A DNA stretch of 64,000 bases from Solirubrobacteraceae bacterium (GTDB taxonomy: Bacteria; Actinomycetota; Thermoleophilia; Solirubrobacterales; Solirubrobacteraceae), in NCBI GenBank assembly GCA_036555665.1, contig DATBKW010000373.1, forward strand, positions 1,898-65,897, read 5' to 3'. The notes beneath the pieces were generated by a model. That model did not search any database. It was not told where the DNA came from and worked only from the letters and a program-made list of their open reading frames with translations. Positions within the stretch are counted from its first letter, which is position 1; the number at the start of each line of letters is the position of its first letter. A program made the translations under genes and the position numbers. This document shows positions 1-64,000 of this stretch, in pieces.

Positions 1-1
1 G

Positions 2-250
2 ATGACGCGCCGCATCGAGCGCGCCAAGGCGCTGCTGCGCGGCAGCAGCCTGTCGATCACCGAGGTCTCGCTTGCCGTCGGCTGCCAGAGCCTCGGCACC
101 GTCAGCACGCGCTTTCGCGAGATCGTCGGAATGACGCCGCGCGCGTACCGCGCGAGCGCGCGCGACGTTCCCGGCGTCCCGCCGTGCGGGGCGATGATGC
201 TCACGCGACCGAGCAGAAATCGAGAAGAAGGCGCGGTGGCCGCGGACTAA
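2..250 (+). CDS. AraC/XylS-family transcriptional regulator, C-terminal HTH fragment (5' part outside window)
   Basis: 82-aa ORF at window edge. 'SITEVSLAVGCQSLGTVSTRFREIVGMTPRAYR' looks like the second HTH of AraC-family proteins. Confidence 0.7.
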   Translation: MTRRIERAKALLRGSSLSITEVSLAVGCQSLGTVSTRFREIVGMTPRAYRASARDVPGVPPCGAMMLTRPSRNREEGAVAAD

Positions 251-260
251 CGTCGCGGCC

Positions 261-677
261 ATGGACCTCCAGCTCTCCCACACCTTCGTCTACGTCCTCG
301 ATCAGGACGAGGCGCTGGACTTCTACACGCGCGTGCTCGGCATGGAGACGCGCACCGATGCGCCGATGGAGCACATGCGCTGGCTGACCGTCGGGCCGCC
401 CGGCCAGCCCGAGATCGAGATCAACCTGTTCGCCCCTGGGCCGCCGATGCCACCCGACGACGCCGAGGCCGTGCGCCGCCTGCTGGCCAAGGGCTCGCTC
501 GGCACGCTCATCTTTCGTACCGACGACTGCCGCGCCGCCTTCGACCGCGTGCGCGACGCCGGCACCGACGTCCTGCAGGAGCCGATCGAGCAGGACTACG
601 GCGTGCTCGACTGCGCCTTCCGCGACCCCTCGGGGAACCACATCCGCATCAGTCAGGAGCTCGCGCGGGCCGGGTAG
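261..677 (+). CDS. VOC (glyoxalase/bleomycin-resistance/dioxygenase) family protein
   Basis: 138 aa. N-terminal 'SHTFVYVLDQDEALDFYTRVLG' and C-terminal 'FRDPSGNHIRI' are typical paired beta-alpha-beta-beta-beta VOC modules. Confidence 0.8.
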   Translation: MDLQLSHTFVYVLDQDEALDFYTRVLGMETRTDAPMEHMRWLTVGPPGQPEIEINLFAPGPPMPPDDAEAVRRLLAKGSLGTLIFRTDDCRAAFDRVRDAGTDVLQEPIEQDYGVLDCAFRDPSGNHIRISQELARAG

Positions 678-686
678 GCTCGGTGC

Positions 687-2156
687 ATGAGCACGGCAAC
701 GGCAGAGCAGACGATCCTCGATGCGGTCAAGCCGCAGCTCTACATCGGGGGCGAGTGGCGCGACGGCGCCGAGGGCAACACCATCGAGGTCGAGGACCCC
801 GCCACCGGCGAGACGCTGATCGAGGTCGCCGACGCCACCGTCGACGACGCCAAGGCCGCGCTCGCCGCCGCCCACGAGACCTTCGCGACGTGGCGCGATC
901 ATCCGCCGCGCGAGCGCGGCGACATCCTGCGCCGCGCCTTCGACGTGATCATGGAGCGCGCCGACGATCTGGCGCTGCTGATGACGCTCGAGATGGGCAA
1001 GCCGGTCGCCGAGTCGAAGGCCGAGATCGCCTACGCGGCCAACTTCTTTCGCTGGTACTCCGAGGAGGCGGTGCGGATCGACGGCCGCTACACGGTCAAC
1101 GAGACCGGCAAGGGCCGCGTCCTGACGCTCAAGCAGCCGGTCGGCCCGTGCGTCTTCATCACGCCATGGAACTTCCCCCTGGCGATGGGCACGCGCAAGA
1201 TCGGCCCGGCGATCGCGGCCGGCTGCACGATGGTCGTCAAGCCGGCCAAGCAGACGCCGCTGTCGATGCTCATGCTCGCCCAGATCCTCGAGGAGGTCGG
1301 GCTGCCCGGCGGCGTGCTCAACGTCATCACCGCGCGCTCCTCGGGCGCGACGATGGAGCCGCTGATCAAGGACCCGCGCACGCGCAAGCTGTCGTTCACC
1401 GGCTCCACCGAGGTCGGGCGCACGCTGATCGCGCAGTCGGCCGACCAGATCCTGCGCGTCTCGATGGAGCTCGGCGGCAACGCGCCGTTCCTGGTCTTCG
1501 ACGACGCCGACGTCGACGCCGCGGTCGAGGGCGCGCTCATCGCCAAGATGCGCAACGGGGGCGAGGCGTGCACATCGGCCAACCGCTTCCACGTCGCCGG
1601 CGCGGTCGCCGACGAGTTCGCCGAGAAGCTCGCGGCGAAGATCGGGGAGATGAAGGTGGGCCGCGGAACCGAGCCCGACGTCAAGGTCGGCCCGCTGATC
1701 GACGACGACCAGCGCGGCAAGGTCGCCGACCTCGTCGACGACGCGCGCAAGCGCGGCGCGAAGGTCCTCGTCGGCGGCGCACGGGTCGACGGCGCCGGCT
1801 ACTTCTACGAGCCGACCGTGCTCAGCGACGTCCCCGACGACGCGCGCCTGCTCGACGAGGAGATCTTCGGGCCCGTCGCACCGGTGCGGGCCTTCGGCTC
1901 CGACGACGAGGCGATCGCGGCGGCCAACCAGACCGAGTACGGCCTGGTCGCCTACGTCTACACGCAGGACATCAACCGTGCCTTCAAGGTCATCGAGGGC
2001 CTGGACACCGGGATGATCGGCCTCAACCAGGGCATGGTGTCGAACGCCGGCGCGCCGTTCGGCGGCGTCAAGGCGTCGGGCTACGGCCGCGAGGGCGGGC
2101 CCGAGGGCATCCAGGAGTACCTGGAGACGAAGTACGTCGCGCTGAACGTCCCGTAG
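687..2156 (+). CDS. gabD: NAD(P)+-dependent succinate-semialdehyde dehydrogenase-like aldehyde dehydrogenase
   Basis: 489 aa. ALDH motifs 'ITPWNFPLAM', 'FTGSTEVG', 'ELGGNAP', catalytic Cys in 'GEACTSANR', 'EEIFGPV'. Overall pattern resembles GabD/SSADH. Confidence 0.85.
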   Translation: MSTATAEQTILDAVKPQLYIGGEWRDGAEGNTIEVEDPATGETLIEVADATVDDAKAALAAAHETFATWRDHPPRERGDILRRAFDVIMERADDLALLMTLEMGKPVAESKAEIAYAANFFRWYSEEAVRIDGRYTVNETGKGRVLTLKQPVGPCVFITPWNFPLAMGTRKIGPAIAAGCTMVVKPAKQTPLSMLMLAQILEEVGLPGGVLNVITARSSGATMEPLIKDPRTRKLSFTGSTEVGRTLIAQSADQILRVSMELGGNAPFLVFDDADVDAAVEGALIAKMRNGGEACTSANRFHVAGAVADEFAEKLAAKIGEMKVGRGTEPDVKVGPLIDDDQRGKVADLVDDARKRGAKVLVGGARVDGAGYFYEPTVLSDVPDDARLLDEEIFGPVAPVRAFGSDDEAIAAANQTEYGLVAYVYTQDINRAFKVIEGLDTGMIGLNQGMVSNAGAPFGGVKASGYGREGGPEGIQEYLETKYVALNVP

Positions 2157-2161
2157 GTCGG

Positions 2162-2926
2162 ATGCCCCGGTACGTCGACCTCTCGGCGCCGATCGCCGCC
2201 TCACCGGCCGAGGCGCCCGACCTCCTGCGCACGGAGATCGAGTTCGTCGACCACGCGCAGGGCGCCAAGGACATCGAGACGCTGCTCGGCGTGCCGGCCG
2301 ATCTGCTCCGCGATCGCGAGGGCTGGGCCGTCGAGACGTTCCTGCGCTTCGGCACCCACAACTCCACGCACGTCGACGCACCGTGGCACTACAACTCGAG
2401 GATCTGCGAGGACCGCGCGCAGACGATCGACGAACTGCCGCTCGAGTGGTTCCACGCGCCTGGGGTCGTGCTCGACTTCACGTCTCGCGAGGACGGCGAC
2501 GCGATCGACACCGCCGACGTGCAGGACGAGCTCGAGCGCATCGGGCACGCGCTCGCGCCGCTCGAGATCGTGCTCGTGCGCACCGGCCGCGACGCCTTCT
2601 ACGCCGAGCCCGACTACATGATCCGCGGCCCCGGCGTCACGGCCGCGGCCACGCGCTGGCTCTTCGAGCAGGGCGTGCGCGTCATGGGCATCGACGCGTG
2701 GGGCTGGGACCGGCCGCTTCACCTGCAGGCCGCGGAGGCCAAGGAGCGCGGCGAGCGCGGCATCTTCTGGGCCGCCCACCAGGTCGACCTGCCCTACTCG
2801 CAGATCGAGCGCCTCTTCAACCTCGGCGCGCTTCCGAGCACCGGCTTCGTCGTCTGCTGCTTCCCGCTGCGCATCGTCGGCGCGAGCGCCGCGCCCGCGC
2901 GCGTCGTCGGGATTGTCGACGACTGA
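2162..2926 (+). CDS. Cyclase-family protein (kynurenine formamidase-like metal hydrolase)
   Basis: In-frame ATG at 2162 inside track ORF 683..2926. 'FGTHNSTHVDAPWHY' matches the HxGTHxDxPxH-type motif of the putative cyclase family. Confidence 0.75.
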   Translation: MPRYVDLSAPIAASPAEAPDLLRTEIEFVDHAQGAKDIETLLGVPADLLRDREGWAVETFLRFGTHNSTHVDAPWHYNSRICEDRAQTIDELPLEWFHAPGVVLDFTSREDGDAIDTADVQDELERIGHALAPLEIVLVRTGRDAFYAEPDYMIRGPGVTAAATRWLFEQGVRVMGIDAWGWDRPLHLQAAEAKERGERGIFWAAHQVDLPYSQIERLFNLGALPSTGFVVCCFPLRIVGASAAPARVVGIVDD

Positions 2927-3043
2927 GCCGCGCTATGGTCCGTTGCCGCGCAACCTGCGCGCTCCAGCCGCCGTTAGCAGTGTTGTGAGGAGTCCGTCCA
3001 TGCGCACCGGGCAGGGCCGCGCCGCCGCGAGCCTCGGCGGCCG

Positions 3044-4884
3044 ATGACGCGCGCGCGCTGGGCAATCCTGGCCGCCTGCTTGGCGGTGGCGATGGGCGTC
3101 CTTGCCGTTGCGGGCGCGATCGGCCAGCAGGCTCGCGACGCAGGCATGCTGCCGCCGGCGACCGCCGCCGCCGGCGAGCAACCGCTCAACGGCCCGTGGA
3201 TCATTCGCGGCGATCGCGCCGGGCGCGGCAGGGCGCTCGGCTGGCCGAGCGGACACTTCAGCGGGCGCACGGTGACCGTCCCCTACTCGCCCAACGCGCG
3301 CCACGTCCGCGGCGCCGCCGGGACGCGCTCGTTCGAGGGGTCGGTGGCCTGGTATCGCACGACGATCAACGTCGCCCACGACGGCGACTACGCCGTTCGC
3401 TTCGACTCGGTCAACCACATCGCCACCGTGTGGATCGACGGGCGCCAGATCACCCATCACACCGGCACCTACCTGCCGTTCGAGGCGCGCGCGCACCTGA
3501 CCGCGGGCGCGCACGTGCTCGTCGTGCGGGCCGACTGGCGCAACCCGGCGGCGATGAAGGCCGACGCGTGGCACCGCACGTGGTTCAACTTCGGCGGCAT
3601 CAATCGCGCGGTTACGATCCGCCCGCTGGGGCCCAGCGAGCTCGATTCGCCCTCGATCGTCACGCGGCTGGACGGCACGACGGCCGTCGTCGACGTCACC
3701 GTGCGCGTCACCAACCGCAGCGGGCCGCGGACGCTGCAGGTGCGCGGCGCGCTCGCCGGCAGCACGCTGCGCTTCGACGCGGAGCACATGGGCCGCGGCG
3801 CCGAGCGCGTCGTGCGTGCGCAGGCGCGGATCAAGAACCCCGACCTGTGGGAGCCCGGCCACCCGGCGCTGAAGTTGCTGCGCCTGGTGGTCCCGGGCGA
3901 GTCGGCGCTGAACGCGCGCGTCGGGCTGCGCGAGCTGCGCTGGTCCGGAGGGCGGCTGCTGCTCAACGGCCAGCCGCTGCGCCTGCACGGCGCGTCGCTG
4001 CAGGAGGACGCGCCGGGCCGCGGCGATGCGCTGCTCCCTGCCGACATGGACGCGATCGTCGCCCGCCTGAAGGCGATCGGCGCCAACGCCACGCGCAGCC
4101 AGCACCCGCTCAGCGATGCGCTGCTCGACCGCCTCGACGCCGCGGGAATCCTCGTCTGGCAGGGGGTCGGCCCGGTCGACGCGCCCGGCGCGTGGACGTC
4201 GCGGACACCCGCGCAGCAGCAGCGCGCCATCCGCCGCGTGCGCCTCAACATCATCGAGGCGCGCATCCATCCGAGCATCGTCGCCTGGAACCTCGCCAAC
4301 GAGGTCGCCGGCAACGGGCACTACGGCGGCCAGCCCGAGTACGTCGACGCCGCTGCCCAGCTCGTCCATCGGCTCGATCCGGGCCGGCCCGCGGCGATCG
4401 ACGTCTGGGGCACGCACATGCCGGACATCGCGGGGCCGATGTACCGCCACATCGACGCGGTCGGTGCGACGAATTACGAGGGCTGGTACGACGACACCTA
4501 CGCCACTCCGGACGTCATCCGCGCGCGCATCGGCCAGTGGCTGGCCCAGCTCCACGCGACGTTCCCCGGCAAGGTCCTCATCGTCAGCGAGTTCGGTGCC
4601 GAGGCCAACCGCCTCAACCCGCCCGGCGCCCCGGGCTCGGACGGTTTCCAGGCCAACCTGCTGACCGAGCACATTGGCGTCTACGACGCCACGCCGTGGC
4701 TATCCGGATCGCTGATCTGGAACCTGCAGGACTTCGCGCTCGCGCCGTCGTTCGCCGGCGGCTCGATCCGCCACGAGGTGCCGAACATCCGTCTCGTGCG
4801 CGGCATCAACCAGAAGGGGCTGTTCACCTACGACGGCCGGCCGAAGCCGTCCGTTGCGGCCGTGCGCCAGGCCTTCGCCGACAG

Positions 4885-4888
<4 letters not shown>
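3044..4888 (+). CDS. Secreted glycoside hydrolase family 2-like enzyme
   Basis: 614 aa. N-terminal signal-like 'WAILAACLAVAMGVLAVAGA', sugar-binding-domain pattern 'SVAWYRTTI...VWIDG', TIM-barrel acid/base 'AWNLANEV' and nucleophile 'VSEFGAE'. Confidence 0.75.
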
Positions 4889-6216
<1,328 letters not shown>

Positions 6217-6217
6217 C

Positions 6218-7045
6218 CTAGCCGCAGAACGCTGCCAACTCGCGCGCGACTCCCACCGGGTCGTCGTAGGCCATGAGGAAGCCCGTGCCGGGCAGCACCC
6301 GCAGCTGCGCGTCGGGCAGCAGGTCGAGCGCCTCCTCGGCGGCCTGCAGCGGATGGCGGCGGTCTTCGTCGGCCCACAGCAGCAGCACCGGCAGGTCCAG
6401 CCGCGGGTAGAGGTCGAGCAGCTCGCGCCGCGGCCCGCGGGGCCAGCGCTTGGCCAGCCGCGCCCACGAGCGCGCGAGGTTGGCGTTGCCGCCGATGTCG
6501 GCCATCGCGTGGCGCACGAGGTCGCGGGCGGCGGGCTCGGCGCTCACCGACAGCTTCACGCCGCGTTTGGGGCGGAAGGCCGCACGGGCGACGTGCGTCA
6601 TCACGCGGTCCAGGCCGGGCACCGCGCCGAGCCGGGCCGCCGCGCGCCACGGCTCCCGCGGGGCAGGGCGGTGCAGGGGGTTGGGCATCAACACGAGGCT
6701 GCCGGGCTCGAGCAGCCCGAGCTCGAGCGCCCGCAGGAGGATCTCGGCGCCGAGCTCGTGGCCGCCGACCAGCGGTCGCGGGCCGGCGGTCTCGACGCAG
6801 AAGGCGGCGATCACCTCGGCCAGCCAATCGAGCGTGTAGGGGTGGCGCGGGCGGTCCTCGGAGTCGCCGTGCAGGGGCAGGTCGGGGAGGATCAGTCGGT
6901 AGCGGTGGTCGAGGTACTCAACCGCCGGCTCGAACTCGCGGTAGCTCAGCAGCGCCGAGTGCAGGAGGACGAGGCCCGGGCCGGTGCCCGCCTCGCGGTA
7001 GGCCACGCGCGCGCCGTCGGTGTGGTGGTAGAGGCGCAGCTTCAC
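6218..7045 (-). CDS. Alpha/beta-hydrolase fold protein, probably catalytically inactive
   Basis: GTG at 7045 inside track ORF 6218..7447 ('VKLRLYHHTDGARVAYREAGTGPGLVLLHS'). The nucleophile elbow reads 'GGHELGA' instead of G-x-S-x-G. The His position reads 'GTGFLMAYDDP'. Confidence 0.65.
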   Translation of the reverse strand: MKLRLYHHTDGARVAYREAGTGPGLVLLHSALLSYREFEPAVEYLDHRYRLILPDLPLHGDSEDRPRHPYTLDWLAEVIAAFCVETAGPRPLVGGHELGAEILLRALELGLLEPGSLVLMPNPLHRPAPREPWRAAARLGAVPGLDRVMTHVARAAFRPKRGVKLSVSAEPAARDLVRHAMADIGGNANLARSWARLAKRWPRGPRRELLDLYPRLDLPVLLLWADEDRRHPLQAAEEALDLLPDAQLRVLPGTGFLMAYDDPVGVARELAAFCG

Positions 7046-7491
7046 CCGCGCGCCTCCCCGGCGCGCACGCCGCGCGCCACCGCGGCGACGACGCGCGGGC
7101 CGCCGGCATCGAGGAAGGCCGCGGCGCGTTCGATGCGCCGCTGCAGCTCGGCGTGGATGCCGGCGGTCCGGGCCGCACCGCGGCGCGTGGCGCCCACCAG
7201 ATAGCCCAAACGCAGCGCGGCGGTAGCGTCGCCGCCCTTGGCTGCGTCGGAGAGGTGGTCGGCCGCCCGGGTGAGGACGAGCCCGGCGCTCTGCAGGTCG
7301 GCATCGCTGCGCGCGTTGGCCACGCACTCGGACAGGCGCGTGCCCGTCGGCAGCGTCACGGTGGCGGGCGCCCGCGCGAGCGCGCGCTCGATCGCGCCCG
7401 GAGAGCTCAGGCACGCGTCGTCGAGCGGCTCGCCGCCGCCGCCGCACGCCGCGAGCAGCACGGCGGCGGACAGCGCGAGGACCCGGACCAT
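7042..7491 (-). CDS. Putative lipoprotein of unknown function
   Basis: ATG at 7491. 'MVRVLALSAAVLLAACGGGG' is a signal peptide plus lipobox (LAAC). Its stop overlaps the downstream GTG by 4 nt (GTGA). Confidence 0.6.
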   Translation of the reverse strand: MVRVLALSAAVLLAACGGGGEPLDDACLSSPGAIERALARAPATVTLPTGTRLSECVANARSDADLQSAGLVLTRAADHLSDAAKGGDATAALRLGYLVGATRRGAARTAGIHAELQRRIERAAAFLDAGGPRVVAAVARGVRAGEARG

Positions 7492-7505
7492 GTCCGGATC
7501 GTAGA

Positions 7506-8795
7506 GTGGCCCGGGTGGTCCGCTCCTCCTACGACCGGGAGATCCTGGGTCTCGCGGTGCCGGCGCTCGGTGCGCTCGCCGCCGAGCCGCTGTACCTGCT
7601 CGTCGACACCGCGATCGTCGGTCATCTGGGGACACCGCAGCTCGCCGCGCTCGCGCTCGCATCGACGGTGCTGGCGAGCCTGATCGCGCTGTGCATCTTC
7701 CTCACCTACGGGACGACGGCGCGCGTGACGCGGCTGCACGGCGCGGGCCAGGACGCCGAAGCGGCCGCCCTCGGCCCGCAGGCGCTGTGGCTCGCGCTGA
7801 CCGTCGGCGTGATCGTCGCGGGAGCCGTGGCCGCGCTGGCCGACCCGCTCGTGCATGCGCTCGGCGGTCAGGGCGACGTCGCGGACATGGCCGTCAGCTA
7901 CCTGCGCATCGCTTCGCTCGGCGTCCCGATGGCGCTCATCGCGCTGGCGGGGCAGGGCTGGCTGCGCGGCATGGGCGACCTGCGCACGCCGCTGATCATC
8001 GTCGTGGTGGCCAACGCCGCCAACGTCGTGCTCGAGCTGTTGTTCGTCTACGGCTTCGACTGGGGGCTCGACGGCTCGGCCTGGGGGACGGTCCTCGCGC
8101 AGCTCGGGATGGGCGTGGCGTTCGCGGTCGTGCTCCTGCAGGTGTTCGCGGCGCCGGATCCCGGCCGCATCCGCTCGCTGGTCTCGATCGGCGCCCAGCT
8201 CGTGGTGCGGACCGCGGCGCTGCTCGGCTGCTTCGTGCTCGCCACCGCCGTCTGTGCGCGTATCGGCGCGGCGACGCTCGGCGCGCACCAGATCGCCTTT
8301 CAGCTCTACGGCTTCCTGGCCCTGCTGCTCGACGCGATCGCCATCGCCGGGCAGGTGATCGTCGGGCGCGCGCTCGGCGCCGGTGACGCCGACGACGCCG
8401 TGGCCGCGGCGCGGCGGATGATCGAACTGTCGCTCTTCGCCGGCCTGATCATCGGCGGCGTCTTCCTCGCGTTGACGAACGTAGTGCCGCGGGCGTTCAC
8501 CGACGATCCGCAGGTGATCGACCAGGCGCACGACCTATGGCCGCTGTTCTGTGTGATGTGGCCGGTGGCCGCGGTCGCCTTCGCGCTCGACGGGATCCTC
8601 ATCGGCGCCGGTGACACGGCGTACATGGCGGGTGCGATGGTCGTCTCGTTCGTCGTCTTCGCGCCGATCGTGCTCGCCGCCAATACCGTTGCCGTCGTCT
8701 GGGTGGCCATCGACGTGCTCATGCTCGTGCGCGTGGCGACGCTCGGCGCGCGCTTCGCGCGGCGGCGGTGGGTGCTGGTCGGCGCGCACGCGTAG
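7506..8795 (+). CDS. MATE-family efflux transporter (DinF-like)
   Basis: 429 aa, about 12 predicted TM helices. N-terminal 'REILGLAVPALGALAAEPLYLLVDTAIVGHLG' is typical of MATE. Confidence 0.8.
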   Translation: MARVVRSSYDREILGLAVPALGALAAEPLYLLVDTAIVGHLGTPQLAALALASTVLASLIALCIFLTYGTTARVTRLHGAGQDAEAAALGPQALWLALTVGVIVAGAVAALADPLVHALGGQGDVADMAVSYLRIASLGVPMALIALAGQGWLRGMGDLRTPLIIVVVANAANVVLELLFVYGFDWGLDGSAWGTVLAQLGMGVAFAVVLLQVFAAPDPGRIRSLVSIGAQLVVRTAALLGCFVLATAVCARIGAATLGAHQIAFQLYGFLALLLDAIAIAGQVIVGRALGAGDADDAVAAARRMIELSLFAGLIIGGVFLALTNVVPRAFTDDPQVIDQAHDLWPLFCVMWPVAAVAFALDGILIGAGDTAYMAGAMVVSFVVFAPIVLAANTVAVVWVAIDVLMLVRVATLGARFARRRWVLVGAHA

Positions 8796-8876
8796 ATCGG
8801 CAGTATCGGCCCGCCAAACCTGCGCAAAGCCGCAGCGCCGGTCGCGCGGGCGCCGCCGGATGCCGTACTTGGCGCC

Positions 8877-9080
8877 ATGAGCACCACCGCTCGTCCGGAT
8901 GCGCGGCTGGGGCTGACCGCGTCACAGGCCGCGCGCCACCTCGGGGTCTCGATCTCGACGCTGCGGCGCTGGTCGGACGCCGGCCACCTGCAGGCCTACC
9001 GGACGCCCGGCCGTCAGCGCCGCTTCAGCGTCGAGCAGCTCGACGCCTTCCTCGACTCACTGCGCCCGCGCGGCGGCTGA
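8877..9080 (+). CDS. Small MerR-superfamily/excisionase-type HTH protein (BldC-like size)
   Basis: 67 aa. 'LTASQAARHLGVSISTLRRWSDAGHLQAYRTPGRQRRF' is an HTH_17/MerR-like DNA-binding domain with no effector domain. Confidence 0.7.
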   Translation: MSTTARPDARLGLTASQAARHLGVSISTLRRWSDAGHLQAYRTPGRQRRFSVEQLDAFLDSLRPRGG

Positions 9081-9094
9081 CCAGCCGGCGCGGC

Positions 9095-10432
9095 TCACGA
9101 CGACGGCGCGATCGCCTCGTTCATGCGGCGCTCGATGTCGAGCTCGCGGTCGAAGTCGGCCTCGTCGGCGTGGCGGTACTCGGTGCCGCGTCCGGCGAGC
9201 AGATCGGCGAGCGCCTCGACGTACGTCGCGTCGAGCTGCGAGCCGGCGACGCGCCGAAGCTCGTTGAGGGCCTCGAACGAGTTCATCGGCGTCCGATACG
9301 TGTCCGGGGCGGTCAGGGTGTCGTAGACCTCGGCCACCGCGACGACGCGAGCGATCGCGGGGATCTCGTCGCCGTGCAGCCGCTGGGGGTAGCCGCGGCC
9401 GTCGATGCGCTCGTGATGGGCGCGCACGATCTCGGCGACCGGGCCGTAGACGCCGATGTCGCGCAGCAGTTCCGCGCCGATGTCCGGGTGGCGCCGGATG
9501 CCGCGCCAGTCGGCCTCCGCCAGGCGCCCGCCGCGCTCCATGACGCGGTCCGAGAGCGCGAACTTGCCGATGTCGTGCAGGAGGCCGGCGGTATGGGCGA
9601 GCTCCTGGTCGCGCTTGGACATGCCGCAGTGCTTGGCGATGTCGCGCGAGAACGCTGCGACCGCCGCGCAATGGCGCGCCGCGCGCGAGTCGCGCTCGTC
9701 GAGGGTGCGGATGAGTCCCGAGAGGACGCCCCAGGAGAGGTTCGCGTACTGCCGCGTGCGCTCGCGCGCGACGATGACGAGGCGCGCCATGTAGGAGAAC
9801 GCGATCACGTTGAGCAGCACGAAGACGAGCGCCAGCAGTCCCAGCTGGTCGTAGATGCCGGCGATGACCGCGACCAGTCCGACGTTGAGCAGGACGGCTG
9901 GGAACGTCGCCAGCGCGCCGCGGATCGTCCCCAGGACCGACTTGCCGTCGAGGAGGGCGAACGCCGTCGACGCGAACAGCAGGTTCACCGCCATCGTTCC
10001 CGTCGCCACGAGCGCGAGCACGGCGATGAACTCGAAGCTGTCGCTGGGTGGATCGATCGCCTCGAAGAGGAACGCCGCCAGCATCACCGGCGTCGCCGAG
10101 CCCGCGATGTTGATCAGCAGCGCCTGCCAGCGGTAGCGGTCGACGATCCACACGCCGACGTAGGAGATCGTGGGCACCCAGAAGGCGGCGACGGGGCCCA
10201 GGAAGGCCACAGCGAGCATTGCCGCAAGGAAGGCCGCCGACAGCGTCAGGGTGGGCGCGTGCCGGGCCGCGATAAGCTCAGCGACCAGGGCGCATACCGC
10301 CAGGACGACTGCTAAAGGCTTGACTAGCGGCGACCAGGACGACATCGTCAGCCCTACGACCCCGACGCAAACGACGACGACCGCAAGCGTCATCGCGAGC
10401 ACGGGACGCCCCCGAGGCTGGGCCTCCGTCAT
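9095..10432 (-). CDS. Multi-pass membrane HD-GYP domain protein (probable c-di-GMP phosphodiesterase)
   Basis: 445 aa. About 7 N-terminal TM helices, then 'LLHDIGKF', 'HPDIGAELL', 'HHERIDGRGYP' (HD-GYP signature). The true start may be an internal GTG ('VLAMTL'). Confidence 0.8.
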   Translation of the reverse strand: MTEAQPRGRPVLAMTLAVVVVCVGVVGLTMSSWSPLVKPLAVVLAVCALVAELIAARHAPTLTLSAAFLAAMLAVAFLGPVAAFWVPTISYVGVWIVDRYRWQALLINIAGSATPVMLAAFLFEAIDPPSDSFEFIAVLALVATGTMAVNLLFASTAFALLDGKSVLGTIRGALATFPAVLLNVGLVAVIAGIYDQLGLLALVFVLLNVIAFSYMARLVIVARERTRQYANLSWGVLSGLIRTLDERDSRAARHCAAVAAFSRDIAKHCGMSKRDQELAHTAGLLHDIGKFALSDRVMERGGRLAEADWRGIRRHPDIGAELLRDIGVYGPVAEIVRAHHERIDGRGYPQRLHGDEIPAIARVVAVAEVYDTLTAPDTYRTPMNSFEALNELRRVAGSQLDATYVEALADLLAGRGTEYRHADEADFDRELDIERRMNEAIAPSS

Positions 10433-10661
10433 GCGCAGAAATTACAACGTCTGCGAGAGGTCCAGACGTGGTTGGAAAGAGAGCTGCCTAGCGGCCGCCG
10501 TAAAACATCACAAGTGCTCCCCTCGTTTGGGGGTTTGCCGGATCGGACGTGGCGGAACATACACACGTCCAGATGGCATTGCACGGATTTCTCCGCGAAA
10601 CCCGTGCAAGATCTGTGTGCGCGGAGACAGATCTCTGTAAGACTGGTGCAGTGCGAGGGCT
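10433..10661. promoter_or_regulatory. Low-GC, hairpin-dense divergent intergenic region (promoters plus possible structured RNA)
   Basis: Stem-loops read directly. 10447-10453/10463-10469 (7 bp). 10545-10551/10564-10570 (7 bp). 10579-10586/10602-10609 (8 bp, plus inner TTTC/GAAA). 10610-10616/10627-10633 (7 bp). CCCC/GGGG at 10519-10532. Confidence 0.35.
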
Positions 10662-11561
10662 GTGCGCACGCTGAAGACCTCCGAGGCTGCCGCGGTGCTC
10701 AACGTGAGCCCGAATACGCTCCGCGCGTGGGAGCGCCGTTTCGGCTACCCCAAGCCGCAGCGGACCGCCGGCAAGCATCGGCTCTACACACACGGCGAGG
10801 TCGCCGCTCTGCGCGACGCCCTGCAGGAAGGGCTTTCGATCTCGTCCGCAATCTCGCGTGCGCGCGAGTCGCTGAGTTCGGACACGAGCACGCTGGTCGG
10901 CGCCTTGCAGGCCTTCGAGCTCGACCGCGCGGATGCCGCGATGGAGGCGGCGCTCGCGCTGCGCTCCGTCGAGCGCAGCGTCGAGGAGGTCCTGCTGCCG
11001 TCGATCCGCGAGATCGGCGAGCGCCACGGCTTCGACTCGGCGCCCTGGGCCTTCGCCGCACGCTGGGCCACCGACTGGCTCCAGCGCGCCCAGCGGATGG
11101 CGCCGCCGCCGACGCGGCCGACCGCGATCCTGGTCGGCGACGCCACGCGCGACGACCTCGATCCCGACGCGCTGGCCCTCAAGGCGCTCCAGCTCTTCGC
11201 CGTCCGCTCCGGGGCGCGCGTGCTCGTCCTGCCGATCACCGGCGTGGCGGGCCTGAACGAGGTGCTCGGAGCGTTCGCGCCGCAGGTGGTCGTCATCGCC
11301 GGGGCTCACGCCTCCGATGACGACGTCGCACGCTGGGCCTACCGCGTCCGCTCCGCCAGCGGCGCACTGCCGATGGCGCTCTACCGCCGCGGCGGCCGCG
11401 CCGACGCCGCCCGCACGACCGCGCGCACCCTCCCGGATTCCTCCGGCGAGGCGCACCGCATCGTCCTTGACATTCTCGATGGCCGGCCGCGGGGGATGGC
11501 CGCTCCGGCTGACGACCACATCGACCAGCCGGACACCAGCCGCCAGGTGAAAGCTTCGTGA
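10662..11561 (+). CDS. MerR-family regulator with CarH/CarA-like C-terminal (B12-binding-like) module, paralogue A
   Basis: 299 aa, GTG start. HTH 'LNVSPNTLRAWERRFGYPKPQRTAGKHRLY'. Helical bundle 'LLPSIREIGERHG...'. Rossmann-like 'AILVGDATRDD...ARVLVLP...VVVIAGAH'. Confidence 0.75.
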   Translation: MRTLKTSEAAAVLNVSPNTLRAWERRFGYPKPQRTAGKHRLYTHGEVAALRDALQEGLSISSAISRARESLSSDTSTLVGALQAFELDRADAAMEAALALRSVERSVEEVLLPSIREIGERHGFDSAPWAFAARWATDWLQRAQRMAPPPTRPTAILVGDATRDDLDPDALALKALQLFAVRSGARVLVLPITGVAGLNEVLGAFAPQVVVIAGAHASDDDVARWAYRVRSASGALPMALYRRGGRADAARTTARTLPDSSGEAHRIVLDILDGRPRGMAAPADDHIDQPDTSRQVKAS

Positions 11562-12055
11562 TCGATCGCCCCCGCCTCGTCGCCCTACCGGGCCGAGACC
11601 ACCCACGCCCCGACGTCCACTTCTGCGGTCACTGCGGACGACCTCCTACGGCCACGGACATCCAGTCGGCGTCGCGCGTCTGCGCCCGCTGTGGCCTCGG
11701 CCTGATGGTTGCGGCAACGCCCGATGCGGCGCCGTCGCCCCACGACCCGTTCCTGCTGGTCGACGGCCAGCTCTCGGTCTGCGCGGTGAGCCGCCTGGCC
11801 GAGGAGCTGCTGCTCACCAGCGAGACGGAGGCCGTCAACTCCCATATCGGCGACCTGCTCGTGCCGGCCGACATCGAGCTCTCCGGCCCGGACTCGCTGG
11901 TCAACCTCATCGTGCACGCGGCCCGCGGCACGGGGGAGCCGAGCCACGTCGTGCTGCGCCCGGCGAAGGAGTTCGGGATCCGCTTCTGGGCGCGTATCGC
12001 GCCGTGCGGCCCGCCGCAGGCGGCGCTCATCGTGCTGGCCGACGGCCGGGCCTGA
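11558..12055 (+). CDS. Zinc-ribbon plus PAS-like domain protein
   Basis: 165 aa. GTG overlaps the upstream stop (GTGA). 'CGHCG...CARCG' forms a 4-Cys ribbon. 'FLLVDGQLSVCAVSRLAEELLLTSETEAVNSHIGDLL...FWARIAPCG...ALIVL' has a PAS-like pattern. Confidence 0.6.
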   Translation: MIDRPRLVALPGRDHPRPDVHFCGHCGRPPTATDIQSASRVCARCGLGLMVAATPDAAPSPHDPFLLVDGQLSVCAVSRLAEELLLTSETEAVNSHIGDLLVPADIELSGPDSLVNLIVHAARGTGEPSHVVLRPAKEFGIRFWARIAPCGPPQAALIVLADGRA

Positions 12056-12176
12056 CCAGCGGCGACATCGCCCGTCGCGGTCACCGGCCGCGGTCCTGCG
12101 TGTGCAAGGAAACGCCCAGGCTGCAGCAACGCTTGCCGACGTTGCGCAAACCTCACCAACGCTCGATACATCGCGC

Positions 12177-13040
12177 ATGGGCGCGATCCGCACCAACGCC
12201 GCTGCGGCCATGCTCGGCGTCAGCCCCAACACGCTGCGCTCCTGGGAGCGGCGCTTCGGGTTCCCCGAGCCGCAGCGCACCGCGGGCGGCCATCGCCAGT
12301 TCGACCTCTCGGAGATCGAGGCGCTGCGCAGCGCCTTCGAGGAGACGCACAACATCTCCTCGGCGGTCGCCCTCGCGCGCGAGCGCGGCGCCGGGCCCGC
12401 CACGCCGTCGCGCCTGCGCAGCGCGTTTGCGCGTTACGACGAGGTCGACGCCGATCGCGTCCTGGAGGAGAGCCTTGCCGTGCGCTCTGTCGAGCGGACG
12501 GTCGAGGAGGTGCTCCTGCGCGGCGTCGAGGCGCTCGATCCCACGGGCCCCGAGTACGGCTTCGCGTGGCGGTGGGCGACCGGATGGCTGGCGGCGGCGA
12601 TGCGGGTCGCCCCGTCGGCGACGCGCGCGGACGGCGTGCTCGTCTTCGATGCCAGCGCGCCGTGCGACCTCGATGCTCTGCACGCGCAGGCGTTGGAGCT
12701 ATGCCTGCGCCGCCGCGGGCTGCGCACGCTGACGCTGACCGTGGCGCTGGACCCCAGCCGCATGGGTCGCGCGTTGCACGCGCTCGCCCCGCGCGCGGTC
12801 GTGCTCACCGGCCGCCGCGCATCGCTCGACGGCCTCGGGCGCCTCGTGTATGCGGCGCGCAGGATCGGTGGCGACGGCGTCGCGATCTACGACTTCCGCG
12901 GTGCGCTGGGCGCGACGGGCGCGACCACCGTGCCGCGGCTTGGCGACGCCCCGCTGGCGGCGTGCGAGCAGCTCGTCGAGGACCTCGACGGCGGTGCGCG
13001 GGCTCAGCGGCCCGAGCTGATCGCGGTCGGTCGCTACTGA
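12177..13040 (+). CDS. MerR-family regulator with CarH/CarA-like C-terminal module, paralogue B
   Basis: ATG at 12177 within track ORF 12102..13040. HTH 'LGVSPNTLRSWERRFGFPEPQRTAGGHRQF' is nearly identical in pattern to paralogue A, with the same downstream architecture. Confidence 0.75.
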   Translation: MGAIRTNAAAAMLGVSPNTLRSWERRFGFPEPQRTAGGHRQFDLSEIEALRSAFEETHNISSAVALARERGAGPATPSRLRSAFARYDEVDADRVLEESLAVRSVERTVEEVLLRGVEALDPTGPEYGFAWRWATGWLAAAMRVAPSATRADGVLVFDASAPCDLDALHAQALELCLRRRGLRTLTLTVALDPSRMGRALHALAPRAVVLTGRRASLDGLGRLVYAARRIGGDGVAIYDFRGALGATGATTVPRLGDAPLAACEQLVEDLDGGARAQRPELIAVGRY

Positions 13041-13684
13041 GCGCTGATCACCCCGCTCCCGGTGACCGTCCGGGTGACGCGCGCGGGGTTGCCGCCATAG
13101 AGGATCGTGCCGCGGCCCGAGAGCGTCGCCGCGAGGCTGCGCGTCGCGGTGAGCGTGATGGTGCCGTCGCCACTGAGAACGGCTCTCGCGTCGCGCGCGA
13201 CGAGCTCGCGCAGCAGGACGTTCCCTGCGCCGCTGAGGGTGACGCCGAGCTTTGCCGTGGTTCCGGTCGCGGCGATGTTCCCGGCGCCTGCGAGCTTGAG
13301 GTTGTCCAGCACGGGCAGGCTCACGGCCACGAACATCGGGGTCTTGGCATTGAGGCTGCCGGGAGTGGTCCCGATCACCAGCCTGCCCGCGCGCACTCGC
13401 GTGGTGACGCGTCCGAGCAGGTTGCTGTCGGCGTGGACGATGACCGACTGCTTGCCGCCGACATGGACGATGACGTTGTTGGCGCCGGCCAGGTCGATGG
13501 CGCTGAAGGGTGGAAGCTCCCGCACCTGCGTCTTTGCGACGCCCGAGCCGGTGCCCGCCGGGGTGCTCGAGCTGTCGAAGAAGATCCTGTCGATGACGAG
13601 CGTCATCAACAGGAGGACGCCGACTGCCAACAGCGCCAGCTGCAGGCGCCCCTGGCGGCCGATTTCGGTGCGCCGCGTGCTCAT
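13034..13684 (-). CDS. DUF2807-like (putative adhesin head / GIN domain) membrane-anchored protein
   Basis: ATG at 13684 (alternative GTG at 13699). N-terminal TM 'LQLALLAVGVLLLMTLVI'. Repeated beta-helix-like 'LAGAGNI...LSGAGNV...LSGDGTI...LSGRGTI'. Confidence 0.65.
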   Translation of the reverse strand: MSTRRTEIGRQGRLQLALLAVGVLLLMTLVIDRIFFDSSSTPAGTGSGVAKTQVRELPPFSAIDLAGANNVIVHVGGKQSVIVHADSNLLGRVTTRVRAGRLVIGTTPGSLNAKTPMFVAVSLPVLDNLKLAGAGNIAATGTTAKLGVTLSGAGNVLLRELVARDARAVLSGDGTITLTATRSLAATLSGRGTILYGGNPARVTRTVTGSGVISAQ

Positions 13685-13782
13685 GACCTGATCTCCCACG
13701 CACCCTTGCAGCGCGTGAGTGCGAGCACATCCGCGAGCGCCCGCAATGAGCGCCGCGCGGAACTACTGACCGACGCCCGACG

Positions 13783-14169
13783 CTAGCGGCGCTTGACGCG
13801 CGGGCGGCGGTCCATCCGCCGCAGCTCGCGCTCGACGCGCTCGACGCTCTCGGCCACCTGGCTGACCAGGTGCTCGATGCCCTGGTTGCGGTCGAGCTCG
13901 GCGCGAGCGCTCGAGACGGCCTCGCGCAGCATGCGCACCTCGAGGCCGAAGCGGCCGCGCAGCGCGTTGATCTCGTCGTCGTGCGAGCGGCGCAGCCCGG
14001 CGACCTCGTTGGCGTGGCGCTCGCGTGCGACGCAGAGCTCGACCTGGGTCGAGCGCTCCAGGGCGCGCGCGGCCTCCGTGGCGGAGCGCGCGGAGCGCAT
14101 GCGACGGAGCGTCGGGATGAGGAAGACCAGGCCGCAGGCCAGGCCGACGAAGTAGGCGGCTACGTACAT
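13783..14169 (-). CDS. Small membrane-anchored coiled-coil protein, unknown function
   Basis: ATG at 14169 in track ORF 13783..14559. TM 'MYVAAYFVGLACGLVFLIPTL' followed by a charged helical region. Confidence 0.45.
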   Translation of the reverse strand: MYVAAYFVGLACGLVFLIPTLRRMRSARSATEAARALERSTQVELCVARERHANEVAGLRRSHDDEINALRGRFGLEVRMLREAVSSARAELDRNQGIEHLVSQVAESVERVERELRRMDRRPRVKRR

Positions 14170-14210
14170 TCGCCTCGGCAATCGACCACTGAGAGTCGAT
14201 CCTGAGGCGA
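14170..14210. promoter_or_regulatory. Nested inverted repeat, candidate MarR operator
   Basis: TCGCCTC-ggca-ATCGAC-cactgaga-GTCGAT-cct-GAGGCGA, between divergent genes 14169(-) and 14270(+). Confidence 0.35.
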
Positions 14211-14269
14211 TTTCTGCGGAAGTGGACGGTCGTCGGAGCCGTCCGCCCCTGGCGTAATGATCTCGCGCG

Positions 14270-14701
14270 ATGACGCTCGTGCCCGGTGATCCCCTGGCCC
14301 ACCGCGCGCTGGACTCGCTGTTACGCGCGGAGGCGAGCGTCCGTCGGCGCCTTTCGGCCGACCTCGAGCGCGAGGGCCTGAGCGCGTCTGGGTTCAGCGT
14401 CCTTGTAGTGCTCACGACGGCCGGCGGCCAGCTCGAGCTGCGCGCGCTGCGCCGTCGGCTGCAGACGTCGAAAGCCAATGCGACCGAGGTGGTAACGACG
14501 CTCGAGGTCCGCGGCCTCGTCGTCCGCAGCCGCCTGCCCCACGACCGCCGTGCCGCCACGGTTGCGTTGACGCCGCTCGGTCAGGAGGTCGTCGACCGGC
14601 TCTTCCCCGAGCACACCGATCGCGTGCAGCGCGCGTTTGCGGTGCTCGACGAGCGGGAGAAGCGGTCGCTCGCCGAAATCTGCCGCAAGCTCGCGGCCTA
14701 G
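14270..14701 (+). CDS. MarR-family transcriptional regulator
   Basis: 143 aa. Winged-HTH pattern 'LRALRRRLQTSKANATEVVTTLEVRGLVVRSRLPHDRRAATVALTPLG'. Confidence 0.8.
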   Translation: MTLVPGDPLAHRALDSLLRAEASVRRRLSADLEREGLSASGFSVLVVLTTAGGQLELRALRRRLQTSKANATEVVTTLEVRGLVVRSRLPHDRRAATVALTPLGQEVVDRLFPEHTDRVQRAFAVLDEREKRSLAEICRKLAA

Positions 14702-15942
14702 CCGGCGCGCCGCGTCACGAGCCGGATCCGCAGGCCCTGCGTCGCGTAGGCGATCAGCGCCTGCCCGCGCGTCGTCATCGCGAAGGCCGGCGGGGTGCTG
14801 ACCGCGGAGTCGGTGCCGGAGACGGTTCGCACCGTGCCCACGATCCCGCCCGGGGCGATGCGCACGACGCGCACGCGATGTCGCACGCCGTTGCCGCCGA
14901 CGACCCACGCCGCGTAGCCGGCGCCGCTGTCGACCGCGAGCGCGGCGTCGCGCGTGCGCTCGCCGGGCGGCGTGAGCGCGAGCACGGGCGTGACCGCGTG
15001 GCCGTCGGGCGCGAGCTGCAGCGCCTGCAGCGGCCCGGCCGGCGAGTCGGCGCGCGCGGACACGAAGGTCACGAGCACCTCGTCGTTGGTCGTGGCGATC
15101 GCCTGCGCGGTCAGCGCCCGGGCGGTCGACGGGGCAAGGACGATCGGGGCGCCGAACGGCGCGCCGGGCGCCGCGGATGCGGCCACCAGCGCGCGGCCGT
15201 TCGCATCCGCCTGGGTCCAGACGGCGACGATATGGCCGCCGGACGTGACGGCCAGCTTCGGCGTGCGCGCGAAGCCGCCCGGCGCCGACACGCGCGTCGC
15301 CGGGCCGAACGCGGTCGCCCCGGGCGCGACCGTTGCGGTGTAGATCGCGCCGCCGCTCGGCCAGACGGCGATCAGCGCCCCGTTGGCGAGGCGGACGACC
15401 TGCGCGTCGAAGGTGGCGCCGACGGGCAGCCGCATGGTGACGCCCGGGCGCCCTTGCGGAATCGACCGCACATACGCCGCCGTGCGCCGATTGAACTGCA
15501 CGAGATTCGGGGTCACGAAGGCCGGGTCGTAGCTGTTGGGCGGCCCCGTGATCGCGTTGGGCCCGGTCGTCGCCCCGGTGCGCGTCACCGAGGAGAGCTG
15601 GAGCACGCGAGCGTCGGGGTTGCGGAACTGCCGCCACATGACGAGCGCCGAATGGCCGCTGTAGGTGAGGGCCGTCGAGTCGAGTCCGCGCGTGTCGCGC
15701 GCGGTGATGACCGGCGTGCCCAGCGTGTCGACCGTGCCCTGGCGCAACTCGACGCGGTCGGCGCCGTCGATGTGGCGGACGTAGCCGACGCCGGCGGCGT
15801 CGGGTCCGCCGAGGGCGACGACGGGCTCGCGGGCCTGCCCGCTCACAGTCACCGATCGTGGCGCGCTCCAGGGTGCTGCGTGGGCGGCCGCCGGCGCCAG
15901 CGCGAGCGCGAGCACGGCCGTCAGGACGGTGCGCGTGGTCAT
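14698..15942 (-). CDS. Secreted repeat protein of unknown function
   Basis: ATG at 15942. Signal peptide 'MTTRTVLTAVLALALAPAAAHA/AP'. Recurring '...ALVMW / LIAVW / IVAVW / YAAWV' beta-strand motifs suggest a propeller-like fold. Shares a CTAG stop with MarR. Confidence 0.6.
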   Translation of the reverse strand: MTTRTVLTAVLALALAPAAAHAAPWSAPRSVTVSGQAREPVVALGGPDAAGVGYVRHIDGADRVELRQGTVDTLGTPVITARDTRGLDSTALTYSGHSALVMWRQFRNPDARVLQLSSVTRTGATTGPNAITGPPNSYDPAFVTPNLVQFNRRTAAYVRSIPQGRPGVTMRLPVGATFDAQVVRLANGALIAVWPSGGAIYTATVAPGATAFGPATRVSAPGGFARTPKLAVTSGGHIVAVWTQADANGRALVAASAAPGAPFGAPIVLAPSTARALTAQAIATTNDEVLVTFVSARADSPAGPLQALQLAPDGHAVTPVLALTPPGERTRDAALAVDSGAGYAAWVVGGNGVRHRVRVVRIAPGGIVGTVRTVSGTDSAVSTPPAFAMTTRGQALIAYATQGLRIRLVTRRAG

Positions 15943-16000
15943 CGCCCGTTGCAACGCTCCGGGATACCCCGGGGTTGCGCTCCTACAATTCCCCGTCCAG

Positions 16001-19000
16001 ATGGTGCGTCGTCCCGTCGACCCCCAGCAGTCGTTCCCTGCCCTCGAGGAGCAGGTCCTCGCGCGCTGGCGCGAACGCGACGTGTTCCACGAGTCGGTCC
16101 GCCGCCGCGCGGGCGCGCAGTCGTGGGTCTTCTGGGAGGGCCCGCCGACGGCGAACGGCAAGCCCGGCGCGCACCACGTGCTGTCGCGCGTCTTCAAGGA
16201 CATCTATCCGCGCTACAAGACCATGCGCGGCTACCAGGTCGAGCGCAAGGGCGGCTGGGACACCCACGGCCTGCCCGTCGAGATCGCCGTCCAGCAGCAG
16301 CTCGGGATCGAGAACAAGCGCGAGATCGAGGAGTTCGGGATCGCCGAGTTCAACCAGCGCTGCCGCGAAGCGGTCTTCGAGTACCTCGAGGACTGGAACG
16401 CGCTGACCGAGCGCATCGGCTTCTGGATCGACCTCGAGGACGCCTATCGCACGCTTGACGCAACGTACGTCGAGTCGGTGTGGTGGGCGCTGCGCCAGAT
16501 CCACGACAAGGGCCTGCTCTACGAGGGCCACAAGGTCGTGCCCTATTGCCCGGGATGCGAGACGGCGCTCTCCAGTCACGAGGTCGCGCTGGGCTATGAG
16601 GACGTCGTCGACCCGAGCGTCTACGTGCGCCTGCCGGTCGTCGAGGACGGCGGCCCGCTGCAGGCCGGCGACGAACTGCTCGTGTGGACCACGACGCCGT
16701 GGACGCTGGTCTCCAACGCGGCGGTCGCGGTCGACCCCGAGCTGACCTACGTGCGCGCCAAGGCCGGCCCGCTCGAGGCGCCCGTCGTCCTCGCCGAGTC
16801 GCTCGTCGAGCGCGTGCTCGGCCGCGATGGCGTCCAGGTCCTCGCTCGCTTCCCGGGGGCCGCGCTCGACGGCGTGCGCTACGAGCCGCCGTTCCCGTTC
16901 CTGAAGTCCGACGTCTACGGCGAGCGTGGGCACACCGTGCTGCTCGGGGATTTCGTCACCGCCGACGACGGCACCGACCTCATGCACACCGCGATCGCCT
17001 TTGGCGACGAGGACTTCCGCCTCGGCCAGCAATACGGGCTCAACGTCGTCAACCCGGTGCGCCTGGACGGGACCTACGACGAGCGCATCGGCCCGTACGC
17101 GGGACGCAAGGTCCAGGACGCCAACCCCGATCTCATCGAGGACCTGCGCGCGCGCGGGCGCCTGCTGCGCGCCGAGACGATCGAGCACGCCTACCCGCAT
17201 TGCTGGCGCTCGGGCGACCCGCTCATCTACTACGCCAAGCGCTCGTGGTACATCGCCACCTCTCAGCTGCGCGACGAGCTCATCGAGGCCAACAACCAGG
17301 TCGCCTGGCACCCCGAGCACATCCGCGACGGGCGCATGGGCGACTGGCTGCGCGGCAACGTCGACTGGGCGCTGTCGCGCGAGCGCTACTGGGGTACGCC
17401 GCTGCCCGTCTGGCGCTGCTCGCGCGACGCCGAGCACACCCACGTCATCGGGTCGTTCGATGAGCTGGAGGAGCTGTCCGGCGTGCGCCTCGAGGACCCA
17501 CACCGCCCGTTCGTCGACGAGGTCGGCTTCCCGTGCCCGCAGTGCGGGGCGCGGATGGAGCGCGTGCCCGAGGTCATCGACGTCTGGTTCGACTCGGGTT
17601 CGATGCCCTTCGCGCAATACCACGCGCCGTTCGAGAACGAGGAGCGCTTCCAGGCCCGCAGCTACGCGAACTTCGTCTGCGAGGCGATCGACCAGACGCG
17701 CGGGTGGTTCTACTCGCTGCTGGCCATCAGCGTCCTGCTCTTCGACCGTTCGCCCTACGAGACGGTCGTCTGCCTGGGCCTGATCCTGGACGCCGAGGGC
17801 CAGAAGATGTCGAAGTCCAAGGGCAACATCGTCGTGCCCTGGGACGTCATCGACCGCTTCGGGGCCGATGCCTTCCGATGGTACTTCTTCACGGCCAAGA
17901 ACCCGTGGGACGCGTACCGCTTCAACGTCGACACGATCGGCGACTCGATCCGGCTGTTCCTGCGCCAGCTGTGGAACACGTACGCCTTCCTGTCGACGTA
18001 CGAGCGGGAGCGGCCTGGCGAGGTGACCGACCTGGATCGCTGGATCCTGTCGCGTCTGGCCGCCACGGTCGAAGAGGTGACCGAGCGCATGGACGCGTTC
18101 GACGCCACGACCGCGGGGCGCGCCATCGCCGAGTTCGTCGACGACCTGTCCAACTGGTACGTGCGCGGATCGCGGCGGCGCTTCTGGGAGGGCGACGGCG
18201 CCGCGTTCACGACGCTCGAGACGGCGCTGGTGACGGTCGCCAAGCTGCTCGCGCCGTTCACGCCGTTCGTGGCCGACGAGCTCTACGACAACCTCGACGG
18301 GTCCGAGCCGTCGGTGCACCTGTGCGACTGGCCGGAGCCCGGCGAGCGCGACGTGGGCCTCGAGCACGCGATGACGGTCGCGCGCGAGACGGTGCGCCTC
18401 GGGCTGTCGGCCCGTGCCGCTGCGAAGGTCAAGCTGCGCCAGCCGCTGAAGGAGGCGGTCGTGGTCGCGGTCGGTCGCGAGCGCGACGGCATCGAGCGCT
18501 TGGCCGACATCGTGCGCGATCAGCTCAACGTCAAGGAGCTGCGCTTCGTGCAGGCGGCCGACGAGCTGGGCTCCTACGAGGTCAAGCCCAACTACCGCGC
18601 GCTCGGGCCGCGCTTCGGCAAGGCGATGCCGCAGGTCGCGGCGGCGGTCGCGGCGCTCGACCCGACGCATGTTGGCGAGGCGCTGCGCGAGGGTCAGCCG
18701 ATCGGCATCTCTGTCGACGGCCATGACCACGAGCTCGGTCCCGACGACCTGCTGCTGGCGATGGCGCCGCTCGAGGGCTACCAGCTCGAGCGCGAGGGCT
18801 CGCATGCGGTGGCGCTGGAGCTCGCCCTGGACGACGAGCTGCGCCGCGAAGGCCTGGCGCGCGAGGTCGTGCATGCGGTGCAGAACGCGCGCAAGGCGGC
18901 CGGCCTGGCCGTGGAGGACCGCATCCGGCTCGTGCTCGGTGGCGACGACGAGCTCGTCGGCGCAGCGCAGGCGCACGAGGAGTACCTCGCTCGCGAGGTG

Positions 19001-19093
19001 CTCGCGGTCGAGGTCGTCTACGACGGCGCACACGACGGAGTGCTGGCGACGATCGAGGACCGCGAGCTCCGCATCGCGGTCGCACGGGCCTAG
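16001..19093 (+). CDS. ileS: Isoleucine--tRNA ligase
   Basis: ATG at 16001 in track ORF 15929..19093. Class I motifs 'PTANGKPGAHHV' (HIGH) and 'KMSKSKGN' (KMSKS), CP1 editing domain 'WTTTPWT', length about 1030 aa. Confidence 0.95.
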   Translation: MVRRPVDPQQSFPALEEQVLARWRERDVFHESVRRRAGAQSWVFWEGPPTANGKPGAHHVLSRVFKDIYPRYKTMRGYQVERKGGWDTHGLPVEIAVQQQLGIENKREIEEFGIAEFNQRCREAVFEYLEDWNALTERIGFWIDLEDAYRTLDATYVESVWWALRQIHDKGLLYEGHKVVPYCPGCETALSSHEVALGYEDVVDPSVYVRLPVVEDGGPLQAGDELLVWTTTPWTLVSNAAVAVDPELTYVRAKAGPLEAPVVLAESLVERVLGRDGVQVLARFPGAALDGVRYEPPFPFLKSDVYGERGHTVLLGDFVTADDGTDLMHTAIAFGDEDFRLGQQYGLNVVNPVRLDGTYDERIGPYAGRKVQDANPDLIEDLRARGRLLRAETIEHAYPHCWRSGDPLIYYAKRSWYIATSQLRDELIEANNQVAWHPEHIRDGRMGDWLRGNVDWALSRERYWGTPLPVWRCSRDAEHTHVIGSFDELEELSGVRLEDPHRPFVDEVGFPCPQCGARMERVPEVIDVWFDSGSMPFAQYHAPFENEERFQARSYANFVCEAIDQTRGWFYSLLAISVLLFDRSPYETVVCLGLILDAEGQKMSKSKGNIVVPWDVIDRFGADAFRWYFFTAKNPWDAYRFNVDTIGDSIRLFLRQLWNTYAFLSTYERERPGEVTDLDRWILSRLAATVEEVTERMDAFDATTAGRAIAEFVDDLSNWYVRGSRRRFWEGDGAAFTTLETALVTVAKLLAPFTPFVADELYDNLDGSEPSVHLCDWPEPGERDVGLEHAMTVARETVRLGLSARAAAKVKLRQPLKEAVVVAVGRERDGIERLADIVRDQLNVKELRFVQAADELGSYEVKPNYRALGPRFGKAMPQVAAAVAALDPTHVGEALREGQPIGISVDGHDHELGPDDLLLAMAPLEGYQLEREGSHAVALELALDDELRREGLAREVVHAVQNARKAAGLAVEDRIRLVLGGDDELVGAAQAHEEYLAREVLAVEVVYDGAHDGVLATIEDRELRIAVARA

Positions 19094-19127
19094 GCCGGGC
19101 CCAGGTTCCAGATGGGCCCAGCGGCCC

Positions 19128-20219
19128 ATGGTGCTCGCGCGGCGGGGGCGCGAAGATCGCGCCGTGGCGTTTGTGTGCCCCGTCTGCGGCTATCCGGATC
19201 TCGAGGATCCGCCGCGCGGCGCGTCGGGCGCCGGCTCGCTGGAGATCTGCCCGTCGTGCGGCTTTCAGTTCGGCAAGTCCGACGACGACGACGGCTGGAG
19301 CTACGCGGCGTGGCGCGAGCGGTGGATCGCGGAAGGGATGCCGTGGGACCGCGGCTCGTCGGAGCCTCCGGAGGGCTGGGACCCGCGGGCGCAGCTGCGC
19401 GCTGTGGTGAGCGACGGCGAGCACGGGCAGACGTTCGTCGAGTACCTGGCGGTGTTCGCGGTCATCGTGGTGATCGTCGGCGGGTTGGTGACCGCGGCGC
19501 CCAGCGTGGCGTCGGGGGTCACCTCGACGGTGTGCGCGCTGATCGGGAGCGGGTGTGGCGGGACCGGTGCGGGTGGAGCGGGCGGCGCCCCAAGCGCCTC
19601 AACTCCTCAGCAGCCAGGCTCGTCGACTGGCCAGGCTCCTGCGCTCGGCGGCATCGGAGGAGTGCTCGCGGGCGTGGGCTCCGGCGGCGCGGCGTCCAAC
19701 CCGCTCGGCGAGCAGGTCCAGACCGCCGCGGGCGACGCGCAGGCGCTGCGCGACGCCGGCGGCAACGCGTGGGGCCGCCCCGGCACGCTCGCGCGCCACT
19801 TCCGCGACCACGGCGGCGACTTCGGTGCGACCGACCCCGAGGACTACGCCCAGCGCGCACAGGACTTCTTCCAGCGCGCTGTGAGCGAGCGCCTGCCGAC
19901 CAAGGTCGACACCGACGGCACGATCCGCGTCTACGACCCGGCGACGAACGAGTTCGGCTCCTACAACGCCGACGGCACGACGCGCACGTACTTCAAGCCG
20001 ACGCTCGGGCAGGCCTACTGGGACAACCAGCCGGGCAGCGATCCGTGGGCGGAGCCGCCTGGCGGCGGGGAGCCGCCGGCGGGCGGGAAGCCTCCCGCGG
20101 GTGAGGAGCCGCCTGCGGGCGAGGAACCGCCCGCGCCCGAGGTCCCAGAGGTCCCGGAAGTCCCCGAGGTGCCCGAGGTCCCGGAGTTGCCCTTCCCGGA
20201 GATCCCGATCATCCCCTGA
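19128..20219 (+). CDS. Tripartite protein: N-terminal 4-Cys zinc ribbon, Flp/TadE-like hydrophobic segment, Gly-rich linker, toxin-like C-terminal domain, Pro-rich tail
   Basis: Frame of track ORF 18669..20219 after the ileS stop. ATG at 19128 (alternative GTG at 19164). 'CPVCGYPD...EICPSCGF', then 'EHGQTFVEYLAVFAVIVVIVGG', then 'ARHFRDHGGDFGATDPEDYAQRAQDFF...TRTYFKP'. No stop separates the modules. Confidence 0.55.
   Translation: MVLARRGREDRAVAFVCPVCGYPDLEDPPRGASGAGSLEICPSCGFQFGKSDDDDGWSYAAWRERWIAEGMPWDRGSSEPPEGWDPRAQLRAVVSDGEHGQTFVEYLAVFAVIVVIVGGLVTAAPSVASGVTSTVCALIGSGCGGTGAGGAGGAPSASTPQQPGSSTGQAPALGGIGGVLAGVGSGGAASNPLGEQVQTAAGDAQALRDAGGNAWGRPGTLARHFRDHGGDFGATDPEDYAQRAQDFFQRAVSERLPTKVDTDGTIRVYDPATNEFGSYNADGTTRTYFKPTLGQAYWDNQPGSDPWAEPPGGGEPPAGGKPPAGEEPPAGEEPPAPEVPEVPEVPEVPEVPELPFPEIPIIP
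20136..20180 (+). repeat. 9-nt coding tandem repeat encoding (PEV)5
   Basis: ccc gag gtc / cca gag gtc / ccg gaa gtc / ccc gag gtg / ccc gag gtc, read directly. Confidence 0.9.
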
Positions 20220-20327
20220 CGGACCTGCACGCGGTCTCTGACACCTGCGCGATCACTTCCCAAGTCCCGGCTCGTGGATGCCGAAACAGGACGAGTCCTT
20301 TCCCCCGACGATGGGACAGCACATGTA

Positions 20328-20367
20328 AGGGCGGTCGCGTTCCCCAACCGCGGCCGCCCTCTTTTAT
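20328..20367 (+). terminator. Rho-independent terminator-like hairpin
   Basis: AGGGCGGTCGCG-ttccccaac-CGCGGCCGCCCT (12 bp, one G-U) followed by CTTTTAT. Lies 109 nt after the stop at 20219. Confidence 0.55.
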
Positions 20368-20466
20368 GCCTTTGCGCGGCGTCTGTAAAAAGACGCGCGC
20401 GATCACCTGGTCCGACGGCTCACCGCACGTACCGTCGCTGTCGTACACGCGACGAAGGGAGCACAG

Positions 20467-20823
20467 GTGGACCGGGACAAGCTGAAGACGGTGGTCGAGG
20501 GGATCCCGCCGGGGCACTGGATGAGCTACGCCGACGTCTGTGTGGCGGCAGGCGGCTTCCCCGACGAGGCGCGCAGCGTCAACCAGCGCCTGATCCAGCT
20601 CGAGGTGCCCAATGCGCACCGCGTGCTGTGCGCCGACGGCAGGGTCGCCGAGAAGGCCCTCGGCGACCCTGCGCAGGTGCGTGAGTTGCTCAACCGCGAC
20701 GGCCTGGTCTTCGACGAGCGCGATCGCGCGAGTCAGGACGCGCGCGTGCGGCTCGCCGAAGCCGGCGCGGATGAGCCCGCGGCCCCGAGCAAGCGCAAGC
20801 GCGTGTCAGCGCGTGGCGGCTGA
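20467..20823 (+). CDS. Alkyltransferase-like (ATL) protein: MGMT DNA-binding domain without acceptor Cys
   Basis: 118 aa, GTG start preceded by AAGGGAG. '[27 protein letters not shown]...VPNAHRVL' aligns with the MGMT 'PCHRV' region but has Ala in place of Cys. Confidence 0.7.
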
Positions 20824-20862
20824 GCAACTCGGCAGCGTGCGGCGGGGGAGCGGGTGAGCCGG

Positions 20863-21189
20863 TTACGCCAGCGCGGGCTCGAGCTCGGCCTCGAGGCGCT
20901 TCTTCGGGTACGCGCCGATGACCTTCTTGGCCTCGGCGCCGCCCTTGAAGAGGATCAGGGTCGGGATCGACAGGACCTGGTAGGTCGCGGCGGTCTGCTG
21001 GTTCTCGTCGACGTTGAGCTTGACGATTCGCAGGTCGTCGCGCTCCTGCGCGATCTCCTCGAGGACGGGAGCCACCACGCGGCACGGCCCACACCAAGGC
21101 GCCCAGAAATCCACCAGCACGGGGGTCTCGGACTCGATGACCTCTGCCTGGAAGTTGGCGTCGGTGACCTCGATGATGTTGGCTGCCAT
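20863..21189 (-). CDS. trxA: Thioredoxin
   Basis: ATG at 21189 preceded by GGAGAA. 'VLVDFWAPWCGPCR' contains the WCGPC active site. 108 aa. Confidence 0.9.
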   Translation of the reverse strand: MAANIIEVTDANFQAEVIESETPVLVDFWAPWCGPCRVVAPVLEEIAQERDDLRIVKLNVDENQQTAATYQVLSIPTLILFKGGAEAKKVIGAYPKKRLEAELEPALA

Positions 21190-21295
21190 TCGGGTTTCTC
21201 CTGGTCGCGTGCTGGCCTCTTGCCAGTCACTATACAAAGTGTAGTAGCCCCTGCGGCGGTGCCGTTACACGACCGAGCTACCCGCGGCGGCGCGG

Positions 21296-22000
21296 CTACA
21301 CGACCGGCGACGCGAGCCGCAGCAGGTGCGGCCATGCGAACACCTCTATGCACGCCGCCAGCACGAGCATCGGCACCGCGATCGCGGTCGTCGCCGCAGT
21401 GGCGGCAAGCAGCTCGTTCCAGGCGCCCCGGCGGCTGGCGACCATCCACGCCGCCAGCGGCAGGAACAGCGCCAGCAGCTCCGGCAGCGCGTGGGGCAGC
21501 AGGGTGAGCATCAGCATCCCCTGGCTGATGTCGAGCTGACCGGAGATCGTCGACGCGCCGCTGCCCAGCACGTAGGCCTGTGTGCCGAGCGAGAAGGCGG
21601 TGGCCGCGCCGACGAACGCGATCGCGGCAGGACCGGCCTTCTCGTGCACCGTGCGCCACCAGCCGCTGTGCTGCTCCGCCTGCAGCGGCATCGAGCTGCC
21701 GGCGATGAACCCCGCGACGCACGCCATGGCGTGGAGCGCGAGCACGAGCGAGTTGCGGAACAGCACGTGACCCACGGAGCCATATGTGGCCGGCGTGTTG
21801 AGGCCGGGCAGGAGGTAGCCAGTGGCGTCGGGCTGTGTGGCATGGCCCACGAGCAGCACCGTCACGAGAAGAGCGATGGCGATCGCCGCGGCACCGAGCG
21901 CCCAGGGGCGAACGGCCGCGAGCGGCGCCGCGTTCCAGCGCCGCAGAGCGGCGCGCGTGTCGTCCATGCCCTGAACGAGGGCGAGCTGGCTGACCTTCAC
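21296..22000 (-). CDS. SpoIIM/DUF95-like integral membrane protein
   Basis: GTG at 22000 overlaps the upstream stop (GTGA). Multi-TM. 'LLPHALPELLALFLPLAAW' resembles the conserved H-x-x-x-E motif of the DUF95 family. Confidence 0.65.
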   Translation of the reverse strand: MKVSQLALVQGMDDTRAALRRWNAAPLAAVRPWALGAAAIAIALLVTVLLVGHATQPDATGYLLPGLNTPATYGSVGHVLFRNSLVLALHAMACVAGFIAGSSMPLQAEQHSGWWRTVHEKAGPAAIAFVGAATAFSLGTQAYVLGSGASTISGQLDISQGMLMLTLLPHALPELLALFLPLAAWMVASRRGAWNELLAATAATTAIAVPMLVLAACIEVFAWPHLLRLASPVV

Positions 22001-22791
22001 CCTGTATCGCTTCGGCGCGGCGACGACCGCGCTTGAGCGCCCGCGGCCGGATGTCGGACCCCCGCGGCGCCGCGCCGGAGCTGTGGCACGAGCCACGCCG
22101 CCTCGGCAGTGATCCTCCACGACATCTTCGACGTCCCGCGCACACGGTCGCGAAAGACGATTGGAACCTCGACGACGCGAAAGCCGCGCACGAGCGCGCG
22201 ATACGTCAGCTCGACCTGGAACGCGTAGCCCCGCGAGCGCACGCTCTGCAGGTCGATTGCCTCCAGCACGTCGGCCCGAAAGCACTTGAAGCCGCCCGTC
22301 AGGTCGCGTACGTCGATGCCCAGCGTGCGGCGCGCGTACCACGAGCCGCCGCGGCTGACGACGCGCCGCACGAGCCCCCAGTCGGCCACCCCGCCGCCGG
22401 GCACGTAACGTGAGCCCAGGGCGACGTCGGCGTCGCCGTCGCGCACCGGGGCGAGCAGGCGCGCGAGATCGGCGGGGTCATGGGAGAGGTCGGCATCCAT
22501 CTCGAAGACGTAGCCCGCGCCCCCGTCCAGGGCGCGCGCGAAGCCCGCGAGATATGCAGGCCCGAGGCCCTCGCGCGCCGAGCGATGGAGCACCTCGACC
22601 TCGCCGGGATGCGCCGCGGCCAGCTCGTCGGCGAGGCGCCCCGTCCCGTCCGGCGAGTCGTCGTCGACGACGAGCACGCGAAAGCCGCCCGGCGCGGCGT
22701 CGGCCAGCACGCGCCGCGCGGCCGCGACGACGGTCTCGAGATTCTCGGCCTCGTTGAAGGTGGGCAGGACGAGCCAGGGCGGTCCGGGCAT
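21997..22791 (-). CDS. Polyprenol/dolichol-phosphate mannosyltransferase (GT2, Ppm1-like)
   Basis: 264 aa. 'LVLPTFNEAENL', 'VVDDDSPDGT', 'FEMDADLSH', 'GFKCFR' are typical of DPM1/Ppm1-type GT2 enzymes. Confidence 0.8.
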   Translation of the reverse strand: MPGPPWLVLPTFNEAENLETVVAAARRVLADAAPGGFRVLVVDDDSPDGTGRLADELAAAHPGEVEVLHRSAREGLGPAYLAGFARALDGGAGYVFEMDADLSHDPADLARLLAPVRDGDADVALGSRYVPGGGVADWGLVRRVVSRGGSWYARRTLGIDVRDLTGGFKCFRADVLEAIDLQSVRSRGYAFQVELTYRALVRGFRVVEVPIVFRDRVRGTSKMSWRITAEAAWLVPQLRRGAAGVRHPAAGAQARSSPRRSDTG

Positions 22792-22808
22792 AGCGGGCCG
22801 CGTACCTT

Positions 22809-24560
22809 ATGGGCGAGCGCCTCATGACCGACCCACCCTCCAATGCCACCATCGCCGCGCTGTTCGACGAGCTCGGCGACCTCTACGAGCTCGACGGCGC
22901 GGTGGTCCACCGCGTGGTCGCCTACCGCAACGCGGCCAAGTCCGTCCGCGAAGCGCCGCGCTCGGTCGCCGCGATGGCGCTCGACGGCAAGGTCACGCAG
23001 CTGCCCGGGATCGGCCGCACCCTCGAGGAGAAGATCCTCGCGCTGATCGAGACCGGTTCGATCCCCGCGGTGGAGAAGCTCCGCGCCAAGTTCCCGCCCG
23101 GCCTGATCGACCTCACGCGCCTGCCAGGCCTGGGCCCCAAGCGCGCGCGCAAGCTCTTCGACGAGCTGGACATCGACTCGCTCGACGCCCTGCAGGCCGC
23201 GGCCGAGGAGCACAGGCTGCGCGACGTGCGCGGCTTCGGCGAGAAGTTCGAGGAGACCGTCCTCGCATCGCTGGCCGCCGGCGCGGGCGACGCGCCGCGC
23301 GAGCGCGTCCTGCTCAGCAAGGCGCTCGAGATCGGCGACGCCATCGTCGACGCCCTGCGCGCGCATCCCGCCTCCGACCGTGTCCAGCTCGCCGGCTCGG
23401 CGCGGCGGCTGACCGACGCGGTCAAGGACCTCGACATCATCGCCACGGCGTCCGACCCCCCGGCGCTGCTGGCCGCCTTCGCCGCGCTGGACATCATCGA
23501 GACCGCCTCGTCGCCCGGCGAGAACGCCGCCCGGGCGCGCACGCATACCGGCGTGTCGATCGACATGCGCGTCGTCGAGCCCGACCAGTTCGGCAACCTC
23601 CTGCAGCACTTCACGGGCTCCAAGGAGCACAACATGGCGCTGCGCGAGGCGGCCGTGCGCCGCGGCCTGCACGTCTCGGAGTACGGCCTGCTCGACGACT
23701 CCACCGGCACGACGCACCGCTGCGCGACCGAGGAGGAGGTCTACGGGCTGCTCGGGCTGCCGTGGATCCCGCCCGAGCTGCGCGAGAACCGCGGCGAGCT
23801 GGCGCTGCGCAACGGCCAGGTTCCCGCGCTCGTCGAGCACGCTGACCTCAAGGGCGACCTGCACATGCACACGACCCTCAGCGACGGGCGCAACAGCGCC
23901 GAGGAGATGGCGCTGCGCGCGCGCGAGCTGGGCCTCGCGTACATCGCGATCACCGACCACTCGGCCTCGCACGGCTTCGGCAACGACGTCTCGCCCGATG
24001 CTCTGAAGAAGCAGATCGAGGAGATCCGCGAGCTCGACGAGCGCATCGAGGGCATCCGCGTGCTGATCGGCACCGAGACGAACATCGGCACCACCGGCAG
24101 TCCCGACTACGACGACGACCTGCTCGCGCAGCTCGACTGGGTGATTGGCTCGGTGCATACGTCGTTTGCCATCGGCGCCGACGCGATGACCGACCGCATC
24201 GTCGCCGCCATCGAGCACCCGCTCATCGACGCCATTGGCCATCCGACCGGCCGCAAGATCACGCGCCGCGCGCCCTATGCCGTCGACCTCGACCGCGTCA
24301 TCGACGCCGCGGCCCGCACGGGCACGATGCTCGAGATCAACTCCGCGCCCGACCGCCGCGACCTCAACGACGTCAACGCGCGCAACGCCGTCCAGGCCGG
24401 GGTGCGCATCATCGTCAACTCCGACGCGCACGGCGCCGAGACGCTCATCCACACCCGCTGGGGTGTGGCCACCGCGCGCCGCGCATGGCTGACGAAGGCC
24501 GACGTCGCCAACACGCTGCCCTGGACGAAGTTCGCCAAGCTCAGGAAGCGCGCGCGCTGA
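22809..24560 (+). CDS. polX: Family X DNA polymerase with C-terminal PHP domain (PolX)
   Basis: 583 aa. HhH motifs 'LPGIGRTLEEKI' and 'LPGLGPKRARKL', Pol-beta nucleotidyltransferase 'GSARRLTDAVKDLDIIA', PHP 'GDLHMHTTLSDG...ITDHS...NSDAH'. Confidence 0.85.
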   Translation: MGERLMTDPPSNATIAALFDELGDLYELDGAVVHRVVAYRNAAKSVREAPRSVAAMALDGKVTQLPGIGRTLEEKILALIETGSIPAVEKLRAKFPPGLIDLTRLPGLGPKRARKLFDELDIDSLDALQAAAEEHRLRDVRGFGEKFEETVLASLAAGAGDAPRERVLLSKALEIGDAIVDALRAHPASDRVQLAGSARRLTDAVKDLDIIATASDPPALLAAFAALDIIETASSPGENAARARTHTGVSIDMRVVEPDQFGNLLQHFTGSKEHNMALREAAVRRGLHVSEYGLLDDSTGTTHRCATEEEVYGLLGLPWIPPELRENRGELALRNGQVPALVEHADLKGDLHMHTTLSDGRNSAEEMALRARELGLAYIAITDHSASHGFGNDVSPDALKKQIEEIRELDERIEGIRVLIGTETNIGTTGSPDYDDDLLAQLDWVIGSVHTSFAIGADAMTDRIVAAIEHPLIDAIGHPTGRKITRRAPYAVDLDRVIDAAARTGTMLEINSAPDRRDLNDVNARNAVQAGVRIIVNSDAHGAETLIHTRWGVATARRAWLTKADVANTLPWTKFAKLRKRAR

Positions 24561-25521
24561 GCAGGGCCGGCAGCAGCTCGTCGCGCACCGCCGCGTCGGC
24601 GGCCGCACGGCGGTAGGGCGCGATCGTCTGCAGCGCGCGCTCGGCGTAACCGGCCGGCGGGTCGTCGAGCGCCGCGCGCAGCGCGCCGCCGAGGTCGTCG
24701 GAGACGAACCGCGGGTCAAGAACACGCGCGACCGGCAGCGCCGCATACGGGCCCGGCGCCGCCGTGGTCACCAGCAGGCAGCCGTCGGCGAGCGCCTCTA
24801 GCTGGGCCACGCCGTAGTCCTCGCGCCGCGGCGCGGTGACGAACACGCGCGCGCGGCGCAGCAGCGCCCGATAGGCGGCCGGCTCGAGCGGCCCAGTCGA
24901 GCGCACGCCGTCGGCGCGGGGTACGCGGTCGGTCCCCGTGACCACGAGCTCCTCGTCCGGCCGCCGTGCGGCCGCCCACGCGGCGAGCACGCGGTCAAGC
25001 CCCTTCTTCGAGGGGTTGGCGGCGTAGGTGATCGCCGCGATGTCGCGTTGCGCAGCCGCCGGGCCCGACGGCTCGACGGGTATCGGCACGACGACGGCCC
25101 GCGCGCGCGGCGACGGCGACTCGTCGAGCGTCCCCGGCGCCTGGGGAACGAGCAGCGGCGCCTCGCGCAGCCGGCGGCGCTCGAGCGAGCGCTGCCAGAT
25201 GCCGTGGCGGCCCGGGCGGTTACCGGCCGCCGGGGCGTCGTAGCGGATCGCGCCCGCCCGCGGCCAAAGCAGCGCCGCGGTGACCGTGCAATAGACGATC
25301 GCCCGCGGCCGGTGCTCGGCGATCCCGCGCTGCGCCGCCACCCGCGCCGCGCGCGCCCAGACGAGGTCGGTCAGGGCCAGCGTGCGGACCTCGCGCGGCG
25401 CGCGTGCCGCGACGACCGCCGCGCCGGCCCCCGCGCGTTGCATGGCGCCCGCCAGCTCGGCGTCGGCCGCGCGCAGGCCCGCGGTCGAGCCGAGCGAGAC
25501 CACAAGGATGTCGGTGGCCAT
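24541..25521 (-). CDS. Glycosyltransferase (GT-B, GT4-like)
   Basis: ATG at 25521 in track ORF 24541..25929. C-terminal 'ARVFVTAPRREDYGVAQLEALADGCLLVTT' carries an E-x7-E type motif. Confidence 0.65.
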   Translation of the reverse strand: MATDILVVSLGSTAGLRAADAELAGAMQRAGAGAAVVAARAPREVRTLALTDLVWARAARVAAQRGIAEHRPRAIVYCTVTAALLWPRAGAIRYDAPAAGNRPGRHGIWQRSLERRRLREAPLLVPQAPGTLDESPSPRARAVVVPIPVEPSGPAAAQRDIAAITYAANPSKKGLDRVLAAWAAARRPDEELVVTGTDRVPRADGVRSTGPLEPAAYRALLRRARVFVTAPRREDYGVAQLEALADGCLLVTTAAPGPYAALPVARVLDPRFVSDDLGGALRAALDDPPAGYAERALQTIAPYRRAAADAAVRDELLPALLSARAS

Positions 25522-26060
25522 CAGCCGGTGCCGCTGCCGTTGACCGACGTCAGCGTCGGCACCTCGCGGCGGAAACCGGGGGTGCGCACGAGCTGGATCG
25601 GGCGGATCGGCGACGTGCGCTCGACGTAGTAGGTCACCCCGTCGCGCTCCTCCACCGCGAGCACCGCCGCGTCCTGGCGCCGCCAGGCCAGCGACCAGAT
25701 GATCGCGAAGCCGCACGCCACCGCGGGCACCTGCGCGAACAGGAAGCCGATTGCGCCGGCGGCCACCGTGGAGAGCAGCAGCGGCCAGAGGCGGTTGAGG
25801 ACGACCGCGCCCGGGCGGTGCTCGGGGAGCATCGTGGCCACCTTGGCGTCGGCGAGCAGGCGCCCGATCGAGACCGTGACCTGCGCGCGGCGGCCCAGCG
25901 CGATGCCGATGATCGAGGCGGCGACCCACCAGCCGGCGGCGATAAGCACGAGCGTGTTGTTGTTCTCGCCCGTCGCGGCGATGACCGTGATGATCGCGAG
26001 CATCGTCGCCGCGCCCGCGCTGAGCATGACGGTGCTCTTGAGCAGGTCGACGAAGCGCAC
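25521..26060 (-). CDS. Small integral membrane protein, unknown function
   Basis: GTG at 26060, 7 nt after the otsB stop. About 4 TM helices plus a soluble tail. Its stop overlaps the downstream ATG by 1 nt (TGATG). Confidence 0.5.
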   Translation of the reverse strand: MRFVDLLKSTVMLSAGAATMLAIITVIAATGENNNTLVLIAAGWWVAASIIGIALGRRAQVTVSIGRLLADAKVATMLPEHRPGAVVLNRLWPLLLSTVAAGAIGFLFAQVPAVACGFAIIWSLAWRRQDAAVLAVEERDGVTYYVERTSPIRPIQLVRTPGFRREVPTLTSVNGSGTG

Positions 26061-26067
26061 TGCCGGG

Positions 26068-26871
26068 CTATGCCGCCAGCGCCGATAGCAGCGTGCGCAC
26101 GCCGACCGGCCCTTCGACGAGCAGGTCGGCCTGGGCCTCGAGCTCGGCGGGCGTCTCGTCGGAGCGCACGCCCACGCACAGGGCGTACTCCAGCTGCCCC
26201 TCGCTCGCCCGCCGGCGCAGGCTCTCGAAGGCGTCGACGTCGGTGCTGTCGTCGCCCACGTAGACCGCGCTGGTGATCGCCGTGCCCTCGAGCAGACGCT
26301 CGACGCCGCGGCCCTTGTTGAGCTCGACCGGTGGGCGGACCTCGAGCACCTTGCGCCCCCAGTGCACGACCAGGCCGTCCGCCTCGGCCTGCTGCGCGAG
26401 GTCGCGGACGGCAGCCTCGGCCGTCGCCTCGTCGGGTGCGCCGCGCCAGTGATAGGCGCGGATGACGTCCTTGTCCTCGGCGCGCACGCGCAGGCGGTGC
26501 AGGCGGTCGCTCCAGGCCTCGCGGGCCCACTCGTCGATGCGCCGCGACCACGCGGCGACCTCGGGGTCGACCTCGATCTCGGTGGCGCCGCCGCGCAGGA
26601 CCTCCGCGCCATGGTTGCCGACGTAGGTGATCGAGCCCAGCGACACGATGCGCCGTGCCGTCGTCGCCCGCCGTCCGGTGACGCAGGCCACCAGGCCGTA
26701 GCGCTTGGCCACCGCGATGAGCGGAACGCGCGTGGGCTCGGGCACGTGGGCGTCGTCGGCGTGGCGCACGATCGGCGCCAGCACCCCGTCGACGTCGAGC
26801 AGGATCGCGCTGTGTCGCGGATCGGCCCGCAGGGGCTCGATGTGCTCGGCCAGTGTCGCGGCAGCGGACAC
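26068..26871 (-). CDS. otsB: Trehalose-6-phosphate phosphatase (HAD superfamily)
   Basis: 267 aa. HAD motif I 'LLDVDGVLAPI', motif II 'CVTGR', motif IV 'YVGDDSTD'. 'HWGRKVLEVRP' is typical of OtsB. Confidence 0.75.
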   Translation of the reverse strand: MSAAATLAEHIEPLRADPRHSAILLDVDGVLAPIVRHADDAHVPEPTRVPLIAVAKRYGLVACVTGRRATTARRIVSLGSITYVGNHGAEVLRGGATEIEVDPEVAAWSRRIDEWAREAWSDRLHRLRVRAEDKDVIRAYHWRGAPDEATAEAAVRDLAQQAEADGLVVHWGRKVLEVRPPVELNKGRGVERLLEGTAITSAVYVGDDSTDVDAFESLRRRASEGQLEYALCVGVRSDETPAELEAQADLLVEGPVGVRTLLSALAA

Positions 26872-26915
26872 GAACCTAGTATGCCGACGATTCTGCGCGG
26901 CGGATTACCGGCGGC

Positions 26916-27680
26916 CTACGCGTGCAGCCGGCGCCGCAGGGCGGCGACGTTGCGGCGCGCCACCGGGATCTCGGTGTCGTCGCGCATGATGAGCACGGCG
27001 GTGCCGTTGAGCTGCGCGCGCAGCTCGACCGCGTGCTTGAGATTGACGAGATAGGCGCGGTGTACGCGGGCGAAGCCGCTGGCGCCCCAATCCTTCTCGA
27101 GCTGGCTGAGCGGCGTGCGCAGCAGGAAGCGCCCGTCCTCGCAGACGATGCGCGCGTAGTCGCCGTTGGCCTGGGCGAAGGAGATCGTCTCCAGGCGCAC
27201 GAGCCGCTTGCCGCCGCCCTTGGGGTTGTCCACGGCGACGACGTCGGGGCCCGCCGCGGCGCCCTCGGAGCCGTCGGCCGAGGGGCCGCCCTTGGCGGCC
27301 TCGGTGCCGCGGACGTGCTGCTCGACGCGCGTGAGCGCCGACTCCAGCCGTTCGCGCGTCACGGGCTTGACCAGGAAGTCCAGGGCCTGGACCTCGAAGG
27401 CCTCGACGGCCGCGTCGGGGTGGCCGGTGAGGAAGACCACCGCCGGCGGGTCGGCGAACCGCCGCAGCAGACGGGCGAGGGCCATGCCCTCGATCTCGGG
27501 CATCGCGACGTCGAGGAAGAGCGCGTCGTAGCGCCCGCCCGACAGGAAGACCAGCGCCTCCTTGGCCGAGGTCGCGGTGGCGACGCGCTCGACCGAGGCC
27601 GAGGTCTCCAGCAGCCGCTTGATGTCGGTGAGCGCCCGCGGCTCGTCGTCCACGGCCAGGATCGCCAGGCCAGAGCTCAT
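26916..27680 (-). CDS. Response regulator, REC + LytTR DNA-binding domain
   Basis: 254 aa. 'ILAVDDEP', phospho-acceptor context 'DALFLDVAMPEIEG', 'FLVKP', LytTR 'ISFAQANGDYARIV...VHRAYLVNL'. Confidence 0.85.
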   Translation of the reverse strand: MSSGLAILAVDDEPRALTDIKRLLETSASVERVATATSAKEALVFLSGGRYDALFLDVAMPEIEGMALARLLRRFADPPAVVFLTGHPDAAVEAFEVQALDFLVKPVTRERLESALTRVEQHVRGTEAAKGGPSADGSEGAAAGPDVVAVDNPKGGGKRLVRLETISFAQANGDYARIVCEDGRFLLRTPLSQLEKDWGASGFARVHRAYLVNLKHAVELRAQLNGTAVLIMRDDTEIPVARRNVAALRRRLHA

Positions 27681-28192
27681 GCCACCCCCTCCGCGGTCGT
27701 CGGCCCGAGCGGGATCCGCACCCGCTCGCCGGGCTCGCCCGGCTCGTCGGGCCGGTCGAGCTGCAGGTCGAGCGCGCCGTTGCGCGCCCGCAGGGCCAGG
27801 CGCACGCGGCCCGGATGCTGCCCCAGCCAGCGGTTGAGCGCCTCGCTCAACGGCGCCTGCACCTCGCCGGGGGCGAGCTGCGCTGCCGGCAGGTCCTCCG
27901 CCGCGGGCAGCTCGGCGTCGATGCGCCCGGGGAAGCGCGCCTGTTCGAGGCGCAGGTACACGCCGACGTGTTCGAGCTCGTCGGCCGGCGCCACGGTCCG
28001 CGGACCGCGCAGGCGATGGGAGAGGAACGCGCCCAGCTCGGCGAGGACGTCACGCGCCGTGTCGGGGTCCTCTTCGATATAGCTCGCGGCGGCTGCCAGC
28101 ACGTTGTTGATGAAGTGCACGGAAACGGGCTCGACGCCCGCGGGGTGCCCTGGTATTCGCTGATCCAAGCCGAATAACCTCCTTGTGGGCAC
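27677..28192 (-). CDS. Sensor-less LytS-type His_kinase (PF06580-like) mini-protein with truncated ATPase domain
   Basis: 163-171 aa. Starts at GTG 28192, or at TTG 28168 which lies 9 nt after AAGGAGG. H-box 'VSVHFINNVL', 'ELEHVGVYLRLEQARF', N-box-like 'LSEALNRWLG', then ends after 'LDRPDEPGEPG'. Its stop overlaps the RR start (ATGA). Confidence 0.6.
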   Translation of the reverse strand: MPTRRLFGLDQRIPGHPAGVEPVSVHFINNVLAAAASYIEEDPDTARDVLAELGAFLSHRLRGPRTVAPADELEHVGVYLRLEQARFPGRIDAELPAAEDLPAAQLAPGEVQAPLSEALNRWLGQHPGRVRLALRARNGALDLQLDRPDEPGEPGERVRIPLGPTTAEGVA

Positions 28193-28325
28193 ACCTTAAC
28201 CGTGCCCGCGGTCCCCTTCCGCTTGTCTGTTCGATGGTGCCGTTCGGCGCTCGGACTAGGCTGACGGCTCGCGGGCACGTGGCGGTGAAACCGCACCGGG
28301 TCTACCCTCGACGCTGGCGGCGAGG

Positions 28326-30986
28326 ATGAGCATCCATCAGGACACCCCACCCGAGGCGGTCTTCGTCGATCGCCTGGCGGACGCCTTCCGCGATGCCGCG
28401 CTGGGCATGGCGTTGCTCGCGCCGAACGGGACGTTCCTGCGCGCCAACGAGACGCTGTGCCACCTGGTCGGGCGCAGCGAGGACCAGCTTCGGCGCGAGG
28501 GGCTCGCCGACGTCGTCGACGACGCTCGGGTCACCGAGGCCCTGGCCGCCGCCGAGCCGTCGCTGCAGATCGAGGCGCCCATGCGCCACAGCGAGGGCCG
28601 CCCGGTCGTCGGTCTGGTGACCCTCACGCTCGTGCGCGGCGAGCACGGGGCGCCGCAGTGCTACGTCTGCCAGGTCCTCGACATGACCGAGCGCCACGAG
28701 GCGCAGGCGCGACTGGTCGCCAACGAGGCCAAGCTCGCCGAGGCCCAGCAGATCGCGCGGCTGGGCTCCTGGGAGTGGGAGATCGCCACCGATCAGGTCA
28801 CCTGGTCGGCCGAGCTGTACCGCATCTACGGCGTGACGCGTCAGGACGCGCCGCACTCCTACGGCGCCTACCTCGGGAAGGTCCATCCCGACGATCGCGC
28901 GCGCGTCGCGCGCGTCATCGAGACCGCGCTGACCGAGCGTAGGTCGTGGAGCCTCGACTACCGCATCGTGCGCCCCGACGGCGAGCAGCGCATGATCCAC
29001 GCCCGCGGCGAGATCGTGCTCGACGGCGAGGGCGGTCCCACGACCGTCCGTGGGACCTGCCAGGACGTCACCGAGAATCGCCGGGTCGAGGACGCGCTGC
29101 GTGCCGCCGAGCAGCTGTTCCGCCGTGCGTTCGACGACGCCCCCATCGGCATGGCGCTGATCGACCTCGACGGCCGCTGGCTGCGGCTGAACCGCGCGCT
29201 GTGCCAGATGCTCGGGCGCACCGAGCAGGAGCTGCGCACCACCGAGCTCAACGACCTCAGCCATCCCGACGACCGGCGCCTCGATCTTCCCCTCACCAAG
29301 GAGCTGCTGGCCGGCCGCCGGCGCTCGTATGCGATCGAGAAGCGCTATCTGCGCGCCGACGGCAAGATGGTCCACGCGCTCCTGCACGTCTCGCTCATGC
29401 ACGGCGACGGCGAGCGCCCGCTGTACTTCCTCTGCCAGATGGTCGACGTGACCGAGCGCCGCCGCGCGCAGGCCGAGCGCCAGGCCAGCGAGGAGCGCCT
29501 GCAGGCGATCATCGACAACTCGCCGGCGCTGATCATCGTCAAGGACCTCGAACATCGCTACCTGCTGGTCAACCGCCGCTGGGAGGAGCTCTTCGGCGTG
29601 CCGTCCGAGCAGGCGATCGGACGCACGTCGGCGGAGGTCCTGCCCGCCACCCGACGGCCCGACCACCTCGCGATCGACGAGCGCGTCAGCGTCACCGGCG
29701 AGCCCTACGAGGCGATGATGGTCATCCCCGAGCCCGACGGGCAGGACGAGCGGACCTTCCTGATGGTCAAGTTCCCGCTGCGCGACGTCGACGGCAACAT
29801 CTCGGCGGTCGTCACCATCGCCACCGACATCACCGACCGCCGGCGCAGCGCCGAGGAACGCGCCGAGCTCGAGCATCGCCTCGCGCAGGCGCAGCGCCTG
29901 GAGAGCGTCGGCCAGCTCGCGGGCGGGGTCGCGCACGACTTCAACAACCTGCTGTCGGTCATCCTGACCTGCGTCGGGTTCGCCAGCCGCGAGCTGCCCG
30001 CCGATCATCCCGTCCGTGACGACGTCGAGGAGATCGGGCGCGCCGCCGATCGCGCCGCGGCGCTGACGCGCCAGCTGTTGATGTTCAGCCGCCGCGAGGT
30101 CGTCAAGCCGGAGGTGCTCGACGTCGGCGGCCTCGCGCGCGACCTCGAGCGCCTGCTCAATCGCACGCTCAGCGAGCGGATCGCGCTGCGGATCACCGTC
30201 GGCCCCAATCTCGTCCCGGTGCTGGCCGACCGCGCCCAGCTCGAGCAGGTTCTCATCAACCTCGCCGTCAACGCCCGCGATGCCATGCCCGAGGGCGGCA
30301 CGCTGGCGATCGCGGTCGGGCGCGTGGCCGACGGCGTGCGCATCACCGTCGCCGACGATGGCCTCGGCATGCCCGAGGAGGTGCGCGACCGCGCCTTCGA
30401 GCCGTTCTTCACCACCAAGGACCCGGGCGAGGGGACGGGCCTGGGCCTCGCGACGGTTCACGGGATCGTGACCGACTCGGGCGGGACGGTCGACATCGAG
30501 TCGACGCCCGGTCAGGGCACCGTCGTGACGATCTTTCTTCCGGGCTGCCGGGAGGCGGTGCGCCCGGCCGAGCCGCCGGCCGAGCCCGGCGAGCGCGCGG
30601 CGACCGTGGCGCGCGTGCTGGTCGTCGAGGACCAGGAGCCCGTGCGCCGGCAGGCCTGCCGCATCCTCGAGGCCCACGGCTACGAGGTCACCGGCGCGGG
30701 CGCGGCGGAGGAGGCGCTCGAGGGCTGGCAGCCGGTCGACGTGCTCGTCACCGACATCGTCATGCCGGGCATGACCGGCCAGCAGCTCGCCCAGATCGCG
30801 ACCGAGCGCAACCCGGACCTGCGCGTGGTCTACATGTCCGGCCACACCGAGGACGTGCTCGTCCGAAACGGCGCGCGGGCGCGCCACATCGCGTACCTGC
30901 AGAAGCCGTTTACGCGCGCAAGTCTTCTGCGCGCGGTCGAGGACGCGCTGACCACCGCCCCCGCGGACATCACAGCCGAGCGGTAG
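28326..30986 (+). CDS. Hybrid sensor histidine kinase: about 4 PAS + HisKA + HATPase_c + receiver
   Basis: 886 aa. PAS-like segments (for example '[15 protein letters not shown]', '[16 protein letters not shown]', '[15 protein letters not shown]'), H-box '[11 protein letters not shown]', N-box '[10 protein letters not shown]', G1 'DDGLGMP', G2 'GTGLGLA', REC 'VLVVEDQ...[10 protein letters not shown]...LQKPF'. Confidence 0.85.
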
Positions 30987-31153
30987 CCGCCCGACTGGCC
31001 GGCGTCGCCGCCGGTCGCGGGCCGATCGCCGCGCGTCGACGGCCGCTGTGCCCTTTGGTGCGAGCGAGCAAGCATGCGGGCGTCGCGGCGGGCTCGACTA
31101 GAGGCTTTCGCCTGCGGTGCCCCTACCCCCCGGGCTCCGTGGCCCACCGCCTA

Positions 31154-31180
31154 GGCGCCGGTGCCCCCAACACCGGCGCC
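31154..31180. terminator. Perfect 10-bp GC hairpin between convergent genes (candidate bidirectional terminator)
   Basis: GGCGCCGGTG-cccccaa-CACCGGCGCC followed by the TTAAGTTAAGG palindrome (31179-31191). Confidence 0.5.
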
Positions 31181-31232
31181 TTAAGTTAAGGGGCCACTCG
31201 CGGCCGCTCGGTCCGAGCGCGGCCGCTCGCGA

Positions 31233-32117
31233 TTACGGACCGCTCGGCACACCGTGCTCGAGCGCGCCCTTCACAGCCGCGTCGACCGCGTTCAGCCGAT
31301 AGAGCGCGAGCGCCTCGGGCGTGGCCGGCCGGCGGTCGCCGTGGTGCGTGAGCACGCAGTGGGCGAGGGCGAGGCGCCGTGGCTCGTCGAGCGGCGCGGC
31401 GCGTTCGTCGAGCATGCGCAGGCCGAGTTCGACGTGGCCGAGCAGGCGGCCCTCGTCGGTCAGCCCGATCTCGGCGCCGAGCGCGAATTCGCGCGTCTTG
31501 CCGAGGTCGTGAACGATCGCCGCGGTCAGCAGCAGGTCCTGGTCCAGACGCGGGTGCAGCGTGCACGTCTCGACCGCGAGGGTGGCGACGGCGACGGTGT
31601 GCTCGAGCAGCCCGCCGAGGTAGGCGTGGTGGCCGTTGCGCGTGCACGGCGTTCGCCGCAGCGCGGCGCGCACCTTCGGGTCGGCGAGGAGGTCGTCGAC
31701 GAGCGCCTTGAAGGCGGGGTCGCGCAGCTCGCCGGCCAGGTGCTCGAGGAAGCCGTCGAGCTCGTCGAGGTCGCGGTAGGCGACCGGCAGGAACGCGGCC
31801 GGGTCGGCATCGTCGGCGCGCGCGATGGTGCGGAGGTCGAGCTGCAGCTCGTCGCGGAAGCGCTCGACGCGCCCGGCGATGCGCACGAGGTCGCCCTGCT
31901 CGAAGCGGCCGGCGTACAGGTCGGCGTCGCGGAAGACCCGCGCGGGGATCGCCCCGGTGCGGTCGCGCAACTCGAGCGCGAGGTAGGCGGTGCCCGTGCG
32001 CGCGATCAGGCGATCCTTGCGCGTGCAGGCGAAGACGCCGCTGACCTCGTCGCCCGCGCGCATCGTCGCGACTGCAATGGGCTGGGCCGGGACGGCGTGA
32101 AGCTCTGCAGAACGCAC
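31233..32117 (-). CDS. OB-fold + HD-domain protein (YhaM-like 3'-5' exoribonuclease family)
   Basis: GTG at 32117 chosen (alternative ATG at 32063). OB region 'GTAYLALELRDRTGAIPARVF', HD region 'HHAYLGGLLEHT...IVHDLGK'. Confidence 0.7.
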   Translation of the reverse strand: MRSAELHAVPAQPIAVATMRAGDEVSGVFACTRKDRLIARTGTAYLALELRDRTGAIPARVFRDADLYAGRFEQGDLVRIAGRVERFRDELQLDLRTIARADDADPAAFLPVAYRDLDELDGFLEHLAGELRDPAFKALVDDLLADPKVRAALRRTPCTRNGHHAYLGGLLEHTVAVATLAVETCTLHPRLDQDLLLTAAIVHDLGKTREFALGAEIGLTDEGRLLGHVELGLRMLDERAAPLDEPRRLALAHCVLTHHGDRRPATPEALALYRLNAVDAAVKGALEHGVPSGP

Positions 32118-32142
32118 GAACCCATGATGTACCGTGGAGCGG

Positions 32143-33024
32143 ATGCAGCCCCTCATCTGGGAGCATCGCCCGGACGGTTTGCGGGCGCCGGCGCTCGTTT
32201 GTGCGTTCACCGGCTGGAACGACGCCGGAGACGCCGCATCGGCCGCGCTGCAGTTCCTCGGCTCGTCATTGGCAGCCACCCGCTTCGCGCGCATCGACCC
32301 GGAGGACTTCTACGACTTCCAGGCCACGCGGCCGAAGATCAAGCTCGTCGAGGGGCGCACCCGGCAGATCGAGTGGCCCGAGGTCGAGATCTACGAGGCG
32401 CGCATCCCGCGAGCTCCGCGCGATCTGGTCTTGCTGCAGGGCGCCGAGCCATCGATGCGCTGGCGCAGCTTCTGCCGGTTGATCGTCGACCTCGCCGAGG
32501 CGATGGGGACGCAGATGGTCGTCACCCTCGGCGCGCTCCTGGCCGACGTGCCGCACTCGCGGCCGGTGCCGATCACGGGCCTGTCCTCGGACGAGGGGCT
32601 CGTCCAGCGCGTCGGGCTGTCGCCGTCCTCCTACGAGGGCCCGACGGGGATCGTCGGCGCGCTGCACGCCGCCTGCCAGGAGGCCGGCATCCCGACCGCG
32701 TCGCTGTGGGCCTCGGTGCCCCACTACGTGGCCGCCGCCCCCAACCCGAAGGCCGCTCTGGCGCTGGTGCGCAAGCTCGAGGGCCTGATCGGCGTGTCGG
32801 TCGACGCCGGCGAGCTCGAGAGCGCCGCGGCCGACTACGAGCGCCAGGTCTCGCTGGCGGTCCAGAGCGACCCCGACGTGCAGGCCTTCGTCGAGCGGCT
32901 GGAGCAGGCCGCCGAGGAGGAGGAGCCGGACATGAGTCCGCAAGATCTGCCGAGCGGCGACTCGATCGCGCGCGACTTTCAGCGGTTCCTGCGGCAGCGG
33001 GGGCCCGACGCGCCGGGGCCTTGA
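32143..33024 (+). CDS. PAC2 (proteasome assembly chaperone 2-like) family protein
   Basis: ATG at 32143 (alternative GTG at 32134). 'PALVCAFTGWNDAGDAAS' and 'YEGPTGIVGAL' are characteristic of actinobacterial PAC2-family proteins (from memory). Confidence 0.7.
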   Translation: MQPLIWEHRPDGLRAPALVCAFTGWNDAGDAASAALQFLGSSLAATRFARIDPEDFYDFQATRPKIKLVEGRTRQIEWPEVEIYEARIPRAPRDLVLLQGAEPSMRWRSFCRLIVDLAEAMGTQMVVTLGALLADVPHSRPVPITGLSSDEGLVQRVGLSPSSYEGPTGIVGALHAACQEAGIPTASLWASVPHYVAAAPNPKAALALVRKLEGLIGVSVDAGELESAAADYERQVSLAVQSDPDVQAFVERLEQAAEEEEPDMSPQDLPSGDSIARDFQRFLRQRGPDAPGP

Positions 33025-33171
33025 CGCTGGTCGTCCGCGTGGCGTTGCCGGCGCCGCGCGGCCTTTCTTGGCATTGAGGGAGTGAAGTCCACCGGTGGTG
33101 TGGGGCGTGCGCGGAGCGGCAAGCGCGGCGCGGACGACCGCGCGGCACCGGACGGACGGCCGGCGGGGCAG

Positions 33172-33657
33172 CTAAGCCGGGTCGGCGCCGAACACGCCGG
33201 GGCCGCGGCGCTGCTCGTAGATCAGCGAGGTCTCCGCGTGCGACACGGCAGGGTCGGATGCGAGGTGCTCGACGACGAACTCGCGCAGGTCGTGGGCGTC
33301 GGCGGCCGCGACCCAGAGCAGGTAGTCGGTCTGGCCGGTGACGTGGAAGATCGACAGCACGCCGGGGAGGGCGCGGACGTGCTCTGTGAACGACTCGATC
33401 TGCTCGCGCGAGTGCACGGACAGGCGGATCGCCACGAGCGCCTGCAGCGGGCGCCCGAGCGCGGCGAGGTCGACCTCCGCATGAAAGCCGCGGATCACGC
33501 CCCGGGCGCGCAGCGCGCGGACGCGCGCGAGCGCGGTCGAGGGGGCGACGCCGACGGCGGCCGCCAGGCGGGCGTTGGAGATGCGCGCATCGGCCGCGAG
33601 CAGTTCGAGCAGACGGCGGTCGATCGCGTCCAGGTCATCGTTCGGCACGGGCCCCAT
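33172..33657 (-). CDS. Lrp/AsnC-family transcriptional regulator
   Basis: ATG at 33657 in track ORF 33172..34947. 'LDAIDRRLLELLAADARISNARLAAAVGVAPSTALARVRALRARGVIRGF' plus a RAM-like C-terminal domain. Confidence 0.85.
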   Translation of the reverse strand: MGPVPNDDLDAIDRRLLELLAADARISNARLAAAVGVAPSTALARVRALRARGVIRGFHAEVDLAALGRPLQALVAIRLSVHSREQIESFTEHVRALPGVLSIFHVTGQTDYLLWVAAADAHDLREFVVEHLASDPAVSHAETSLIYEQRRGPGVFGADPA

Positions 33658-33756
33658 TCTTGCACGCCGATCCGAACAAACAGCGGTGAACCAAGCAGAC
33701 AGCGAAGGATCTTCGACCATCGCATCAGATGACCGCACAGATGCCACACTGTCTCG

Positions 33757-35148
33757 ATGAGCGCCACCACCGCCGGGCCCACCGTCGACATCAGGGACTC
33801 GATCCTCGACGCCATCGGCACCACGCCGCTCGTCCGGCTGTCGCGCCTGGCGGCGGGGCTGACGCCGCAGATCGTGGCCAAGGTCGAGGCGCTCAACCCC
33901 GGCGGATCGATCAAGGACCGCGTCGCGATCGCGCTCATCGAGGCGGCCGAGCGCGACGGCAAGCTCAAGCCGGGCGGCACGATCGTCGAGCCGACGTCGG
34001 GCAACACCGGCACCGGCCTGGCCATCGCCGCGCGCCTGAAGGGTTATCGAGTCATCGCGGTCATGCCGGACAAGATGTCCAAGGAGAAGATCGACCTCCT
34101 GCGCGCCTACGGCGCCGAGGTCGTGGTGGCGCCGACCGCGGTGCCGCCCGAGTCGCCGGAGTCCTACTACCGCGTCGCCGATCGGCTGGCCGAGGAGATC
34201 CCCGGCGCCTTCCAGCCCAACCAGTACCTCAACCCGGCCAACCCGCAGGCCCACTACCGCTCGACCGGTCCCGAGCTGTGGGAGCAGACCGGCGGGCGGA
34301 TCACGCACCTCGTTGCGGGCGTCGGCACGGGCGGGACGATCAGCGGCACGGGGCGCTACCTCAAGGAGCGCAACCCGGACATCGAGGTCATCGGCGCGGA
34401 CCCCTACGGCTCGATCTATTCGAGCCCCGAGGTCAAGCCCTATCTCGTCGAGGGCGTCGGCGAGGACTTCTGGCCGCAGACCTTCGACCCGTCCATCGTC
34501 GACCGCTACGTGACGGTCTCCGACCGCGACGCCTTTCTGACCACCCGCCGACTGGCGATGACCGAGGGCATCCTCGCGGGCGGCTCCGGCGGCCTGGCCG
34601 TGCACGCAGCGCTCGAGGTGGCGCAGGGCACCGACGACCCCGGCGCGCTGATCGTCGTGATCCTCCCCGACGGCGGGCGCTCGTACCTGTCGAAGATCTA
34701 CAACGACGCGTGGATGACCCAGCACGGCTTCCTCGAGCGCTCGACCGATCAGACGGTCGGCGACGTCCTGCGCGCCAAGCAGCAGGCCGGCGAGATCCCG
34801 CCGCTCGTGACCATCGAGACCCACCAGAAGGTCCGCGACGCCGTCGCGCTGCTGCACGAGCACCGCGTCTCGCAGCTGCCGGTGGTCAGCGCGAACGACC
34901 CCTCGAGCGTCGTCGGCTCGATCGGCGAGCGCGGCCTGCTCAAGCACGCCGTCGAGGACCCCGCGCTGCTCAACGCCGATATCGTCGACGTCATGGAGGC
35001 CCCCTTCCCGGCCGTCTCATCCGGCGACCCGGTGCGCGAGGCCGTCGAGCTGCTCGTCGGCGACCGCCAGGCGCTGATGGTCACCGACGCCGGCCGCGCG
35101 ACCGGCATCCTCACCCGCGCCGATCTGCTCGAGGCGCTGGCGCGGTGA
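33757..35148 (+). CDS. Cystathionine beta-synthase (PLP domain + tandem CBS domains)
   Basis: 463 aa. 'KVEALNPGGSIKDR' (PLP Lys), 'TSGNTGTGLA', 'GVGTGGTISG'. C-terminal CBS pair 'VRDAVALLHEHRVSQLPVV' and 'VREAVELLVGDRQALMV'. Confidence 0.85.
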   Translation: MSATTAGPTVDIRDSILDAIGTTPLVRLSRLAAGLTPQIVAKVEALNPGGSIKDRVAIALIEAAERDGKLKPGGTIVEPTSGNTGTGLAIAARLKGYRVIAVMPDKMSKEKIDLLRAYGAEVVVAPTAVPPESPESYYRVADRLAEEIPGAFQPNQYLNPANPQAHYRSTGPELWEQTGGRITHLVAGVGTGGTISGTGRYLKERNPDIEVIGADPYGSIYSSPEVKPYLVEGVGEDFWPQTFDPSIVDRYVTVSDRDAFLTTRRLAMTEGILAGGSGGLAVHAALEVAQGTDDPGALIVVILPDGGRSYLSKIYNDAWMTQHGFLERSTDQTVGDVLRAKQQAGEIPPLVTIETHQKVRDAVALLHEHRVSQLPVVSANDPSSVVGSIGERGLLKHAVEDPALLNADIVDVMEAPFPAVSSGDPVREAVELLVGDRQALMVTDAGRATGILTRADLLEALAR

Positions 35149-36266
35149 GCGAGGACACGTCGCACGACCACTTCGCCACCCGCGCGGTCCACGCCGGCCT
35201 CGAGCCCGACCCCGGCTACGGCGCGGTCATCCCGCCGATCCATCAGACCTCGACCTTCGTGCAGCGAGCCGTCGGCGAGGTCGTCGAGGACTACGACTAC
35301 TCGCGCGGGGCCAACCCGACGCGGTCGGCGCTCGAGCGCGCGCTCGGCGAGCTCGAGGGCGGCCTCGCCAGCGCCTTCTCCTCGGGCATGGCCGCCACCC
35401 ACGCGCTCGTCACCGCCGCCTGCGACGCGGGCGACCACGTCGTCATCCCCGACGACCTCTACGGCGGGACCTATCGCCTGTTCGACAAGGTCCTCTCGCG
35501 GTGGGGCCTGAACTACACGATGGTCGACCAGACCGACCTCGACGCCCTCGCCGCCGCGGTCACCGACGACACCCGCCTGATCTGGGTCGAGACGCCGACG
35601 AACCCGACGCTCAACGTGGTCGACGTCCCCGGTGTCGTCGCGCGCAGGCGCAACGCGCTGGTCGCCGTCGACAACACCTTCGCCACGCCGGTCAATCAGC
35701 GTCCGCTCGAGGACGGCGCCGACGCCGTCGTGCACTCGACGACCAAGTACCTCGGCGGGCACTCCGACGTCATCGGCGGCGCCGTCATCGTCCGCGACGC
35801 CGAGCTGCACGAGCAGGTGCGCTTCATCCAGAAGGCGATCGGCGCCGTGCCCGGACCCTTCGACGCCTTTCTCGTGCACCGCGGCCTGCGCACGCTCGCC
35901 GTCCGCATGCGCGCCCACGCTGAGAGCGCCCGTGCCGTCGCCGAGTGGCTGCGCACCGCCGACGGCGCCACCGACGTGCGCTGGCCGGGCTACAGCGGCA
36001 TGGTCTCCTTCCGCCACCCGGATGCGGTGGCCATCGCCGAGGCCACGCGCCTGTTCATGCTCGCCGAGTCGCTGGGCGGCGTCGAGTCGCTCATCGAGGT
36101 GCCCCAGGCGATGACCCATCAGTCGGTCGAGGGCTCCGCCGCCGCGGTGCCGGCCGACCTCATCCGCCTGAGCTGCGGCATCGAGGCTCCCGAGGACCTC
36201 GTGGCCGACCTCGCGCAGGCGTTCGCGCGGATCGCGCAGCGCCCCGAGGCCTTGCGGCCGGTGTGA
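35145..36266 (+). CDS. Cystathionine gamma-lyase/synthase family PLP enzyme
   Basis: GTG at 35145 overlaps the CBS stop (GTGA). 'YSRGANPTR', 'VVHSTTKYLGGHSDVIGG' (PLP-Lys motif of the Cys/Met-metabolism family). Confidence 0.85.
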   Translation: MSEDTSHDHFATRAVHAGLEPDPGYGAVIPPIHQTSTFVQRAVGEVVEDYDYSRGANPTRSALERALGELEGGLASAFSSGMAATHALVTAACDAGDHVVIPDDLYGGTYRLFDKVLSRWGLNYTMVDQTDLDALAAAVTDDTRLIWVETPTNPTLNVVDVPGVVARRRNALVAVDNTFATPVNQRPLEDGADAVVHSTTKYLGGHSDVIGGAVIVRDAELHEQVRFIQKAIGAVPGPFDAFLVHRGLRTLAVRMRAHAESARAVAEWLRTADGATDVRWPGYSGMVSFRHPDAVAIAEATRLFMLAESLGGVESLIEVPQAMTHQSVEGSAAAVPADLIRLSCGIEAPEDLVADLAQAFARIAQRPEALRPV

Positions 36267-36312
36267 CGCACGCCACGGGAAACGAAACGGCGCCGCATGC
36301 GTCCTCCGCCCC

Positions 36313-37134
36313 ATGGCCACTCATGCGTATGCACTTGAAAACCCCCTCGACCACGAGCGCCTGGTCATCCAGGCGAAGGCACTCGATCGCATCGCCGAGC
36401 GCTACATGCGCGAGGCCGGGTTCGCGCCGGGGATGCGCGTCCTCGACCTCGGAAGCGGAATGGGCGACTCGGCGCTGCTGGCGGCGCGCCTGACCGCACC
36501 GGACGGCCGCGTCGTCGCGGTCGAGCGCTCGGCGGAGACCGCGGCCGCCGCGCGCGCACGGCTCGAATCGCTGGGCGCCACCGCGGTCGACTACGTGCAA
36601 GCCGACGTCACCGACCTTCCGCCGCTCGAGAGCCAGTTCGACGCCGTCATCACCCGCCTGCTGATCATGCACGTGGCCGATCCGGTCGCCGTGTTGCGCG
36701 ACGCGGCCGCCCTGGTCCGTCCCGGCGGCATCATCCTCTCGATGGAGTACGACCTCGCCTGGCTCCCGTGCCACCCGCCGTCCCCGACCTGGGATCGCGC
36801 CGTCGAGATCCTCGTCGAGACCATGAGGCGCGCCGGCATCCACACGCGCATGGGGCTCGAGCTGCGCAGCGCGTTTGTCGCTGCCGGTCTCGGCGAGCCC
36901 ACCATGCGCAGCGAGCAGGACGTCGGCGGCAGCGCCGACTGGACCGGCTACGACAACCTGGCGCTGGTCCTCCGCTCGCTGCTGCCGGTGATCGAGGCGA
37001 CGGGCAGCGCCGATCCCGACGAGCTCGACGTCGACACGCTCGCCGATCGGTTCCGCGAGGAGGTCGCCGACCGGGGCAGCATGGCGGCCATGCCGCCGCT
37101 CGTCGGCGCGTGGGCACGCGTGGTCAGCGAGTAG
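36313..37134 (+). CDS. Class I SAM-dependent methyltransferase
   Basis: 273 aa. Motif I 'VLDLGSGMGDSALLAA', post-I 'VVAVERS', motif II-like 'FDAVITRLLIMHV'. Confidence 0.7.
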   Translation: MATHAYALENPLDHERLVIQAKALDRIAERYMREAGFAPGMRVLDLGSGMGDSALLAARLTAPDGRVVAVERSAETAAAARARLESLGATAVDYVQADVTDLPPLESQFDAVITRLLIMHVADPVAVLRDAAALVRPGGIILSMEYDLAWLPCHPPSPTWDRAVEILVETMRRAGIHTRMGLELRSAFVAAGLGEPTMRSEQDVGGSADWTGYDNLALVLRSLLPVIEATGSADPDELDVDTLADRFREEVADRGSMAAMPPLVGAWARVVSE

Positions 37135-38683
37135 TGCTCGCCAGCACGGCTCCGAGCACAACCGGGGCGCACGCCGCGATCGCGAGCGCCAGCGGCAGTC
37201 CGTTGGCCAGCGCGCGCGCCTGCGCGACGATGACCAGCGGCAGCGCTCCGAGCACGGCCGCCGCGGCCGGCCAGCGCACCAGCCACGCGATCACGGTGCC
37301 GCCACCGCCGGTCGGATCGCCGGCCGCGCCCGCGGCGAGCACGCTGATCGGCACGCGCCCGCCGCGGCGTGACGACAGCGCCGCGCACGCGACGACCGTC
37401 GGAACGACGAGGACCGCGAGGACCGCGAGCGCGCCGCCGTGCTCCGGCAGATCGCCGGCCGCCGCCACCCCCGCGGCCGCCAAGGCGACCGCGACGGCCA
37501 CGATCGCGATCGGCACGGCGAGATGCGCGAGCAGGATGCGGCCGAACGGGCGCCGCAGCAGGATCTGCGACGTGCTCGGATGGTCGACCTCCAGCCGCAG
37601 CGGCTCGAGCACGATGCCCGCGGCAACGTAGATCCCCAGGGCCGCGATCGGCTCCGCGGCCGGATGCGGCGCCGCGGCCACGGCCAGCGCGCCGGCGGCC
37701 ACTGCGAGCACGATGGCGCCGAGCGTCCGCGCCGGCGCGCGCAGGCTCGCGCACGCGTCGCGCCACGCGATGGCCAGCGCGGCGCGCCGCGGCGGTCGCA
37801 GCCGACCGCCGGCGCGCACACGGCCGGGTCCGCCCGCCCGCGCCAGCGCCAGCCGCGCCGTGCGCGCATCCCAGTTCCAGGCCGAAGCGCGTGCGCCCGC
37901 GTGCGCCTCGGCGCGCACGACATGGCGCTCGGTCGGGCACGTTCCGAAGCGCCGCGCCGCGCTCAGCAGCGCGAGCGCGGTGACGACCGCCAAGGTGATC
38001 AACGCGCCGCCCGCAGCCGCCGTCGAGCCCGCCTCCGGCTGCAGCGCCCAGCCCCACGGCCCCGACCACAGCACCGCCGTCTGCGCCCCGGACCGGGCGG
38101 CGACCACAAGGCCCGCGCCCACCACGACCGACAGCGGCAGCGCGACCGCCGCCGCGCGCGACGCGCGCGCCGAGCACTCCACGTGCCCGGCCAGCGCCAC
38201 CGCGAGCACGCCGACCAGCGCGAGCCCCAGCCCCAGCCCCACGACCTCGAACGCCTCGACGCCGCGCCCGCGTCCGCCGAGCCCGACCAGCGTCACCGCC
38301 GCGACGAGCGCTCCGCCACACGCGCCCCACGCCACGGCACGCGCCAGCGGCCGCGACGCCAGCGCGCGGCGCGACAGCGGCGCGCCGAGCAGGAAGCCGA
38401 CGTCGGGTTCGGCGAAGACGACCGGGCCCTGCCAGCTCCCCCAGCGCGCCACGACGGCCAGCGCGACCAGCACGATCGCCGGTCCCCACTCCGCGACCGT
38501 GTCCGGCGTGATCCACCGCGAGAGCGCGGCGCTCGCGGTCCCGTAGAGCAGCGCGCCGAGAATGGCCGTGGAGATCGCGACCGTGTAGAGGGTGTCCAGC
38601 CGCGCGCCGAGCGTCGGCCCCGGGCGCTTGACGTGCCACCACGCGCGCACGGTGGCGACCTGGGCGCTCACGCGATCTCCCAT
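37124..38683 (-). CDS. Large polytopic membrane protein (putative ABC-transporter permease partner; DUF6297-like from memory)
   Basis: About 515-519 aa, more than 10 hydrophobic helices. Alternative GTG at 38671 forms a GTGA overlap with the upstream ABC ATPase stop. Confidence 0.55.
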   Translation of the reverse strand: MGDRVSAQVATVRAWWHVKRPGPTLGARLDTLYTVAISTAILGALLYGTASAALSRWITPDTVAEWGPAIVLVALAVVARWGSWQGPVVFAEPDVGFLLGAPLSRRALASRPLARAVAWGACGGALVAAVTLVGLGGRGRGVEAFEVVGLGLGLALVGVLAVALAGHVECSARASRAAAVALPLSVVVGAGLVVAARSGAQTAVLWSGPWGWALQPEAGSTAAAGGALITLAVVTALALLSAARRFGTCPTERHVVRAEAHAGARASAWNWDARTARLALARAGGPGRVRAGGRLRPPRRAALAIAWRDACASLRAPARTLGAIVLAVAAGALAVAAAPHPAAEPIAALGIYVAAGIVLEPLRLEVDHPSTSQILLRRPFGRILLAHLAVPIAIVAVAVALAAAGVAAAGDLPEHGGALAVLAVLVVPTVVACAALSSRRGGRVPISVLAAGAAGDPTGGGGTVIAWLVRWPAAAAVLGALPLVIVAQARALANGLPLALAIAACAPVVLGAVLASTTR

Positions 38684-39384
38684 CCGGCAGCTGCGGCGCG
38701 CTCGGCCACCTCGCGATATCTGCCGGTATCCACCACCTCGCCCTCCGCGAGCAGCACCCCGCGGTCGGCCAGCCCGTCGGCGAAGCCGAGCTGGTGCGTG
38801 GTCAGCAGCACGGCACAGCCGGCCGCCTTGCGCTCGGCGAGGATCGCGTGCAGCAGCGCCTGCGACGGCGGGTCGAGGCCGACGACCGGCTCGTCGAGCA
38901 GCAGCAGCGCGGCCGGGCGGATGAGCGCGCAGGCGAGCTGCGTCTTCTGGCGCATGCCGCGCGACAGCTCGGCCGGGTGGAAGTCGGCGCGCGCGGCCAG
39001 CCCGAGGCGATCGAGTAGGTCATCGATGCGGCCGTCGCTCTCCGATCCGGCCAGGCCGTGGGCGACGGTCACGAGCTCGAGGTGCTCGCGGACCGTCAGG
39101 TCCTCGTAGAGCAGCGGGTTGTCGGGCACAAGCGCCAGGCGCTCGCGCGCGTGCTCGGCGTCGGGCTCGCGGTGCGGGTCGAAGCCCTCGATGCGCACCT
39201 GCCCCGCCGTCGGCTCGATCAGGCCGGCCAGCGTGCGCACCGCCGTCGACTTGCCGCTGCCGTTGGCGCCGACCAGCGCGACGCATTGCCCCGGCACGAT
39301 CGTCAGCGAGAAATCGCGCAACGCCGCGAGCCGGCCGTAGGAGTGGCCGACCTCCAGCGCCTCCAGCGGCGGCGGGTCGTTCAC
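38668..39384 (-). CDS. ABC transporter ATP-binding protein
   Basis: GTG at 39384 overlaps the helicase stop (GTGA). Walker A 'GANGSGKST', signature 'LSRGMRQK', Walker B 'LLLLDEP', H-loop 'LLTTHQ'. Confidence 0.8.
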   Translation of the reverse strand: MNDPPPLEALEVGHSYGRLAALRDFSLTIVPGQCVALVGANGSGKSTAVRTLAGLIEPTAGQVRIEGFDPHREPDAEHARERLALVPDNPLLYEDLTVREHLELVTVAHGLAGSESDGRIDDLLDRLGLAARADFHPAELSRGMRQKTQLACALIRPAALLLLDEPVVGLDPPSQALLHAILAERKAAGCAVLLTTHQLGFADGLADRGVLLAEGEVVDTGRYREVAERAAAAGWEIA

Positions 39385-42300
39385 CGCTCGGCCGCCGGAC
39401 AGGCGATGCGGTAGTCGCACACCGAGCACGCCGCATACGAGGGCGTCGGCTCGAAGCCCTGCCCGAGGATGCCGTCGGCGACCTCGAAGACCGTCTCGGT
39501 GATCCAGTCGCGATCGACGTCCTCGACGGGCAGCGGCACCTTCGTATCGTCGAGGACGTAGAGGTAGGCCTGGCGCGAGGAGTCAAGCCCCCAGGCCTCG
39601 CGCGCGCCGACGGCGTAGAGCGAGAGCTGCACGTCCTCGCGCAGCTGCGCGGGCGAGCGCGGGCGGCCCGTCTTGTAGTCGATCAGCTCGTAGTCGCCGT
39701 CTGGCAGGCGGTCGACGCGGTCCACGCGCCCGCGCAGCGTGTGGGCGCCCATCCGGAAGCTGAAGGCCTTCTCGAACCACAGCGGCTCGCACGGCTCCGA
39801 GCGGAAGCGATCGTGGTAGCGGCGCAGCGCCCCGTCGGCCTTGGAATGAAGCTGGCGCTCCTGGTCGGAGCCGCCGAAGCCCCCGCGCCGCCAGCCGGCC
39901 TCGAGCAGGCCGAGCAGCTCGTCGAGCGTCCGCCCGCCGCTCTGGTGATAGCGCTCGAGGACCTGGTGGACGAGGATCCCGAAGCGCTGGTTGAGCGTCG
40001 GCTCGCTCGGGATCCGGAAGACGCGCGCGAACTTGTACTTCAGCGGGCACGTCCGGTAGGTCTCGATGTCCGAGGCGCTGAGCAGCAGGCCGTCGCCGCG
40101 CGTGGGCAGGAACGGCTCGAGCGAGGGCTCCTCGCGCGCGGCCATCGCGGTGGCGCGCGCGTGCGCGTCGCGCTCGGCGTCGAGCAGCAGGTCGTCGAGC
40201 GAGCTGGTCTGCAGGATCTCGCGCTGCTGCGCGGTGGCGGCGCCGATCAGGGCGACGTTGATCCCGGGCAGCGCGTCGGCCACCGACTGGCCCTCGGGGC
40301 GGTTCATCAGCGCGGCAAGCTTGAGCAGCTCCAGGTAGCGGACGGCGCCGTGAGCGACGTCGAGGTCGGTGTCGAAACGCAGCTCGCCCAGCCGCGTGCC
40401 CGTGCGCGGGATCGAGCGAAGCAGCTCGTCGCGCAGCGTCGTGAAGGTCGCGTGCAGCGTCTCGTCGGGACCGAACAGCTCCTCGGCGTGCTCCTCCCAC
40501 GGCGCGTCGACGGCGGCGCGTACCTCCTCGAGGAAGGGCGAGGGGTGCTGCAGCGCGCCCGCGGACGAGCGCTCGGCGTAGGCGAGCACGAGCCCCTCGC
40601 CGGCGCGGGTGATCGCGACGTGCAGCAGGCGGCGCATGTCGGCAACATGCTCGGCGCGCGTGTCCGGCGCGAGCTCCTCGTGCAGCAGTTCGGCCGGGAT
40701 CGGCTCGGCCAACCGCCGGCGCGCGCCCGGCATCCGCGCCGACTGCAGGCCGAGCACGAACACGTGGCGGAACTCGCGGCCCTGCGCGGCGTGCATGGCC
40801 ATGACCGCCACGGCGCCGCTGCGGCCCTCCCCGACGCCCTCCTCGTCGTCGTGCAGCCCGGCCTCGGCGACGGCGCTGACGTAGCGGGCGAACTCGCGGC
40901 CCGTCGCCTGCGGCGAGCGGCGCACGTAGGCGGCGGCCAGCTCGCCGAAGCGCGCCAGCGAGACGAGGCGCTCGACGACGTCGGCCTGCGCGGCGAAGAG
41001 CTGCTGGCGGCGCAGGCCGAGGCGGTCGATCAGGCGGTGGACGAAGAGGTCCGGGCGCGAGGTGTCCAGGGCGCCGGCAGCGGAGCGGTGGAGCTTGAGG
41101 AAGCCGAGGATCCGCTCGCGCGCCTCCGGCGGGATCTGGGGCGACTCGGTGGCGGCCACCAGCGCCCCGACCATGTCGAGCTTGCGCCGCCGCGCGATCT
41201 GCACGCAGCGCGCGAGGTCGATCGAGCGCAGCTCGACCGGCGGGCGCGCGAGCGCGCGCACGACCGCGCCGGCGTCGCCGGGGTCGACGAGCAGCCGCAG
41301 CCACGCGAGCACGTCCTTGATCTCCGCGCGCTGGAAGAACGCCGTCGCGCCCGCCAGCGCGTAGGGCAGGGCGCGCTCCTCGAGGGCGACGGCGATCGTC
41401 TGGCCCTCGTTGCGCACCGAGCGCACCAGCACGCCGATCTCCTCGGGCGCCACGCCGCTTCGCACCAGCCGCTCGATCTCCGCCGCGACGCCCTGCGCCT
41501 GGGCACGCTCGTTGGCGCAGCGCCACACGCGGACCTGACGGGTGCCGGAGGCGGCCACGTGGCCGCCGGAGGCGGGTCCCGCCGGCCGGAGGCCGGGCGA
41601 TGTCTGGCCGGGGGGCGCGACCACGGGCTTCTCGACACGGTCCGCGATGGGCGCCACCACCGCCTCGGCCGCGGCGAGCACCGCCGACGGCGAGCGCAGC
41701 GAGCGCTGCAGGCGAACGGTCTGGGCCCCGGGCAGCTCGGCGGTCAGCGCGCGCAGGTTGCGCGGGGCGGCGCCGCGCCCGCGGCGGACCGCGCAGTCGT
41801 CGTCGCCCGCCGCGGTCAGCCCGCCGTGCTCGGCACCGAGCGCGACGACGAGCCGCAGCCCCGCGAGCTCGAGGTCCTGCGCGTCGTCGACGAGCACGTG
41901 GCGCCAGCGCGCGGCGGCGCGCGCGCGCACGTGTGGCTTGTCGCGCAGCAGCCTGATCGCCCCGAGAAGCAGGTCGCCGAAGTCAAGCGCGCCCTGCTCG
42001 CGCAGCATCCGGTCGTGCGCCGAGTAGACGCCGGCGAACTCGCGCTCGCGCTCGGCGCGCTCGTCGCCGTCCGGCAGTTCGGCCGCCCAGCGGTTGACCT
42101 CATCGGCGGTGATCATCGCGTCCTTGAGGCGGTCGATTCGCGCGATGACCGAGGCCAGCAGCGTCGCCGGGTTGCCCTGGAAGTCGTGCACGGCCAGCGT
42201 CAGCTCGTCGACTCGCTCGAGCAGCATCGCCAGGCGGTCGGCCGGCGCGACCGGCACCACGAACGGATCCAGGCCGGCCTCGAGCGCCTCGTCGCGCAGC

Positions 42301-42584
42301 AGGCGCGCGGCGAAGCCGTGGACGGTGTGCACCGCGAGCTCCTCGAAGCCGTGCTCGAGCTCGTCCTCCACGCCGGCGCGCAGGGCGTCGGCCGCGGCCT
42401 CGGAGGCGGTCAGCGTGAGCACCTGCTCGGGGGCCAGTCCGCCGGCCGTGGCCAGCCACGCGTGGCGGTGCAGCAGCGTGCGCGTCTTGCCCGTGCCGGC
42501 CGCGCCCACGACGACCAGCGGACCGCCGCGGTGCGCGACGATCTCGCGCTGCGCCGGTGTGAGGCCGTCGAGCGGATCGGGCAC
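39381..42584 (-). CDS. UvrD/AddB-like helicase-nuclease: SF1 motor with degenerate motifs + C-terminal PD-(D/E)XK nuclease with Cas4/AddB-type 4-Cys cluster
   Basis: 1067 aa, GTG start. Walker A 'GAAGTGKT', motif II 'VLVDDAQDL', motif III region 'AGDDDCAVRRGRGA'. Nuclease 'TYRTCPLKY...VDRVDRL...YELIDYKTG...CSVCDYRIACP'. Confidence 0.8.
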   Translation of the reverse strand: MPDPLDGLTPAQREIVAHRGGPLVVVGAAGTGKTRTLLHRHAWLATAGGLAPEQVLTLTASEAAADALRAGVEDELEHGFEELAVHTVHGFAARLLRDEALEAGLDPFVVPVAPADRLAMLLERVDELTLAVHDFQGNPATLLASVIARIDRLKDAMITADEVNRWAAELPDGDERAEREREFAGVYSAHDRMLREQGALDFGDLLLGAIRLLRDKPHVRARAAARWRHVLVDDAQDLELAGLRLVVALGAEHGGLTAAGDDDCAVRRGRGAAPRNLRALTAELPGAQTVRLQRSLRSPSAVLAAAEAVVAPIADRVEKPVVAPPGQTSPGLRPAGPASGGHVAASGTRQVRVWRCANERAQAQGVAAEIERLVRSGVAPEEIGVLVRSVRNEGQTIAVALEERALPYALAGATAFFQRAEIKDVLAWLRLLVDPGDAGAVVRALARPPVELRSIDLARCVQIARRRKLDMVGALVAATESPQIPPEARERILGFLKLHRSAAGALDTSRPDLFVHRLIDRLGLRRQQLFAAQADVVERLVSLARFGELAAAYVRRSPQATGREFARYVSAVAEAGLHDDEEGVGEGRSGAVAVMAMHAAQGREFRHVFVLGLQSARMPGARRRLAEPIPAELLHEELAPDTRAEHVADMRRLLHVAITRAGEGLVLAYAERSSAGALQHPSPFLEEVRAAVDAPWEEHAEELFGPDETLHATFTTLRDELLRSIPRTGTRLGELRFDTDLDVAHGAVRYLELLKLAALMNRPEGQSVADALPGINVALIGAATAQQREILQTSSLDDLLLDAERDAHARATAMAAREEPSLEPFLPTRGDGLLLSASDIETYRTCPLKYKFARVFRIPSEPTLNQRFGILVHQVLERYHQSGGRTLDELLGLLEAGWRRGGFGGSDQERQLHSKADGALRRYHDRFRSEPCEPLWFEKAFSFRMGAHTLRGRVDRVDRLPDGDYELIDYKTGRPRSPAQLREDVQLSLYAVGAREAWGLDSSRQAYLYVLDDTKVPLPVEDVDRDWITETVFEVADGILGQGFEPTPSYAACSVCDYRIACPAAER

Positions 42585-42595
42585 GCCCCTAGGAT

Positions 42596-43465
42596 ATGAG
42601 GCACATGGCGACCGCTCGCGACGCGACGGGTGAGCTGTTCTCGTTCGATTGGCTCGGTGCGTGCCGCAGCGCGGCGAAGGGCTTGCGTGGCGTCCTGCTC
42701 GAGAATCCGACGAGCCGCGAGCGGGTGATCGAGACCGGCGAGCGCGGCGAGGGCGGCGACCGCACGCTGGTCATCGACGCGCAGGCCGAGGATCGCGTCT
42801 TCGGCGAGCTCGACCGCCTCCACGACGACGGCGCGCGTTTCACCGCGCTCTCCGAGGAGCGCGGCTATGTCGACTACGGCGATCCGGGCGTGCTCGTCGT
42901 CATCGACCCGATCGACGGCTCGATGAACGCCAAGCGTGGCCTGACGCATCACGCGCTGTCGATCGCCGTGGCCGACGGGCCGACGATGGCCGACGTGCTC
43001 TTCGGCTACGTCTACGACCTCGGCCCGGGCGAGGAGTGGCGCGCGATGCGCGGTCTGGGCGCCTTTCTCAACGACCAGCCGCTGTCGGCGCCGCAGCCCG
43101 AGCGCCGGCGGTCCGACGGCAAGCTCGAGCTGGTGGCCATCGAGTCGGCCGATCCGCGTTGGCTGGCGGCCTCGAGCGACGCGCTCGTGCAGGTGACCGC
43201 GCGCGTGCGCGCGATCGGCTCGATTGCCGTGTCGCTGTGCCAGGTCGCGGCGACCCGCGTCGACGGGATGGCGACGTTGTGGAACTGCCGCGCGGTCGAT
43301 GCGGCCGCGGCCCAGCTCGTGGTGCGCGAGAGCGGCGGCCTGGTCGCCTTCACGGCGATGGACGAGCCGCTGGCCGCGCCGCTTGACCTCGAGCCGCGCT
43401 CGCCCGTCGTGGCCGCCCGAACCGACACGGCGCTGGCCCAGCTGGCCACGCTGCCCGCCGCGTGA
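42596..43465 (+). CDS. Inositol monophosphatase / FBPase-family phosphatase
   Basis: 289 aa. 'ALSEERG', 'VVIDPIDGSMNAKRG', 'WNCRAVDAAAAQLVVRESGG'. Confidence 0.75.
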   Translation: MRHMATARDATGELFSFDWLGACRSAAKGLRGVLLENPTSRERVIETGERGEGGDRTLVIDAQAEDRVFGELDRLHDDGARFTALSEERGYVDYGDPGVLVVIDPIDGSMNAKRGLTHHALSIAVADGPTMADVLFGYVYDLGPGEEWRAMRGLGAFLNDQPLSAPQPERRRSDGKLELVAIESADPRWLAASSDALVQVTARVRAIGSIAVSLCQVAATRVDGMATLWNCRAVDAAAAQLVVRESGGLVAFTAMDEPLAAPLDLEPRSPVVAARTDTALAQLATLPAA

Positions 43466-44502
43466 TGGTCGACTGGCGCCTGGCCGAGCGCGTGGCCGAT
43501 GCCGTCTCCGGTGGCGACGGCGCCGGCCCGCCGCTGGGCGATGGCGTCGACATCGCCGCGATGGCCCAGCGCGCGTGCGAGCGCGTCAGCCACTACGCGC
43601 GGCTGCAACCCGCGACGCCGCCGCCCGCCGCGGAGGCGATCGGCCGGCGCGAATGGTCGCGGGCCAACCTGGAGACGATGCGCGGAACGCTCGAGCCGCT
43701 CGTCGAGCGGCTGGGCAGCGGGCCGCTGCAGGCCGCCGGCGGCGTCCTGATCGGCGCCGAGGCGGGCGGCATCGTCGGCTTCATGGGCCGCTCGGTGCTC
43801 GGCCAGTACGAGCTCGCGCTGCTGGATCCGGAGCGCCCGGCGCGGCTTCTGCTCGTCGCGCCCAACCTGCGCGAGGCGGCCAAGACGTTCCAGGCCGACG
43901 AGGCCGAGCTGCTGGAGTGGGTGGTCTTCCACGAGATCACCCACGCGGTCCAGTTCACCGGCGTCAGCTGGCTGCGCGAGCACCTCGCCGGAATGCTGAG
44001 CGAGCTGCTGGAGTCGGTGAAGGTCCAGATCGACACCTCCGCTCTGCTGCGCCTGCCCAAGCTCCAGGACGTGCGCGCGGCGTGGGACGCGGTCCGCGAC
44101 GACGGCCTGGTGCACGCCGTGGCCGGCCCCGAGCGCAAGGCGATCATCGACCGGCTGCAGGCGGCGATGGCCCTGATCGAGGGCCACGCCGAGCACGTCA
44201 TGGACGCGGCCGGGGCCGACGTCCTGCCGTCGCTGCCCAAGCTGCGCGAGTCGCTCGAGCGCCGCCGGCGCGAGAAGCCGCCGCTGGTCAAGCTGATCGA
44301 GCGTCTGCTCGGCCTCGATCTCAAGCTGCGGCAGTACATCATCGGCAAGCGCTTTTGCGACGCGGTCGTGCGCGACTGGGGGATCGATGCCCTCAACCGC
44401 GCCTGGACCGCTGCGGACCTGCTTCCGGACCTCGTCGAGCTCGAGGATCCGGCCGCCTGGATCAGGCGAACGCAGGTTCGTGCTGTAACCCCGGGCTCGT
44501 AG
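43462..44502 (+). CDS. Zinc-dependent metalloprotease (DUF2342/TIGR03624-like)
   Basis: 346 aa. Start overlaps the upstream stop. HExxH in 'VVFHEITHAVQF'. 'MALIEGHAEHVMD' is typical of this family (from memory). Confidence 0.7.
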   Translation: MMVDWRLAERVADAVSGGDGAGPPLGDGVDIAAMAQRACERVSHYARLQPATPPPAAEAIGRREWSRANLETMRGTLEPLVERLGSGPLQAAGGVLIGAEAGGIVGFMGRSVLGQYELALLDPERPARLLLVAPNLREAAKTFQADEAELLEWVVFHEITHAVQFTGVSWLREHLAGMLSELLESVKVQIDTSALLRLPKLQDVRAAWDAVRDDGLVHAVAGPERKAIIDRLQAAMALIEGHAEHVMDAAGADVLPSLPKLRESLERRRREKPPLVKLIERLLGLDLKLRQYIIGKRFCDAVVRDWGIDALNRAWTAADLLPDLVELEDPAAWIRRTQVRAVTPGS

Positions 44503-44506
44503 AGGG

Positions 44507-44534
44507 TTACAAACATGTGTTCGCATGATAGACT
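44507..44534 (+). promoter_or_regulatory. Candidate sigma-70-type promoter in an AT-rich island
   Basis: TTACAA (44507-44512), 16-nt spacer, TAGACT (44529-44534). Sits upstream of the CDS at 44581, which is preceded by AGAGGA. Confidence 0.4.
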
Positions 44535-44545
44535 TCCTTGCGAAC
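44519..44545. promoter_or_regulatory. Inverted repeat spanning the putative -10 element (candidate operator)
   Basis: GTTCGCA-N13-TGCGAAC read directly. ACATGT palindrome immediately upstream. Confidence 0.35.
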
Positions 44546-44580
44546 AAGATTAGAACTAACTTCCTTAGTAGAGGATGACC

Positions 44581-45165
44581 ATGGCCGAGCAGAGCACCAC
44601 TGCCACCACCAAGCGGTCCACCACCGCCAAGAAGGCTGCCGCAACCCGCAGCCGCAATCAGGCCGCTGCTGCGCGCAAGCGCTCGACGGCCGCCAAGAAG
44701 GCCGCCGAGACCCGCCGCGAGCTGGCCAAGACCCCGGTCGATCGCGTGCAGGAGTACGCCGAGCGTGCCGTCCTGATCCCCGTGGGCGCCGCCCTCGTGG
44801 CTCGTGACAACGTCATCGCGACGGTCGACGAGCTGCGCACGAGCCTCGCCACGCGCGAGAAGGCCGAGAAGGAGCTGGCCGCTCGGCGCAAGCGCATCGA
44901 GTCCGACCTCAGGCGCTTCGAGCGCCGCGGCCGCACCGAGCGCAACCGCGTCGAGCGCCGGATCAAGAAGGCCCGCACGCGCGTCGAGCGCGAGCTGCGC
45001 CAGCGTCGCACGCGCGTCGAGCGCGAGATCCGCTCGACCCGCAAGGACTTCGACTCGCAGGCCGACCTGCTCGGCGCGCGCGTGGAGAACATCGTGCAGA
45101 CGGGGCTCACCCGCGGCACGGAGGTCGCGACGAAGATTCAGGAGCGCGTCGGCACCGTCGCCTAG
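44581..45165 (+). CDS. Highly basic Ala/Lys/Arg-rich coiled-coil protein (histone-like/HbhA-like character)
   Basis: ATG at 44581, 5 nt after AGAGGA (alternative ATG at 44575). N-terminal 'TTAKKAAATRSRNQAAAARKRSTAAKKAAETRRE'. Three 11-residue repeats 'R(N/T)RVER(R/E)(I/L)...'. A 21-nt DNA repeat at 44974-44994 and 45007-45027. Confidence 0.6.
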   Translation: MAEQSTTATTKRSTTAKKAAATRSRNQAAAARKRSTAAKKAAETRRELAKTPVDRVQEYAERAVLIPVGAALVARDNVIATVDELRTSLATREKAEKELAARRKRIESDLRRFERRGRTERNRVERRIKKARTRVERELRQRRTRVEREIRSTRKDFDSQADLLGARVENIVQTGLTRGTEVATKIQERVGTVA

Positions 45166-45258
45166 CACGACTTCCCGTCCCGGGCGCGGAGAGGGCCCGG
45201 CGACGAAGGACTGCCGGCTGCATATCCCCGCCGGCAGTGCAGTACCTCTCCTCCCTCA

Positions 45259-45292
45259 GGAACGGCCCGCCATCGCGCGGGCCGTTCCTTTT
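45259..45292 (+). terminator. Rho-independent terminator
   Basis: GGAACGGCCCGC-catcgc-GCGGGCCGTTCC (perfect 12 bp) followed by TTTT. A second hairpin ACTGCCGGC-N11-GCCGGCAGT lies at 45210-45238. Confidence 0.7.
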
Positions 45293-45350
45293 CGCCGGTG
45301 CGCGGCGCCGCGCGCCGGGACCGGGCGCGGGCCTCTGCTTGAATGAGGGC

Positions 45351-46490
45351 ATGCCCAGTCGCGACGAGATCCTCAAGGCGCTCGAGGCGGTCATCGATCC
45401 CGAGCTTCGCCGCTCGATCGTCGAGCTCGAGATGGTGCGATCCATCGACACCGCGGACGGCCTCGTGCGGGTCACGGTGTCGCTGACGACGCCGGGCTGC
45501 CCGATTCGCAGCCACTTCGAGACCGCGGTGCGCAAGGCCGTCGGCGAGCTGTCCGGCGTCCAGCGCGTCGAGGTCGCCTTCGACGTCCTCTCCGACCAGG
45601 AGAAGGCGGGGCTGCAGCAGAAGCTCGGCCGCCCCGGCGGGCTGCCCGAGGGCGCGCTGGCGCAGGTCAGCAACGTCGTTTGCATCGGTTCGGGCAAGGG
45701 CGGCGTCGGCAAATCGACGATCACCGCCAACATCGCCGCCGCCATGGCCGCCGAGGGCAAGCGGGTCGGCGTGCTCGATGCCGACGTGTGGGGCTACTCG
45801 ATCCCGCGCATGTTCGGCGTCTCCGGGCGCCCGCCGGTATCGCCCGAGCGCAAGATCGTCCCGCTCGAAGCCCACGGCGTGAAGGTGATGTCGATCGGCT
45901 TCTTCGTCGAGGAGGACAGTGCGGTCGTGTGGCGCGGGCCCATGCTCCACAAGGCGCTGACGCAGTTCCTCGAGGACGTCGACTGGGGCGCCTTGGACTT
46001 CCTGCTCGTCGACCTGCCGCCGGGCACCGGCGACGTCTCGATGACGCTCGCCCAGCTCCTGCCGCAGGCGAAGTTCCTCATCGTGACCACGCCGCAGCCG
46101 GTCGCCCAGAAGGTCGCGCGGCGCGCGGCCGAGATGGCGCACAAGGTCGATCTGGAGATCGGCGGGGTGGTCGAGAACATGGCTGCCTTCGTCACGCCCG
46201 GCGGCGACCGCTACACGCTGTTCGGCGAGGGCGGTGGCCAGGCGCTGGCCGACGAGCTCGACGTGCCGCTGCTCGGCAAGGTCCCCCTGACCATGCCGCT
46301 GCGCGAGCAGTCCGACGCCGGCGAGCCGCTGGTCTTCACCGATCCCGACGATCCGGCCGCCCAGGCGATCCGCCACGCGGCGCGCGGGCTGGTCGCGATG
46401 TTCCCGGTCGAGCTGCCGATCCTGCAGACGGCCGCGCCCGCGCAGGAGGCGCCGGCGCCGAAGGGGATGTCGCTGCCGATGGCGGGCTGA
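45351..46490 (+). CDS. Mrp/NBP35/ApbC-family Fe-S cluster carrier ATPase
   Basis: ATG at 45351 preceded by GAGGG. N-terminal DUF59-like 'IDPELRRSIVELEMV', deviant Walker A 'GSGKGGVGKST', 'LLVDLPPGTGD'. Confidence 0.85.
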   Translation: MPSRDEILKALEAVIDPELRRSIVELEMVRSIDTADGLVRVTVSLTTPGCPIRSHFETAVRKAVGELSGVQRVEVAFDVLSDQEKAGLQQKLGRPGGLPEGALAQVSNVVCIGSGKGGVGKSTITANIAAAMAAEGKRVGVLDADVWGYSIPRMFGVSGRPPVSPERKIVPLEAHGVKVMSIGFFVEEDSAVVWRGPMLHKALTQFLEDVDWGALDFLLVDLPPGTGDVSMTLAQLLPQAKFLIVTTPQPVAQKVARRAAEMAHKVDLEIGGVVENMAAFVTPGGDRYTLFGEGGGQALADELDVPLLGKVPLTMPLREQSDAGEPLVFTDPDDPAAQAIRHAARGLVAMFPVELPILQTAAPAQEAPAPKGMSLPMAG

Positions 46491-46502
46491 GCGGCCGCCG
46501 CT

Positions 46503-48173
46503 TCAGGCCGTCGCCGGACCCGTGCCGCTGCGCAGCAGGCTGCCGCGGCCGGTCGGCCACGGCAGGCAGTTCGTGCCCGAGCGCGGGACGCGGTAGACGT
46601 CGAGCCCGTGGTCGAAGGTCGAGAGAACGATTTCCAGGCGCCCGTCGCCGCCGAGATCGGCGATCGAAGGCGCGGCCGGGACGCCGATCCCGTTGCCGTC
46701 GTTGCCCTGATGGCGAAGGCGGATGTCGTAGAGCCGCTTGCCGGCGGCGGAGAGCACCACGAGACGGCCCGAGCGCCGGGTCGCTCCGTACGTCCCGAAG
46801 ACGAGCTCGGACGTGCCGTCGCGGTTGAGGTCGGCGGCCACCACCTCCGAAGCAAACGTTTTCTTGGCGCCGCGGGCGTAGTCGTAGCGCCATAGGCGCC
46901 TGCCGGTCGGCCCCACCGCGTAGACGTAGCCGTCGGGAACGGGCGCGACGATCTCGGGGCGGCGGTCGCCGGCGATGTCGACGACCGTCGGCGCGGGGAT
47001 GCCGCTCGGCGGGTAATAGTCGCTCGCACCGCGCACCGCCGGCTTGCGGCTGCGCGGCAAGGTCGTAAAGCCCTTGTGCCTGCGGGCCGAGCGCACGCCG
47101 CCGTTCTGCGCGCCGTCGAGCGCCATGAACGCGTAGGCCTGCGTCTCGTAGGGCTCCTTCATCTCCACGTTGGGCAGCCCGATCACCTCGTTGTGCCCGT
47201 CTTGGTCGAGGTCGGCGAGCGACGGCGGCGATGCGGTCCACTGCAGCCACGCGGTCTTGCGCACGTCGGGCCACGGACCGGTGTGGCGGTGGTACTGGTC
47301 GTTCTCGACCTTCGGGCTCAGCCAGCGGATGAACTGCCCCCACCCCAGGCGCGCGCCGACGTGGCCGCTCTCGCGGTTCGTGTACCACGGCGAGGCGAGG
47401 ACGGAAGTGCCGTCGTCGTTGAAGACGTTGATCTGGTGGTTGTCGAAGGTGACGACGATCTCCAGCTGCGGATCGTCGTCGAGGTTGCCGATCCCGACGT
47501 TCTCGCCGTAGGCGCCGTAGCCGTGGTTGCCGACGCCGTTGAAGCCGGCGTCGGAGGCGTTGTAGCGAGGCCATGCGCCCGGTGGCCCGTACGGCCTCCC
47601 GGAGGCATCGAAGACGAAGACCTGCGAGCCGGTCGACGACGTGTTCGTCGTGGTCACCACCACCTCGAGGCGGCCGTCGCCGTTGAGGTCGGCTGCCGCC
47701 ATGCCGCGCGCCTCGGGGCACTGGCCACCACTGCACGTCGACGCCGGCCAGCCCGCCTTGAGCGCCAGGCGGCCACCGACGAGGTCGTAGGCCGCGACCG
47801 TGCCGTCGTTGCCGCCGACGACGATCTCGGGGACCTTGTCGCCGTCGAGGTCCGCCACCACGCCGGGCGCGTAGACCCGTCCCTTGGTGGCGGTGCCCTT
47901 GCCGAGCTGATGCCCGGCGGCGTCGAAGACGAAGGTCGAGTAGTCGGGCGCGACGATCTCGAGCTTGCCGTCGCCGTTGAGGTCGGCCAGCCCGGGCGAC
48001 GAGAACCATCCGGTCTCGCCGGTCGGGATGTTGCGGACGAAGCGCGGCTTGGCGACCTTGGCCTTGGCCTTGGTGCGCACGCATGCGGTGGCGGCGGCGT
48101 CGGAGGCGGGCGCGGCCGCGCCGCAGCTCAGCACGAACGCCGCGAGCGCGACGAGGGGCAGGCGCCGGCGCAT
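46503..48173 (-). CDS. Secreted FG-GAP repeat (integrin-alpha-like beta-propeller) protein
   Basis: 556 aa. Signal peptide 'MRRRLPLVALAAFVLSCGAAAPA'. Seven Ca-binding-like blades 'DLNGDGKLEIV', 'DLDGDKVPEIVVG', 'DLNGDGRLEVVV', 'DLDQDGHNEVI', 'DIAGDRRPEIV', 'DLNRDGTSELVFG', 'DLGGDGRLEIVL'. Confidence 0.7.
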   Translation of the reverse strand: MRRRLPLVALAAFVLSCGAAAPASDAAATACVRTKAKAKVAKPRFVRNIPTGETGWFSSPGLADLNGDGKLEIVAPDYSTFVFDAAGHQLGKGTATKGRVYAPGVVADLDGDKVPEIVVGGNDGTVAAYDLVGGRLALKAGWPASTCSGGQCPEARGMAAADLNGDGRLEVVVTTTNTSSTGSQVFVFDASGRPYGPPGAWPRYNASDAGFNGVGNHGYGAYGENVGIGNLDDDPQLEIVVTFDNHQINVFNDDGTSVLASPWYTNRESGHVGARLGWGQFIRWLSPKVENDQYHRHTGPWPDVRKTAWLQWTASPPSLADLDQDGHNEVIGLPNVEMKEPYETQAYAFMALDGAQNGGVRSARRHKGFTTLPRSRKPAVRGASDYYPPSGIPAPTVVDIAGDRRPEIVAPVPDGYVYAVGPTGRRLWRYDYARGAKKTFASEVVAADLNRDGTSELVFGTYGATRRSGRLVVLSAAGKRLYDIRLRHQGNDGNGIGVPAAPSIADLGGDGRLEIVLSTFDHGLDVYRVPRSGTNCLPWPTGRGSLLRSGTGPATA

Positions 48174-48188
48174 GGCCGGGCACCCTAC

Positions 48189-49154
48189 TCACCCCATCAA
48201 CGCGTCGCCCAGCGCGGTGCGCACGTAGAGGACCGAGCGGCCGTCACGGCGGCCGCTGACGAGCCCCGCGTCGCGCAGCGCCGTGAGGTGGTGCGACGCG
48301 TTTCCCGGACTGAGCGACAGGCGCTCGGCGAGTTCGGTCGTCGACCGCGGCGCGCCGAGGTCGGCGAGCACCGCCGCGCGCGTGGGACCCATCAGGCGAG
48401 CGAGGCCGTTGGGCGCCGGCGCAGCCTCGTCCCACAGCGTCGCGATGCCGCGCGCCGGATAGATCACCGTCGGCTGCCACGGCGCGCGGTCGATGACGTG
48501 GGGCCGCGTCGCCGCGAAGGCCGATGGCATCAGCACGAGGCCCCGGCCGCCGAGCTCGATCGTCGCCTCGTGGACGGGGACGCGGACGGTGAGGCGATTG
48601 TCCTGCCAGGAGATCTCGTCGGCGATGTCGGCGAACAGCGCCGCGGGCCCGCCGGTCGCCAGTCGGCGCGCGCGGTAGGCGATGTCGGCATCGAGAAAGG
48701 CGTGTATGCGCGGCCACACCGGCTCGACGGCTCGCGCCCAGTAGGCCTCGAGCACATCCGCGAGCCGGCGCACCTCGCGGCGCGGGTGCTCCAGCCACGG
48801 CGCGGCGATCTCGGCGCCGCGCCGGTGCTGCGAGCCGAACAGCGTCATCTCCGACCGGATCTCCGCGATCGGCGTCGCGCGCAGGGCCGCGAGGTCGTCC
48901 TCGATGCTGCCCAGCGGTCCCGCGGGCGGCGGCGTGATGAAGTCCGGCCCGTAGCCGCGCGGCGGGGTCAGCGCGACGGCTCGATCCAGCGCGAGCCCGT
49001 CCAGCCGCCCGCTCAGCGAGCGCAGCCAGGGCAGGTGCAGCGCCGCGTGCGACCGGTCGCGCAGCGCGACGAGCGAGCGCTCCAGCTCCCACATCGGCGA
49101 GATCGCGAAGCGGGTGCTGGCGAGATCCTCGACCTCGAAGACGAACCGGACCAC
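48189..49154 (-). CDS. ArsR-family regulator with large N-terminal domain (DUF5937-like)
   Basis: 321 aa, GTG start. C-terminal wHTH 'TTELAERLSLSPGNASHHLTALRDAGLVSGRRDGRSVLY'. Confidence 0.7.
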   Translation of the reverse strand: MVRFVFEVEDLASTRFAISPMWELERSLVALRDRSHAALHLPWLRSLSGRLDGLALDRAVALTPPRGYGPDFITPPPAGPLGSIEDDLAALRATPIAEIRSEMTLFGSQHRRGAEIAAPWLEHPRREVRRLADVLEAYWARAVEPVWPRIHAFLDADIAYRARRLATGGPAALFADIADEISWQDNRLTVRVPVHEATIELGGRGLVLMPSAFAATRPHVIDRAPWQPTVIYPARGIATLWDEAAPAPNGLARLMGPTRAAVLADLGAPRSTTELAERLSLSPGNASHHLTALRDAGLVSGRRDGRSVLYVRTALGDALMG

Positions 49155-49214
49155 CGGCGGAACCTAGGGCCTCGGCACCGTGACCGGAAGCAGCGACCTC
49201 GGCACCATGAACCC

Positions 49215-49562
49215 CTACGCCCGCGGCACCATGACCTCGAGGACGGTGCCGTCGAGGTCGGGGAAGTAGATCGAGTCGCTTTCGCGATGGCGTTCGGGCT
49301 GGTAGGCGATCCCGAGGCGATCGAGCCGCGCGGCGACGCGCCGCTGGCCGGCGTGGTCGGTGGCCAGCGCGACATGGCGCAGGCCGGGTGCGCGCTCGGC
49401 GAAGAGGCCCAGGCGCGCGCCGACGGGGCCGAGGAAGACCGGCTCCTCCGGCACGGCGTGGCGCGCGTGGGCGCGCAGGCCGAGGACCTCCTCGTACCAG
49501 GCGATCGAGGCCTGGCGGTCGTGGACGTCGAGGGACACGTGGTCGATGCGGATCAGTTGCAT
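49215..49562 (-). CDS. VOC/glyoxalase-family protein
   Basis: ATG at 49562 ('MQLIRIDHVSLDVHD'; the track starts at GTG 49580). 'SIYFPDLDGTVLEV' at the C-terminus. Confidence 0.7.
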   Translation of the reverse strand: MQLIRIDHVSLDVHDRQASIAWYEEVLGLRAHARHAVPEEPVFLGPVGARLGLFAERAPGLRHVALATDHAGQRRVAARLDRLGIAYQPERHRESDSIYFPDLDGTVLEVMVPRA

Positions 49563-49599
49563 GGCCGGAGCGTCGGGCACGGCGCCCGTCCGCGCGATG

Positions 49600-49619
49600 G
49601 ATTTGATTCACATCAAATC
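49600..49619. promoter_or_regulatory. Perfect AT-rich 20-nt palindrome, candidate operator
   Basis: GATTTGAT-tcac-ATCAAATC in the divergent intergenic region between 49562(-) and 49657(+). Confidence 0.45.
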
Positions 49620-49656
49620 GTTCGTCAGGGTCGCGGGGCGCCGGGACGCTGGCGCC

Positions 49657-51018
49657 ATGACCAACACCGCATCGCTCACCACCGGCGCCGGCCATGTCGT
49701 CGCGCCCGCCATCTCGCTGCCCGGCTCCCCGAACTACGACACGGACCGCGCCGCGTGGAACCTCACCGCCGATCAGCGGCCGGCCGCCGTCTGCGTGGCC
49801 ACCAGCGTGGCGCACGTGCAGGCCGCCATCGCCTATGCCCGCGTGCGCGGCCTGCGCGTCGCCGCGCAGGCCACGGGCCATTTCGCCCACGGCCTGCCGC
49901 CGCTGCACCGCACGCTGCTGCTCAAGCTCGCGCTGCACCGCGAGCAGGCCATCGCGGTCGACCCCGTCGCGCGCACGGCCCGCGTCCCCGCGGGCGCGCG
50001 CTGGATCGACGTCGTCGGCGCCGTCGCGCCGCACGGCCTCGCCGCGATGCACGGCTCGGCGCCGACCGTCGGCGTGATGGGCTACCTGGTCGGCGGCGGC
50101 CTGTCGTTCTACGGGCGCGCGCACGGCCTGGCCGCCAACCACGTGCGGGCCTTCGAGGTCGTCGCGCCCGACGGCCGCGCGCTGCGCGCCGACGCCGACG
50201 AGAACCCGGAGCTGTTCTGGGCGCTGCGCGGCGGCGGGGGCGGCTACGCATTGATCACCGCGGTCGAGATCGAGCTCCTGCCCTACGCGCAGGTCACGGG
50301 CGGCGCGCTGTTCTTCGCGGCGGACCGCGCGCCGGCGCTTCTGCGGGCATGGCGCGACTGGACGCGCACCGCGCCCGAGACGATGACGACGACCTTCCGC
50401 GTCCTGCAGTTGCCGCCGCTGCCGCATGTGCCGGAGCCGCTGCGCGGCGTCGCGACCGTCTGCGTCGACGGCGTGTCGCTCGACCCGGAGGTCGCGGCCG
50501 ACCTCGACCGGCGCCTGCGCGCGCAGGCGCAGCCGATCCTCGGCGGCTTCGGTCCGATGCCCAGCGCCGCGGTCGCACACCTCCACGGCGATCCCGAGGA
50601 GCCGGTGCCGGCCATCACCGACGGCATTCTGCTCGAAGACCTCGGCGACGACGCCATGGCCGCGTTCCTGCGGGTCGCCGGGCCGGGCTCGCCGCTGCTC
50701 GCGGCCGAACTGCGCCACCTGGGCGGGGCGCTCGCCGACGAGCCGGCCGACGCCGGCGCCCGCGCCCGGCTCGAGGGCGAGTTCCTCCTGCTCGGCGTCG
50801 GCATGCCCGGGCCCGCCGGCCTCACGCCGGTCGAGGCGCACTTCGACCACCTGTTCGAGGCGATGCGCCCGGCCGCGACCGGTACCCGCTTCGCGAGCGT
50901 CGCCCAGCGCTGGACCTCGATGCGCACCTGCGTGCCCGACGCTGCGCTGCAGCGCCTCGCGCGCCTGCGGGCCGAGCTCGATCCCGACGACCTGCTCGTC
51001 GCGCCCCAGCTCCCGTGA
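49657..51018 (+). CDS. FAD-linked oxidase (FAD_binding_4 / BBE-like)
   Basis: ATG at 49657 in track ORF 49360..51018. 'PAAVCVATSVAHVQAAIAYARVRGLRVAAQATGH', 'GGGLSFYGRAHGL', 'NPELFWALRGGGGG'. Confidence 0.75.
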   Translation: MTNTASLTTGAGHVVAPAISLPGSPNYDTDRAAWNLTADQRPAAVCVATSVAHVQAAIAYARVRGLRVAAQATGHFAHGLPPLHRTLLLKLALHREQAIAVDPVARTARVPAGARWIDVVGAVAPHGLAAMHGSAPTVGVMGYLVGGGLSFYGRAHGLAANHVRAFEVVAPDGRALRADADENPELFWALRGGGGGYALITAVEIELLPYAQVTGGALFFAADRAPALLRAWRDWTRTAPETMTTTFRVLQLPPLPHVPEPLRGVATVCVDGVSLDPEVAADLDRRLRAQAQPILGGFGPMPSAAVAHLHGDPEEPVPAITDGILLEDLGDDAMAAFLRVAGPGSPLLAAELRHLGGALADEPADAGARARLEGEFLLLGVGMPGPAGLTPVEAHFDHLFEAMRPAATGTRFASVAQRWTSMRTCVPDAALQRLARLRAELDPDDLLVAPQLP

Positions 51019-51087
51019 CCGGACTCCGACCGGCAGCGCTGACGGGCTGAACACTTTCGAATGCAGCGGTGATGCGAGGCCGGCGGC

Positions 51088-52092
51088 GTGCTACACCGCG
51101 CCATCGCGGCTCTCGTACATACGACGGCCTCGCGTCAAATCCGCCGGTGGCCGGCCGATCAGCGGGCGGTGGCCAGCCGCCGCACCGTCACCATCACGCT
51201 CGCCGTCGCGCTCTTCGGCGCGGCCCTGAGTCCCCTGGGCGCGTCCGCCGACGCGGCGCCGGCGATCGCGCCCCACGCGCGCGCCGGCGGCCTCGTGCGC
51301 TTCAGCGTCCCGGTCGTCGGTGCACGCACGTGCGTCGTGCGAGCGGCCGGTCGCCGGCGGACCGCGAACGTTGCCGGCGCCGCCAGTGTCAAGGTCAGCT
51401 TTCGCGTCGCCCGTCGTGCCCACGCCGGCACGTGGCTGCTTTCGATCGCCTGCGCGCCGTATACGTCGCAGCGCGTCGTGCTGACGGTCACCGGCGCCGC
51501 GCGCGCGCAGGCGCCGAGCGGGAGGCTCGTGGCCGGCCCGATCCGCATCGCGGTGGTGAAGCCCCCGCCCTCCGCGCGGCCACCGCGCACGCCGCCTGTT
51601 CCGACGCCCGCGGCCGCGCCGGCCGTCGCTGCGCCCATGTCGGAGGCCGATGCCCTGGCCCGCGCCCAGGCGGACTGGGTGACCTACGGCCCCGGGTACA
51701 TCGCGGTGTTCCGCAACGGCCAGTGCACGGACTGGGCCGCGCAGAAGCGCCCCGACATCGTCGAGCGGGCCACCGTCCGGCTGTGGGCCGACCACTACAT
51801 GGGCCTGCCCGACCCGGGCGTGAGCTGGAACGGCGGCTTCTGGGACGACATGGCGCGTGCCGCGCGGATGCCGGTCGGCACGATTCCGAAGGCGGGCGCG
51901 ATCGTCACGTTCGACCCGGGCACCATGGGGGCCGGCCCGGTCACCGGGCATGTCGCCTACGTCGAGAGCGTCGACGACCACGCCGGCACGTTCACCGTCT
52001 CCGAGATGAACGCGCCGGTGCCGTGGGTCGTCTCCCACCGCACGATCGCGAAGAGCGCGATCGCGCAGGGCGGCATCACCTTCGTCTATTAG
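51088..52092 (+). CDS. Secreted CHAP-domain protein (peptidoglycan amidase/endopeptidase-like)
   Basis: 334 aa (alternative GTG at 51169 gives a cleaner signal peptide 'ASRRTVTITLAVALFGAALSPLGASA'). Pro-rich linker. CHAP Cys 'NGQCTDWAA' and His 'GHVAYVESV'. Confidence 0.7.
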   Translation: MLHRAIAALVHTTASRQIRRWPADQRAVASRRTVTITLAVALFGAALSPLGASADAAPAIAPHARAGGLVRFSVPVVGARTCVVRAAGRRRTANVAGAASVKVSFRVARRAHAGTWLLSIACAPYTSQRVVLTVTGAARAQAPSGRLVAGPIRIAVVKPPPSARPPRTPPVPTPAAAPAVAAPMSEADALARAQADWVTYGPGYIAVFRNGQCTDWAAQKRPDIVERATVRLWADHYMGLPDPGVSWNGGFWDDMARAARMPVGTIPKAGAIVTFDPGTMGAGPVTGHVAYVESVDDHAGTFTVSEMNAPVPWVVSHRTIAKSAIAQGGITFVY

Positions 52093-52113
52093 CCGGGTCG
52101 GCCGCGGGCCGGT

Positions 52114-53025
52114 TCAGACCTTCCTGACGATCACACCGCCTTCCTCGAAGTCCGCGACCGTGTCGTTGACCCGCAGGCCGTCGACCGCGCCCTGGAAGTC
52201 CAGGCCTGGATCCCTGCCCTTGCCGATCATCAGCGTGAAGATGCTCGCTGGGTCCCCGCCGTCGTCGAGCTTCGCCTTGATGGCGTCGAAGGTGCACCGG
52301 GCTGCCTGCGTGCACCCGGTGGCCGTACCGGCTGCACCGGTGAGCCACCAGAATCCACTCGACGTGTCGGTGGCGTCGACCGTCGTCCACGCGGATGGGT
52401 TGGTGTTGTTAGGAACGAACGTGAGCGTCGAGAACGTGGTCGGGTTCGTCTCGAGGCGCGGGTTGATCTCGAACTGGATGACGGGCATGTTCGGGTTGCC
52501 GCGCGAGTTGTTCTCGCCGGTCGTGTAGACGGAGAAGCCGACCTTGTCGAGGTTCTCCACCAGCCCATTGCCGGAGACGCCGTAGGCGATCCTCTCGTTG
52601 GACGGGACGAGCAGATTCAGGCTCCCCGTTCCGTAGGGCGGGTGGCTGTCCCCCGAAACCGGGCCCGACCGCAGCTGCGCCACGGGCGCGCCGATCGTGT
52701 TGCGGTTGATGATCCCGAAGTTGCCGCTCGACAGCTCCGGCGTCGAGCCACCCGGGGTCCCGGGTGCGCCCGGAGCGCCGGGTGCCCCAGGTGCGCCGGG
52801 CGCACCGGCCGGCCCTTGCGCGCCGCCCTGGTTGATGCGGTTCTGCGCACCGGTGGTCAACCGGTTCAGCGAGATCACCCCTCTGCGGATGTCCCGGTTC
52901 TGGATCGTCCCGTCCTTGATGTTCCTGCTCGTGAAGACCTGTTGGGCCGCGCCGAAGGCGGTTCCGCCGAGGAGCGAGCCGAGCAGCAACAGCAGGAGAA
53001 CGTTCAGCGTCCGCGTCGGGCGCAT
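52114..53025 (-). CDS. Secreted protein with short collagen-like G-X-Y run and unknown C-terminal domain
   Basis: 303 aa. ATG preceded by AGGGAGG. Signal 'TLNVLLLLLLGSLLGGTAFGAA'. 'GAQGPAGAPGAPGAPGAPGAPGTPG'. The C-terminal roughly 200 aa contains two Cys ('GCTQAARC'). Confidence 0.65.
   Translation of the reverse strand: MRPTRTLNVLLLLLLGSLLGGTAFGAAQQVFTSRNIKDGTIQNRDIRRGVISLNRLTTGAQNRINQGGAQGPAGAPGAPGAPGAPGAPGTPGGSTPELSSGNFGIINRNTIGAPVAQLRSGPVSGDSHPPYGTGSLNLLVPSNERIAYGVSGNGLVENLDKVGFSVYTTGENNSRGNPNMPVIQFEINPRLETNPTTFSTLTFVPNNTNPSAWTTVDATDTSSGFWWLTGAAGTATGCTQAARCTFDAIKAKLDDGGDPASIFTLMIGKGRDPGLDFQGAVDGLRVNDTVADFEEGGVIVRKV
52753..52824 (-). repeat. Coding G-X-Y triplet repeat (8 triplets, including (GAP)5)
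   Basis: Minus-strand codons GGC GCG CAA ... GGG ACC CCG translated directly. Confidence 0.85.
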
Positions 53026-53131
53026 ACGAACCTCCCTTGAAGTTTGCCGCGGGCGCGAGCGAAGGCCCTGACCACCCAGCCCACACCCACGAGTGGTCGG
53101 GGTACATCCTCCGGGCTCGCCGGGCGAGTGC

Positions 53132-53154
53132 GCATCACCCGCGGAGGGTGATGC
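53132..53154 (-). terminator. Hairpin downstream of the ferredoxin gene (possible terminator, no U-tract)
   Basis: GCATCACCC-gcgga-GGGTGATGC, perfect 9-bp stem, 31 nt after the stop at 53185. Confidence 0.35.
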
Positions 53155-53184
53155 TGCGGGGCGATCAGGTGCGGCGCTGGACCG

Positions 53185-53451
53185 CTACGAGCTGCTCGCG
53201 TAGTAGTCCGCGTTGATCTGGGTGTACTTCTGCCACTCCTCCGGGAGCTGGTCCTCGGCGAAGCACGCGTCCACCGGACAGGCCTCGACGCAGGCGTCGC
53301 AGTCGATGCACTCCTCGGGGTCGATGTGGAGCATCTCGACGTTGTCGTAGTCGGGCTCGTCCGGGGTCGGGTGGATGCAGTCCACCGGGCAGACCTCGAC
53401 GCAGGAGTTGTCCTTGGTGCCGATGCACGGCTCGGCGATCACGTAGGTCAT
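53185..53451 (-). CDS. fdxA: 7Fe-type ferredoxin ([3Fe-4S][4Fe-4S]), short form
   Basis: 88 aa. 'CIGTKDNSCVEVCPVDC' (Cx7Cx3CP) and 'CIDCDACVEACP' (CxxCxxCxxxCP). Confidence 0.85.
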   Translation of the reverse strand: MTYVIAEPCIGTKDNSCVEVCPVDCIHPTPDEPDYDNVEMLHIDPEECIDCDACVEACPVDACFAEDQLPEEWQKYTQINADYYASSS

Positions 53452-53756
53452 GGTGCGGTCTCGAACATTGTCTCGACGATCGCCGCGGCCTCGGGCGGGG
53501 CGACGACGTCGAGGATGACGCGCCCGCCGTCGCGCGCGACGGTCAGGGTCAGGAAGGGACAGCAGTCGCGCTCGGCGGCCACCAGCTCGTCGAGCTCAGC
53601 GGCGAGGCGGGGCGCGGACCGGAAGGCGAGGCGCCGGCCTCCTGCGATGGGGCCGGCGTCGACGAGGCTGTCGTCGAGCAGGCTGCGCCAGCGCGCTGCG
53701 CGGTCGGCGGCCGCCGCAGCGGTGAGCGAGCACACCACGGGGACGGAATCGGTCAT
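53448..53756 (-). CDS. Small Cys-motif protein of unknown function
   Basis: ATG at 53756 ('MTDSVPVVCSL...'). Conserved-looking 'AAERDCCPFLTLTV'. Its stop overlaps the ferredoxin ATG (ATGA). Confidence 0.5.
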   Translation of the reverse strand: MTDSVPVVCSLTAAAAADRAARWRSLLDDSLVDAGPIAGGRRLAFRSAPRLAAELDELVAAERDCCPFLTLTVARDGGRVILDVVAPPEAAAIVETMFETAP

Positions 53757-53802
53757 GGTGCTAGCGTCGACCTTCAAGTCGGCTGGAAGTCAAGGGGACG
53801 TC

Positions 53803-54258
53803 ATGAGCGAACCGTCGCAAATGCTCACGATTGGCGAAGTCGCCCGCCGATCCGGCGTCAAGGCGTCGACGCTGCGCTACTACGAGTCGCTCGGCGTCCT
53901 GCCCGAGCCCGAGCGGGTGGCCGGGCAGCGCCGCTACACCGCCGAAGTGCTGCGCCGTCTGGCCGTCGTCGACGTCGTCCAGCGCGCGGGCTTCTCGCTC
54001 GAGGAGATCCGCGACCTCGTCAGCGCCGCCGACGAACCGGCCTCACGGCGGGTGCGCGCGCTGGCCGACCACAAGCTCCCGCAGATCGAGGCGCTCATCG
54101 ACCGCGCGCAGGCGGTGCACCGCTGGCTGCAGGCCGCAAGCGCGTGCGAGTGCGAGACCTTCGACGCGTGCAGCCTGTTCGACGACCGCGCGCTGCGCGA
54201 CGACGAGCGCCTGCCGGTCGGGCGCAGCGCGCTGCTCAGAACAGGTGGCTCTGGCTGA
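53803..54258 (+). CDS. MerR-family transcriptional regulator with C-terminal Cys cluster
   Basis: ATG at 53803. 'LTIGEVARRSGVKASTLRYYESLGVLPEPERVAGQRRY'. C-terminal 'ASACECETFDACSLF'. Confidence 0.8.
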   Translation: MSEPSQMLTIGEVARRSGVKASTLRYYESLGVLPEPERVAGQRRYTAEVLRRLAVVDVVQRAGFSLEEIRDLVSAADEPASRRVRALADHKLPQIEALIDRAQAVHRWLQAASACECETFDACSLFDDRALRDDERLPVGRSALLRTGGSG

Positions 54259-54667
54259 GCGTGATGATCACCGCGGCGAGCGTCGCGACCGCGGCGAGCG
54301 CCTCCGCGGCGACGACCCGGCGCGGCGGGGCGACAGGCGCCCGGCCGCTGACGGCGAGTGCCGCCGCAGTCAGTACGGGCGTGACGCCCGACCAGAACAC
54401 GAGGACCGAGACCACGGCGACGATCGCCAGGATGAGCGCCGTGCGGTCGAGGTTCGTCGCGCGCGGCACCACGTAGCCGAAGAGCGCCAGCGTGAGGGCC
54501 AAGCAGACGACGCCGGTGATGATCGCCGGGCCGGTGCCGCCGTTCTCGCCGCTCTCCACGTGGTAGTTGCCCGCGAACACGATCACGAGCGCTACGACGA
54601 GCCCGATGATTCCGAGCGTGGGCGCAGCGATTCTGGGGCGCGTCAGCGCCCCCTCGAGGTTGCTCAT
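54236..54667 (-). CDS. Small 4-TM membrane protein
   Basis: 143 aa with four clear hydrophobic helices. No recognisable motif. Confidence 0.5.
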   Translation of the reverse strand: MSNLEGALTRPRIAAPTLGIIGLVVALVIVFAGNYHVESGENGGTGPAIITGVVCLALTLALFGYVVPRATNLDRTALILAIVAVVSVLVFWSGVTPVLTAAALAVSGRAPVAPPRRVVAAEALAAVATLAAVIITLSQSHLF

Positions 54668-54771
54668 CCCTTCCCCTGTCTATCTGCGCTCGTCCCTTCG
54701 CGAGCGACCGGCGCACCGTAATGTCGCCGACGGTGCCCACGCAAGATTCCGCACTGACCGAAAGTTCGTAG

Positions 54772-55494
54772 TCACCCAGTGCGCCCGAGCGCCTGCAGGC
54801 CGCTGGGCAGGATCGTCAACTCGGGCACGTGGGCGCGCGGCGGCAGCGAGATCGCGAACAGACAGGCCGCCGCGACGTCGTCGGGCTGCAGCATCTGCGC
54901 GCGCTGCTCGGCGGTCGGCGGCTCGGGGCGCTGGTCGAGGATCGCCGTGTCGACCACGCCGGGCATGATCGTGGTGAAGCGCACGCCGTCCTGCTCGTCG
55001 AAGGCCGCGCCACGGGCGAGGCCCAACAGCGCGGCCTTGGTCGCCTGATAGGCCGGGCCCGAGCGGTCGGGCCAGCTGCCCGAGACGCTGCCGATCAGCA
55101 CGACGTCGCCGTGCGTCGCGCGCAGCGGCTCGAGGCACGCGCGCACGAGGTTGAAAGCGCCGGTCAGGTTCACCGCGACGAGCGCGTCGAAGGCCTCGGG
55201 CGCGAGGTCGGCCAGGCGGCGGCGGGGGATGTTCGTCCCGGCGGCGGCGACCAGCGCGTGCAGCGGGCCGTCCGCGGCCACGCGCGCCACGATCCGCTCG
55301 ACCGCCGCGCGATCGGTCACGTCGAGGCGGTGGGCGATGACGTCGCGCTCGCCGGCCGCGTCCTCGATGAGCTCCGCGCGGCGAGCGGCCGCGTGCACGC
55401 GCGCGCCGGCGTCGGCCAGGGCCAGCGCCGTCGCCAGGCCGATGCCGCTCGAGGCGCCGGCGACCAGCGCGGTGCGCCCGTCGAGCGCGCCCAC
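54772..55494 (-). CDS. Short-chain dehydrogenase/reductase
   Basis: GTG at 55494, 2 nt after the upstream stop. 'TALVAGASSGIGLA', 'GSVSG', 'YQATK'. Confidence 0.8.
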   Translation of the reverse strand: MGALDGRTALVAGASSGIGLATALALADAGARVHAAARRAELIEDAAGERDVIAHRLDVTDRAAVERIVARVAADGPLHALVAAAGTNIPRRRLADLAPEAFDALVAVNLTGAFNLVRACLEPLRATHGDVVLIGSVSGSWPDRSGPAYQATKAALLGLARGAAFDEQDGVRFTTIMPGVVDTAILDQRPEPPTAEQRAQMLQPDDVAAACLFAISLPPRAHVPELTILPSGLQALGRTG

Positions 55495-55496
55495 GG

Positions 55497-56531
55497 TCAG
55501 GTCTCGCGCCCGGCGCCGGCCAGGAACACCTTGACCTCCGCGGGCGGCGGCCCGGCGGCCAGCCGCGCGAACGCGTCCGGGCCGTCGGCCAGCGGGCGTA
55601 CGGCGGCCAACTCGCCGACCGACGCGCGCCCCTCGGCCAGCCACGACATCGCCTGCTCGAAGTCGGTCATCGTGTAGGCGTAGGAGCCCTGGATCGTCAG
55701 CTGGCCGCGGACGACGCCGTGAAAGCCGAGCGTGGTGTCGTCGGCGGCGAGGCCGATGCAGACCGCGCGGGCGCCGGGTGCCAACAGCTCGAGCGCCAGC
55801 CGCCGCGTCGCCTGCGCGCCGACCGCGTCGAGGGTCAGGTCGGCGCCGAGGCCGTCGTCGGCCGCGCGCAGCGCCGCCCGCGCCTGATCGGCACCGGGAT
55901 ACGCCTCGTGCGCGCCGAGCGCGAGCGCCCGCTCGCGGCGCTCGTCCTGGGGCTCTAGCACGGCGACGTTCTCGATGCCGGACAGCAGCGCGGCCTGCAG
56001 CGTCATGAGCCCGATCGTGCCCGCGCCAAGCACCACCGCCCGGCGCACCGGCCCGCCGGCGAGGCCCAGGCGCACCGCGTGCACGCCGTTGGCCAGCGGT
56101 TCGACCAGGGCGCCCGCGCGCGCGCTCATGCCGTCGGGCAGCGCGCGCACGTTGGCGGCCGGGGCGCGCACGAGGTCGGCGAAGGCGCCGTCGTGGTGCA
56201 CGCCGATCAGCGTCCGCTCCGGGCACAGGTTCTCCCGGCCGGCCCGGCACAGGCGGCAGCGCCCGCAGCCGACCAGCGGGTTGACGGCCACGCGCGCCCC
56301 GTCCCACTCGCGCGCGCCCTCGCCGGCCGCGACGACGGTGCCGGCGAACTCGTGGCCCATCACCAGCGGCGGCGTGCGGTTGCCCATGTGCCCGAGGTAG
56401 CCCTCGACCTCCGAGCCGCAGATCCCGACCGCGCCCGGCTGGACGATCAGCTCGCCGGCGCCGGGGTCGCGCGGCTCCGGGCGCTCCTCCAGCGTCATCC
56501 GCCCAGGGCCCTGCCAGACGATCGCGCGCAT
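55497..56531 (-). CDS. Zinc-dependent medium-chain alcohol/polyol dehydrogenase
   Basis: 344 aa. 'GICGSE', 'GHEFAGTV', structural-Zn lobe 'GCGRCRLCRAGRENLC', Rossmann 'VLGAGTIGL'. Confidence 0.8.
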   Translation of the reverse strand: MRAIVWQGPGRMTLEERPEPRDPGAGELIVQPGAVGICGSEVEGYLGHMGNRTPPLVMGHEFAGTVVAAGEGAREWDGARVAVNPLVGCGRCRLCRAGRENLCPERTLIGVHHDGAFADLVRAPAANVRALPDGMSARAGALVEPLANGVHAVRLGLAGGPVRRAVVLGAGTIGLMTLQAALLSGIENVAVLEPQDERRERALALGAHEAYPGADQARAALRAADDGLGADLTLDAVGAQATRRLALELLAPGARAVCIGLAADDTTLGFHGVVRGQLTIQGSYAYTMTDFEQAMSWLAEGRASVGELAAVRPLADGPDAFARLAAGPPPAEVKVFLAGAGRET

Positions 56532-56533
56532 GC

Positions 56534-56902
56534 TCAGTAGTTGCCGGTCAGCCGGTCCCAGAGCCGGCGCATGGTGGCCCCGAAGCCCGACGACACGGTG
56601 TCGGCGGGGTCGACCTCCATCACCGTGGGGTTCGGCGACGGTCGCGGCAGCGACTGCGCCTCGGCGCCCGAGACGGTCAGCGTCACCCCGCGCTGGTGGA
56701 TCGCCGCGACCTGGTCGGCGTCGGCGAACGCGTCATGGCCGAGGTGGTGCGCGATGACGATGCCGTCGAAGACGTCCTCCTCCTCGTCGGCCAGCACGCG
56801 GGTGACGTGCCCGACCTCGTCGCCGTCGGCGGCGAAAACGGGTGTCCCCTCGTCAAGCGCCATGTACGAGATCGGATCGCCGAGGTCGCCGTTGGGGCTC
56901 AT
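56534..56902 (-). CDS. Small acidic protein, possibly PRC-barrel/DUF2171-like
   Basis: 122 aa. 'GTPVFAADGDEVGHVTRVLADEEEDVFDGIVI'. First gene of a 3-gene string with the ADH and SDR. Confidence 0.45.
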   Translation of the reverse strand: MSPNGDLGDPISYMALDEGTPVFAADGDEVGHVTRVLADEEEDVFDGIVIAHHLGHDAFADADQVAAIHQRGVTLTVSGAEAQSLPRPSPNPTVMEVDPADTVSSGFGATMRRLWDRLTGNY

Positions 56903-56971
56903 GGCCGGAATCTAGCGAGCGCACCTGCCACCGTCGCGACCGCCGCACGGCGTGCGCTCTACAGTCGGGCC

Positions 56972-57706
56972 ATGCAAGGGCAGGCTTCGAGCCCACGCAT
57001 CTCGCGCTGGGGCGTCGTCGTCACGGTTTCGGCGGTCCTGGTCCTCGGCGGCGCAGCGGCCCTGCTGATCGCCAGCGTCACCTCCAGCCACGAGCGGATG
57101 GTCTCCTTCGCCGTGCGTGGATCGCTGAACGGCGTCGCGCTCGACGTCGGCGATGGCGACGTCGTCATCGCCGGCGGCGGCCAGCGTCCCCAGCTCGAGG
57201 TCCAGCGCACCGACCGCTACGCCTTCGGCCACGATGCCGACGTGCAGCGCACGGTCTCCGGCGGCGAGCTGAGCCTGCGCGCGCGCTGCCCGTCCACGCT
57301 CCCGCAGGGATGCTCGGTCCGCTACCGCCTCATCGTGCCCGACAACGTGCCGGTCACTGTCCGCACCTCCGGCGGGAAGGTGAGCTTCAGCCGCTACCGC
57401 GGCTCGGCGCGCGTGACGACGCGCAGCGGCGACATCGACATCGGGGCGTTCTGCGGCTTCTCGCTGGAGGCGCGCGCCGAGAGCGGCGACATCGCCGCGA
57501 GCACCGCGTGCGCGCCGCAGGAGCTGTCGCTGCGCTCGACTTCCGGATCCGTGCACGCGTCGGTGCCCGCGGGCCGCTACCGAGTCGAGGCCGAGAGCGC
57601 ATCGGGCACCCATGAGGTGCGCGGCGTGGCCGCCGTCGCCGACGCCCCCTTCTCGATCCAGGCCCTCAGCAGCTCCGGCGACGTGCTCGTGGAGGGCCGC
57701 CAGTGA
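56972..57706 (+). CDS. DUF4097-like (LiaG-like putative adhesin) membrane-anchored protein
   Basis: ATG at 56972. TM 'WGVVVTVSAVLVLGGAAALLIA'. Repeated 'GDVVI / GGKVSF / SGDIDI / SGDIAA / SGSVHA / SGDVLV' beta-helix pattern. Confidence 0.65.
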   Translation: MQGQASSPRISRWGVVVTVSAVLVLGGAAALLIASVTSSHERMVSFAVRGSLNGVALDVGDGDVVIAGGGQRPQLEVQRTDRYAFGHDADVQRTVSGGELSLRARCPSTLPQGCSVRYRLIVPDNVPVTVRTSGGKVSFSRYRGSARVTTRSGDIDIGAFCGFSLEARAESGDIAASTACAPQELSLRSTSGSVHASVPAGRYRVEAESASGTHEVRGVAAVADAPFSIQALSSSGDVLVEGRQ

Positions 57707-59229
57707 TCGCGTCCCTCGAGCTCGATCGCCGTATCGAGCGCGCCGGGCGCGCCCTGGCCTACCTGGCCATCAATGTGCCGATCGCGATCCTCGGCGCGCT
57801 GTCCGTCGTGGCGCTGGTGCTGGGGGCGGCGCTGAGCATCGCTGTCATCGGCCTTCCGCTGCTGATCGGCGCGGCGGCGGCCTGCCGCTGGCTCGTGCGC
57901 GTCGACCGCCGCGCGGCCAACCGCTTCCTCGACCTCCACATCCCGCCGATCGCGGCCGCACCGCCGCGCTCCGCCGCCGGCGGCCCGTGGCGCCGCTCGC
58001 TGGCCATCCTGTCCGACCGCGGGCTGCTGCGGATCGTCACCCTGCTGGCCACCAAGCCGTTGGTCATCGCGGTCCTCGTCGGCGTCGGGCTCGTGCCGGT
58101 CGTCCTCATGGCTGTGCTGATCCTCCTCGGCGTGCAGGGTGTCGGCAGCGTGGGCGGGGTCGACTACTTCGGGCCCTGGAGCCTCGGGGTCGGCACGGGG
58201 CTCGTGCTCCTTGCGCTCGCGCTGCCCGCGGCGGTGCTCGTCGTGGCGACCTTCGACGCCCTCCACGTCGTGCTGTCGACGATCGGCCGTTCGCTGCTCG
58301 CCCCGCGCTCGCCCGACAGCGGCCCGGTGCGCGAGATGCTGGCCGAGAGCCTGGGCGACAGCTCGGTCGCCATCGCCTATTGGCTGCCCGATCGCGAGAC
58401 GTTCGTCGACGAGGCCGGCCATCCGATCGAGCTGCCGCAGCCGGGCAGCGGGCGCGCGTGGACGGCGGTCGAGCGCGACGGCCGCCGGGTGGCCGCGATC
58501 GTCCACGACGCGGCGCTGGACACGAGCAGCGAGCTCGTGCAGGCCGCCGCCGCGGCCTCGTCGCTGGCCATCGACAACGAGCGCCTGAAGGCCGACCTGC
58601 GCGCGCGCGTGGCCGAGCTGCGCGTCTCGCGCCAGCGCATCGTCGAGGCCGCCGACGAGGCGCGCCGGCGCATCGAGCGCGACCTGCACGACGGCGCCCA
58701 GCAGCAGCTGCTCGCGGTCGCCCTCGAGCTGCGCGTCCTGCGCTCGCGCGTCAACGGCGACGACACGGTCGCGCTCGTCGACGGGCTGGCGCAGCGGCTC
58801 GACGTCGCGCTCGGCGAGCTGCGCGAGCTCGCGCGCGGGATCCACCCGGCGCTGCTGACCCAGAGCGGGCTCGGCCCCGCGATCGGGTCGCTGGTCGAGC
58901 GCTCGCCCGCTCCCGCGCAGGCCGAGGTGACCGTCGACGAGCGCCTGCCCGCGCCGATCGAATCGGCCGCCTACTTCGTCGTGGCCGAGGCGCTGACCAA
59001 CGTGGCGCGCTACGCGCAGGCCGAGCGGGCGGACGTCGAGGTCCGCCGCGACGGCGACGAGCTGCTCGTCCTCGTGGCCGACGACGGCGTCGGCGGCGTC
59101 GACGTCGGCTCGGGCAGCGGTCTGCGCGGGCTCCAGGACCGCCTGGCCGCCGTCGACGGCACGCTGCGCATCGACAGCCCGCACGATGGCGGCACCCGGC
59201 TGGAGGCACGGATCCCGTGGCCCGCGTGA
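57703..59229 (+). CDS. Membrane sensor histidine kinase, HisKA_3 (NarX/LiaS) class
   Basis: 508 aa. GTG overlaps the upstream stop. N-terminal TM 'sensor' region, H-box 'RRRIERDLHDGAQQQLL', N-box 'EALTNVARYA', 'ADDGVGG', 'GSGLRGLQDRL'. Confidence 0.8.
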   Translation: MIASLELDRRIERAGRALAYLAINVPIAILGALSVVALVLGAALSIAVIGLPLLIGAAAACRWLVRVDRRAANRFLDLHIPPIAAAPPRSAAGGPWRRSLAILSDRGLLRIVTLLATKPLVIAVLVGVGLVPVVLMAVLILLGVQGVGSVGGVDYFGPWSLGVGTGLVLLALALPAAVLVVATFDALHVVLSTIGRSLLAPRSPDSGPVREMLAESLGDSSVAIAYWLPDRETFVDEAGHPIELPQPGSGRAWTAVERDGRRVAAIVHDAALDTSSELVQAAAAASSLAIDNERLKADLRARVAELRVSRQRIVEAADEARRRIERDLHDGAQQQLLAVALELRVLRSRVNGDDTVALVDGLAQRLDVALGELRELARGIHPALLTQSGLGPAIGSLVERSPAPAQAEVTVDERLPAPIESAAYFVVAEALTNVARYAQAERADVEVRRDGDELLVLVADDGVGGVDVGSGSGLRGLQDRLAAVDGTLRIDSPHDGGTRLEARIPWPA

Positions 59230-60227
59230 TTCGGACCCTCGCGATCGCGCTGCTGGTCGTGGTGGCCGGGTGCGGCGGGACGACGACCGTGCACGAGCCC
59301 CCGCTGGTGGTCACGGGCGGCGAGCCGGCGGCCGGCGGCCCGGCGCGCCCGGGCGGCGGCGTGCGCATCGCAGTGGTCACGCACGGCCAGGCGTCGAGCC
59401 CGTTCTGGGCGATCGTGCGCAACGGCGTGGAGGCGGCGGCCCGCCAGATGGACGTCGTCGTCGACTATCGAGCCCCGGACGTGTACAGCCTGGAGCGCAT
59501 GGAGCGGCTGGTCGACCAGGCGGTGGCCCGCCGGCCCGACGGCCTCGTCGTCTCGCTTCCCGAGCGTGGCCTCGCGCCCGCGGTCCGTCGCGCGGTGCGC
59601 GCAGGCATCCCCGTCGTCTCGATCAACTCCGGCAGCGACTTCTACAAGCGGCTGGGCGTGCTCGCCCACGTCGGCCAGCCCGAAGAGCGCGCGGGGTTCG
59701 GGGCCGGCCAGCGGCTCGCGGCCTCCGGTGTGCGCCACGTGCTGTGCGTCAACCAGCAGATCGGCAATCAGGGGCTCGACGCGCGCTGCCGCGGCCTGGA
59801 GCGGGCGATGCGCGCCGCCGGCGGCGGCTCGCGGGTCTTCGGGATCGACGACCAGAGCCCGTCGGCGCCGCGGAGGATCGCCGACGCGATCCGCGCAGGT
59901 GGCATCGACGGCGTGCTCGCGCTCAACGCGACCGGCGGCATGGAGGCGGTCACGGCGGTCCAGGGCCTCGACCGGCCGGACTCCGTGAAGGTCGCCACCT
60001 TCGACCTCGGGCCCGACGTGCTGCAAGCGGTCAAGGCCGGGCAGCTGCTCTTCGCGGTCGACCAGCAGGCCTACCTACAGGGCTACCTGCCCGTGGTGCT
60101 GCTCGCCGAGCGCGCGCGCTACGGCATCTTCCCGGCGCAGGGCGACGTGATCGCGACCGGGCCCAACTTCGTGACCGCGCGCAACGCGAGCAAGGCGATC
60201 GAGCTCAGCCGCCGCTCGATCCGCTGA
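59226..60227 (+). CDS. Periplasmic sugar-binding-type (Peripla_BP) lipoprotein
   Basis: GTG at 59226 overlaps the kinase stop (GTGA). Lipobox 'LLVVVAGCGG'. 'RIAVVTHGQASSPFWAIVRNG...VVSINSG...FDLGPDVLQAVKAGQLLFAVDQQ'. Confidence 0.75.
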   Translation: MIRTLAIALLVVVAGCGGTTTVHEPPLVVTGGEPAAGGPARPGGGVRIAVVTHGQASSPFWAIVRNGVEAAARQMDVVVDYRAPDVYSLERMERLVDQAVARRPDGLVVSLPERGLAPAVRRAVRAGIPVVSINSGSDFYKRLGVLAHVGQPEERAGFGAGQRLAASGVRHVLCVNQQIGNQGLDARCRGLERAMRAAGGGSRVFGIDDQSPSAPRRIADAIRAGGIDGVLALNATGGMEAVTAVQGLDRPDSVKVATFDLGPDVLQAVKAGQLLFAVDQQAYLQGYLPVVLLAERARYGIFPAQGDVIATGPNFVTARNASKAIELSRRSIR

Positions 60228-60867
60228 CCGGCGTGAGGATCCAGACGGTGAGCCGCTCCTGCGCGTAGCCGGTCTCGGCGAACGAGCGCACGACGTAGGG
60301 GCGGCCGGCGACGACGGTCGTGCCGGAGGCCGGGAGCGCCGCCGGCGGGTCGGCGAACGAGCTCTCGACATGCCCGGCATCGCCGCGCACCACGATCTGG
60401 GCTCCGGTCAGCCGGCGCACCAGCTTGACGTAGCCGGTGACGTCCTGCATCGAGGCCTCCAGGACGCCGAGGTCGCGGCCGTTTCGGGTCCGCAGCTCGA
60501 GCTGCGCGGGCGCCACCACGAACGCGCCGCCGACGTTGGTCAGCGTCCGTCCCTCGCGCACGACGCTCAGGCGGACGACGTGCTTGCCGGGATCGAAGAG
60601 CTGGCGCAGCGCGGCGGCGCGCAGCGCGGTCCGGTTGCCTGTGCCCAACGCGGCCAGGAGCGCGCGGTCACGCGCGATGCGCTTGACCGCCGCGTGACCC
60701 ACCTCGCCGCGGACCTCTTGTCGGTAGATCCGCTTGGCCACCCCCGCGAGTGTGTCGGCGCGCACCTGGCCGGTGAGATCGGGGCCGCCGCGGGCGGCCT
60801 GATTGGCGCCGCAGCTCGCGACGAGCGTGGAACCGGCGACGGCCATCACGAGCGGAATGCGCAGCAC
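60205..60867 (-). CDS. Lipoprotein of unknown function
   Basis: GTG at 60867 (alternative ATG at 60846). 'VLRIPLVMAVAGSTLVASCG' is a signal peptide plus lipobox. The rest has an alpha/beta sensor-like pattern with no firm motif. Confidence 0.5.
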   Translation of the reverse strand: MLRIPLVMAVAGSTLVASCGANQAARGGPDLTGQVRADTLAGVAKRIYRQEVRGEVGHAAVKRIARDRALLAALGTGNRTALRAAALRQLFDPGKHVVRLSVVREGRTLTNVGGAFVVAPAQLELRTRNGRDLGVLEASMQDVTGYVKLVRRLTGAQIVVRGDAGHVESSFADPPAALPASGTTVVAGRPYVVRSFAETGYAQERLTVWILTPVSGSSGG

Positions 60868-60923
60868 GGCGGCACGATCCGCGCGCGTGCCTAACGGCGC
60901 ATTCGGCGTGCGTTGGGACTGTG

Positions 60924-62426
60924 TTACGCGCCCTCGCGCAGCTTGCGCCGCAGGATCTTGCCCGAGGGCGACTTCGGGATCTCGTCGACCACCTCGAGCG
61001 CGCGCAGCTTCTTGTAGGGCGCGACGCGCTCGGCGACGTAGGCCCGGATCTCCTCCGGCGTCGCGTCGCCGTCGAGCGCGACGAAGGCCACCGGCACCTC
61101 CCCGGCCTCCTCGTCCGGACGCCCGATCACGGCGGCCTCGGCGACGGCCGGATGCTCGACCAGCAGCGCCTCGAGCTCGGCTGGCGCCACCTGATAGCCC
61201 TTGTACTTGATGAGCTCCTTGACGCGATCGACGAGCACGACGTAGCCGTCGTCGTCGGCGCGGCCGACGTCGCCGGTGTGCAGCCACCCCTCGGCGTCGA
61301 CGGTGGCAGCGGTGGCGTCGGGATCGTCGAGATAGCCGCGCATGACCTGCGGTCCGCGCACGCACACCTCGCCCTCCTCGCCGGGCTCGAGCTCCCTGCC
61401 GCCGGGAAGCTCGCCGATCTTGCACTCGGTGTTGGGAACCGGCGGCCCGATCGTGCCGGGGCGGTGGCGGGCCGGGTCGGCCGGCGTGACGTGGGTCACG
61501 GGGCTGGACTCGGTCATCCCGTAGCCCTGCACGACCGGGCAGCCCACGCGCGCCGCCGCGGCCTCGGCGAGCTCGGCGCTCAGCGGCGCGGCGCCCGAGT
61601 TGACGAGCTGCAGACTCGACAGGTCGTAGCGCTCGACCAGCGGGCTCTTGGCCAGGGCCAGGACGATCGGCGGCACGAGGTGGGCCTTCGTCGCGCGGTG
61701 CTCCTGCACGAGCTTCAGGTAGCCCTCGAGGTCGAAGCGCGGCATCGTCACGACGGTGGCGCCGTTGCGCAGGACGGCGTTCATCACCACGTTGAGCCCG
61801 TAGATGTGGAAGAAGGGCAGGACGCCGACGAGCGTGTCGTCCTCGGTCACCGCCTGCTGGGCGTTGGACTGCAGGACGTTGGCGACAAGGTTGCGGTGGC
61901 TGAGCATCACGCCCTTGGGCAGCCCGGTGGTGCCGCTGGAATAGGGCAGGGCGACGAGGTCGTCGGGGTCGATGCCGGGCGCGGGCACGGGGCCCGGCTC
62001 GCCGTAGTCGCCGATCTCGTAGAGCTCGTCCACGGCGCCGCGCGCCCGATCGAGCATCTCCGGTGCGCCGATCAGCGCGCGGGCGCCGGAGTGCTCGAGC
62101 TGGAAGGCGATCTCGTCGGTCGTGTAGGTCGGGTTGAGCGTCGTGACCACCGCGCCGAGCGCCGCCACGGCGTGAAAGGCGATCGCGTACTCGGGCGAGT
62201 TGGGCGCGCACAGCGCGACGACGTCGCCCTTGCCCACGCCGCGGGCGGCGAGCGCGCCGGCGGCGGCGCGGATGGCGTCGGCGGTCTCGGCGTGGCTATA
62301 GGCGCGCCCGCTCGGCCCGTCGATCAGCGCGGGCTTGTCGCCGTAGCGCTCGGAGTGCTCGAGTACGAAGTCGGTCAGCGCGACCGCGGGTATGTCGATA
62401 TCGGGGTACGGGCTGGTGAAGATCAT
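60924..62426 (-). CDS. AMP-dependent acyl-CoA ligase (4-coumarate/long-chain fatty-acid CoA ligase family)
   Basis: 500 aa. 'LPYSSGTTGLPKGV', 'GYGMTES', 'HTGDVGRADDDGYVVLVDRVKELIKYKG', C-terminal 'PKSPSGKILRR'. Confidence 0.85.
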   Translation of the reverse strand: MIFTSPYPDIDIPAVALTDFVLEHSERYGDKPALIDGPSGRAYSHAETADAIRAAAGALAARGVGKGDVVALCAPNSPEYAIAFHAVAALGAVVTTLNPTYTTDEIAFQLEHSGARALIGAPEMLDRARGAVDELYEIGDYGEPGPVPAPGIDPDDLVALPYSSGTTGLPKGVMLSHRNLVANVLQSNAQQAVTEDDTLVGVLPFFHIYGLNVVMNAVLRNGATVVTMPRFDLEGYLKLVQEHRATKAHLVPPIVLALAKSPLVERYDLSSLQLVNSGAAPLSAELAEAAAARVGCPVVQGYGMTESSPVTHVTPADPARHRPGTIGPPVPNTECKIGELPGGRELEPGEEGEVCVRGPQVMRGYLDDPDATAATVDAEGWLHTGDVGRADDDGYVVLVDRVKELIKYKGYQVAPAELEALLVEHPAVAEAAVIGRPDEEAGEVPVAFVALDGDATPEEIRAYVAERVAPYKKLRALEVVDEIPKSPSGKILRRKLREGA

Positions 62427-62447
62427 GTGGAAGGCTCCCTACCCGTC

Positions 62448-63617
62448 ATGGCCACCGATTTCTATCTGCTCGACGAGCGCCTGACCGACGAGGAGCGCGC
62501 GATCCGCGACCGCCTGCGCGCGTTCTGCGACCGCGAGGTCACGCCGATCATCAACAGCTACTGGGAGCGAGCCGAGTTCCCGTTCGAGCTCGTGCCGAAG
62601 ATGGCCGAGCTGGGGCTCGCCGGCGGCGTCATCGAGGGCTACGGCTGCCCGGGGATGAGCGCCACCGCGGCGGGGATCGTGAGCATGGAGTGGGCGCGGG
62701 CCGACGGCAGCATCGGCACCTTCTTCGGCGTGCACTCCAACCTCGCCATGCAGACGATCCACCTGCTCGGCTCCGAGGAGCAGCGCGAGCGCTGGCTGCC
62801 GCCGATGGCCGCGCTGGAGGCGATCGGCGCCTTCGGCCTCACCGAGCCCGACCATGGCTCGGACGCGGTCGCGCTGGAGACCAGCGCGCGGCGCGACGGC
62901 AACCAGTTCGTCCTCGACGGGGCCAAGAAATGGATTGGCAACGCCTCGTTCGCCGACGTGACGATCATCTGGGCCCGCGGCGAGGACGGCAAGGTCGGCG
63001 GCTACCTCGTGGAGAAGGGCGCGCCGGGCTTCCACACGGAGGTCATCACCGGCAAGACCTCGCTGCGCGCGGTCTGGCAGGCCGAGATCACGCTCGACGG
63101 CGTGCGCGTGCCGGCGGAGAGCAGGCTGCCCGGGTGCGGCAGCTTCCGCGACGTCGCCCGGGTGCTGACCCTCACGCGCTACACGGTGGCCTGGCGCGCG
63201 CTCGGCGTCGCGCTCGCGGCCTATGAGGCGGCGCTCGGCTACGCCAAGGAGCGCCGCCAGTTCGGCCGCCCGCTGGCCTCGTTCCAGCTCGTGCAGGACA
63301 AGCTGAGCCGGATGCTCGGCGAGATCACGGCCATGCAGCTGCTGTGCCTGCGCCTCAGCGAGCTGGCCGGCGACGGCCGCCTCACCGCGGGCATGGCCTC
63401 GCTGGCCAAGATGAACCACGCCGCCAAGGCGCGCCAGATCGTCGCCGACGCGCGCGACATCCTCGGCGGCAACGGCATCCTGCTCGCCCACCACGTCGCC
63501 CGCCACCACGCCGACATGGAAGCGGTCTTCACGTTCGAGGGCACCGACAGCATCCAGTCGCTCATCGTCGGGCGCGAGATCACCGGCGAGCAGGCGATCG
63601 CCCCGTCGCGGAGCTAG
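62448..63617 (+). CDS. Acyl-CoA dehydrogenase (glutaryl-CoA dehydrogenase-like)
   Basis: ATG at 62448 in track ORF 60921..63617. 'GAFGLTEPDHGSD', 'KKWIGNAS', 'YAKERRQFGRPLASFQL', 'FEGTDSIQSLIVGR'. Confidence 0.85.
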   Translation: MATDFYLLDERLTDEERAIRDRLRAFCDREVTPIINSYWERAEFPFELVPKMAELGLAGGVIEGYGCPGMSATAAGIVSMEWARADGSIGTFFGVHSNLAMQTIHLLGSEEQRERWLPPMAALEAIGAFGLTEPDHGSDAVALETSARRDGNQFVLDGAKKWIGNASFADVTIIWARGEDGKVGGYLVEKGAPGFHTEVITGKTSLRAVWQAEITLDGVRVPAESRLPGCGSFRDVARVLTLTRYTVAWRALGVALAAYEAALGYAKERRQFGRPLASFQLVQDKLSRMLGEITAMQLLCLRLSELAGDGRLTAGMASLAKMNHAAKARQIVADARDILGGNGILLAHHVARHHADMEAVFTFEGTDSIQSLIVGREITGEQAIAPSRS

Positions 63618-63780
63618 TGGGCCTTCTCGCAACGTTTCACCGGAAACCCCGGGCGCCGATCACCGCCAGGCGGCGTCCTCGACCCTCGAAATGCCTCGGC
63701 ATTCCTTCGGGTCTGCGTCCTTGCCGGATCGGCGCCGCCGGCCGCCGTTACCGGTCAAACGTTACGAGAAGACCCACTAG
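63614..63780. mobile_element. MITE-like / long-hairpin element: 159-bp core with about 26-bp imperfect terminal inverted repeats, flanked by CTAG on both sides
   Basis: Left arm ctagTGGGCCTTCTCGCAACGTTTCACCGG (63614-63643). The reverse complement of the right arm (63751-63780) is ctagTGGGTCTTCTCGTAACGTTTGACCGG, a 27/30 match. Inner pair GGCGCCGATC / GATCGGCGCC. Confidence 0.4.
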
Positions 63781-64000
63781 ACGACCCGCTGCAGGTGCCG
63801 GAACGGCTTGCCGCCGCGCAGCTCGCGCACGACCTGGTCGAGCATGCCCTCGTCCTCGAGCTGGCGGCCGTCGGTGACGGCGGCGATGAGGCCGCGCTTG
63901 CGCTGGATGACGGCCGCCATCGTCTCGTCGACCGTCTCGGCGGCGAGCAGGTACCAGGCGGTGACCGCGTCGCGCTGGCCGATGCGATGGCAGCGGTCCT
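63777..64000 (-). CDS. SNF2-family helicase, C-terminal fragment (rest outside window)
   Basis: My translation of the minus strand reads '...DRCHRIGQRDAVTAWYLLAAETVDETMAAVIQRKRGLI...FRHLQRVV*'. 'DRxHRIGQ' is SF2/SNF2 motif VI. Not in the ORF track because there is no start inside the window. Confidence 0.6.
   Translation of the reverse strand, partial: DRCHRIGQRDAVTAWYLLAAETVDETMAAVIQRKRGLIAAVTDGRQLEDEGMLDQVVRELRGGKPFRHLQRVV

Follow-up and report, generated by a model that had tools for sequence, protein, structure and literature searches.

Two paralogous MerR-type regulators, MerR1 and MerR2, keep the B12-binding fold of CarH without its AdoCbl ligands, as judged by sequence, profile and predicted fold. 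In the window (the whole 64,000-nucleotide stretch of DNA that was analysed) they are encoded with ZnPAS, a Cys4-zinc-ribbon-PAS protein, and with a membrane HD-GYP protein; merR1 and znPAS are coupled, conserved palindromes precede both regulator genes, and the ZnPAS module recurs on cyclases and transferases. We tentatively favour the reading, possible rather than probable, that these genes form a Solirubrobacterales-specific transcription module in which a LitR/CarH scaffold works without cobalamin and ZnPAS is the signal-receiving partner that modulates the regulators. The unit would then be an uncharacterised variant of the known CarH/LitR regulator family. The interpretation in the initial annotation of this region was partly supported overall, and its reading frames and every coordinate were confirmed.

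The gene unit and its recurrence in relatives

The features of the region are collected in Table 1. The host is a soil actinobacterium of the order Solirubrobacterales. Each gene of the unit had hundreds of homologues, so these are not chance patterns.

Table 1 Genes and candidate regulatory elements of the unit, with positions in the window.
Feature	Position	Strand	Remarks
67-aa excisionase/MerR-type HTH gene	8877–9080	+	convergent with the HD-GYP gene; HTH_17 E 1.7e-13
HD-GYP membrane protein gene, 445 aa	9095–10432	-	HD_5 E 7e-33; divergent from merR1
Palindrome TGCAC-N19-GTGCA (TGCACGGATTT-N7-AAACCCGTGCA)	10580–10608		candidate HD-GYP/merR1 shared operator
MerR1, LitR/CarH-family regulator, 299 aa	10662–11561	+	MerR winged HTH, four-helix bundle, Rossmann-like module
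ZnPAS, 165 aa	11558–12055	+	Cys4 zinc ribbon and PAS domain (~62–162)
Looser palindrome TGCA(A/C)-N13-(C/G)TGCA	12103–12125		5' of merR2; candidate second operator
Promoter-like element TTGCGC-17 nt-GATACA-6 nt-ATG	12142–12176	+	5' of merR2
MerR2, 287-aa paralogue of MerR1	12177–13040	+	same architecture, same B12-ligand loss

The three-gene unit and the HD-GYP gene are conserved in relatives: of 80 Solirubrobacterales loci examined, about 30 had the order HD-GYP / merR1-znPAS / merR2. This recurrence is weak evidence for function because the flanking genes (fumarase, MATE, MarR and IleRS) were syntenic along with the unit, and much of the synteny may be simple vertical inheritance. Three operon loci (L015, L016 and L018) had no merR2; given these absences and what seems to be a promoter of its own, the MerR1/MerR2 "pair" may be two looser circuits.

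The divergent gene, which has a counterpart at this place in about 30 related loci, had been read as a multi-TM HD-GYP gene, and its product indeed showed 7–8 hydrophobic segments (hydropathy peaks) and a C-terminal HD-GYP domain with a second HD profile match (HD, E 2e-18). The catalytic motifs were intact (HD286, HHE339 and GYP347, within HHERIDGRGYP), and by these motifs the protein is of the c-di-GMP phosphodiesterase type. The 67-aa gene, for which tblastn gave matches at the equivalent position in most operon loci, does encode the MerR-like HTH proposed for it (MerR E 3.4e-10; TIGR01764 excise 49 bits). Membership of the BldC family did not hold, with 37.3 bits against the cut-off of 77 of NCBIfam NF033787 and TIGR01764/HTH_17 as the best models.

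The regulators retain the CarH fold without the AdoCbl ligand residues

MerR1 and MerR2 were 42% identical across 284 aa (E 4e-53), and the best PDB sequence match of both was Thermus thermophilus CarH/LitR (TtCarH; 5c8d and 3whp; phmmer E 2e-15 and 4e-10), in agreement with the earlier reading of two paralogues with CarH/LitR architecture. Both matched the MerR_1/MerR HTH models (E 1e-9 to 1e-10), and MerR1 matched the DNA-binding domain of CarA (2jml) at E 5e-10. The recognition helix, LRAWERRFGYP or LRSWERRFGFP, was invariant within each of the two families; RxWERR(F/Y) is the DNA-contact motif of CarH and CarA (PMC9304148). The source annotation (JGI/KEGG) labels the regulators "light-induced transcriptional regulator".

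The AF2 model of MerR1 (pLDDT 85.8) contained helices at residues 60–145 followed by a beta-alpha module at 155–241. Its top Foldseek match was full-length TtCarH (E 5e-14), with a target TM of ~0.7 to the cobalamin-binding domain, so the C-terminal domain is B12-binding-like, as had been supposed. The fold evidence comes from this model of MerR1, and MerR2 was placed by sequence alignment to CarH residues 17–258. Both paralogues thus have the MerR winged HTH with RxWERR(Y/F), the four-helix bundle and the Rossmann-like fold of the cobalamin-binding domain that mark the LitR/CarH family in its broad sense.

PF02310 was matched by neither regulator at E ≤ 0.1, and B12-binding_2 reached 20.8 bits in MerR1, under its cut-off of 23. 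The NCBIfam CarH model scored 77 and 61 bits for the two regulators against a cut-off of 400.

The stretches quoted earlier as lacking ligand residues (REIGERHGFDSAPWAFAARW with VGDATRDDLD, and VEALDPTGPEYGFAWRW with VFDASAPCDLD) were all present, and the claim about them was upheld. Wx9EH was absent from both regulators and throughout both families. The HMMER alignments with 5c8d and 3whp put CarH W131 in a gap and E141-H142 opposite W-A in MerR1 and W-R in MerR2, with H142 falling in a gap in the latter. Neither paralogue had the lower-axial His motif D/ExHxxG of CarH. MerR2 reads D-L-D-A-L-H where CarH has E175-x-H177-x-x-G180, and MerR1 has D167-x-D169 at the ExHxxG place (A3 alignment), so that both have D in place of H177, and H or A in place of G180. 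In each paralogue family, the two aspartates replacing E175 and H177 showed at least 90% conservation. With the AdoCbl ligand residues gone, the regulators are therefore neither CarH nor CarA proper, and the conserved acidic D-x-D loop could be a sign that they have a ligand of their own.

ZnPAS is a zinc-ribbon-PAS protein coupled to merR1

The middle protein had been described as a 4-Cys zinc ribbon with a PAS-like domain, and both parts stood. C23, C26, C42 and C45 were invariant in 50 diverse relatives, and the confident AF2 model (pLDDT 91.8) had the A–I beta/alpha order of PAS, with the five-stranded antiparallel sheet and flanking helices typical of the domain. Foldseek matched it to the PAS domains of FixL, EcDOS, PpsR and LOV proteins (E 1e-4 to 1e-3), and the family profile matched FixL (E 6.5e-4). 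Pfam PAS (PF00989) was matched by 21 of the 50 relatives (best E 4.9e-7), and the window protein itself gave no match to it. ZnPAS had no LOV signature (NCRFL-type flavin-cysteine motif), the PAS_9 match of the window protein being not significant, and it had no conserved proximal His on the F-alpha helix as in haem-PAS domains of the FixL/EcDOS type; at H120, 15 of 34 operon orthologues had H and 13 had W, and the paralogues had E, Q or D.

The GTGA at 11558–11561, for which translational coupling had been proposed, is real, the ZnPAS start overlapping the merR1 stop by 4 nt. The same overlap was found in 19 of 35 related loci, and 13 others had a gap of 10–107 nt. A ZnPAS paralogue also occurred in 49 loci, in unrelated housekeeping context and without a neighbouring MerR or HD-GYP gene, and therefore the Zn-ribbon-PAS module is not dedicated to MerR-type regulators. 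Moreover, the module formed the C-terminal part of fusions with GAF-GGDEF cyclases, whose GGDEF and RxxD motifs were intact, and with Bac_transf enzymes (sugar-phosphate transferases), all located on real contigs. Since the module is also fused to GGDEF cyclases, the link to c-di-GMP suggested for this region gains independent support.

These data bear on two other explanations of the unit. The first, which we consider unlikely, is that the regulators sense a small ligand or metal of their own in a remodelled B12 pocket, formed by the D160/D167/D169 loop and F131/W135/W139 of the bundle, with ZnPAS either an output expressed along with them or an operon passenger of unrelated function. Across both paralogue families, the acidic loop and the bundle aromatics were at least 90% conserved, which argues that the domain retains a function beyond scaffolding, and ZnPAS paralogues without MerR genes would also fit. 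However, the tight, often overlapping merR1-znPAS junction persisted down to 46–50% ZnPAS identity, operon-linked orthologues carried a group-specific C75 and H96 that suggest specialisation for the operon context, and PAS partners of B12-less LitR proteins have precedent (PMC9758184).

The second, for which we see a rather small chance, is that the unit works as a local MlrA/PdeR-type c-di-GMP circuit, in which the HD-GYP enzyme and/or ZnPAS as a c-di-GMP receptor contacts the regulators directly and transcription is set by the second-messenger level, not by an external cue at the PAS domain. The divergent HD-GYP gene, with its intact catalytic motifs, shares a control region with merR1 in about 30 loci, the module sits at the receptor-like C-terminus of GGDEF cyclases and exopolysaccharide-type priming transferases, and EAL proteins control the MerR-like MlrA and BluR by contacting them directly (PMC3509220). 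Yet no known c-di-GMP-binding motif was visible in ZnPAS or the regulators, the likeness to MlrA is limited to the HTH, and PAS domains on GGDEF proteins are usually sensors, not receptors.

A broader proposal, improbable on present evidence, is that second-messenger signalling in Solirubrobacterales has a new, portable receptor module in Cys4-zinc-ribbon-PAS, acting for example by c-di-GMP binding, or by redox or gas sensing through the operon-specific Cys75/His96 pair. If so, the stand-alone form would couple a signal to transcription through cobalamin-free CarH-type regulators, and the C-terminal fusions would relay that signal to diguanylate cyclases and the sugar-phosphate transferase of exopolysaccharide priming.

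Conserved palindromes and a promoter-like element

The N19 palindrome has arms of 13 nt, 92% complementary, and was unique in the window, where 0.03 occurrences were expected. In about 27 loci its distance to the merR1 start was fixed at 53–55 nt. A scan of spacers gave 23 exact matches for N19 and 0–2 for the others, N13 excepted, which was the only other enriched spacer. The half-site was TGCACA in most loci, in agreement with the TnnACA core of the CarH direct repeats (PMC9304148).

Of 28 loci, 21 kept the N13 palindrome at -74 to -80 relative to the merR2 start; in the window alone it is not distinguishable from chance. It lies upstream of the merR2 promoter-like element, whose blocks TTGC...TTGC(G) and TCGATA(A/C)(C/A)T lay at a constant distance from the start codon in at least 80% of the 28 loci. 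A generic sigma-70 scan found nothing there; the conserved blocks suggest that merR2 may have its own promoter and a leaderless mRNA. The N19 palindrome, its N13 version and the fusions of Zn-ribbon-PAS to GGDEF cyclases and transferases are new here.

It is very unlikely that the palindrome upstream of merR1 is an RNA (or cruciform) hairpin in the 5' leader and not a protein operator. Arm positions 6 and 7 co-varied across loci in a compensatory manner (position 6, A:T 14 and G:C 6; position 7, G:C 9, A:T 6 and G:T 3) while the HTH was almost invariant, as such a hairpin would predict. Against this, the outer 5 bp (TGCAC/GTGCA) and TTT/AAA were invariant without co-variation, the site 5' of merR2 had the same half-sites at another spacing, the palindrome had no Rfam match, and its constant distance from the start codon is as expected of a promoter element.

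A model of the module

In the cobalamin-free module that we favour, MerR1 and MerR2 would use the retained CarH-type DNA-binding domain, and their helix bundle and Rossmann fold would probably serve oligomerisation and partner contact. The regulators would bind the TGCAC palindromes, N19 in the HD-GYP/merR1 control region and N13 5' of merR2. Through these sites they would regulate their own production as well as that of the membrane HD-GYP c-di-GMP phosphodiesterase. ZnPAS, which would share an mRNA with MerR1 and is often coupled to it in translation, would be the signal receiver: on sensing a cue it would bind MerR1 and/or MerR2 and alter their DNA binding, by analogy with the action of short LOV on class II LitR and of BluF on BluR. 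We infer the protein–protein contact, the DNA binding at these sites, the direction of regulation and the signal. That the regulators are still cobalamin-dependent light sensors with B12 bound in a non-canonical mode is extremely unlikely: the overall CarH fold and the "light-induced" source label would fit, but Wx9EH and the lower-axial His of D/ExHxxG, which are defining (PMC9304148), were absent in both paralogue families, neither regulator matched PF02310, and the window genes that were scanned included no carotenoid or photolyase gene.

Comparison with known systems

CarH, the AdoCbl photoreceptor-repressor of T. thermophilus, M. xanthus and B. megaterium, resembles the regulators in sequence and fold, domain order and RxWERR(Y/F), and differs in having Wx9EH and the His of ExHxxG. 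Its operator consists of tandem 11-bp direct repeats, whereas the candidate operators here are inverted repeats with 19- and 13-bp spacers. The "CarA/CarH-like" label of the initial annotation thus holds for the CarH-like architecture. Its CarA part does not: CarA has retained the classic B12-binding motif together with the EH, but not the Trp, of Wx9EH (PMC9304148), and the B12 motif and EH are both missing from MerR1 and MerR2, which were accordingly rejected as CarA of the Myxococcus type.

The CarA/CarS system of Myxococcus xanthus shares with the unit the adjacent paralogous CarH-type genes, B12-independent action and control by a small-protein antagonist, which for the unit is a proposal. 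However, CarS is an SH3-like DNA mimic reported only in Cystobacterineae, not a PAS protein, and among the window genes scanned the unit had no carotenoid genes. CarS had been offered as the model for the logic of the unit; class II LitR with short LOV, BluR/BluF and MlrA/PdeR are better precedents (PMC9758184, PMC3509220).

BluR, controlled by BluF, and MlrA, controlled by PdeR, are precedents for direct contact (PMC3509220). As MlrA or BluR the regulators were rejected, with 37 and 34 bits against the NF011617 cut-off of 417 and only the HTH covered. The BluR/BluF and MlrA/PdeR/DgcM systems of E. coli use EAL and GGDEF enzymes, not HD-GYP, and have no PAS-only partner; like the unit, they comprise paralogous MerR-like regulators, which there are controlled through direct contact with sensor or c-di-GMP-enzyme proteins, as would be the case here, and they are linked to biofilm and exopolysaccharide control (PMC3509220, PMC3715855).

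In class II LitR systems the regulator is under the control of a short LOV (PAS) protein encoded next to it, for example Pseudomonas PmSB-LOV with PmlR2, and PplR1-3 (PMC9758184). The regulators were rejected as members of this class, and the analogy is functional only: class II LitR has the four-helix bundle and an unrelated C-terminus, whereas MerR1 keeps the whole Rossmann-like module, and ZnPAS, unlike the short LOV partner, has an N-terminal Cys4 zinc ribbon, no LOV signature and nothing that points to light. In both systems a LitR/CarH-family MerR regulator unable to use B12 occurs as several paralogues per genome, and in the class II LitR system a small stand-alone PAS-fold protein encoded next to the regulator controls its DNA binding by direct contact.

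Gene organization of the regulatory unit

The window had a G+C content of 70–76%, and the closest relatives of its proteins were from MAGs labelled Solirubrobacteraceae or Solirubrobacterales. The real genes around the regulatory unit were picked by third-position G+C and homology. Two paralogous regulators of the LitR/CarH family (MerR1 and MerR2) enclose a protein with a Cys4 zinc ribbon and a PAS domain (ZnPAS), next to a divergent HD-GYP gene whose product is multi-transmembrane, as the initial annotation had described. The reading with the best support is a transcription module under its own control, made of two cobalamin-free CarH-type regulators with ZnPAS as their signal partner; it builds on the observed folds, the missing ligand residues, the gene linkage, the conserved sites, and the fusions of the module. 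By binding TGCAC palindromes, MerR1 and MerR2 would regulate the HD-GYP phosphodiesterase gene as well as their own genes, while the co-translated ZnPAS would deliver a signal through protein–protein contact. The DNA binding at TGCAC sites, the contact between ZnPAS and the regulators, the sign of the regulation, and the signal are parts that we infer.

Genes of the regulatory unit and its flanks in the window
Feature	Position	Strand	Remark
Fumarase	4885-6216	-	
Alpha/beta hydrolase	6218-7447	-	assigned via Pfam matches of homologues in relatives
MATE transporter	7506-8795	+	
67-aa HTH protein	8877-9080	+	
Membrane HD-GYP protein	9095-10432	-	7-8 hydrophobic segments; HD, HHE, and GYP motifs intact
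MerR1	10662-11561	+	
Zn-ribbon-PAS protein (ZnPAS)	11558-12055	+	165 aa
MerR2	12177-13040	+	
DUF2807 (adhesin head GIN domain) protein	13034-13699	-	
MarR regulator	14270-14701	+	
IleRS	from about 15929 (ORF 15929-19093)	+	

The DUF2807 gene converges on merR2 and shares 7 nt with its 3' end. In two related loci (L001 and L003) no DUF2807 gene stands at this position, and it was therefore not regarded as part of the unit. It contains the region's sole terminator-like hairpin (13585–13614). A 501-aa ORF (14698–16203, minus strand) with high third-position G+C and without a Pfam match overlaps the start of the listed IleRS ORF; since IleRS matches start at query residues 12–30 in most relatives' loci, translation of IleRS probably begins further downstream. 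Elsewhere in the window, an 886-aa multi-PAS hybrid histidine kinase (28326–30986, plus strand) is encoded near a LytTR response regulator (26916–27680, minus strand), and the gene at 52114–53025 (minus strand) encodes a 303-aa protein that looks secreted and carries a (GAP)n repeat of the collagen type. Another classical MerR-family regulator (~53806–54258, plus strand; MerR_1 E 1.2e-15) has a Cys-rich C-terminal stretch, CECETFDAC, and may be a metal or redox-state sensor.

Conservation in related genomes

A scan for ZnPAS in one genome per GTDB species recovered 80 loci, all from Solirubrobacterales-type MAGs except two that were apparently mis-binned; the scan used an alignment of closer relatives, which biased this set towards relatives with WAR[IV][GA]PCGP and [ED][LF]LVPAD[AI]E. 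The window proteins were mapped on these 80 loci and on four more obtained via MerR1 homologues. The 84 loci fell into two classes, with 35 loci in class 1 (31 from the scan and the four MerR1-derived) and 49 in class 2.

Class 1 loci had the order small HTH (+), HD-GYP (-), merR1-znPAS (+), and merR2 (+), usually followed by MarR and then IleRS, with identities down to 62% for MerR1 and 46–50% for ZnPAS. Conservation of the gene order in relatives had been set as a check by the initial annotation, and the unit indeed recurs in 35 loci. The fumarase, MATE, and IleRS flanks are conserved too, so the conservation of gene order is real yet weak evidence for function. The merR1/znPAS junction appears to be a stronger functional signal: the genes overlap by 4 nt (ATGA, GTGA, or TTGA) in 19 of the 35 loci and are separated by 10–107 nt in 13 more, and the remaining three are frameshifted assemblies. 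In the window, the GTG start of znPAS overlaps the TGA of merR1. Three class 1 loci (L015, L016, and L018) were without merR2. In L016, znPAS is followed by a second gene (7075–7746, minus strand) whose product is similar to the membrane-spanning portion of the HD-GYP protein, with 35% identity over query residues 19–245.

Class 2 loci (L019, L030, L036–L084; for example, L041 6001–6498) carried a ZnPAS paralogue with 43–49% identity in another, equally conserved housekeeping context. By sequence inspection only, its neighbours are an M29-type aminopeptidase and FAD oxidase on the upstream side and SerRS on the downstream side. Neither MerR nor HD-GYP genes were found within 6 kb of the paralogue, and the flanking genes gave no functional lead. 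The window's 64 kb contained no ZnPAS paralogue of this kind, but nonetheless had similar FAD_binding_4 (49360–51018) and AMP-binding (60924–62426) genes. The class 1 unit is a real, conserved, lineage-specific system.

CarH-type regulators without ligand residues

MerR1 and MerR2 share 42% identity (E 4e-53), and both contain a MerR HTH domain. Among all PDB entries, their best sequence matches were CarH/LitR of Thermus thermophilus in 5c8d and 3whp, with E 2e-15 and 4e-10; the DNA-binding domain of CarA (2jml) was likewise among the best. The Pfam B12-binding_2 profile matched MerR1 only below threshold (20.8 bits vs 23), PF02310 matched neither protein in the Pfam search, and the NCBIfam CarH equivalog, which has a cut-off of 400 bits, gave scores of only 77 and 61. 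Database names of the homologues were generic ('light-induced transcriptional regulator'). The AlphaFold2 model of MerR1 (pLDDT 85.8) combined a winged HTH with a long bundle of helices and a beta-alpha module. The best Foldseek matches of the model were full-length TtCarH (E 5e-14) and, at a target TM of about 0.7, isolated cobalamin-binding domains of CarH.

Residues were counted in the printed alignments, in which 3whp numbering is native + 5. CarH W131 fell in a gap in the alignments with the window regulators. CarH E141-H142 aligned to W-A in MerR1, whereas in MerR2 it was E140-E141 that aligned to W-R, with H142 in a gap and D-L-D-A-L-H opposite CarH E175-R-H177-E-I-G180. When 21 MerR1-type and 20 MerR2-type homologues were aligned with the two window proteins, D167 and D169, which correspond to the two Asp of this D-L-D stretch, were at least 90% conserved, as were D160, F131, W135, and W139. 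The PDB matches, the Pfam and NCBIfam scores, the alignments, and the MerR1 fold thus agree that a CarH architecture minus the ligand residues, as the initial annotation had read it by eye, holds for the two paralogues and throughout their families. Beside this conservation stands a rival explanation, in which the regulators sense their own ligand in a remodelled pocket; the partner model would instead place signal delivery in ZnPAS, the gene of which adjoins merR1.

The zinc-ribbon-PAS family and its fusions

The window ZnPAS itself had no significant Pfam match. Among 50 diverse relatives, 21 matched PF00989 PAS (best E 4.9e-7) and some matched zinc-ribbon models, and the family profile matched FixL PAS domains in the PDB (E 6.5e-4). 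C23, C26, C42, and C45 were invariant in relatives down to 32% identity. In the AlphaFold2 model (pLDDT 91.8), a small ribbon precedes a domain of canonical PAS topology, and its Foldseek matches were the PAS domains of EcDOS/DosP, FixL, PpsR, NtrB, and LOV proteins (E 1e-4 to 1e-3).

Two familiar sensor types were rejected. For a canonical haem-PAS domain, the F-alpha His position (H120) was His in 15 and Trp in 13 of the 34 operon-linked orthologues, and for a LOV domain there was no LOV-type flavin-cysteine motif. Residue 75 (window 11780–11782) was Cys in 33/34 operon-linked orthologues and Gln in the paralogues; residue 96 (11843–11845) was His in 30/34 and Pro in the paralogues. Judging from PAS topology, C75 and H96 could line the ligand pocket, and they may act as a pair for a ligand, a metal, or a haem-thiolate that is particular to the MerR-linked ZnPAS.

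When 1.84 billion cluster representatives were searched exhaustively with HMMER, 388 family clusters, defined at 50% identity, scored E ≤ 1e-3, and 237 scored E ≤ 1e-10; homologues were named 'hypothetical protein'. Among the best 150 family representatives, the complete module (four Cys and a CGPP motif) was C-terminal in two kinds of protein, namely GAF-GGDEF or GGDEF proteins in which both the GGDEF and the RxxD site are intact (P0279, P0318, P0328, P0297, and P0319) and Bac_transf sugar-phosphate transferases (P0276, P0285, P0315, P0270, and P0309). These fusions mark ZnPAS as a portable module for signalling, with ties to c-di-GMP synthesis and probably also to exopolysaccharide priming. 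The c-di-GMP link, which had rested solely on the HD-GYP neighbour, thus gains independent support from the GGDEF fusions. The same link would suit a local MlrA/PdeR-like c-di-GMP circuit with ZnPAS possibly as the receptor, but the likeness of MlrA to the window regulators is confined to the HTH.

Two fusions were traced to contigs, one an Illumina metagenome contig and one a 969-kb MAG contig. A GAF-GGDEF cyclase-ZnPAS fusion (L085 1562–3121) adjoins two MpsC genes, and a CoA_binding_3/Bac_transf sugar transferase-ZnPAS fusion (L086 6001–8007, on the 969-kb MAG contig) adjoins relA/spoT and recJ.

Candidate operators of merR1 and merR2

The 229-bp spacer between the HD-GYP gene and merR1 contains the palindrome TGCACGGATTT-N7-AAACCCGTGCA (10580–10608). 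When the same spacer was aligned from 32 loci, TGCAC...TT(T)...AA...GTGCA was conserved, and in about 27 of these loci it ended at a fixed 53–55 nt upstream of the merR1 start. The surrounding sequence was unalignable between distant loci. The full pattern occurred once in the 64-kb window (0.03 expected). As a spacer control, exact TGCAC-Nx-GTGCA with x = 9 to 25 was searched over 926 kb of relatives' loci: N19 gave 23 matches, of which 22 lay in operon loci, all but one of these 22 (21) at the merR1 site, compared with 5 for N13 and 0–2 for each other spacer. The half-site is TGCACA in most loci, which fits the TnnACA core of the CarH/CarA direct repeats (PMC9304148) but in an inverted, not tandem, arrangement. 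A second inverted repeat, AGATCTGTGTGCG/CGGAGACAGATCT (10609–10634), abuts the palindrome; it is kept only in the closest relatives and was left out of the core element.

Arm positions 6 and 7 of the palindrome vary compensatorily (A:T or G:C), a pattern also expected if it works as an RNA hairpin; a permissive Rfam scan of 8000–14500 returned only a chance-level CRISPR-DR match (E 0.59) inside the DUF2807 gene. The preferred DNA-site reading would extend to merR2, where TGCA(A/C)-N13-(C/G)TGCA lies 74–80 nt before the start in 21 of 28 loci (12103–12125 in the window). This N13 palindrome was not enriched over shuffles within the window (30 matches vs 33.6 expected), so the case for the candidate site comes from its conservation and the spacer scan. 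On its 3' side, conserved TTGC-N5-TTGCGC, a 17-nt spacer, GATACA (GATAAC elsewhere), 6 nt, and ATG suggest the promoter geometry of a leaderless merR2 mRNA. A generic sigma-70 scan of 8700–13800 found no site, and the proposed promoter is thus drawn solely from cross-locus conservation.

Comparison with known systems

Our literature search found no paper describing the unit or the zinc-ribbon-PAS module. The module family is newly defined here, and together with its fusions it is the most original element of the system. Thermoleophilia are an abundant soil lineage that is almost unstudied, and the unit would offer a first handle on c-di-GMP regulation in this group.

CarH/LitR proteins are the model of B12-based light sensing and are employed as optogenetic tools. 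The window regulators belong to the LitR/CarH family broadly but fail both defining CarH tests, Wx9EH and D/ExHxxG, and residual B12 photoreception is an unlikely rival reading. CarA keeps the B12 motif and EH (PMC9304148). Both are absent from MerR1 and MerR2. The initial annotation is thus confirmed in what it observed, the loss of the B12 signatures, and partly supported in its interpretation: the c-di-GMP link gains support, a CarA-like identity does not. In E. coli, the BluR/BluF and MlrA/PdeR/DgcM systems place MerR-like paralogues under c-di-GMP-type proteins (PMC3509220). The closest functional precedent is class II LitR of Pseudomonas, which cannot bind B12 and is inactivated by an adjacent short LOV protein (PMC9758184). 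Class II LitR has the helix bundle only and a flavin photoreceptor partner, unlike the window regulators with their complete fold and ZnPAS. B12-independent reuse of CarH-type regulators with a PAS partner therefore already has a precedent. To our knowledge, reuse of the scaffold after cobalamin loss is known only for CarA and Pseudomonas class II LitR. The unit would be a third solution for a CarH scaffold without cobalamin, in which an acidic D-x-D loop takes the place of the His within a fully retained cobalamin-binding fold, two paralogues have related candidate operators differing in spacing, and the partner is a zinc-ribbon-PAS protein.

Follow-up and report, generated by a model that had tools for sequence, protein, structure and literature searches.

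The gene described here lies on the forward strand at positions 19128–20219 of the window, the 64,000-nucleotide stretch of DNA from a Solirubrobacteraceae bacterium that was analysed, between ileS and an ATL-like gene. It encodes a protein of 363 amino acids counted from the ATG at 19128 and ends with a stop codon at 20217–20219; the same start was returned by an independent gene call on this sequence in the source contig. The ORF, its frame and the residue positions given in an earlier note on this DNA were all reproduced from the ORF listing and the sequence. The main elements of that note each held up, and its most speculative idea ended as the best supported one. From the N-terminus to the C-terminus, the protein consists of a zinc-ribbon and Trp-rich domain, a segment resembling a pilin-type signal, a Gly/Ser/Ala-rich linker, a globular toxin-like domain and a Pro/Glu-rich tail. 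Scans against Pfam, NCBIfam and PADLOC with the whole protein and with each module gave no match above threshold, the only signal being generic zinc-ribbon noise.

All of these modules are found in a single ORF in at least ten metagenomic homologues (P0001–P0010; 47–78% identity), and roughly seven distinct genomic contexts are known for the fusion gene. Compared with a relative that is 84% identical (L004), dN/dS is 0.17 for the zinc ribbon, 0.13 for the toxin domain and 0.10 for the tail, the lowest value among the modules; the linker has a dN/dS of 0.48 and 13 gap codons. Sequence comparison confirms that the window ORF is conserved and under purifying selection, and the dN/dS values together with this conservation speak against a pseudogene or an accidental fusion, a reading that we reject. 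The GTG at 19164 (Val13) may be the true start, as it would generate an N-terminus (VAFVCPVCG) like those with which the homologues begin, for example MPFTCPVCG, as read from the alignment.

The earlier note had also entertained the idea that two products are expressed from this one frame. A zinc-ribbon protein would then end or be processed on its own, and the toxin would be translated from the in-frame GTG codons at 19404 or 19407 (Val93 and Val94); in two Nanopore-derived relatives (L006 and L007) the two halves lie in different frames. This idea did not survive the comparison with homologues, in which these positions show neither a conserved Met nor a conserved Val. The window gene and at least ten independent homologues read through from one module to the next with no stop codon, every conserved module is under purifying selection, and the frame breaks are seen in long-read MAGs only, assemblies that are likely to contain indel errors. 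In addition, the fusion has immunity before toxin, opposite to the usual gene order, and simple loss of a stop codon cannot create it. We consider a second product from an internal start, or an accidental non-functional read-through, to be hardly credible.

The toxin domain (residues 213–303; 19764–20036 on the forward strand) is of the colicin D/CdiA-CT-like BECR-fold RNase type. The sequence of a CDI toxin of known structure (PDB entry 8EY4, chain A) is matched by phmmer with an E-value of 7e-8 from the single sequence and of 4.8e-12 with a profile, and it is the sole match in a profile search of the PDB. The AF2 model of residues 206–312 (pLDDT 92.8) has a four-stranded sheet preceded by two helices, an arrangement that it has in common with 8EY4 and with the colicin D/ImmD structures (PDB entries 1V74, 1TFO and 5ZNM). 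Foldseek aligns this model with 8EY4 with a TMt of 0.87, an r.m.s.d. of 1.5 Å and 32% sequence identity. The next matches are the colicin D entries 1TFO, 1TFK, 1V74 and 5ZNM, with a probability of 1.0, TM scores of 0.48–0.53 and E-values of about 4e-3 to 8e-3. No Pfam family, Colicin_D included, matches residues 93–363 or 201–311 at E ≤ 1.

The near-invariant residues of the toxin family are all found in the window protein, and His224, His228, Asp231, Thr285/Thr287 and Lys290 are candidate catalytic residues. The H-x-x-x-H-G-x-x-F motif is present both here and in 8EY4, the toxin of the CdiA-CT/CdiI pair of Escherichia coli O32:H37. The published Tox-ColD signature consists of the elements [KH]K, Hxx[ED], [ST] and [TS]xxK (PMC3482391). 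By eye only, His224, His228-Gly-Gly-Asp231, Thr285 and Thr287-Tyr-Phe-Lys290 fit this signature, and the position of its second lysine is occupied by Phe225. A reading of the sequence upstream of the domain found no VENN pre-toxin motif. Literature searches found no paper on 8EY4 or the O32:H37 CdiA, or on CPCC immunity.

The same domain is found at the C-terminus of proteins with very different N-terminal parts: Rhs proteins (P0015, P0023, P0025, L009, L027, L030 and L078), PT-HINT proteins (P0021, P0024, L008 and L016), a T7SS_signal/WXG100 protein (P0022), and proteins with a Sec signal and Pur_ac_phosph_N/fn3 domains (L031 and others). In the non-fusion relatives of the Rhs/HINT type, the match to the toxin domain ends 0–10 amino acids before the stop codon; this distance is 53 amino acids in L001, which is identical to the window, and 49–78 amino acids across the fusion loci L001–L007. 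Thus, the toxin-like domain that the earlier note had placed at about residues 213–303 is borne out by the 8EY4 match, by the fold and by its shuffling among Rhs, PT-HINT, T7SS and Sec-signal proteins. Sequence and model together make a strong case for a predicted RNase-type polymorphic toxin, nearest to the 8EY4 CDI toxin and more distantly related to the colicin D tRNase.

The zinc-ribbon domain covers residues 13–95 (19164–19412, forward strand). Its putative ligands Cys17, Cys20, Cys41 and Cys44 are contributed by a CPVCG motif at residues 17–21 and a CPSCG motif at residues 41–45 (codons 19176–19187 and 19248–19259, forward strand), and these are followed by tryptophans at positions 57, 62, 66, 73 and 84. 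The residues that are invariant in the family (Cys20, Gly21, Cys41, Cys44, Trp66 and Trp73) are all present. The domain is modelled by AF2 with a pLDDT of 79.7, and PDB searches by sequence and by fold returned no relative and no chain of 8EY4. Membership of Cys_rich_CPCC (PF14206), which had been suggested earlier, is not supported, as the window domain scores 14.9–15.0 bits (E of about 0.02), below the gathering cutoff of 24.5. Weak PF14206 matches confined to the first ∼27 model positions are seen in 56 of 68 members of the zinc-ribbon family; their best E-value (1.8e-4) agrees with scores below the threshold, and one tandem member exceeds the cutoff. The window domain has two CPxC-type knuckles in common with PF14206, but the Pfam model leaves its Trp-rich helical half uncovered.

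When the whole fusion protein is turned into a profile, which then spans the zinc-ribbon as well as the toxin family, 5820 cluster representatives are matched at E ≤ 1e-3. In 118 loci, from a set ordered by resemblance to the entire fusion protein and hence biased toward loci that have both domains, a separate small zinc-ribbon gene lies 0–60 nt 3′ of the toxin domain, often overlapping it. These toxin–zinc-ribbon pairs span Verrucomicrobiota, Acidobacteriota, Proteobacteria, Firmicutes, Actinomycetota, Planctomycetota and others. Two toxin loci that were sampled independently, because the full-length query matched them through its toxin domain, again show the pairing. We found 75 standalone zinc-ribbon homologues, and those located directly 3′ of a toxin domain are 80–100 amino acids long. 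Another 39 loci have a zinc ribbon without a full-length toxin match; some of these are true orphans and others represent truncated toxins or contig ends. Tandem arrays of two and four zinc ribbons also occur (P0085, P0135 and P0136), and such 'polyimmunity' arrays are known as a concept (PMC3482391). The fusion loci contain a single zinc-ribbon copy, at the N-terminus, and no second gene is detected by tblastn.

The earlier note had proposed that the zinc ribbon is a cis-encoded immunity module, and the homologues immediately 3′ of the toxin domain in these 118 loci strongly support this proposal. From sequence comparison, it is strongly supported that the domain belongs to a family that acts elsewhere as the cognate immunity of the same toxin, and we assign it as the probable cytoplasmic immunity module of the window protein. 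It might instead travel with the toxin in an accessory role in the cytoplasm, for example as a chaperone, an adaptor, a secretion signal or a regulatory zinc finger, given that it matches no named immunity family in Pfam or NCBIfam, has no structural relative in the PDB and was paired with the toxin in a search favouring loci with both domains. Adaptors and chaperones, however, track the N-terminal delivery domain, whereas the zinc ribbon tracks the C-terminal toxin through Rhs, HINT, T7SS and Sec-signal proteins, and its gene occupies the downstream, often overlapping, position of an immunity gene. Orphans and tandem arrays of the 'polyimmunity' kind likewise do not suit an accessory, and neither does the persistence of the zinc ribbon where the toxin has been deleted. 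An accessory role is very unlikely in our judgement.

Such deletions are found at the very locus of the window gene. In a natural allele at the same ileS–ATL locus (P0028; contigs from five samples), blastn breakpoints show that the segment corresponding to positions 19432–20261 of the window is missing. The deletion begins directly after the GERGQ codons, removing helix, linker, toxin and tail, and the product is a zinc-ribbon protein of 110 amino acids. The syntenic contigs that document this allele include L085–L088. Overall, two independent degenerate alleles are present at this locus, one with a deletion and one rearranged, in which the zinc ribbon is kept and the toxin is lost or disrupted.

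Zinc ribbon and toxin are connected by a segment resembling a Flp-type class III signal (residues 96–124; 19413–19499, forward strand), an assignment based on invariant residues and on A24 and TadZ-like neighbours in relatives. The sequence EHGQTFVEYLAVFAVIVVIVGG begins at residue 98, and the signal of the window protein can be written as ...DGEHG/QTFVEYLAVFAVIVVIVGGLV, with a motif that reads G/QTFVEY. We used the published definition of a class III signal (PMC10191384), and the window segment has each of its elements: a hydrophilic leader ending in Gly, a Glu at +5, the G/XXXXEY motif and a stretch of 20–25 hydrophobic residues. The leader ends in Glu98-His99-Gly100, placing the predicted prepilin-peptidase site between Gly100 (19425–19427) and Gln101 (19428–19430). 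Glu105 (19440–19442) occupies position +5 and is followed by Tyr106 and the hydrophobic helix. Gly(−1) and Glu(+5) show no variation among 11 fusion proteins or in the small Flp-like proteins encoded in L007, Glu(−2) is likewise invariant across the fusion proteins and these small proteins, and the G/XXXXEY motif occurs only once in the 64-kb window.

The genomic surroundings of several relatives point in the same direction. In L007, two Flp-like prepilins of 79–88 amino acids are encoded within 5 kb of the fusion gene, and by hand count their helix is the same as that of the fusion protein at about 21 of 27 residues (∼78%). In both L002 and L003 the fusion gene is directly preceded by genes for a short A24 peptidase and for a TadZ-like ATPase; in L007 such genes lie at a distance of about 4–5 kb. 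The neighbouring A24 peptidases are 161–201 amino acids long and match PF01478 only, the methylase domain being absent, as is the case for Tad peptidases (PMC10191384). Neither Flp_Fap nor TadE of Pfam matches the segment even at E ≤ 10, and NCBIfam gives no match for the longer region; the Flp-like small proteins of L007 do not match Flp_Fap or TadE either, and one of them has a weak match to DUF6133. The Flp/TadE-like segment of the earlier note thus stands as regards the motif, the L007 prepilins and the A24/TadZ-like context in L002, L003 and L007, and fails as regards the Flp_Fap and TadE profiles.

The Tad machinery that the same note would have looked for is absent from the 64-kb window: no A24 or TadZ gene is detected there by tblastn when the corresponding proteins of L002 and L003 serve as queries, and Pfam scans of 20 large window ORFs identify no other Tad gene but housekeeping genes only. 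No A24 gene is adjacent in four of the roughly seven contexts (ileS–ATL, S15 peptidase, MMPL and membrane protein); it is absent from the L005, L091, L172 and L176 contexts, and P0006 and P0009, which were checked, have none adjacent. Genes for the Tad ATPase or platform (TadA/B/C) were not seen near any locus.

These absences, together with the lack of a match to the Flp and TadE profiles, speak for a segment that acts as a signal-anchor only. The protein would then be an uncleaved bitopic membrane protein with the zinc ribbon attached inside and the toxin tethered to the surface via the Gly-rich linker. A monoderm cell would thereby display a minimal contact-dependent toxin on its surface with no pilus machine involved. 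A flexible linker of ∼88 residues and a Pro-rich tail suit display across the wall, and a variant with a Sec signal (P0132) has the same toxin and tail, from which it follows that the module can work without the pilin-type helix. A simple anchor, however, leaves unexplained why Gly(−1) is invariant and why Glu(+5), which is unfavourable in a membrane, is maintained; equally, it does not account for the near-identity of the helix to that of the neighbouring Flp-like prepilins in L007 or for the recurrent proximity of A24 peptidase genes. A tethered immunity domain could still function, so that immunity alone cannot separate the cleaved from the anchored protein. We regard the uncleaved anchor as rather unlikely.

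The linker (residues 125–212; 19500–19763, forward strand) is predicted to be extracytoplasmic. It is poorly conserved and contains indels in the alignment, and its cysteines Cys138 and Cys145 are conserved in most relatives. The Pro/Glu-rich tail (residues 304–363; 20037–20216, forward strand) contains PPAG repeats and a (PEV)5 stretch and terminates in PFPEIPIIP. This end (PFPEIPIIP or IPEIPIIP) is conserved at the extreme C-terminus across the fusion family. The Pro-rich tail is also present in the Sec-signal variant P0132 and is missing from the Rhs/HINT-type relatives.

Downstream of the gene, the 247-nt spacer with a terminator described earlier was recovered as a spacer with a foldable hairpin, although a pattern scan for a canonical terminator found none. 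The hairpin (20328–20360, forward strand) has a 12-bp stem and a 9-nt loop and is followed by UCUUUUAU, the whole element extending over 20328–20368. It was overlooked by the pattern scan because the loop limit of the latter is 8 nt. RNA folding of hairpin plus UCUUUUAU gives −26.9 kcal/mol with z = −2.6, and this energy makes a terminator plausible. The downstream gene has a weak PF01035 match only, which is compatible with its earlier naming as ATL. In agreement with the earlier note, no immunity gene follows the toxin, as tblastn finds no ORF of the zinc-ribbon family there. The ATL-like gene was considered as an immunity gene and rejected, being syntenic also in the toxin-deleted alleles and missing from other fusion loci. 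The ORFs in the spacer are spurious: the genome has 73% GC, and these ORFs overlap either the ATL-like gene itself or the strand opposite to it.

Taken together, the gene probably encodes a polymorphic-toxin-like unit in which toxin and immunity are both contained and whose basis is a pilin-type export signal, a reading that we hold with moderate confidence. Cleavage by a prepilin peptidase and Tad export are the steps that we infer within it. The middle segment would act as a Flp-type class III signal and the nascent protein would insert N-in/C-out. This topology would leave the zinc ribbon in the reducing cytoplasm, with linker, toxin and tail translocated. The leader of such a signal is cytoplasmic and the peptidase cleaves on the cytoplasmic side (PMC10191384), and an A24 prepilin peptidase of the TadV/CpaA type would accordingly cut after Gly100 at this face. 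Cleavage would free an immunity protein of ∼100 amino acids, the remainder being a mature 'modular pilin' with the toxin as a grafted head. The last helix of the zinc ribbon stops about six residues before the predicted cut, so that the released fragment would be sized like the standalone immunity proteins.

A Tad-type machine would then pull the pilin-like toxin from the membrane, to be displayed on a filament or at its tip, or to be released, and in this way to reach neighbouring cells. The freed zinc ribbon would shield the producer and its kin against incoming toxin. The Pro-rich tail would be a constrained extra module that could serve as a wall spacer or as an element for contact with, or entry into, the target cell. 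The more specific proposal, 'immunity as leader peptide', is that a single cut by a prepilin peptidase both frees a functional immunity protein and makes a pilin-like toxin that is then polymerised or expelled by a Tad-type machine. We put this forward tentatively, at somewhat less than even chances.

Compared with Flp prepilins and TadE/TadF pseudopilins, the window protein has the same Gly at the leader end, the same Glu(+5) and G/XXXXEY motif, and a hydrophobic helix of about 20 residues. Described prepilin leaders are far shorter than ∼100 amino acids. The predicted leader of the window protein, on the other hand, comprises 100 residues and is itself a folded domain, and its mature part would be 263 amino acids long against about 50 in Flp, so that it departs from the usual short leader and ∼50-residue pilin. 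Prepilin leaders are nevertheless variable in length, and 'modular pilins' bear grafted domains (PMC10191384). In the Streptococcus sanguinis modular pilins PilB and PilC a non-pilin globular module is likewise grafted C-terminal to the helix (PMC10191384), but the module grafted here would be a toxin and not an adhesin. The absence of a methylase domain in the peptidases next to fusion genes is a further likeness to Tad (type IVc) systems.

In its toxin the protein resembles 8EY4, but its N-terminus consists of the zinc ribbon and helix and not of a CdiA/TPS delivery module with VENN. Unlike in the 8EY4 and colicin D systems, the immunity partner is an apparently unrelated zinc ribbon that has no solved relative. 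Unrelated immunity partners for related toxins are usual among polymorphic toxins. As the immunity protein of 8EY4 seems unrelated to the zinc ribbon, the interaction between toxin and zinc ribbon is without structural precedent. Leader-peptide bacteriocins, whose double-glycine leaders are removed on export, also have an N-terminal part that is cut off at the membrane as the toxic part exits. [quoted passage not shown]

Polymorphic toxin systems such as Rhs, CdiA, LXG and PT-HINT place one toxin domain on many delivery modules, with a small cognate protein genetically linked to the toxin and with orphan and tandem immunity copies (PMC3482391), as we see for this family. They differ from the window gene in that its immunity module precedes the toxin within one polypeptide and is not a downstream gene, that its toxin is not at the extreme C-terminus but is followed by a Pro-rich tail of 60 amino acids, and that its delivery module is a pilin-type signal. 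The words 'pilin' and 'prepilin' do not occur in the text of that survey (Zhang et al. 2012; PMC3482391), and pilin-type signals are not among the trafficking modes found there. A 2025 paper lists 'Flp pilins', without detail, as partners of the unrelated ARC toxin domain (PMC12605009), so that a pilin–toxin fusion is not wholly unprecedented. Within the literature reached by our searches, a fused immunity–leader–toxin layout was not found described for polymorphic toxins, and the arrangement of immunity module, pilin-type leader and toxin is apparently new. For the Kil apparatus, the Tad-like system with which Myxococcus kills, no toxin has been identified so far (PMC8460266).

The analysis assigns an immunity function to a widespread, unannotated zinc-ribbon family of ∼85 amino acids and defines its partner toxin family. 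A toxin and its antidote made as one precursor, which would be split by a membrane protease, represent an apparently new gene layout, and the single ORF would guarantee 1:1 synthesis of toxin and immunity protein. The predicted steps are open to ordinary expression and processing assays. The protein is a candidate cargo that ties Flp/Tad-type pilin signals to interbacterial toxin delivery and suggests that a pilus-type machine can deliver toxins. If this is true, monoderm Actinomycetota would use Tad/type IVc pili to deliver toxins on contact.

The fusion gene (window positions 19128–20219, plus strand) is a single open frame with zero internal stops, as read from the ORF listing and the sequence. 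An independent gene call on the identical locus of a metagenomic contig (L001, JGI 3300036759) yields the same 363-amino-acid product and places it between ileS and a small ATL-like gene with a weak match to PF01035. The single frame described in the earlier note is therefore confirmed, and the residue positions given there all agree with the sequence. The G+C content of the window is 72.8% and the nearest genomic relatives are MAGs labelled Solirubrobacteraceae, Solirubrobacterales or 'Actinomycetes'. The whole architecture is found in one ORF in ten metagenomic proteins of 47–78% identity, in the order Zn-ribbon with Trp-rich part, 'GERGQ-xxxE' with hydrophobic helix, Gly-rich linker, globular domain and a (PEV)n tail that terminates in IPEIPIIP. 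In comparison with an 84% identical relative (L004), the Zn-ribbon, globular domain and tail have dN/dS values of 0.17, 0.13 and 0.10, respectively, and helix and linker each reach about 0.5. Judging from the shared architecture and the low dN/dS, the gene is real and is selected as a unit.

The start codon is uncertain (ATG 19128 versus GTG 19164, Val13). The homologues begin with 'M-P/A-F/Y-T-C-P-V-C-G', which corresponds to GTG 19164, and a start at ATG 19128 would add 12 poorly conserved residues. A toxin product made from an internal start in the same frame, raised earlier as an alternative, is not supported by the homologue alignment, where this position has no conserved start codon.

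Pfam and NCBIfam scans do not recognize the globular domain, but a phmmer search against PDB sequences matches 8EY4_A ('PT-VENN domain-containing protein'), from a CDI toxin–immunity complex of E. coli O32:H37, with E = 7e-8. A profile of 52 sequences strengthens this match to E = 4.8e-12. The AlphaFold2 model of residues 206–312 (pLDDT 92.8) consists of two helices followed by four strands. Its top match in Foldseek is again 8EY4 (TMt 0.87, r.m.s.d. 1.5 Å, 32% identity), with the colicin D tRNase entries 1TFO, 1TFK, 1V74 and 5ZNM as runners-up (probability 1.0, TM about 0.5). The domain groups with 8EY4 and joins the colicin D clade by fold, not by profile. Placed by eye, without a structural alignment, the Tox-ColD signature ([KH]K, Hxx[ED], [ST], [TS]xxK; Zhang et al., 2012, PMC3482391) falls on H224, H228-G-G-D231, T285 and T287-Y-F-K290. 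Other proteins ending in the same domain have Rhs, PT-HINT or T7SS_signal/WXG100 fronts, a Sec signal with an fn3-like domain, or a bare signal or TM segment; such shuffling is characteristic of polymorphic-toxin cassettes. Together with the sequence and fold matches to 8EY4 it bears out the proposal of a toxin-like C-terminal domain. The identity of the domain is strongly supported, and it is very likely a toxin, presumably with an RNA target.

In P0132, a Sec signal and another domain precede the same toxin, which has a similar PxIP...IPIIF tail; the tail therefore travels with the toxin and not with the pilin-type signal. A gene for an X-Pro dipeptidyl-peptidase (Peptidase_S15 plus PepX_C) lies just 5' of the fusion gene in two loci (L005 7147–9465 and L091 3–1835). 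This adjacency is notable beside the X-Pro-rich tail of the toxin, yet may simply be shared synteny.

A family-alignment scan covering one genome per species and the JGI metagenomes gave 118 loci, a count biased by the ranking of loci on similarity to the full fusion, in which the toxin domain closes an ORF 0–10 residues ahead of the stop and a Zn-ribbon homologue follows 0–60 nt later as its own gene of 80–100 amino acids, frequently overlapping the stop of the toxin ORF. The hosts of the scanned loci are Verrucomicrobiota, Acidobacteriota, Proteobacteria, Firmicutes, Actinomycetota, Planctomycetota, Gemmatimonadota and Bacteroidota. The reverse order, with the Zn-ribbon first in one ORF, is confined to nine loci of the Solirubrobacterales type. 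Because of the ranking bias, we examined two toxins that were matched solely via the toxin domain. One is a PT-HINT toxin of Brevibacillus laterosporus, the other an orphan cassette that comes after an Rhs/PT-HINT gene; in each case a Zn-ribbon homologue (84 or 87 amino acids) follows, at 9 and 2 nt downstream. Standalone homologues number 75, and in 39 loci the Zn-ribbon is present without a full-length toxin match. Tandem arrays within one polypeptide (P0085, P0135 with two copies and P0136 with four) are like the 'polyimmunity' proteins reported for other families of immunity protein (PMC3482391). The Zn-ribbon of the window retains every invariant residue of its family, and tblastn, run after the locus scan with each module separately, showed that the fusion loci lack a further Zn-ribbon gene.

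Natural alleles point in the same direction. On contigs from five samples (L085–L088), the ileS–ATL–thioredoxin locus encodes only a 110-amino-acid Zn-ribbon protein (P0028), and the counterpart of window 19432–20261 (helix, linker, toxin and tail) is cleanly absent. The deletion runs from just after the 'GERGQ' codons, right behind that of Gln101 and one residue beyond the predicted cleavage site, to 42 nt beyond the stop. A syntenic contig (L089) has a 153-amino-acid ORF retaining Zn-ribbon and helix, while the counterpart of window 19687–20622 (toxin domain, tail, spacer and 5' part of the ATL-like gene) is inverted at 3476–4418; either a real rearrangement or a chimeric assembly may account for this. 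The toxin half is dispensable and the Zn-ribbon retained, as expected of an immunity gene where the toxin circulates in the population.

The linkage of the Zn-ribbon to the toxin domain is strongly supported. Judging from the downstream pairs, the standalone and tandem copies and the toxin-less alleles, the N-terminal module very probably represents the cognate immunity family and would neutralize the toxin. The observation in the earlier note is correct and its interpretation, including the tentative idea of cis immunity, is largely supported. The likeness to Cys_rich_CPCC (PF14206) pointed out there is at most a distant relationship, since the Zn-ribbon reaches only about 15 bits with this model, whose cutoff is 24.5. 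A PDB search found no solved structural relative.

Further ORFs (P0011, P0133 and L079 9008–10570) carry toxin and Zn-ribbon fused in the usual order, toxin first, through a linker of ∼25 residues. Loss of a stop codon or an error in sequencing may explain this, or it may be another type of fusion. The Zn-ribbon is also fused to a ClpX C4 zinc finger (P0060) and to DUF2809 (P0019).

The hydrophobic segment of the window reads ...DGEHG100/Q-T-F-V-E105-Y-LAVFAVIVVIVGG, which has the G/XXXXEY form; the window contains no second copy of this motif. Every fusion homologue has Gly(−1) and Glu(+5). No Flp or TadE model of Pfam or NCBIfam matches the segment, even at E ≤ 10. In two relatives (L002 and L003) the fusion gene is directly downstream of a Peptidase_A24 gene of 161–201 amino acids without the methylase domain, which is the Tad-type form (PMC10191384), and a ParA/CbiA TadZ-like gene adjoins the latter. 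In L007 an equivalent pair (15052–16908), with the short A24 peptidase next to groEL, is about 4–5 kb from the fusion gene. Two Flp-like prepilins of 79–88 amino acids (5759–6025 and 8136–8375) lie within 5 kb, and a 523-amino-acid protein (12304–13875, minus strand) has the same 'SESG/QEVLEW' leader. The prepilins read '...REERG/QDLIEYGGILILVAAIIAALLATG' and '...REDG/QDLVEYGGLLILVAAIIGALLAAG'; counted by hand, their helices agree with that of the fusion protein ('GERG/QALVELGGLLILIAAIVGALLAIG') in about 21 of 27 positions. Since Pfam Flp_Fap recognizes none of the pilin-like proteins of L007, Flp-type proteins of this lineage seem to escape current models. On the strength of motif and gene neighbourhood, though not of any profile, we take the segment as an Flp-type class III signal. 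In one fusion protein (P0130) the Zn-ribbon is internally deleted, leaving a leader of normal length (∼33 residues) ahead of 'GERGQ/AMVEYGG'.

In prepilins the leader remains cytoplasmic, the helix sits in the membrane, the remainder is exported by Sec and the peptidase acts at the cytoplasmic face (PMC10191384). With this topology the Cys4 Zn-ribbon, whose last predicted helix stops at residue 94 in the AlphaFold2 model, would stay in the reducing cytoplasm, with linker, toxin and tail outside. Cleavage after Gly100 would yield an immunity protein of ∼100 amino acids, near the size of the free-standing ones, and a 'modular pilin' bearing a toxin head. The main rival is an uncleaved toxin tethered at the cell surface. 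It accounts for the loci with no A24 gene nearby, namely the window lineage (ileS–ATL), L005 and L091 (S15 peptidase) and L172 and L176 (MMPL or membrane protein), but leaves unexplained both the conserved Gly(−1) and Glu(+5) and the homology to local Flp-like proteins. We give processing by a prepilin peptidase with Tad-type export slightly better than even chances. The Tad machinery sought in the window was not found by A24-, TadZ-like- and ORF-based scans, and neither the loci examined nor the window showed a Tad ATPase or platform gene.

The fusion gene of the P0006/P0008 subclade shares 4 nt at its stop with a lipoprotein gene (L172 1723–2499; L003 3693–3827). The L172 product (258 amino acids, '..AGCGS' lipobox) has no Pfam match; the lipoprotein may act outside the membrane, as an accessory or as a second means of protection. 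In the window, a precomputed record lists an ORF of 414–501 amino acids (14698–16203, minus strand) between a MarR-family gene and ileS, with a signal-like N-terminus and no Pfam match. An FG-GAP repeat protein (46506–48188, minus strand) and a CHAP-domain protein of peptidoglycan amidase/peptidase type (51073–52089, plus strand) are not evidently connected with the toxin gene.

The fusion gene is the same in kind as polymorphic toxin–immunity systems, but its immunity module is not downstream and its toxin is not terminal. The 2012 survey of trafficking modes (PMC3482391) does not use the words 'pilin' or 'prepilin' in its text, and a 2025 paper (PMC12605009) names 'Flp pilins', without analysing them, as partners of a toxin domain unrelated to this one. 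Within the literature accessible to search, we found no account of a toxin that has its own immunity domain as leader. A profile search of 1.84 billion cluster representatives gave 5820 matches at E ≤ 1e-3 for both families together, which shows that jointly they are large. Because only a few of the 150 best-scoring matches look like the Zn-ribbon–helix–toxin type, the fusion is a rare, lineage-restricted variant. With this gene, a connection of Flp/Tad-type signals with interbacterial toxins becomes directly testable, and toxin and antidote synthesis are coupled in an unusual way.

Follow-up and report, generated by a model that had tools for sequence, protein, structure and literature searches.

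A LytS-type 'half kinase' as a candidate phosphotransferase linking a PAS hybrid kinase to a LytTR regulator in Solirubrobacterales

Degenerate histidine kinases are known to serve as phosphotransferases in the cases of Spo0B, ChpT and PhyT (PMC3433190; PMC5898713). [quoted passage not shown] ChpT, of the CckA-ChpT-CtrA/CpdR pathway in the alphaproteobacterium Caulobacter crescentus (PDB 4fpp), is likewise derived from a histidine kinase, carries the shuttling His in an N-terminal hairpin and has a C-terminal Bergerat-like domain unable to use ATP (PMC3433190); this domain is kept complete, with five strands, three helices and a remodelled lid, and ChpT is fed by a PAS-HisKA-HATPase-REC hybrid kinase. 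PhyT of Sphingomonas melonis (formerly PhyP), a membrane-anchored protein with a periplasmic domain, an HRxxN-type DHp and a degenerate ATPase domain, is encoded beside its target regulator; first read as a phosphatase, it was shown to shuttle phosphate via a conserved His from a single-domain receiver to that regulator (PMC5898713). Monomeric Hpt proteins (PF01627; ArcB-Hpt, LuxU, Ypd1) relay phosphate by a His from hybrid-kinase receivers to terminal regulators.

Here we analyse a window of 64,000 nucleotides from an actinobacterium of the class Thermoleophilia, in which a shortened LytS-type kinase may play a comparable part. Three genes are concerned:

28326-30986, forward strand: hybrid histidine kinase, 886 aa (Pfam)
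27677-28168, reverse strand: mini 'half kinase', 163 aa from a TTG start (open reading frame, Pfam PF06580, homologues)
26916-27680, reverse strand: REC-LytTR response regulator, 254 aa (Pfam)

The mini-gene is divergent from the hybrid kinase gene, the gap to the kinase ATG being 133 nt when counted from a GTG and 157 nt when counted from the TTG, and its stop codon overlaps the regulator start in an ATGA (GGCATGAGC, 27677-27680). A sequence-only reading had described this overlap, together with a divergent ORF of 163-171 aa lying 133 nt from the kinase and an AAGGAGG 9 nt before the TTG at 28168, and had proposed a phosphotransferase; the coordinates agree, the interpretation is supported by the sequence comparisons given below, and each computational check that the reading had suggested gave the expected result. 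Since the mini-gene always stands between genes for a PAS hybrid kinase and a LytTR regulator, transfer of phosphate from the kinase to the regulator is the most likely role of its product. In the best-supported reading, to which we give a somewhat better than even chance, the three genes would form one signalling module, a four-step phosphorelay like those of Spo0B, ChpT and PhyT. The soluble hybrid kinase would autophosphorylate His537 from ATP and hand the phosphoryl group to Asp810 of its own receiver; His18 of the mini-protein, probably a homodimer with a four-helix bundle, in which a LytS-type DHp hairpin carries a catalytic-domain stump that would no longer hold ATP, would take it from there and pass it to Asp57 of the regulator. 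We infer every phosphotransfer step from sequence, and all four phospho-sites are conserved. The relay may also run in reverse as a phosphate drain.

Judged by its family, the mini-gene is a real and conserved gene and not a pseudogene. Its ORF (27677-28192, reverse strand) codes for 171 aa from the GTG and for 163 aa from the TTG, before which stands the following element:

28178-28184, reverse strand: Shine-Dalgarno sequence AAGGAGG, 9 nt ahead of the TTG (sequence; kept in close relatives)

The TTG is the true start, because the homologues are 163 aa long and a conserved -10-like hexamer, TAAGGT, overlaps the GTG; nor is the true ORF longer, an objection that the sequence-only reading had itself raised. 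There are 484 homologues, from Solirubrobacterales, with a length of about 163 aa in nearly every case; the best 120 of them are almost all 163 aa long and match PF06580 only; among some 30 clusters (50% identity) that score E<1e-20, most are 110-210 aa long. The ORF is more than a product of chance, since the family is conserved under purifying selection, with an overall dN/dS of 0.14-0.24 that divides into 0-0.075 for the DHp part, comparably low to the regulator (0.04-0.07), and 0.18-0.49 for the catalytic remnant. A decaying gene fragment was considered and is excluded by the length of about 163 aa kept in hundreds of homologues, a dN/dS below 0.25, and the conserved Shine-Dalgarno sequence and promoter.

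The hybrid kinase is cytoplasmic, with no transmembrane segment; Pfam finds no Hpt domain in it and agrees with the earlier description of about four PAS domains, a HisKA/HATPase core and a C-terminal receiver:

28326-29909, forward strand: sensor region of four PAS domains, about residues 1-528 (Pfam)
29910-30098, forward strand: HisKA dimerisation/phosphoacceptor domain, residues 529-591 (Pfam)
30228-30542, forward strand: complete HATPase_c catalytic domain, residues 635-739 (PF02518)
30615-30938, forward strand: C-terminal receiver, residues 764-871, the proposed intermediate phospho-acceptor (Pfam Response_reg)

The PAS_4, PAS, PAS_3 and PAS_9 models each match 2-4 stretches of the sensor region, and HATPase_c is matched over positions 2-108 of the 111 of its profile (E 2.4e-25). 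The H-box His537 (codon 29934-29936) is kept in 39/39 homologous loci and the receiver Asp810 (codon 30753-30755) in 31/32 by count, the sole exception being a one-residue alignment shift, so that the Asp is kept in all loci; one lineage has a kinase without PAS domains that retains HATPase and REC. In agreement with the claim that the window holds no Hpt gene, PF01627 has no match in the mini-protein, the kinase or 18 other scanned ORFs of the 64 kb. The companion claim, that a hybrid kinase normally needs such a protein, was put too strongly, as many hybrid kinases have a receiver that regulates and is no relay intermediate, and the absence of Hpt applies to the 64-kb window only. In NCBIfam the kinase matches CckA-type models best (E 1.3e-114, under the equivalog cut-off), and the beta4 motif of its receiver, YMSGH ([YF]MSGH across homologous loci), resembles the FxSGY found in intermediary receivers of the CckA type (PMC9981736).

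A survey of neighbourhoods, as the sequence-only reading had suggested, found the hybrid kinase beside the mini-gene in 49 of the 50 loci that offered 900 bp or more upstream, and the REC-LytTR gene in all 69 loci that offered 400 bp or more downstream. Insertions (ACT, peptide deformylase, TauE) occur on both sides of the trio and never inside it. In Solirubrobacterales the trio lies in a larger syntenic block (PAC2, HD, kinase, mini-gene, regulator, trehalose phosphatase, PolX), so that vertical inheritance accounts for most of the 49/50 co-occurrence. The only independent rearranged case, a single protein cluster on two contigs (L033/L034), has the trio as an operon read in one direction, with genes that overlap by 4 nt and a flanking gene content that is unrelated, the mini-protein being 36%, the regulator 50% and the PAS-HATPase-REC kinase 40% identical. 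Membrane-anchored lidless relatives (P0149, P0150) adjoin LytTR regulators and acetate genes (acetyl-CoA synthetase, an acetate-channel gene), and no hybrid kinase was seen on their contigs of less than 2 kb; they are a point against the relay reading.

The mini-protein itself has two parts:

27929-28129, reverse strand: DHp-like hairpin, residues 14-80 (PF06580, AF2)
27698-27928, reverse strand: catalytic (Bergerat) domain remnant, residues 81-157 (AF2, MAFFT, hhalign)

It has no sensor domain and begins 17 residues before the His. PF06580 (His_kinase) is its only Pfam match (E 2.8e-10; bit score 40.8, cut-off 25.2), as the H-box had suggested at first sight. In this H-box, SVHFINN, His18 (codon 28117-28115) is invariant in 102/102 sequences, down to 35% identity, and the HFxNN motif with its Asn at His+4 (Asn22, 101/102) is practically invariant as well. 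The AF2 model (pLDDT 81.6, pTM 0.76) consists of a helical hairpin (helices 17-33, 35-53 and 61-78) and a four-strand, one-helix remnant without a lid. The usual partners of LytTR regulators are kinases of the LytS/PF06580 or AgrC type, and pairing with HisKA kinases is not known, so the retained DHp would be the natural docking partner of the regulator. The system may descend from a LytS/LytTR two-component pair whose kinase lost its membrane sensor and ATP lid, the DHp being retained as an adaptor that confers specificity and connects the LytTR regulator to a kinase from a different family.

The strong constraint on the DHp, and the HFxNN motif with its Asn at His+4, needed for phosphatase activity according to LytS mutagenesis, would equally fit a dedicated phosphatase or binding modulator of the regulator that carries no phosphate. 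The regulator would then be phosphorylated by the DHp of the hybrid kinase, by another kinase or by acetyl phosphate and reset by the mini-protein DHp, with the kinase receiver as an internal sink or regulatory domain; acetyl-phosphate-fed regulators would suit the lidless relatives near acetate genes. We consider this unlikely, if worth keeping in mind, since it leaves the strict trio linkage (including the rearranged operon) and the universal receiver Asp unexplained, calls for an unusual direct HisKA-to-LytTR pairing, and does not account for an invariant His, which the phosphatase reaction of many kinases does not need. The similar degenerate kinase PhyT was, as PhyP, first proposed to be a phosphatase and proved to be a phosphotransferase (PMC5898713).

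In the AF2 model the catalytic remnant runs strand, N-box helix, two strands and one final strand and is folded (pLDDT about 90). In a MAFFT alignment LSEALNRWLG and LDRPDEPG fall on the N box and the G1 box of canonical LytS kinases, so the N-box-like stretch and G1 remnant named earlier hold as positions but not as residues: every member examined except P0131 has another residue for the Mg-binding N-box Asn, and the G1 DxGxG is replaced too. In hhalign the family matches canonical LytS kinases with a probability of 99.8% (E 2e-29, 146 columns), its columns 17-163 corresponding to canonical columns 145-290 of 352 and ending just past the G1 position. The G2 box and ATP lid, already reported missing, and the last helix and strands have no counterpart (hhalign, AF2), which leaves the protein short by about 50-60 C-terminal residues relative to canonical LytS-type kinases. 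The PF02518 search that had been called for gave no HATPase_c match even at E<=1, and there was no NCBIfam match. The top Foldseek matches of the model are histidine kinase cores, the best being the LytS-type GanS (6swj, E 6.5e-5), and include ChpT (4fpp) and DivL. We infer that the mini-protein is unable to bind ATP.

AlgZ, a member of the LytS family, has been described without recognisable G1, F and G2 boxes and is yet regarded as the kinase of AlgR, with atypical nucleotide binding as a suggested explanation (PMC4064291); in this family, then, a kinase without recognisable G boxes is not proven dead. Unlike the mini-protein, AlgZ retains a full-length domain and the N-box Asn. That the mini-protein is an atypical autokinase, using ATP or another donor and paired with the LytTR regulator, while the hybrid kinase is a separate or loosely connected neighbour, we hold to be improbable, even though the remnant is folded and under purifying selection and the Asp of LDRPD is kept among close relatives. 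A domain truncated at canonical column 290 of 352, where lid, G2 box, final helix and final strands are all absent, has nothing with which to close a nucleotide pocket; nearly all members examined have another residue for the Mg-binding Asn, and such a kinase, having no sensor, would have no input; the trio linkage and the operon form argue that input comes from the hybrid kinase.

Slightly less probable still is a mini-protein without phosphoryl chemistry, be it a pseudo-kinase scaffold or anti-activator binding the regulator or the hybrid kinase or the decaying fragment excluded above: its C-terminal half evolves fast (dN/dS up to 0.49), P143 alone being near-invariant there across the diverse family, and there are kinases repurposed to sense a regulator with no transfer of phosphate, DivL being among the structural matches. 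But an invariant His and NN motif are unexpected in a pure scaffold; DivL has Tyr instead of the His.

As a phosphotransferase, the mini-protein would resemble ChpT in its kinase ancestry, His-bearing hairpin and predicted inability to use ATP, and in its feeder. It differs in belonging to PF06580 and not PF10090, with no sequence relationship between the two, in a domain that ends after G1, in its actinobacterial host and in a LytTR output where ChpT has the OmpR-type CtrA. Like Spo0B it would combine a four-helix bundle with a non-catalytic domain, but it has no match to the Spo0B family PF14689, and its proposed donor is a hybrid-kinase receiver and its output a LytTR regulator. With PhyT it shares the neighbouring regulator gene and the phosphatase/phosphotransferase ambiguity, although it is soluble, LytS-type and far more reduced; with the monomeric Hpt proteins it shares the proposed role, whereas fold and family are unrelated. 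The canonical LytS/YehU(BtsS)/AlgZ-type kinases have a homologous DHp, an adjacent, translationally coupled REC-LytTR gene and direct-repeat operator sites, but also the membrane sensor, N-box Asn, G1, G2 and lid that the mini-protein lacks, and input here apparently comes from a separate hybrid kinase. If the relay is real, a LytS-type kinase would be a new origin for an already known kind of relay.

The regulator matches REC (E 4.9e-23) and LytTR (E 1.3e-21) in Pfam and is BtsR/LytR-like by NCBIfam, below the cut-off. Its Asp57 (codon 27512-27510) is kept in 82/83, the exception carrying an in-frame stop, so that all intact loci keep it. Two elements lie upstream of the operon:

28218-28248, reverse strand: two direct repeats, candidate LytTR binding site (conserved in the intergenic alignment)
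28193-28198, reverse strand: -10-like hexamer TAAGGT (conserved columns; family consensus TAnnGT)

The repeats, GCCGAACGGC (28248-28239) and GACAAGCGGA (28227-28218), are spaced 21 bp start to start and overlap the -35 position of the mini-gene promoter, the hexamer lying 19 nt downstream of repeat 2. The pair is the sole match in the window, where 0.45-1.8 would be expected by chance, so the evidence rests on conservation: across 23 aligned intergenic regions with diverged flanks, the pair is kept. Binding of the regulator to the repeats would provide autoregulation of the mini-gene/regulator operon, and the regulator presumably controls further targets too. The reverse complement of the repeat, CCGTTCGGC, matches 8/9 bases of the AlgR box, CCGTTCGTC (PMC4064291).

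Three adjacent genes of the window, which has a G+C content of 73% and is most closely related to metagenome-assembled genomes of Solirubrobacterales (Thermoleophilia, Actinomycetota), encode a hybrid kinase, a LytS-derived mini-protein of 163 aa and a regulator, all of them soluble in appearance:

28326-30986, + strand: hybrid kinase, 886 aa, soluble, with four PAS stretches, HisKA (529-591), a complete HATPase_c (635-739, E 2.4e-25) and a C-terminal receiver (764-871), as found with Pfam
27677-28192, divergent from the hybrid kinase: mini-protein ORF, with PF06580 as its sole Pfam match
26916-27680, - strand: regulator, a canonical REC-LytTR protein, its start overlapping the mini-gene stop (ATGA)

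CckA-type models were the top NCBIfam matches of the hybrid kinase, below the model cut-offs. The Pfam scan of this protein returned no Hpt domain, and Hpt (PF01627) had no match in the three module proteins or in the 18 other window ORFs scanned. The sequence-only reading had correctly placed the H-boxes, the acceptor Asp residues and the AAGGAGG/TTG arrangement.

The mini-protein is by sequence a member of the DHp (His-bearing helical hairpin) family of LytS-type kinases, but lacks both the membrane sensor and the catalytic domain by which these kinases are defined. Its PF06580 (LytS-type phosphoacceptor) domain is recognised by the Pfam match (E 2.8e-10, 40.8 bits, cut-off 25.2), by profile alignment and by the invariant His and NN; the His is conserved in 102 of 102 sequences, and the hairpin helix that bears it is near-invariant (HF[VI]NNVLAAAASYIEEDP) even at 50% overall identity. 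The 17 residues preceding this His are variable and disordered (pLDDT ~39), and no membrane or sensor segment corresponding to the N-terminal sensor of LytS kinases was found in the mini-protein. In an AlphaFold2 model built from a 16-sequence alignment (pLDDT 81.6, pTM 0.76), the first 16 residues are disordered, helices 17-33/35-53 and 61-78 are predicted with pLDDT ~90, and beyond the hairpin lie a strand, a helix (104-117) and three more strands. Foldseek matches in the PDB were histidine-kinase DHp-CA cores, headed by the LytS-type GanS (6swj, E 6.5e-5), which was also the sole sequence-level PDB match, and including ChpT (4fpp). The predicted fold thus fits DHp-CA kinase cores and not the Hpt domain.

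Profile-profile alignment (hhalign) of the mini-family with canonical LytS kinases (probability 99.8%, E 2.2e-29) places columns 17-163 of the mini-family on columns 145-290 of the 352 canonical ones; the 62 remaining canonical columns, which hold the G2 box (GIGLxNV), the ATP lid and the last helix and strands, are unmatched. Within the aligned part, the N-box Asn (LVENA) is replaced in all mini-proteins examined except one (P0131), and the G1 motif DDGxG of canonical LytS kinases has become (D)RPDEP. Judged by sequence and predicted structure, the ATP-binding elements are missing from the mini-protein, which has no complete HATPase_c domain (N-box Asn, G1 DxGxG, G2 and lid). The earlier description of an H-box, an N-box-like motif and a G1 remnant, after which the protein stops, is accurate, with the refinement that the catalytic residues within the N and G1 remnants have also gone. 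Its assignment to PF06580 likewise stands, as does its view that the lid is missing: PF02518 (HATPase_c) had no match even at E<=1, and past the hairpin the predicted structure contains only four strands and a single helix.

The mini-gene is a genuine and conserved gene. A search of 5.8 billion proteins yielded 484 matches, the best 120 of which are 71-92% identical, nearly all exactly 163 aa long and matched by PF06580 only. When 1.84 billion cluster representatives were searched with a profile, about 30 clusters, mostly of 110-210 aa, were recovered at E<1e-20, and weaker matches were ordinary full-length LytS-type kinases. Short matches of this search that resembled additional mini-proteins (P0162-P0245) were rejected as fragmentary or frameshifted sequences of canonical kinases, their N and G1 boxes being intact. 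The Terriglobia loci L019-L024 were likewise set aside, since they encode canonical LytS kinases of 446-474 aa. The start of the mini-gene is the TTG at 28168, fixed by the conserved promoter and Shine-Dalgarno (SD) sequence: an alignment of 23 orthologous intergenic regions reveals a conserved -10-like TAnnGT (TAAGGT, 28198-28193), followed by the SD. A longer ORF, whether from GTG 28192 or extended upstream as in P0121-P0123, was rejected, since N-terminal sequence is not conserved and the GTG itself overlaps the conserved -10. Compared with five relatives (Nei-Gojobori), dN/dS is 0.14-0.24 for the whole mini-gene, 0-0.075 for its helical hairpin, a constraint equal to that of the regulator (0.04-0.07), and 0.18-0.49 for its C-terminal half, values that are uncertain in absolute terms at a third-position G+C of ~95% and informative in their ranking. 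A pseudogene or truncated fragment was rejected on the strength of the maintained 163-aa length, a dN/dS below 0.25 and the conserved SD and -10. JGI labels the 163-aa homologues 'LytS/YehU family sensor histidine kinase' or 'sensor kinase LytS'. This label, carried by hundreds of database entries, is a systematic over-annotation, as neither a sensor nor an ATPase domain is present.

The linkage of the trio was surveyed at 85 distinct loci, drawn from 14 Solirubrobacterales genomes, 67 metagenome contigs and contigs from an exact-protein look-up. A divergent PAS/hybrid kinase gene occurs at 49 of the 50 loci whose upstream sequence reaches 900 bp or more, and a REC-LytTR gene at all 69 with 400 bp or more downstream (adjacency to such a regulator gene being shared with LytS/YehU-type kinases), so that the association suggested by the sequence-only reading holds at nearly every informative locus. 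The kinase His is conserved in 39 of 39 cases and the acceptor Asp residues of the kinase receiver and the regulator are also conserved across loci; three apparent exceptions among the phospho-sites are explained by a shifted alignment, a frameshift and an in-frame stop in one sequence. Synteny extends over a larger block (in the order PAC2, HD/OB protein, kinase, mini-gene, regulator, trehalose phosphatase, PolX), so that the adjacency of the trio is largely inherited; insertions (ACT, peptide deformylase, TauE) flank it on both sides and never fall inside. The most telling case is that of P0160, a distant mini-protein of 143 aa with HTVNN and 36% identity (L033:3284-5921, L034:2195-4832). 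Its partners are a REC-LytTR regulator (50% identical) and a 487-aa PAS-HATPase-REC kinase (40% identical) with an intact receiver and the H-box type of the window kinase, the three genes lying on one strand, with stop and start codons overlapping by 4 nt, between unrelated flanks (AzlD, metallophosphatase, ABC-2 permease). As a single cluster on two contigs it counts as one independent observation; in the protein database it forms a cluster of one, and searches seeded with the P0160 and P0150 branches brought up nothing beyond the branches themselves or a few short contigs. In the P0146 lineage (a metagenome contig), the divergent partner kinase is without PAS domains (319 aa) and keeps HATPase_c and REC.

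Some further neighbourhoods deserve mention. Comparison of window positions 22809-33024 with loci L001 and L029 indicates order-wide long-range synteny, in the order PolX, glycosyltransferase, 177-aa membrane protein, trehalose phosphatase, regulator, mini-gene, hybrid kinase, HD/OB-fold protein and PAC2, with lineage-specific insertions (TauE pair, ACT, DUF554) outside the trio. The P0146-linked kinase gene lies 22 bp from its mini-gene and is adjoined by ACT and peptide deformylase genes. A sister branch, P0149 (L028:452-1899) and P0150 (L032:469-1802), consists of lidless LytS-like proteins with an N-terminal membrane anchor, encoded ahead of a REC-LytTR gene and divergent from genes for acetyl-CoA synthetase and a GPR1/FUN34/YaaH protein (acetate channel). 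No hybrid kinase is visible beside them on these contigs of less than 2 kb, and the branch may have put the same truncated core to another use.

The 157 nt between the divergent genes contain elements that have been conserved:

28193-28260, - strand: conserved non-coding elements, namely two repeats, the -10-like TAAGGT, then the SD
28248-28239, - strand (that of the mini-gene): direct repeat 1, GCCGAACGGC
28227-28218, - strand (that of the mini-gene): direct repeat 2, GACAAGCGGA, ending 19 nt before the -10

The repeats, spaced 21 bp from start to start and with a family consensus of ~C[GA]RRCGG(C), were conserved while the surrounding non-coding sequence diverged. Two direct repeats are the usual geometry of LytTR operator sites. 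The degenerate repeat pattern has one match in the window against 0.45-1.8 expected, a count that is not significant by itself, so that the case for an operator rests on conservation. The reverse complement, CCGTTCGGC, agrees at 8 of 9 positions with the AlgR box CCGTTCGTC (PMC4064291). The repeats are probably a LytTR operator through which the regulator would control its own operon, and possibly also the divergent kinase gene.

We lean towards a role of the mini-protein as the phosphotransferase of a four-step relay ending on the LytTR regulator. The phosphoryl group would pass from ATP to His537 of the hybrid kinase, from there to Asp810 of its receiver, then to His18 of the mini-protein and finally to Asp57 of the regulator, which would act on DNA. 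In favour of this reading, the mini-protein keeps the receiver-docking and phosphoryl-carrying parts of a kinase and has lost the sensing and ATP-using ones, and the hybrid kinase is the only protein with signal input and ATP use that is consistently linked, its receiver always intact and without Hpt. LytTR regulators normally pair with LytS-type DHp domains, which makes the hairpin a natural docking surface for the regulator, and the near-invariant His helix fits a surface serving two partners. ChpT, Spo0B and PhyT are precedents of degenerate kinases so used. As expected of a phosphotransferase, a hairpin with a conserved His is found by AlphaFold2 and conservation, and genomic association, including the one-strand arrangement at L033/L034, points to the receiver as upstream donor and the regulator as downstream acceptor. 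At the position where CckA-type intermediary receivers have FxSGY (PMC9981736), the kinase receiver carries [YF]MSGH.

That the mini-protein is only a phosphatase, or a modulator, seems unlikely to us. Such a role would fit the history of PhyP and the Asn that is invariant at His+4, and also the membrane-anchored lidless relatives beside acetate-metabolism genes with no hybrid kinase in view, but the invariant His and the three-gene linkage would be left unexplained; PhyT, a degenerate kinase used as a phosphotransferase, was itself at first misread as a phosphatase (PMC5898713). If this reading is right, the mini-protein would still be an unusual stand-alone DHp phosphatase. An atypical autokinase is distinctly improbable: AlgZ is reportedly without G boxes (PMC4064291), a caveat to reading missing motifs as loss of ATP use, but it keeps a full-length domain and the N-box Asn, and the mini-protein is cut short physically and lacks an input domain. 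Less probable still is a scaffold without phosphorylation, or a decaying fragment, and the conservation data contradict it.

As a phosphotransferase, the mini-protein would resemble ChpT, Spo0B and PhyT in its proposed mode of action. It had no match to PF14689 (Spo0B) or PF10090 (ChpT) at E<=1, which would suggest an origin independent of the Spo0B and ChpT families. Hybrid kinases are abundant and many are without an identifiable Hpt partner; to our knowledge, only the three kinase-derived phosphotransferases just named have been characterised, each hard to recognise from sequence. We see about an even chance that the module represents a fourth independent conversion of a kinase into a His-phosphotransferase, the first from LytS/PF06580 and the most reduced (a hairpin and half a Bergerat fold), as well as the first known multistep phosphorelay on LytTR. 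In the full-text literature, with most subscription journals outside coverage, no description was found of a LytS-type domain as phosphotransferase or of a phosphorelay ending on a LytTR regulator; 'incomplete' kinases without one of the two domains exist (2026 preprint). If the relay is real, small proteins of this kind annotated as LytS/YehU sensor kinases could be the missing partners of some Hpt-less hybrid kinases, and the systematic mis-annotation of mini-protein entries would be corrected. A LytS-derived case would also show the evolutionary route to be recurrent and the DHp alone retainable as a specificity adaptor, through which a kinase could act on a regulator from a different family, in this case the LytTR class. 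The proposed relay involves no new principle; it is well supported by comparative evidence, and it is relevant to Hpt-less hybrid kinases. Because the proteins appear soluble and a candidate operator is defined, the module is directly testable in vitro.

Elsewhere in the window, 57703-59229 (+) encodes an ordinary membrane sensor kinase (PF13796 Sensor, HisKA_3, HATPase_c) unrelated to the module. Two neighbouring genes, 10662-11561 (+) and 12102-13040 (+), encode MerR-family regulators; the first may be a CarH/LitR-like light-responsive regulator, because of a weak B12-binding_2 match, and a 165-aa ORF between the two has a weak zinc-ribbon match. The 445-aa product of 9095-10432 (-), whose N-terminus is hydrophobic and whose C-terminal domain is of the HD_5/HD type (HD-GYP-like), is possibly a cyclic-di-GMP phosphodiesterase.
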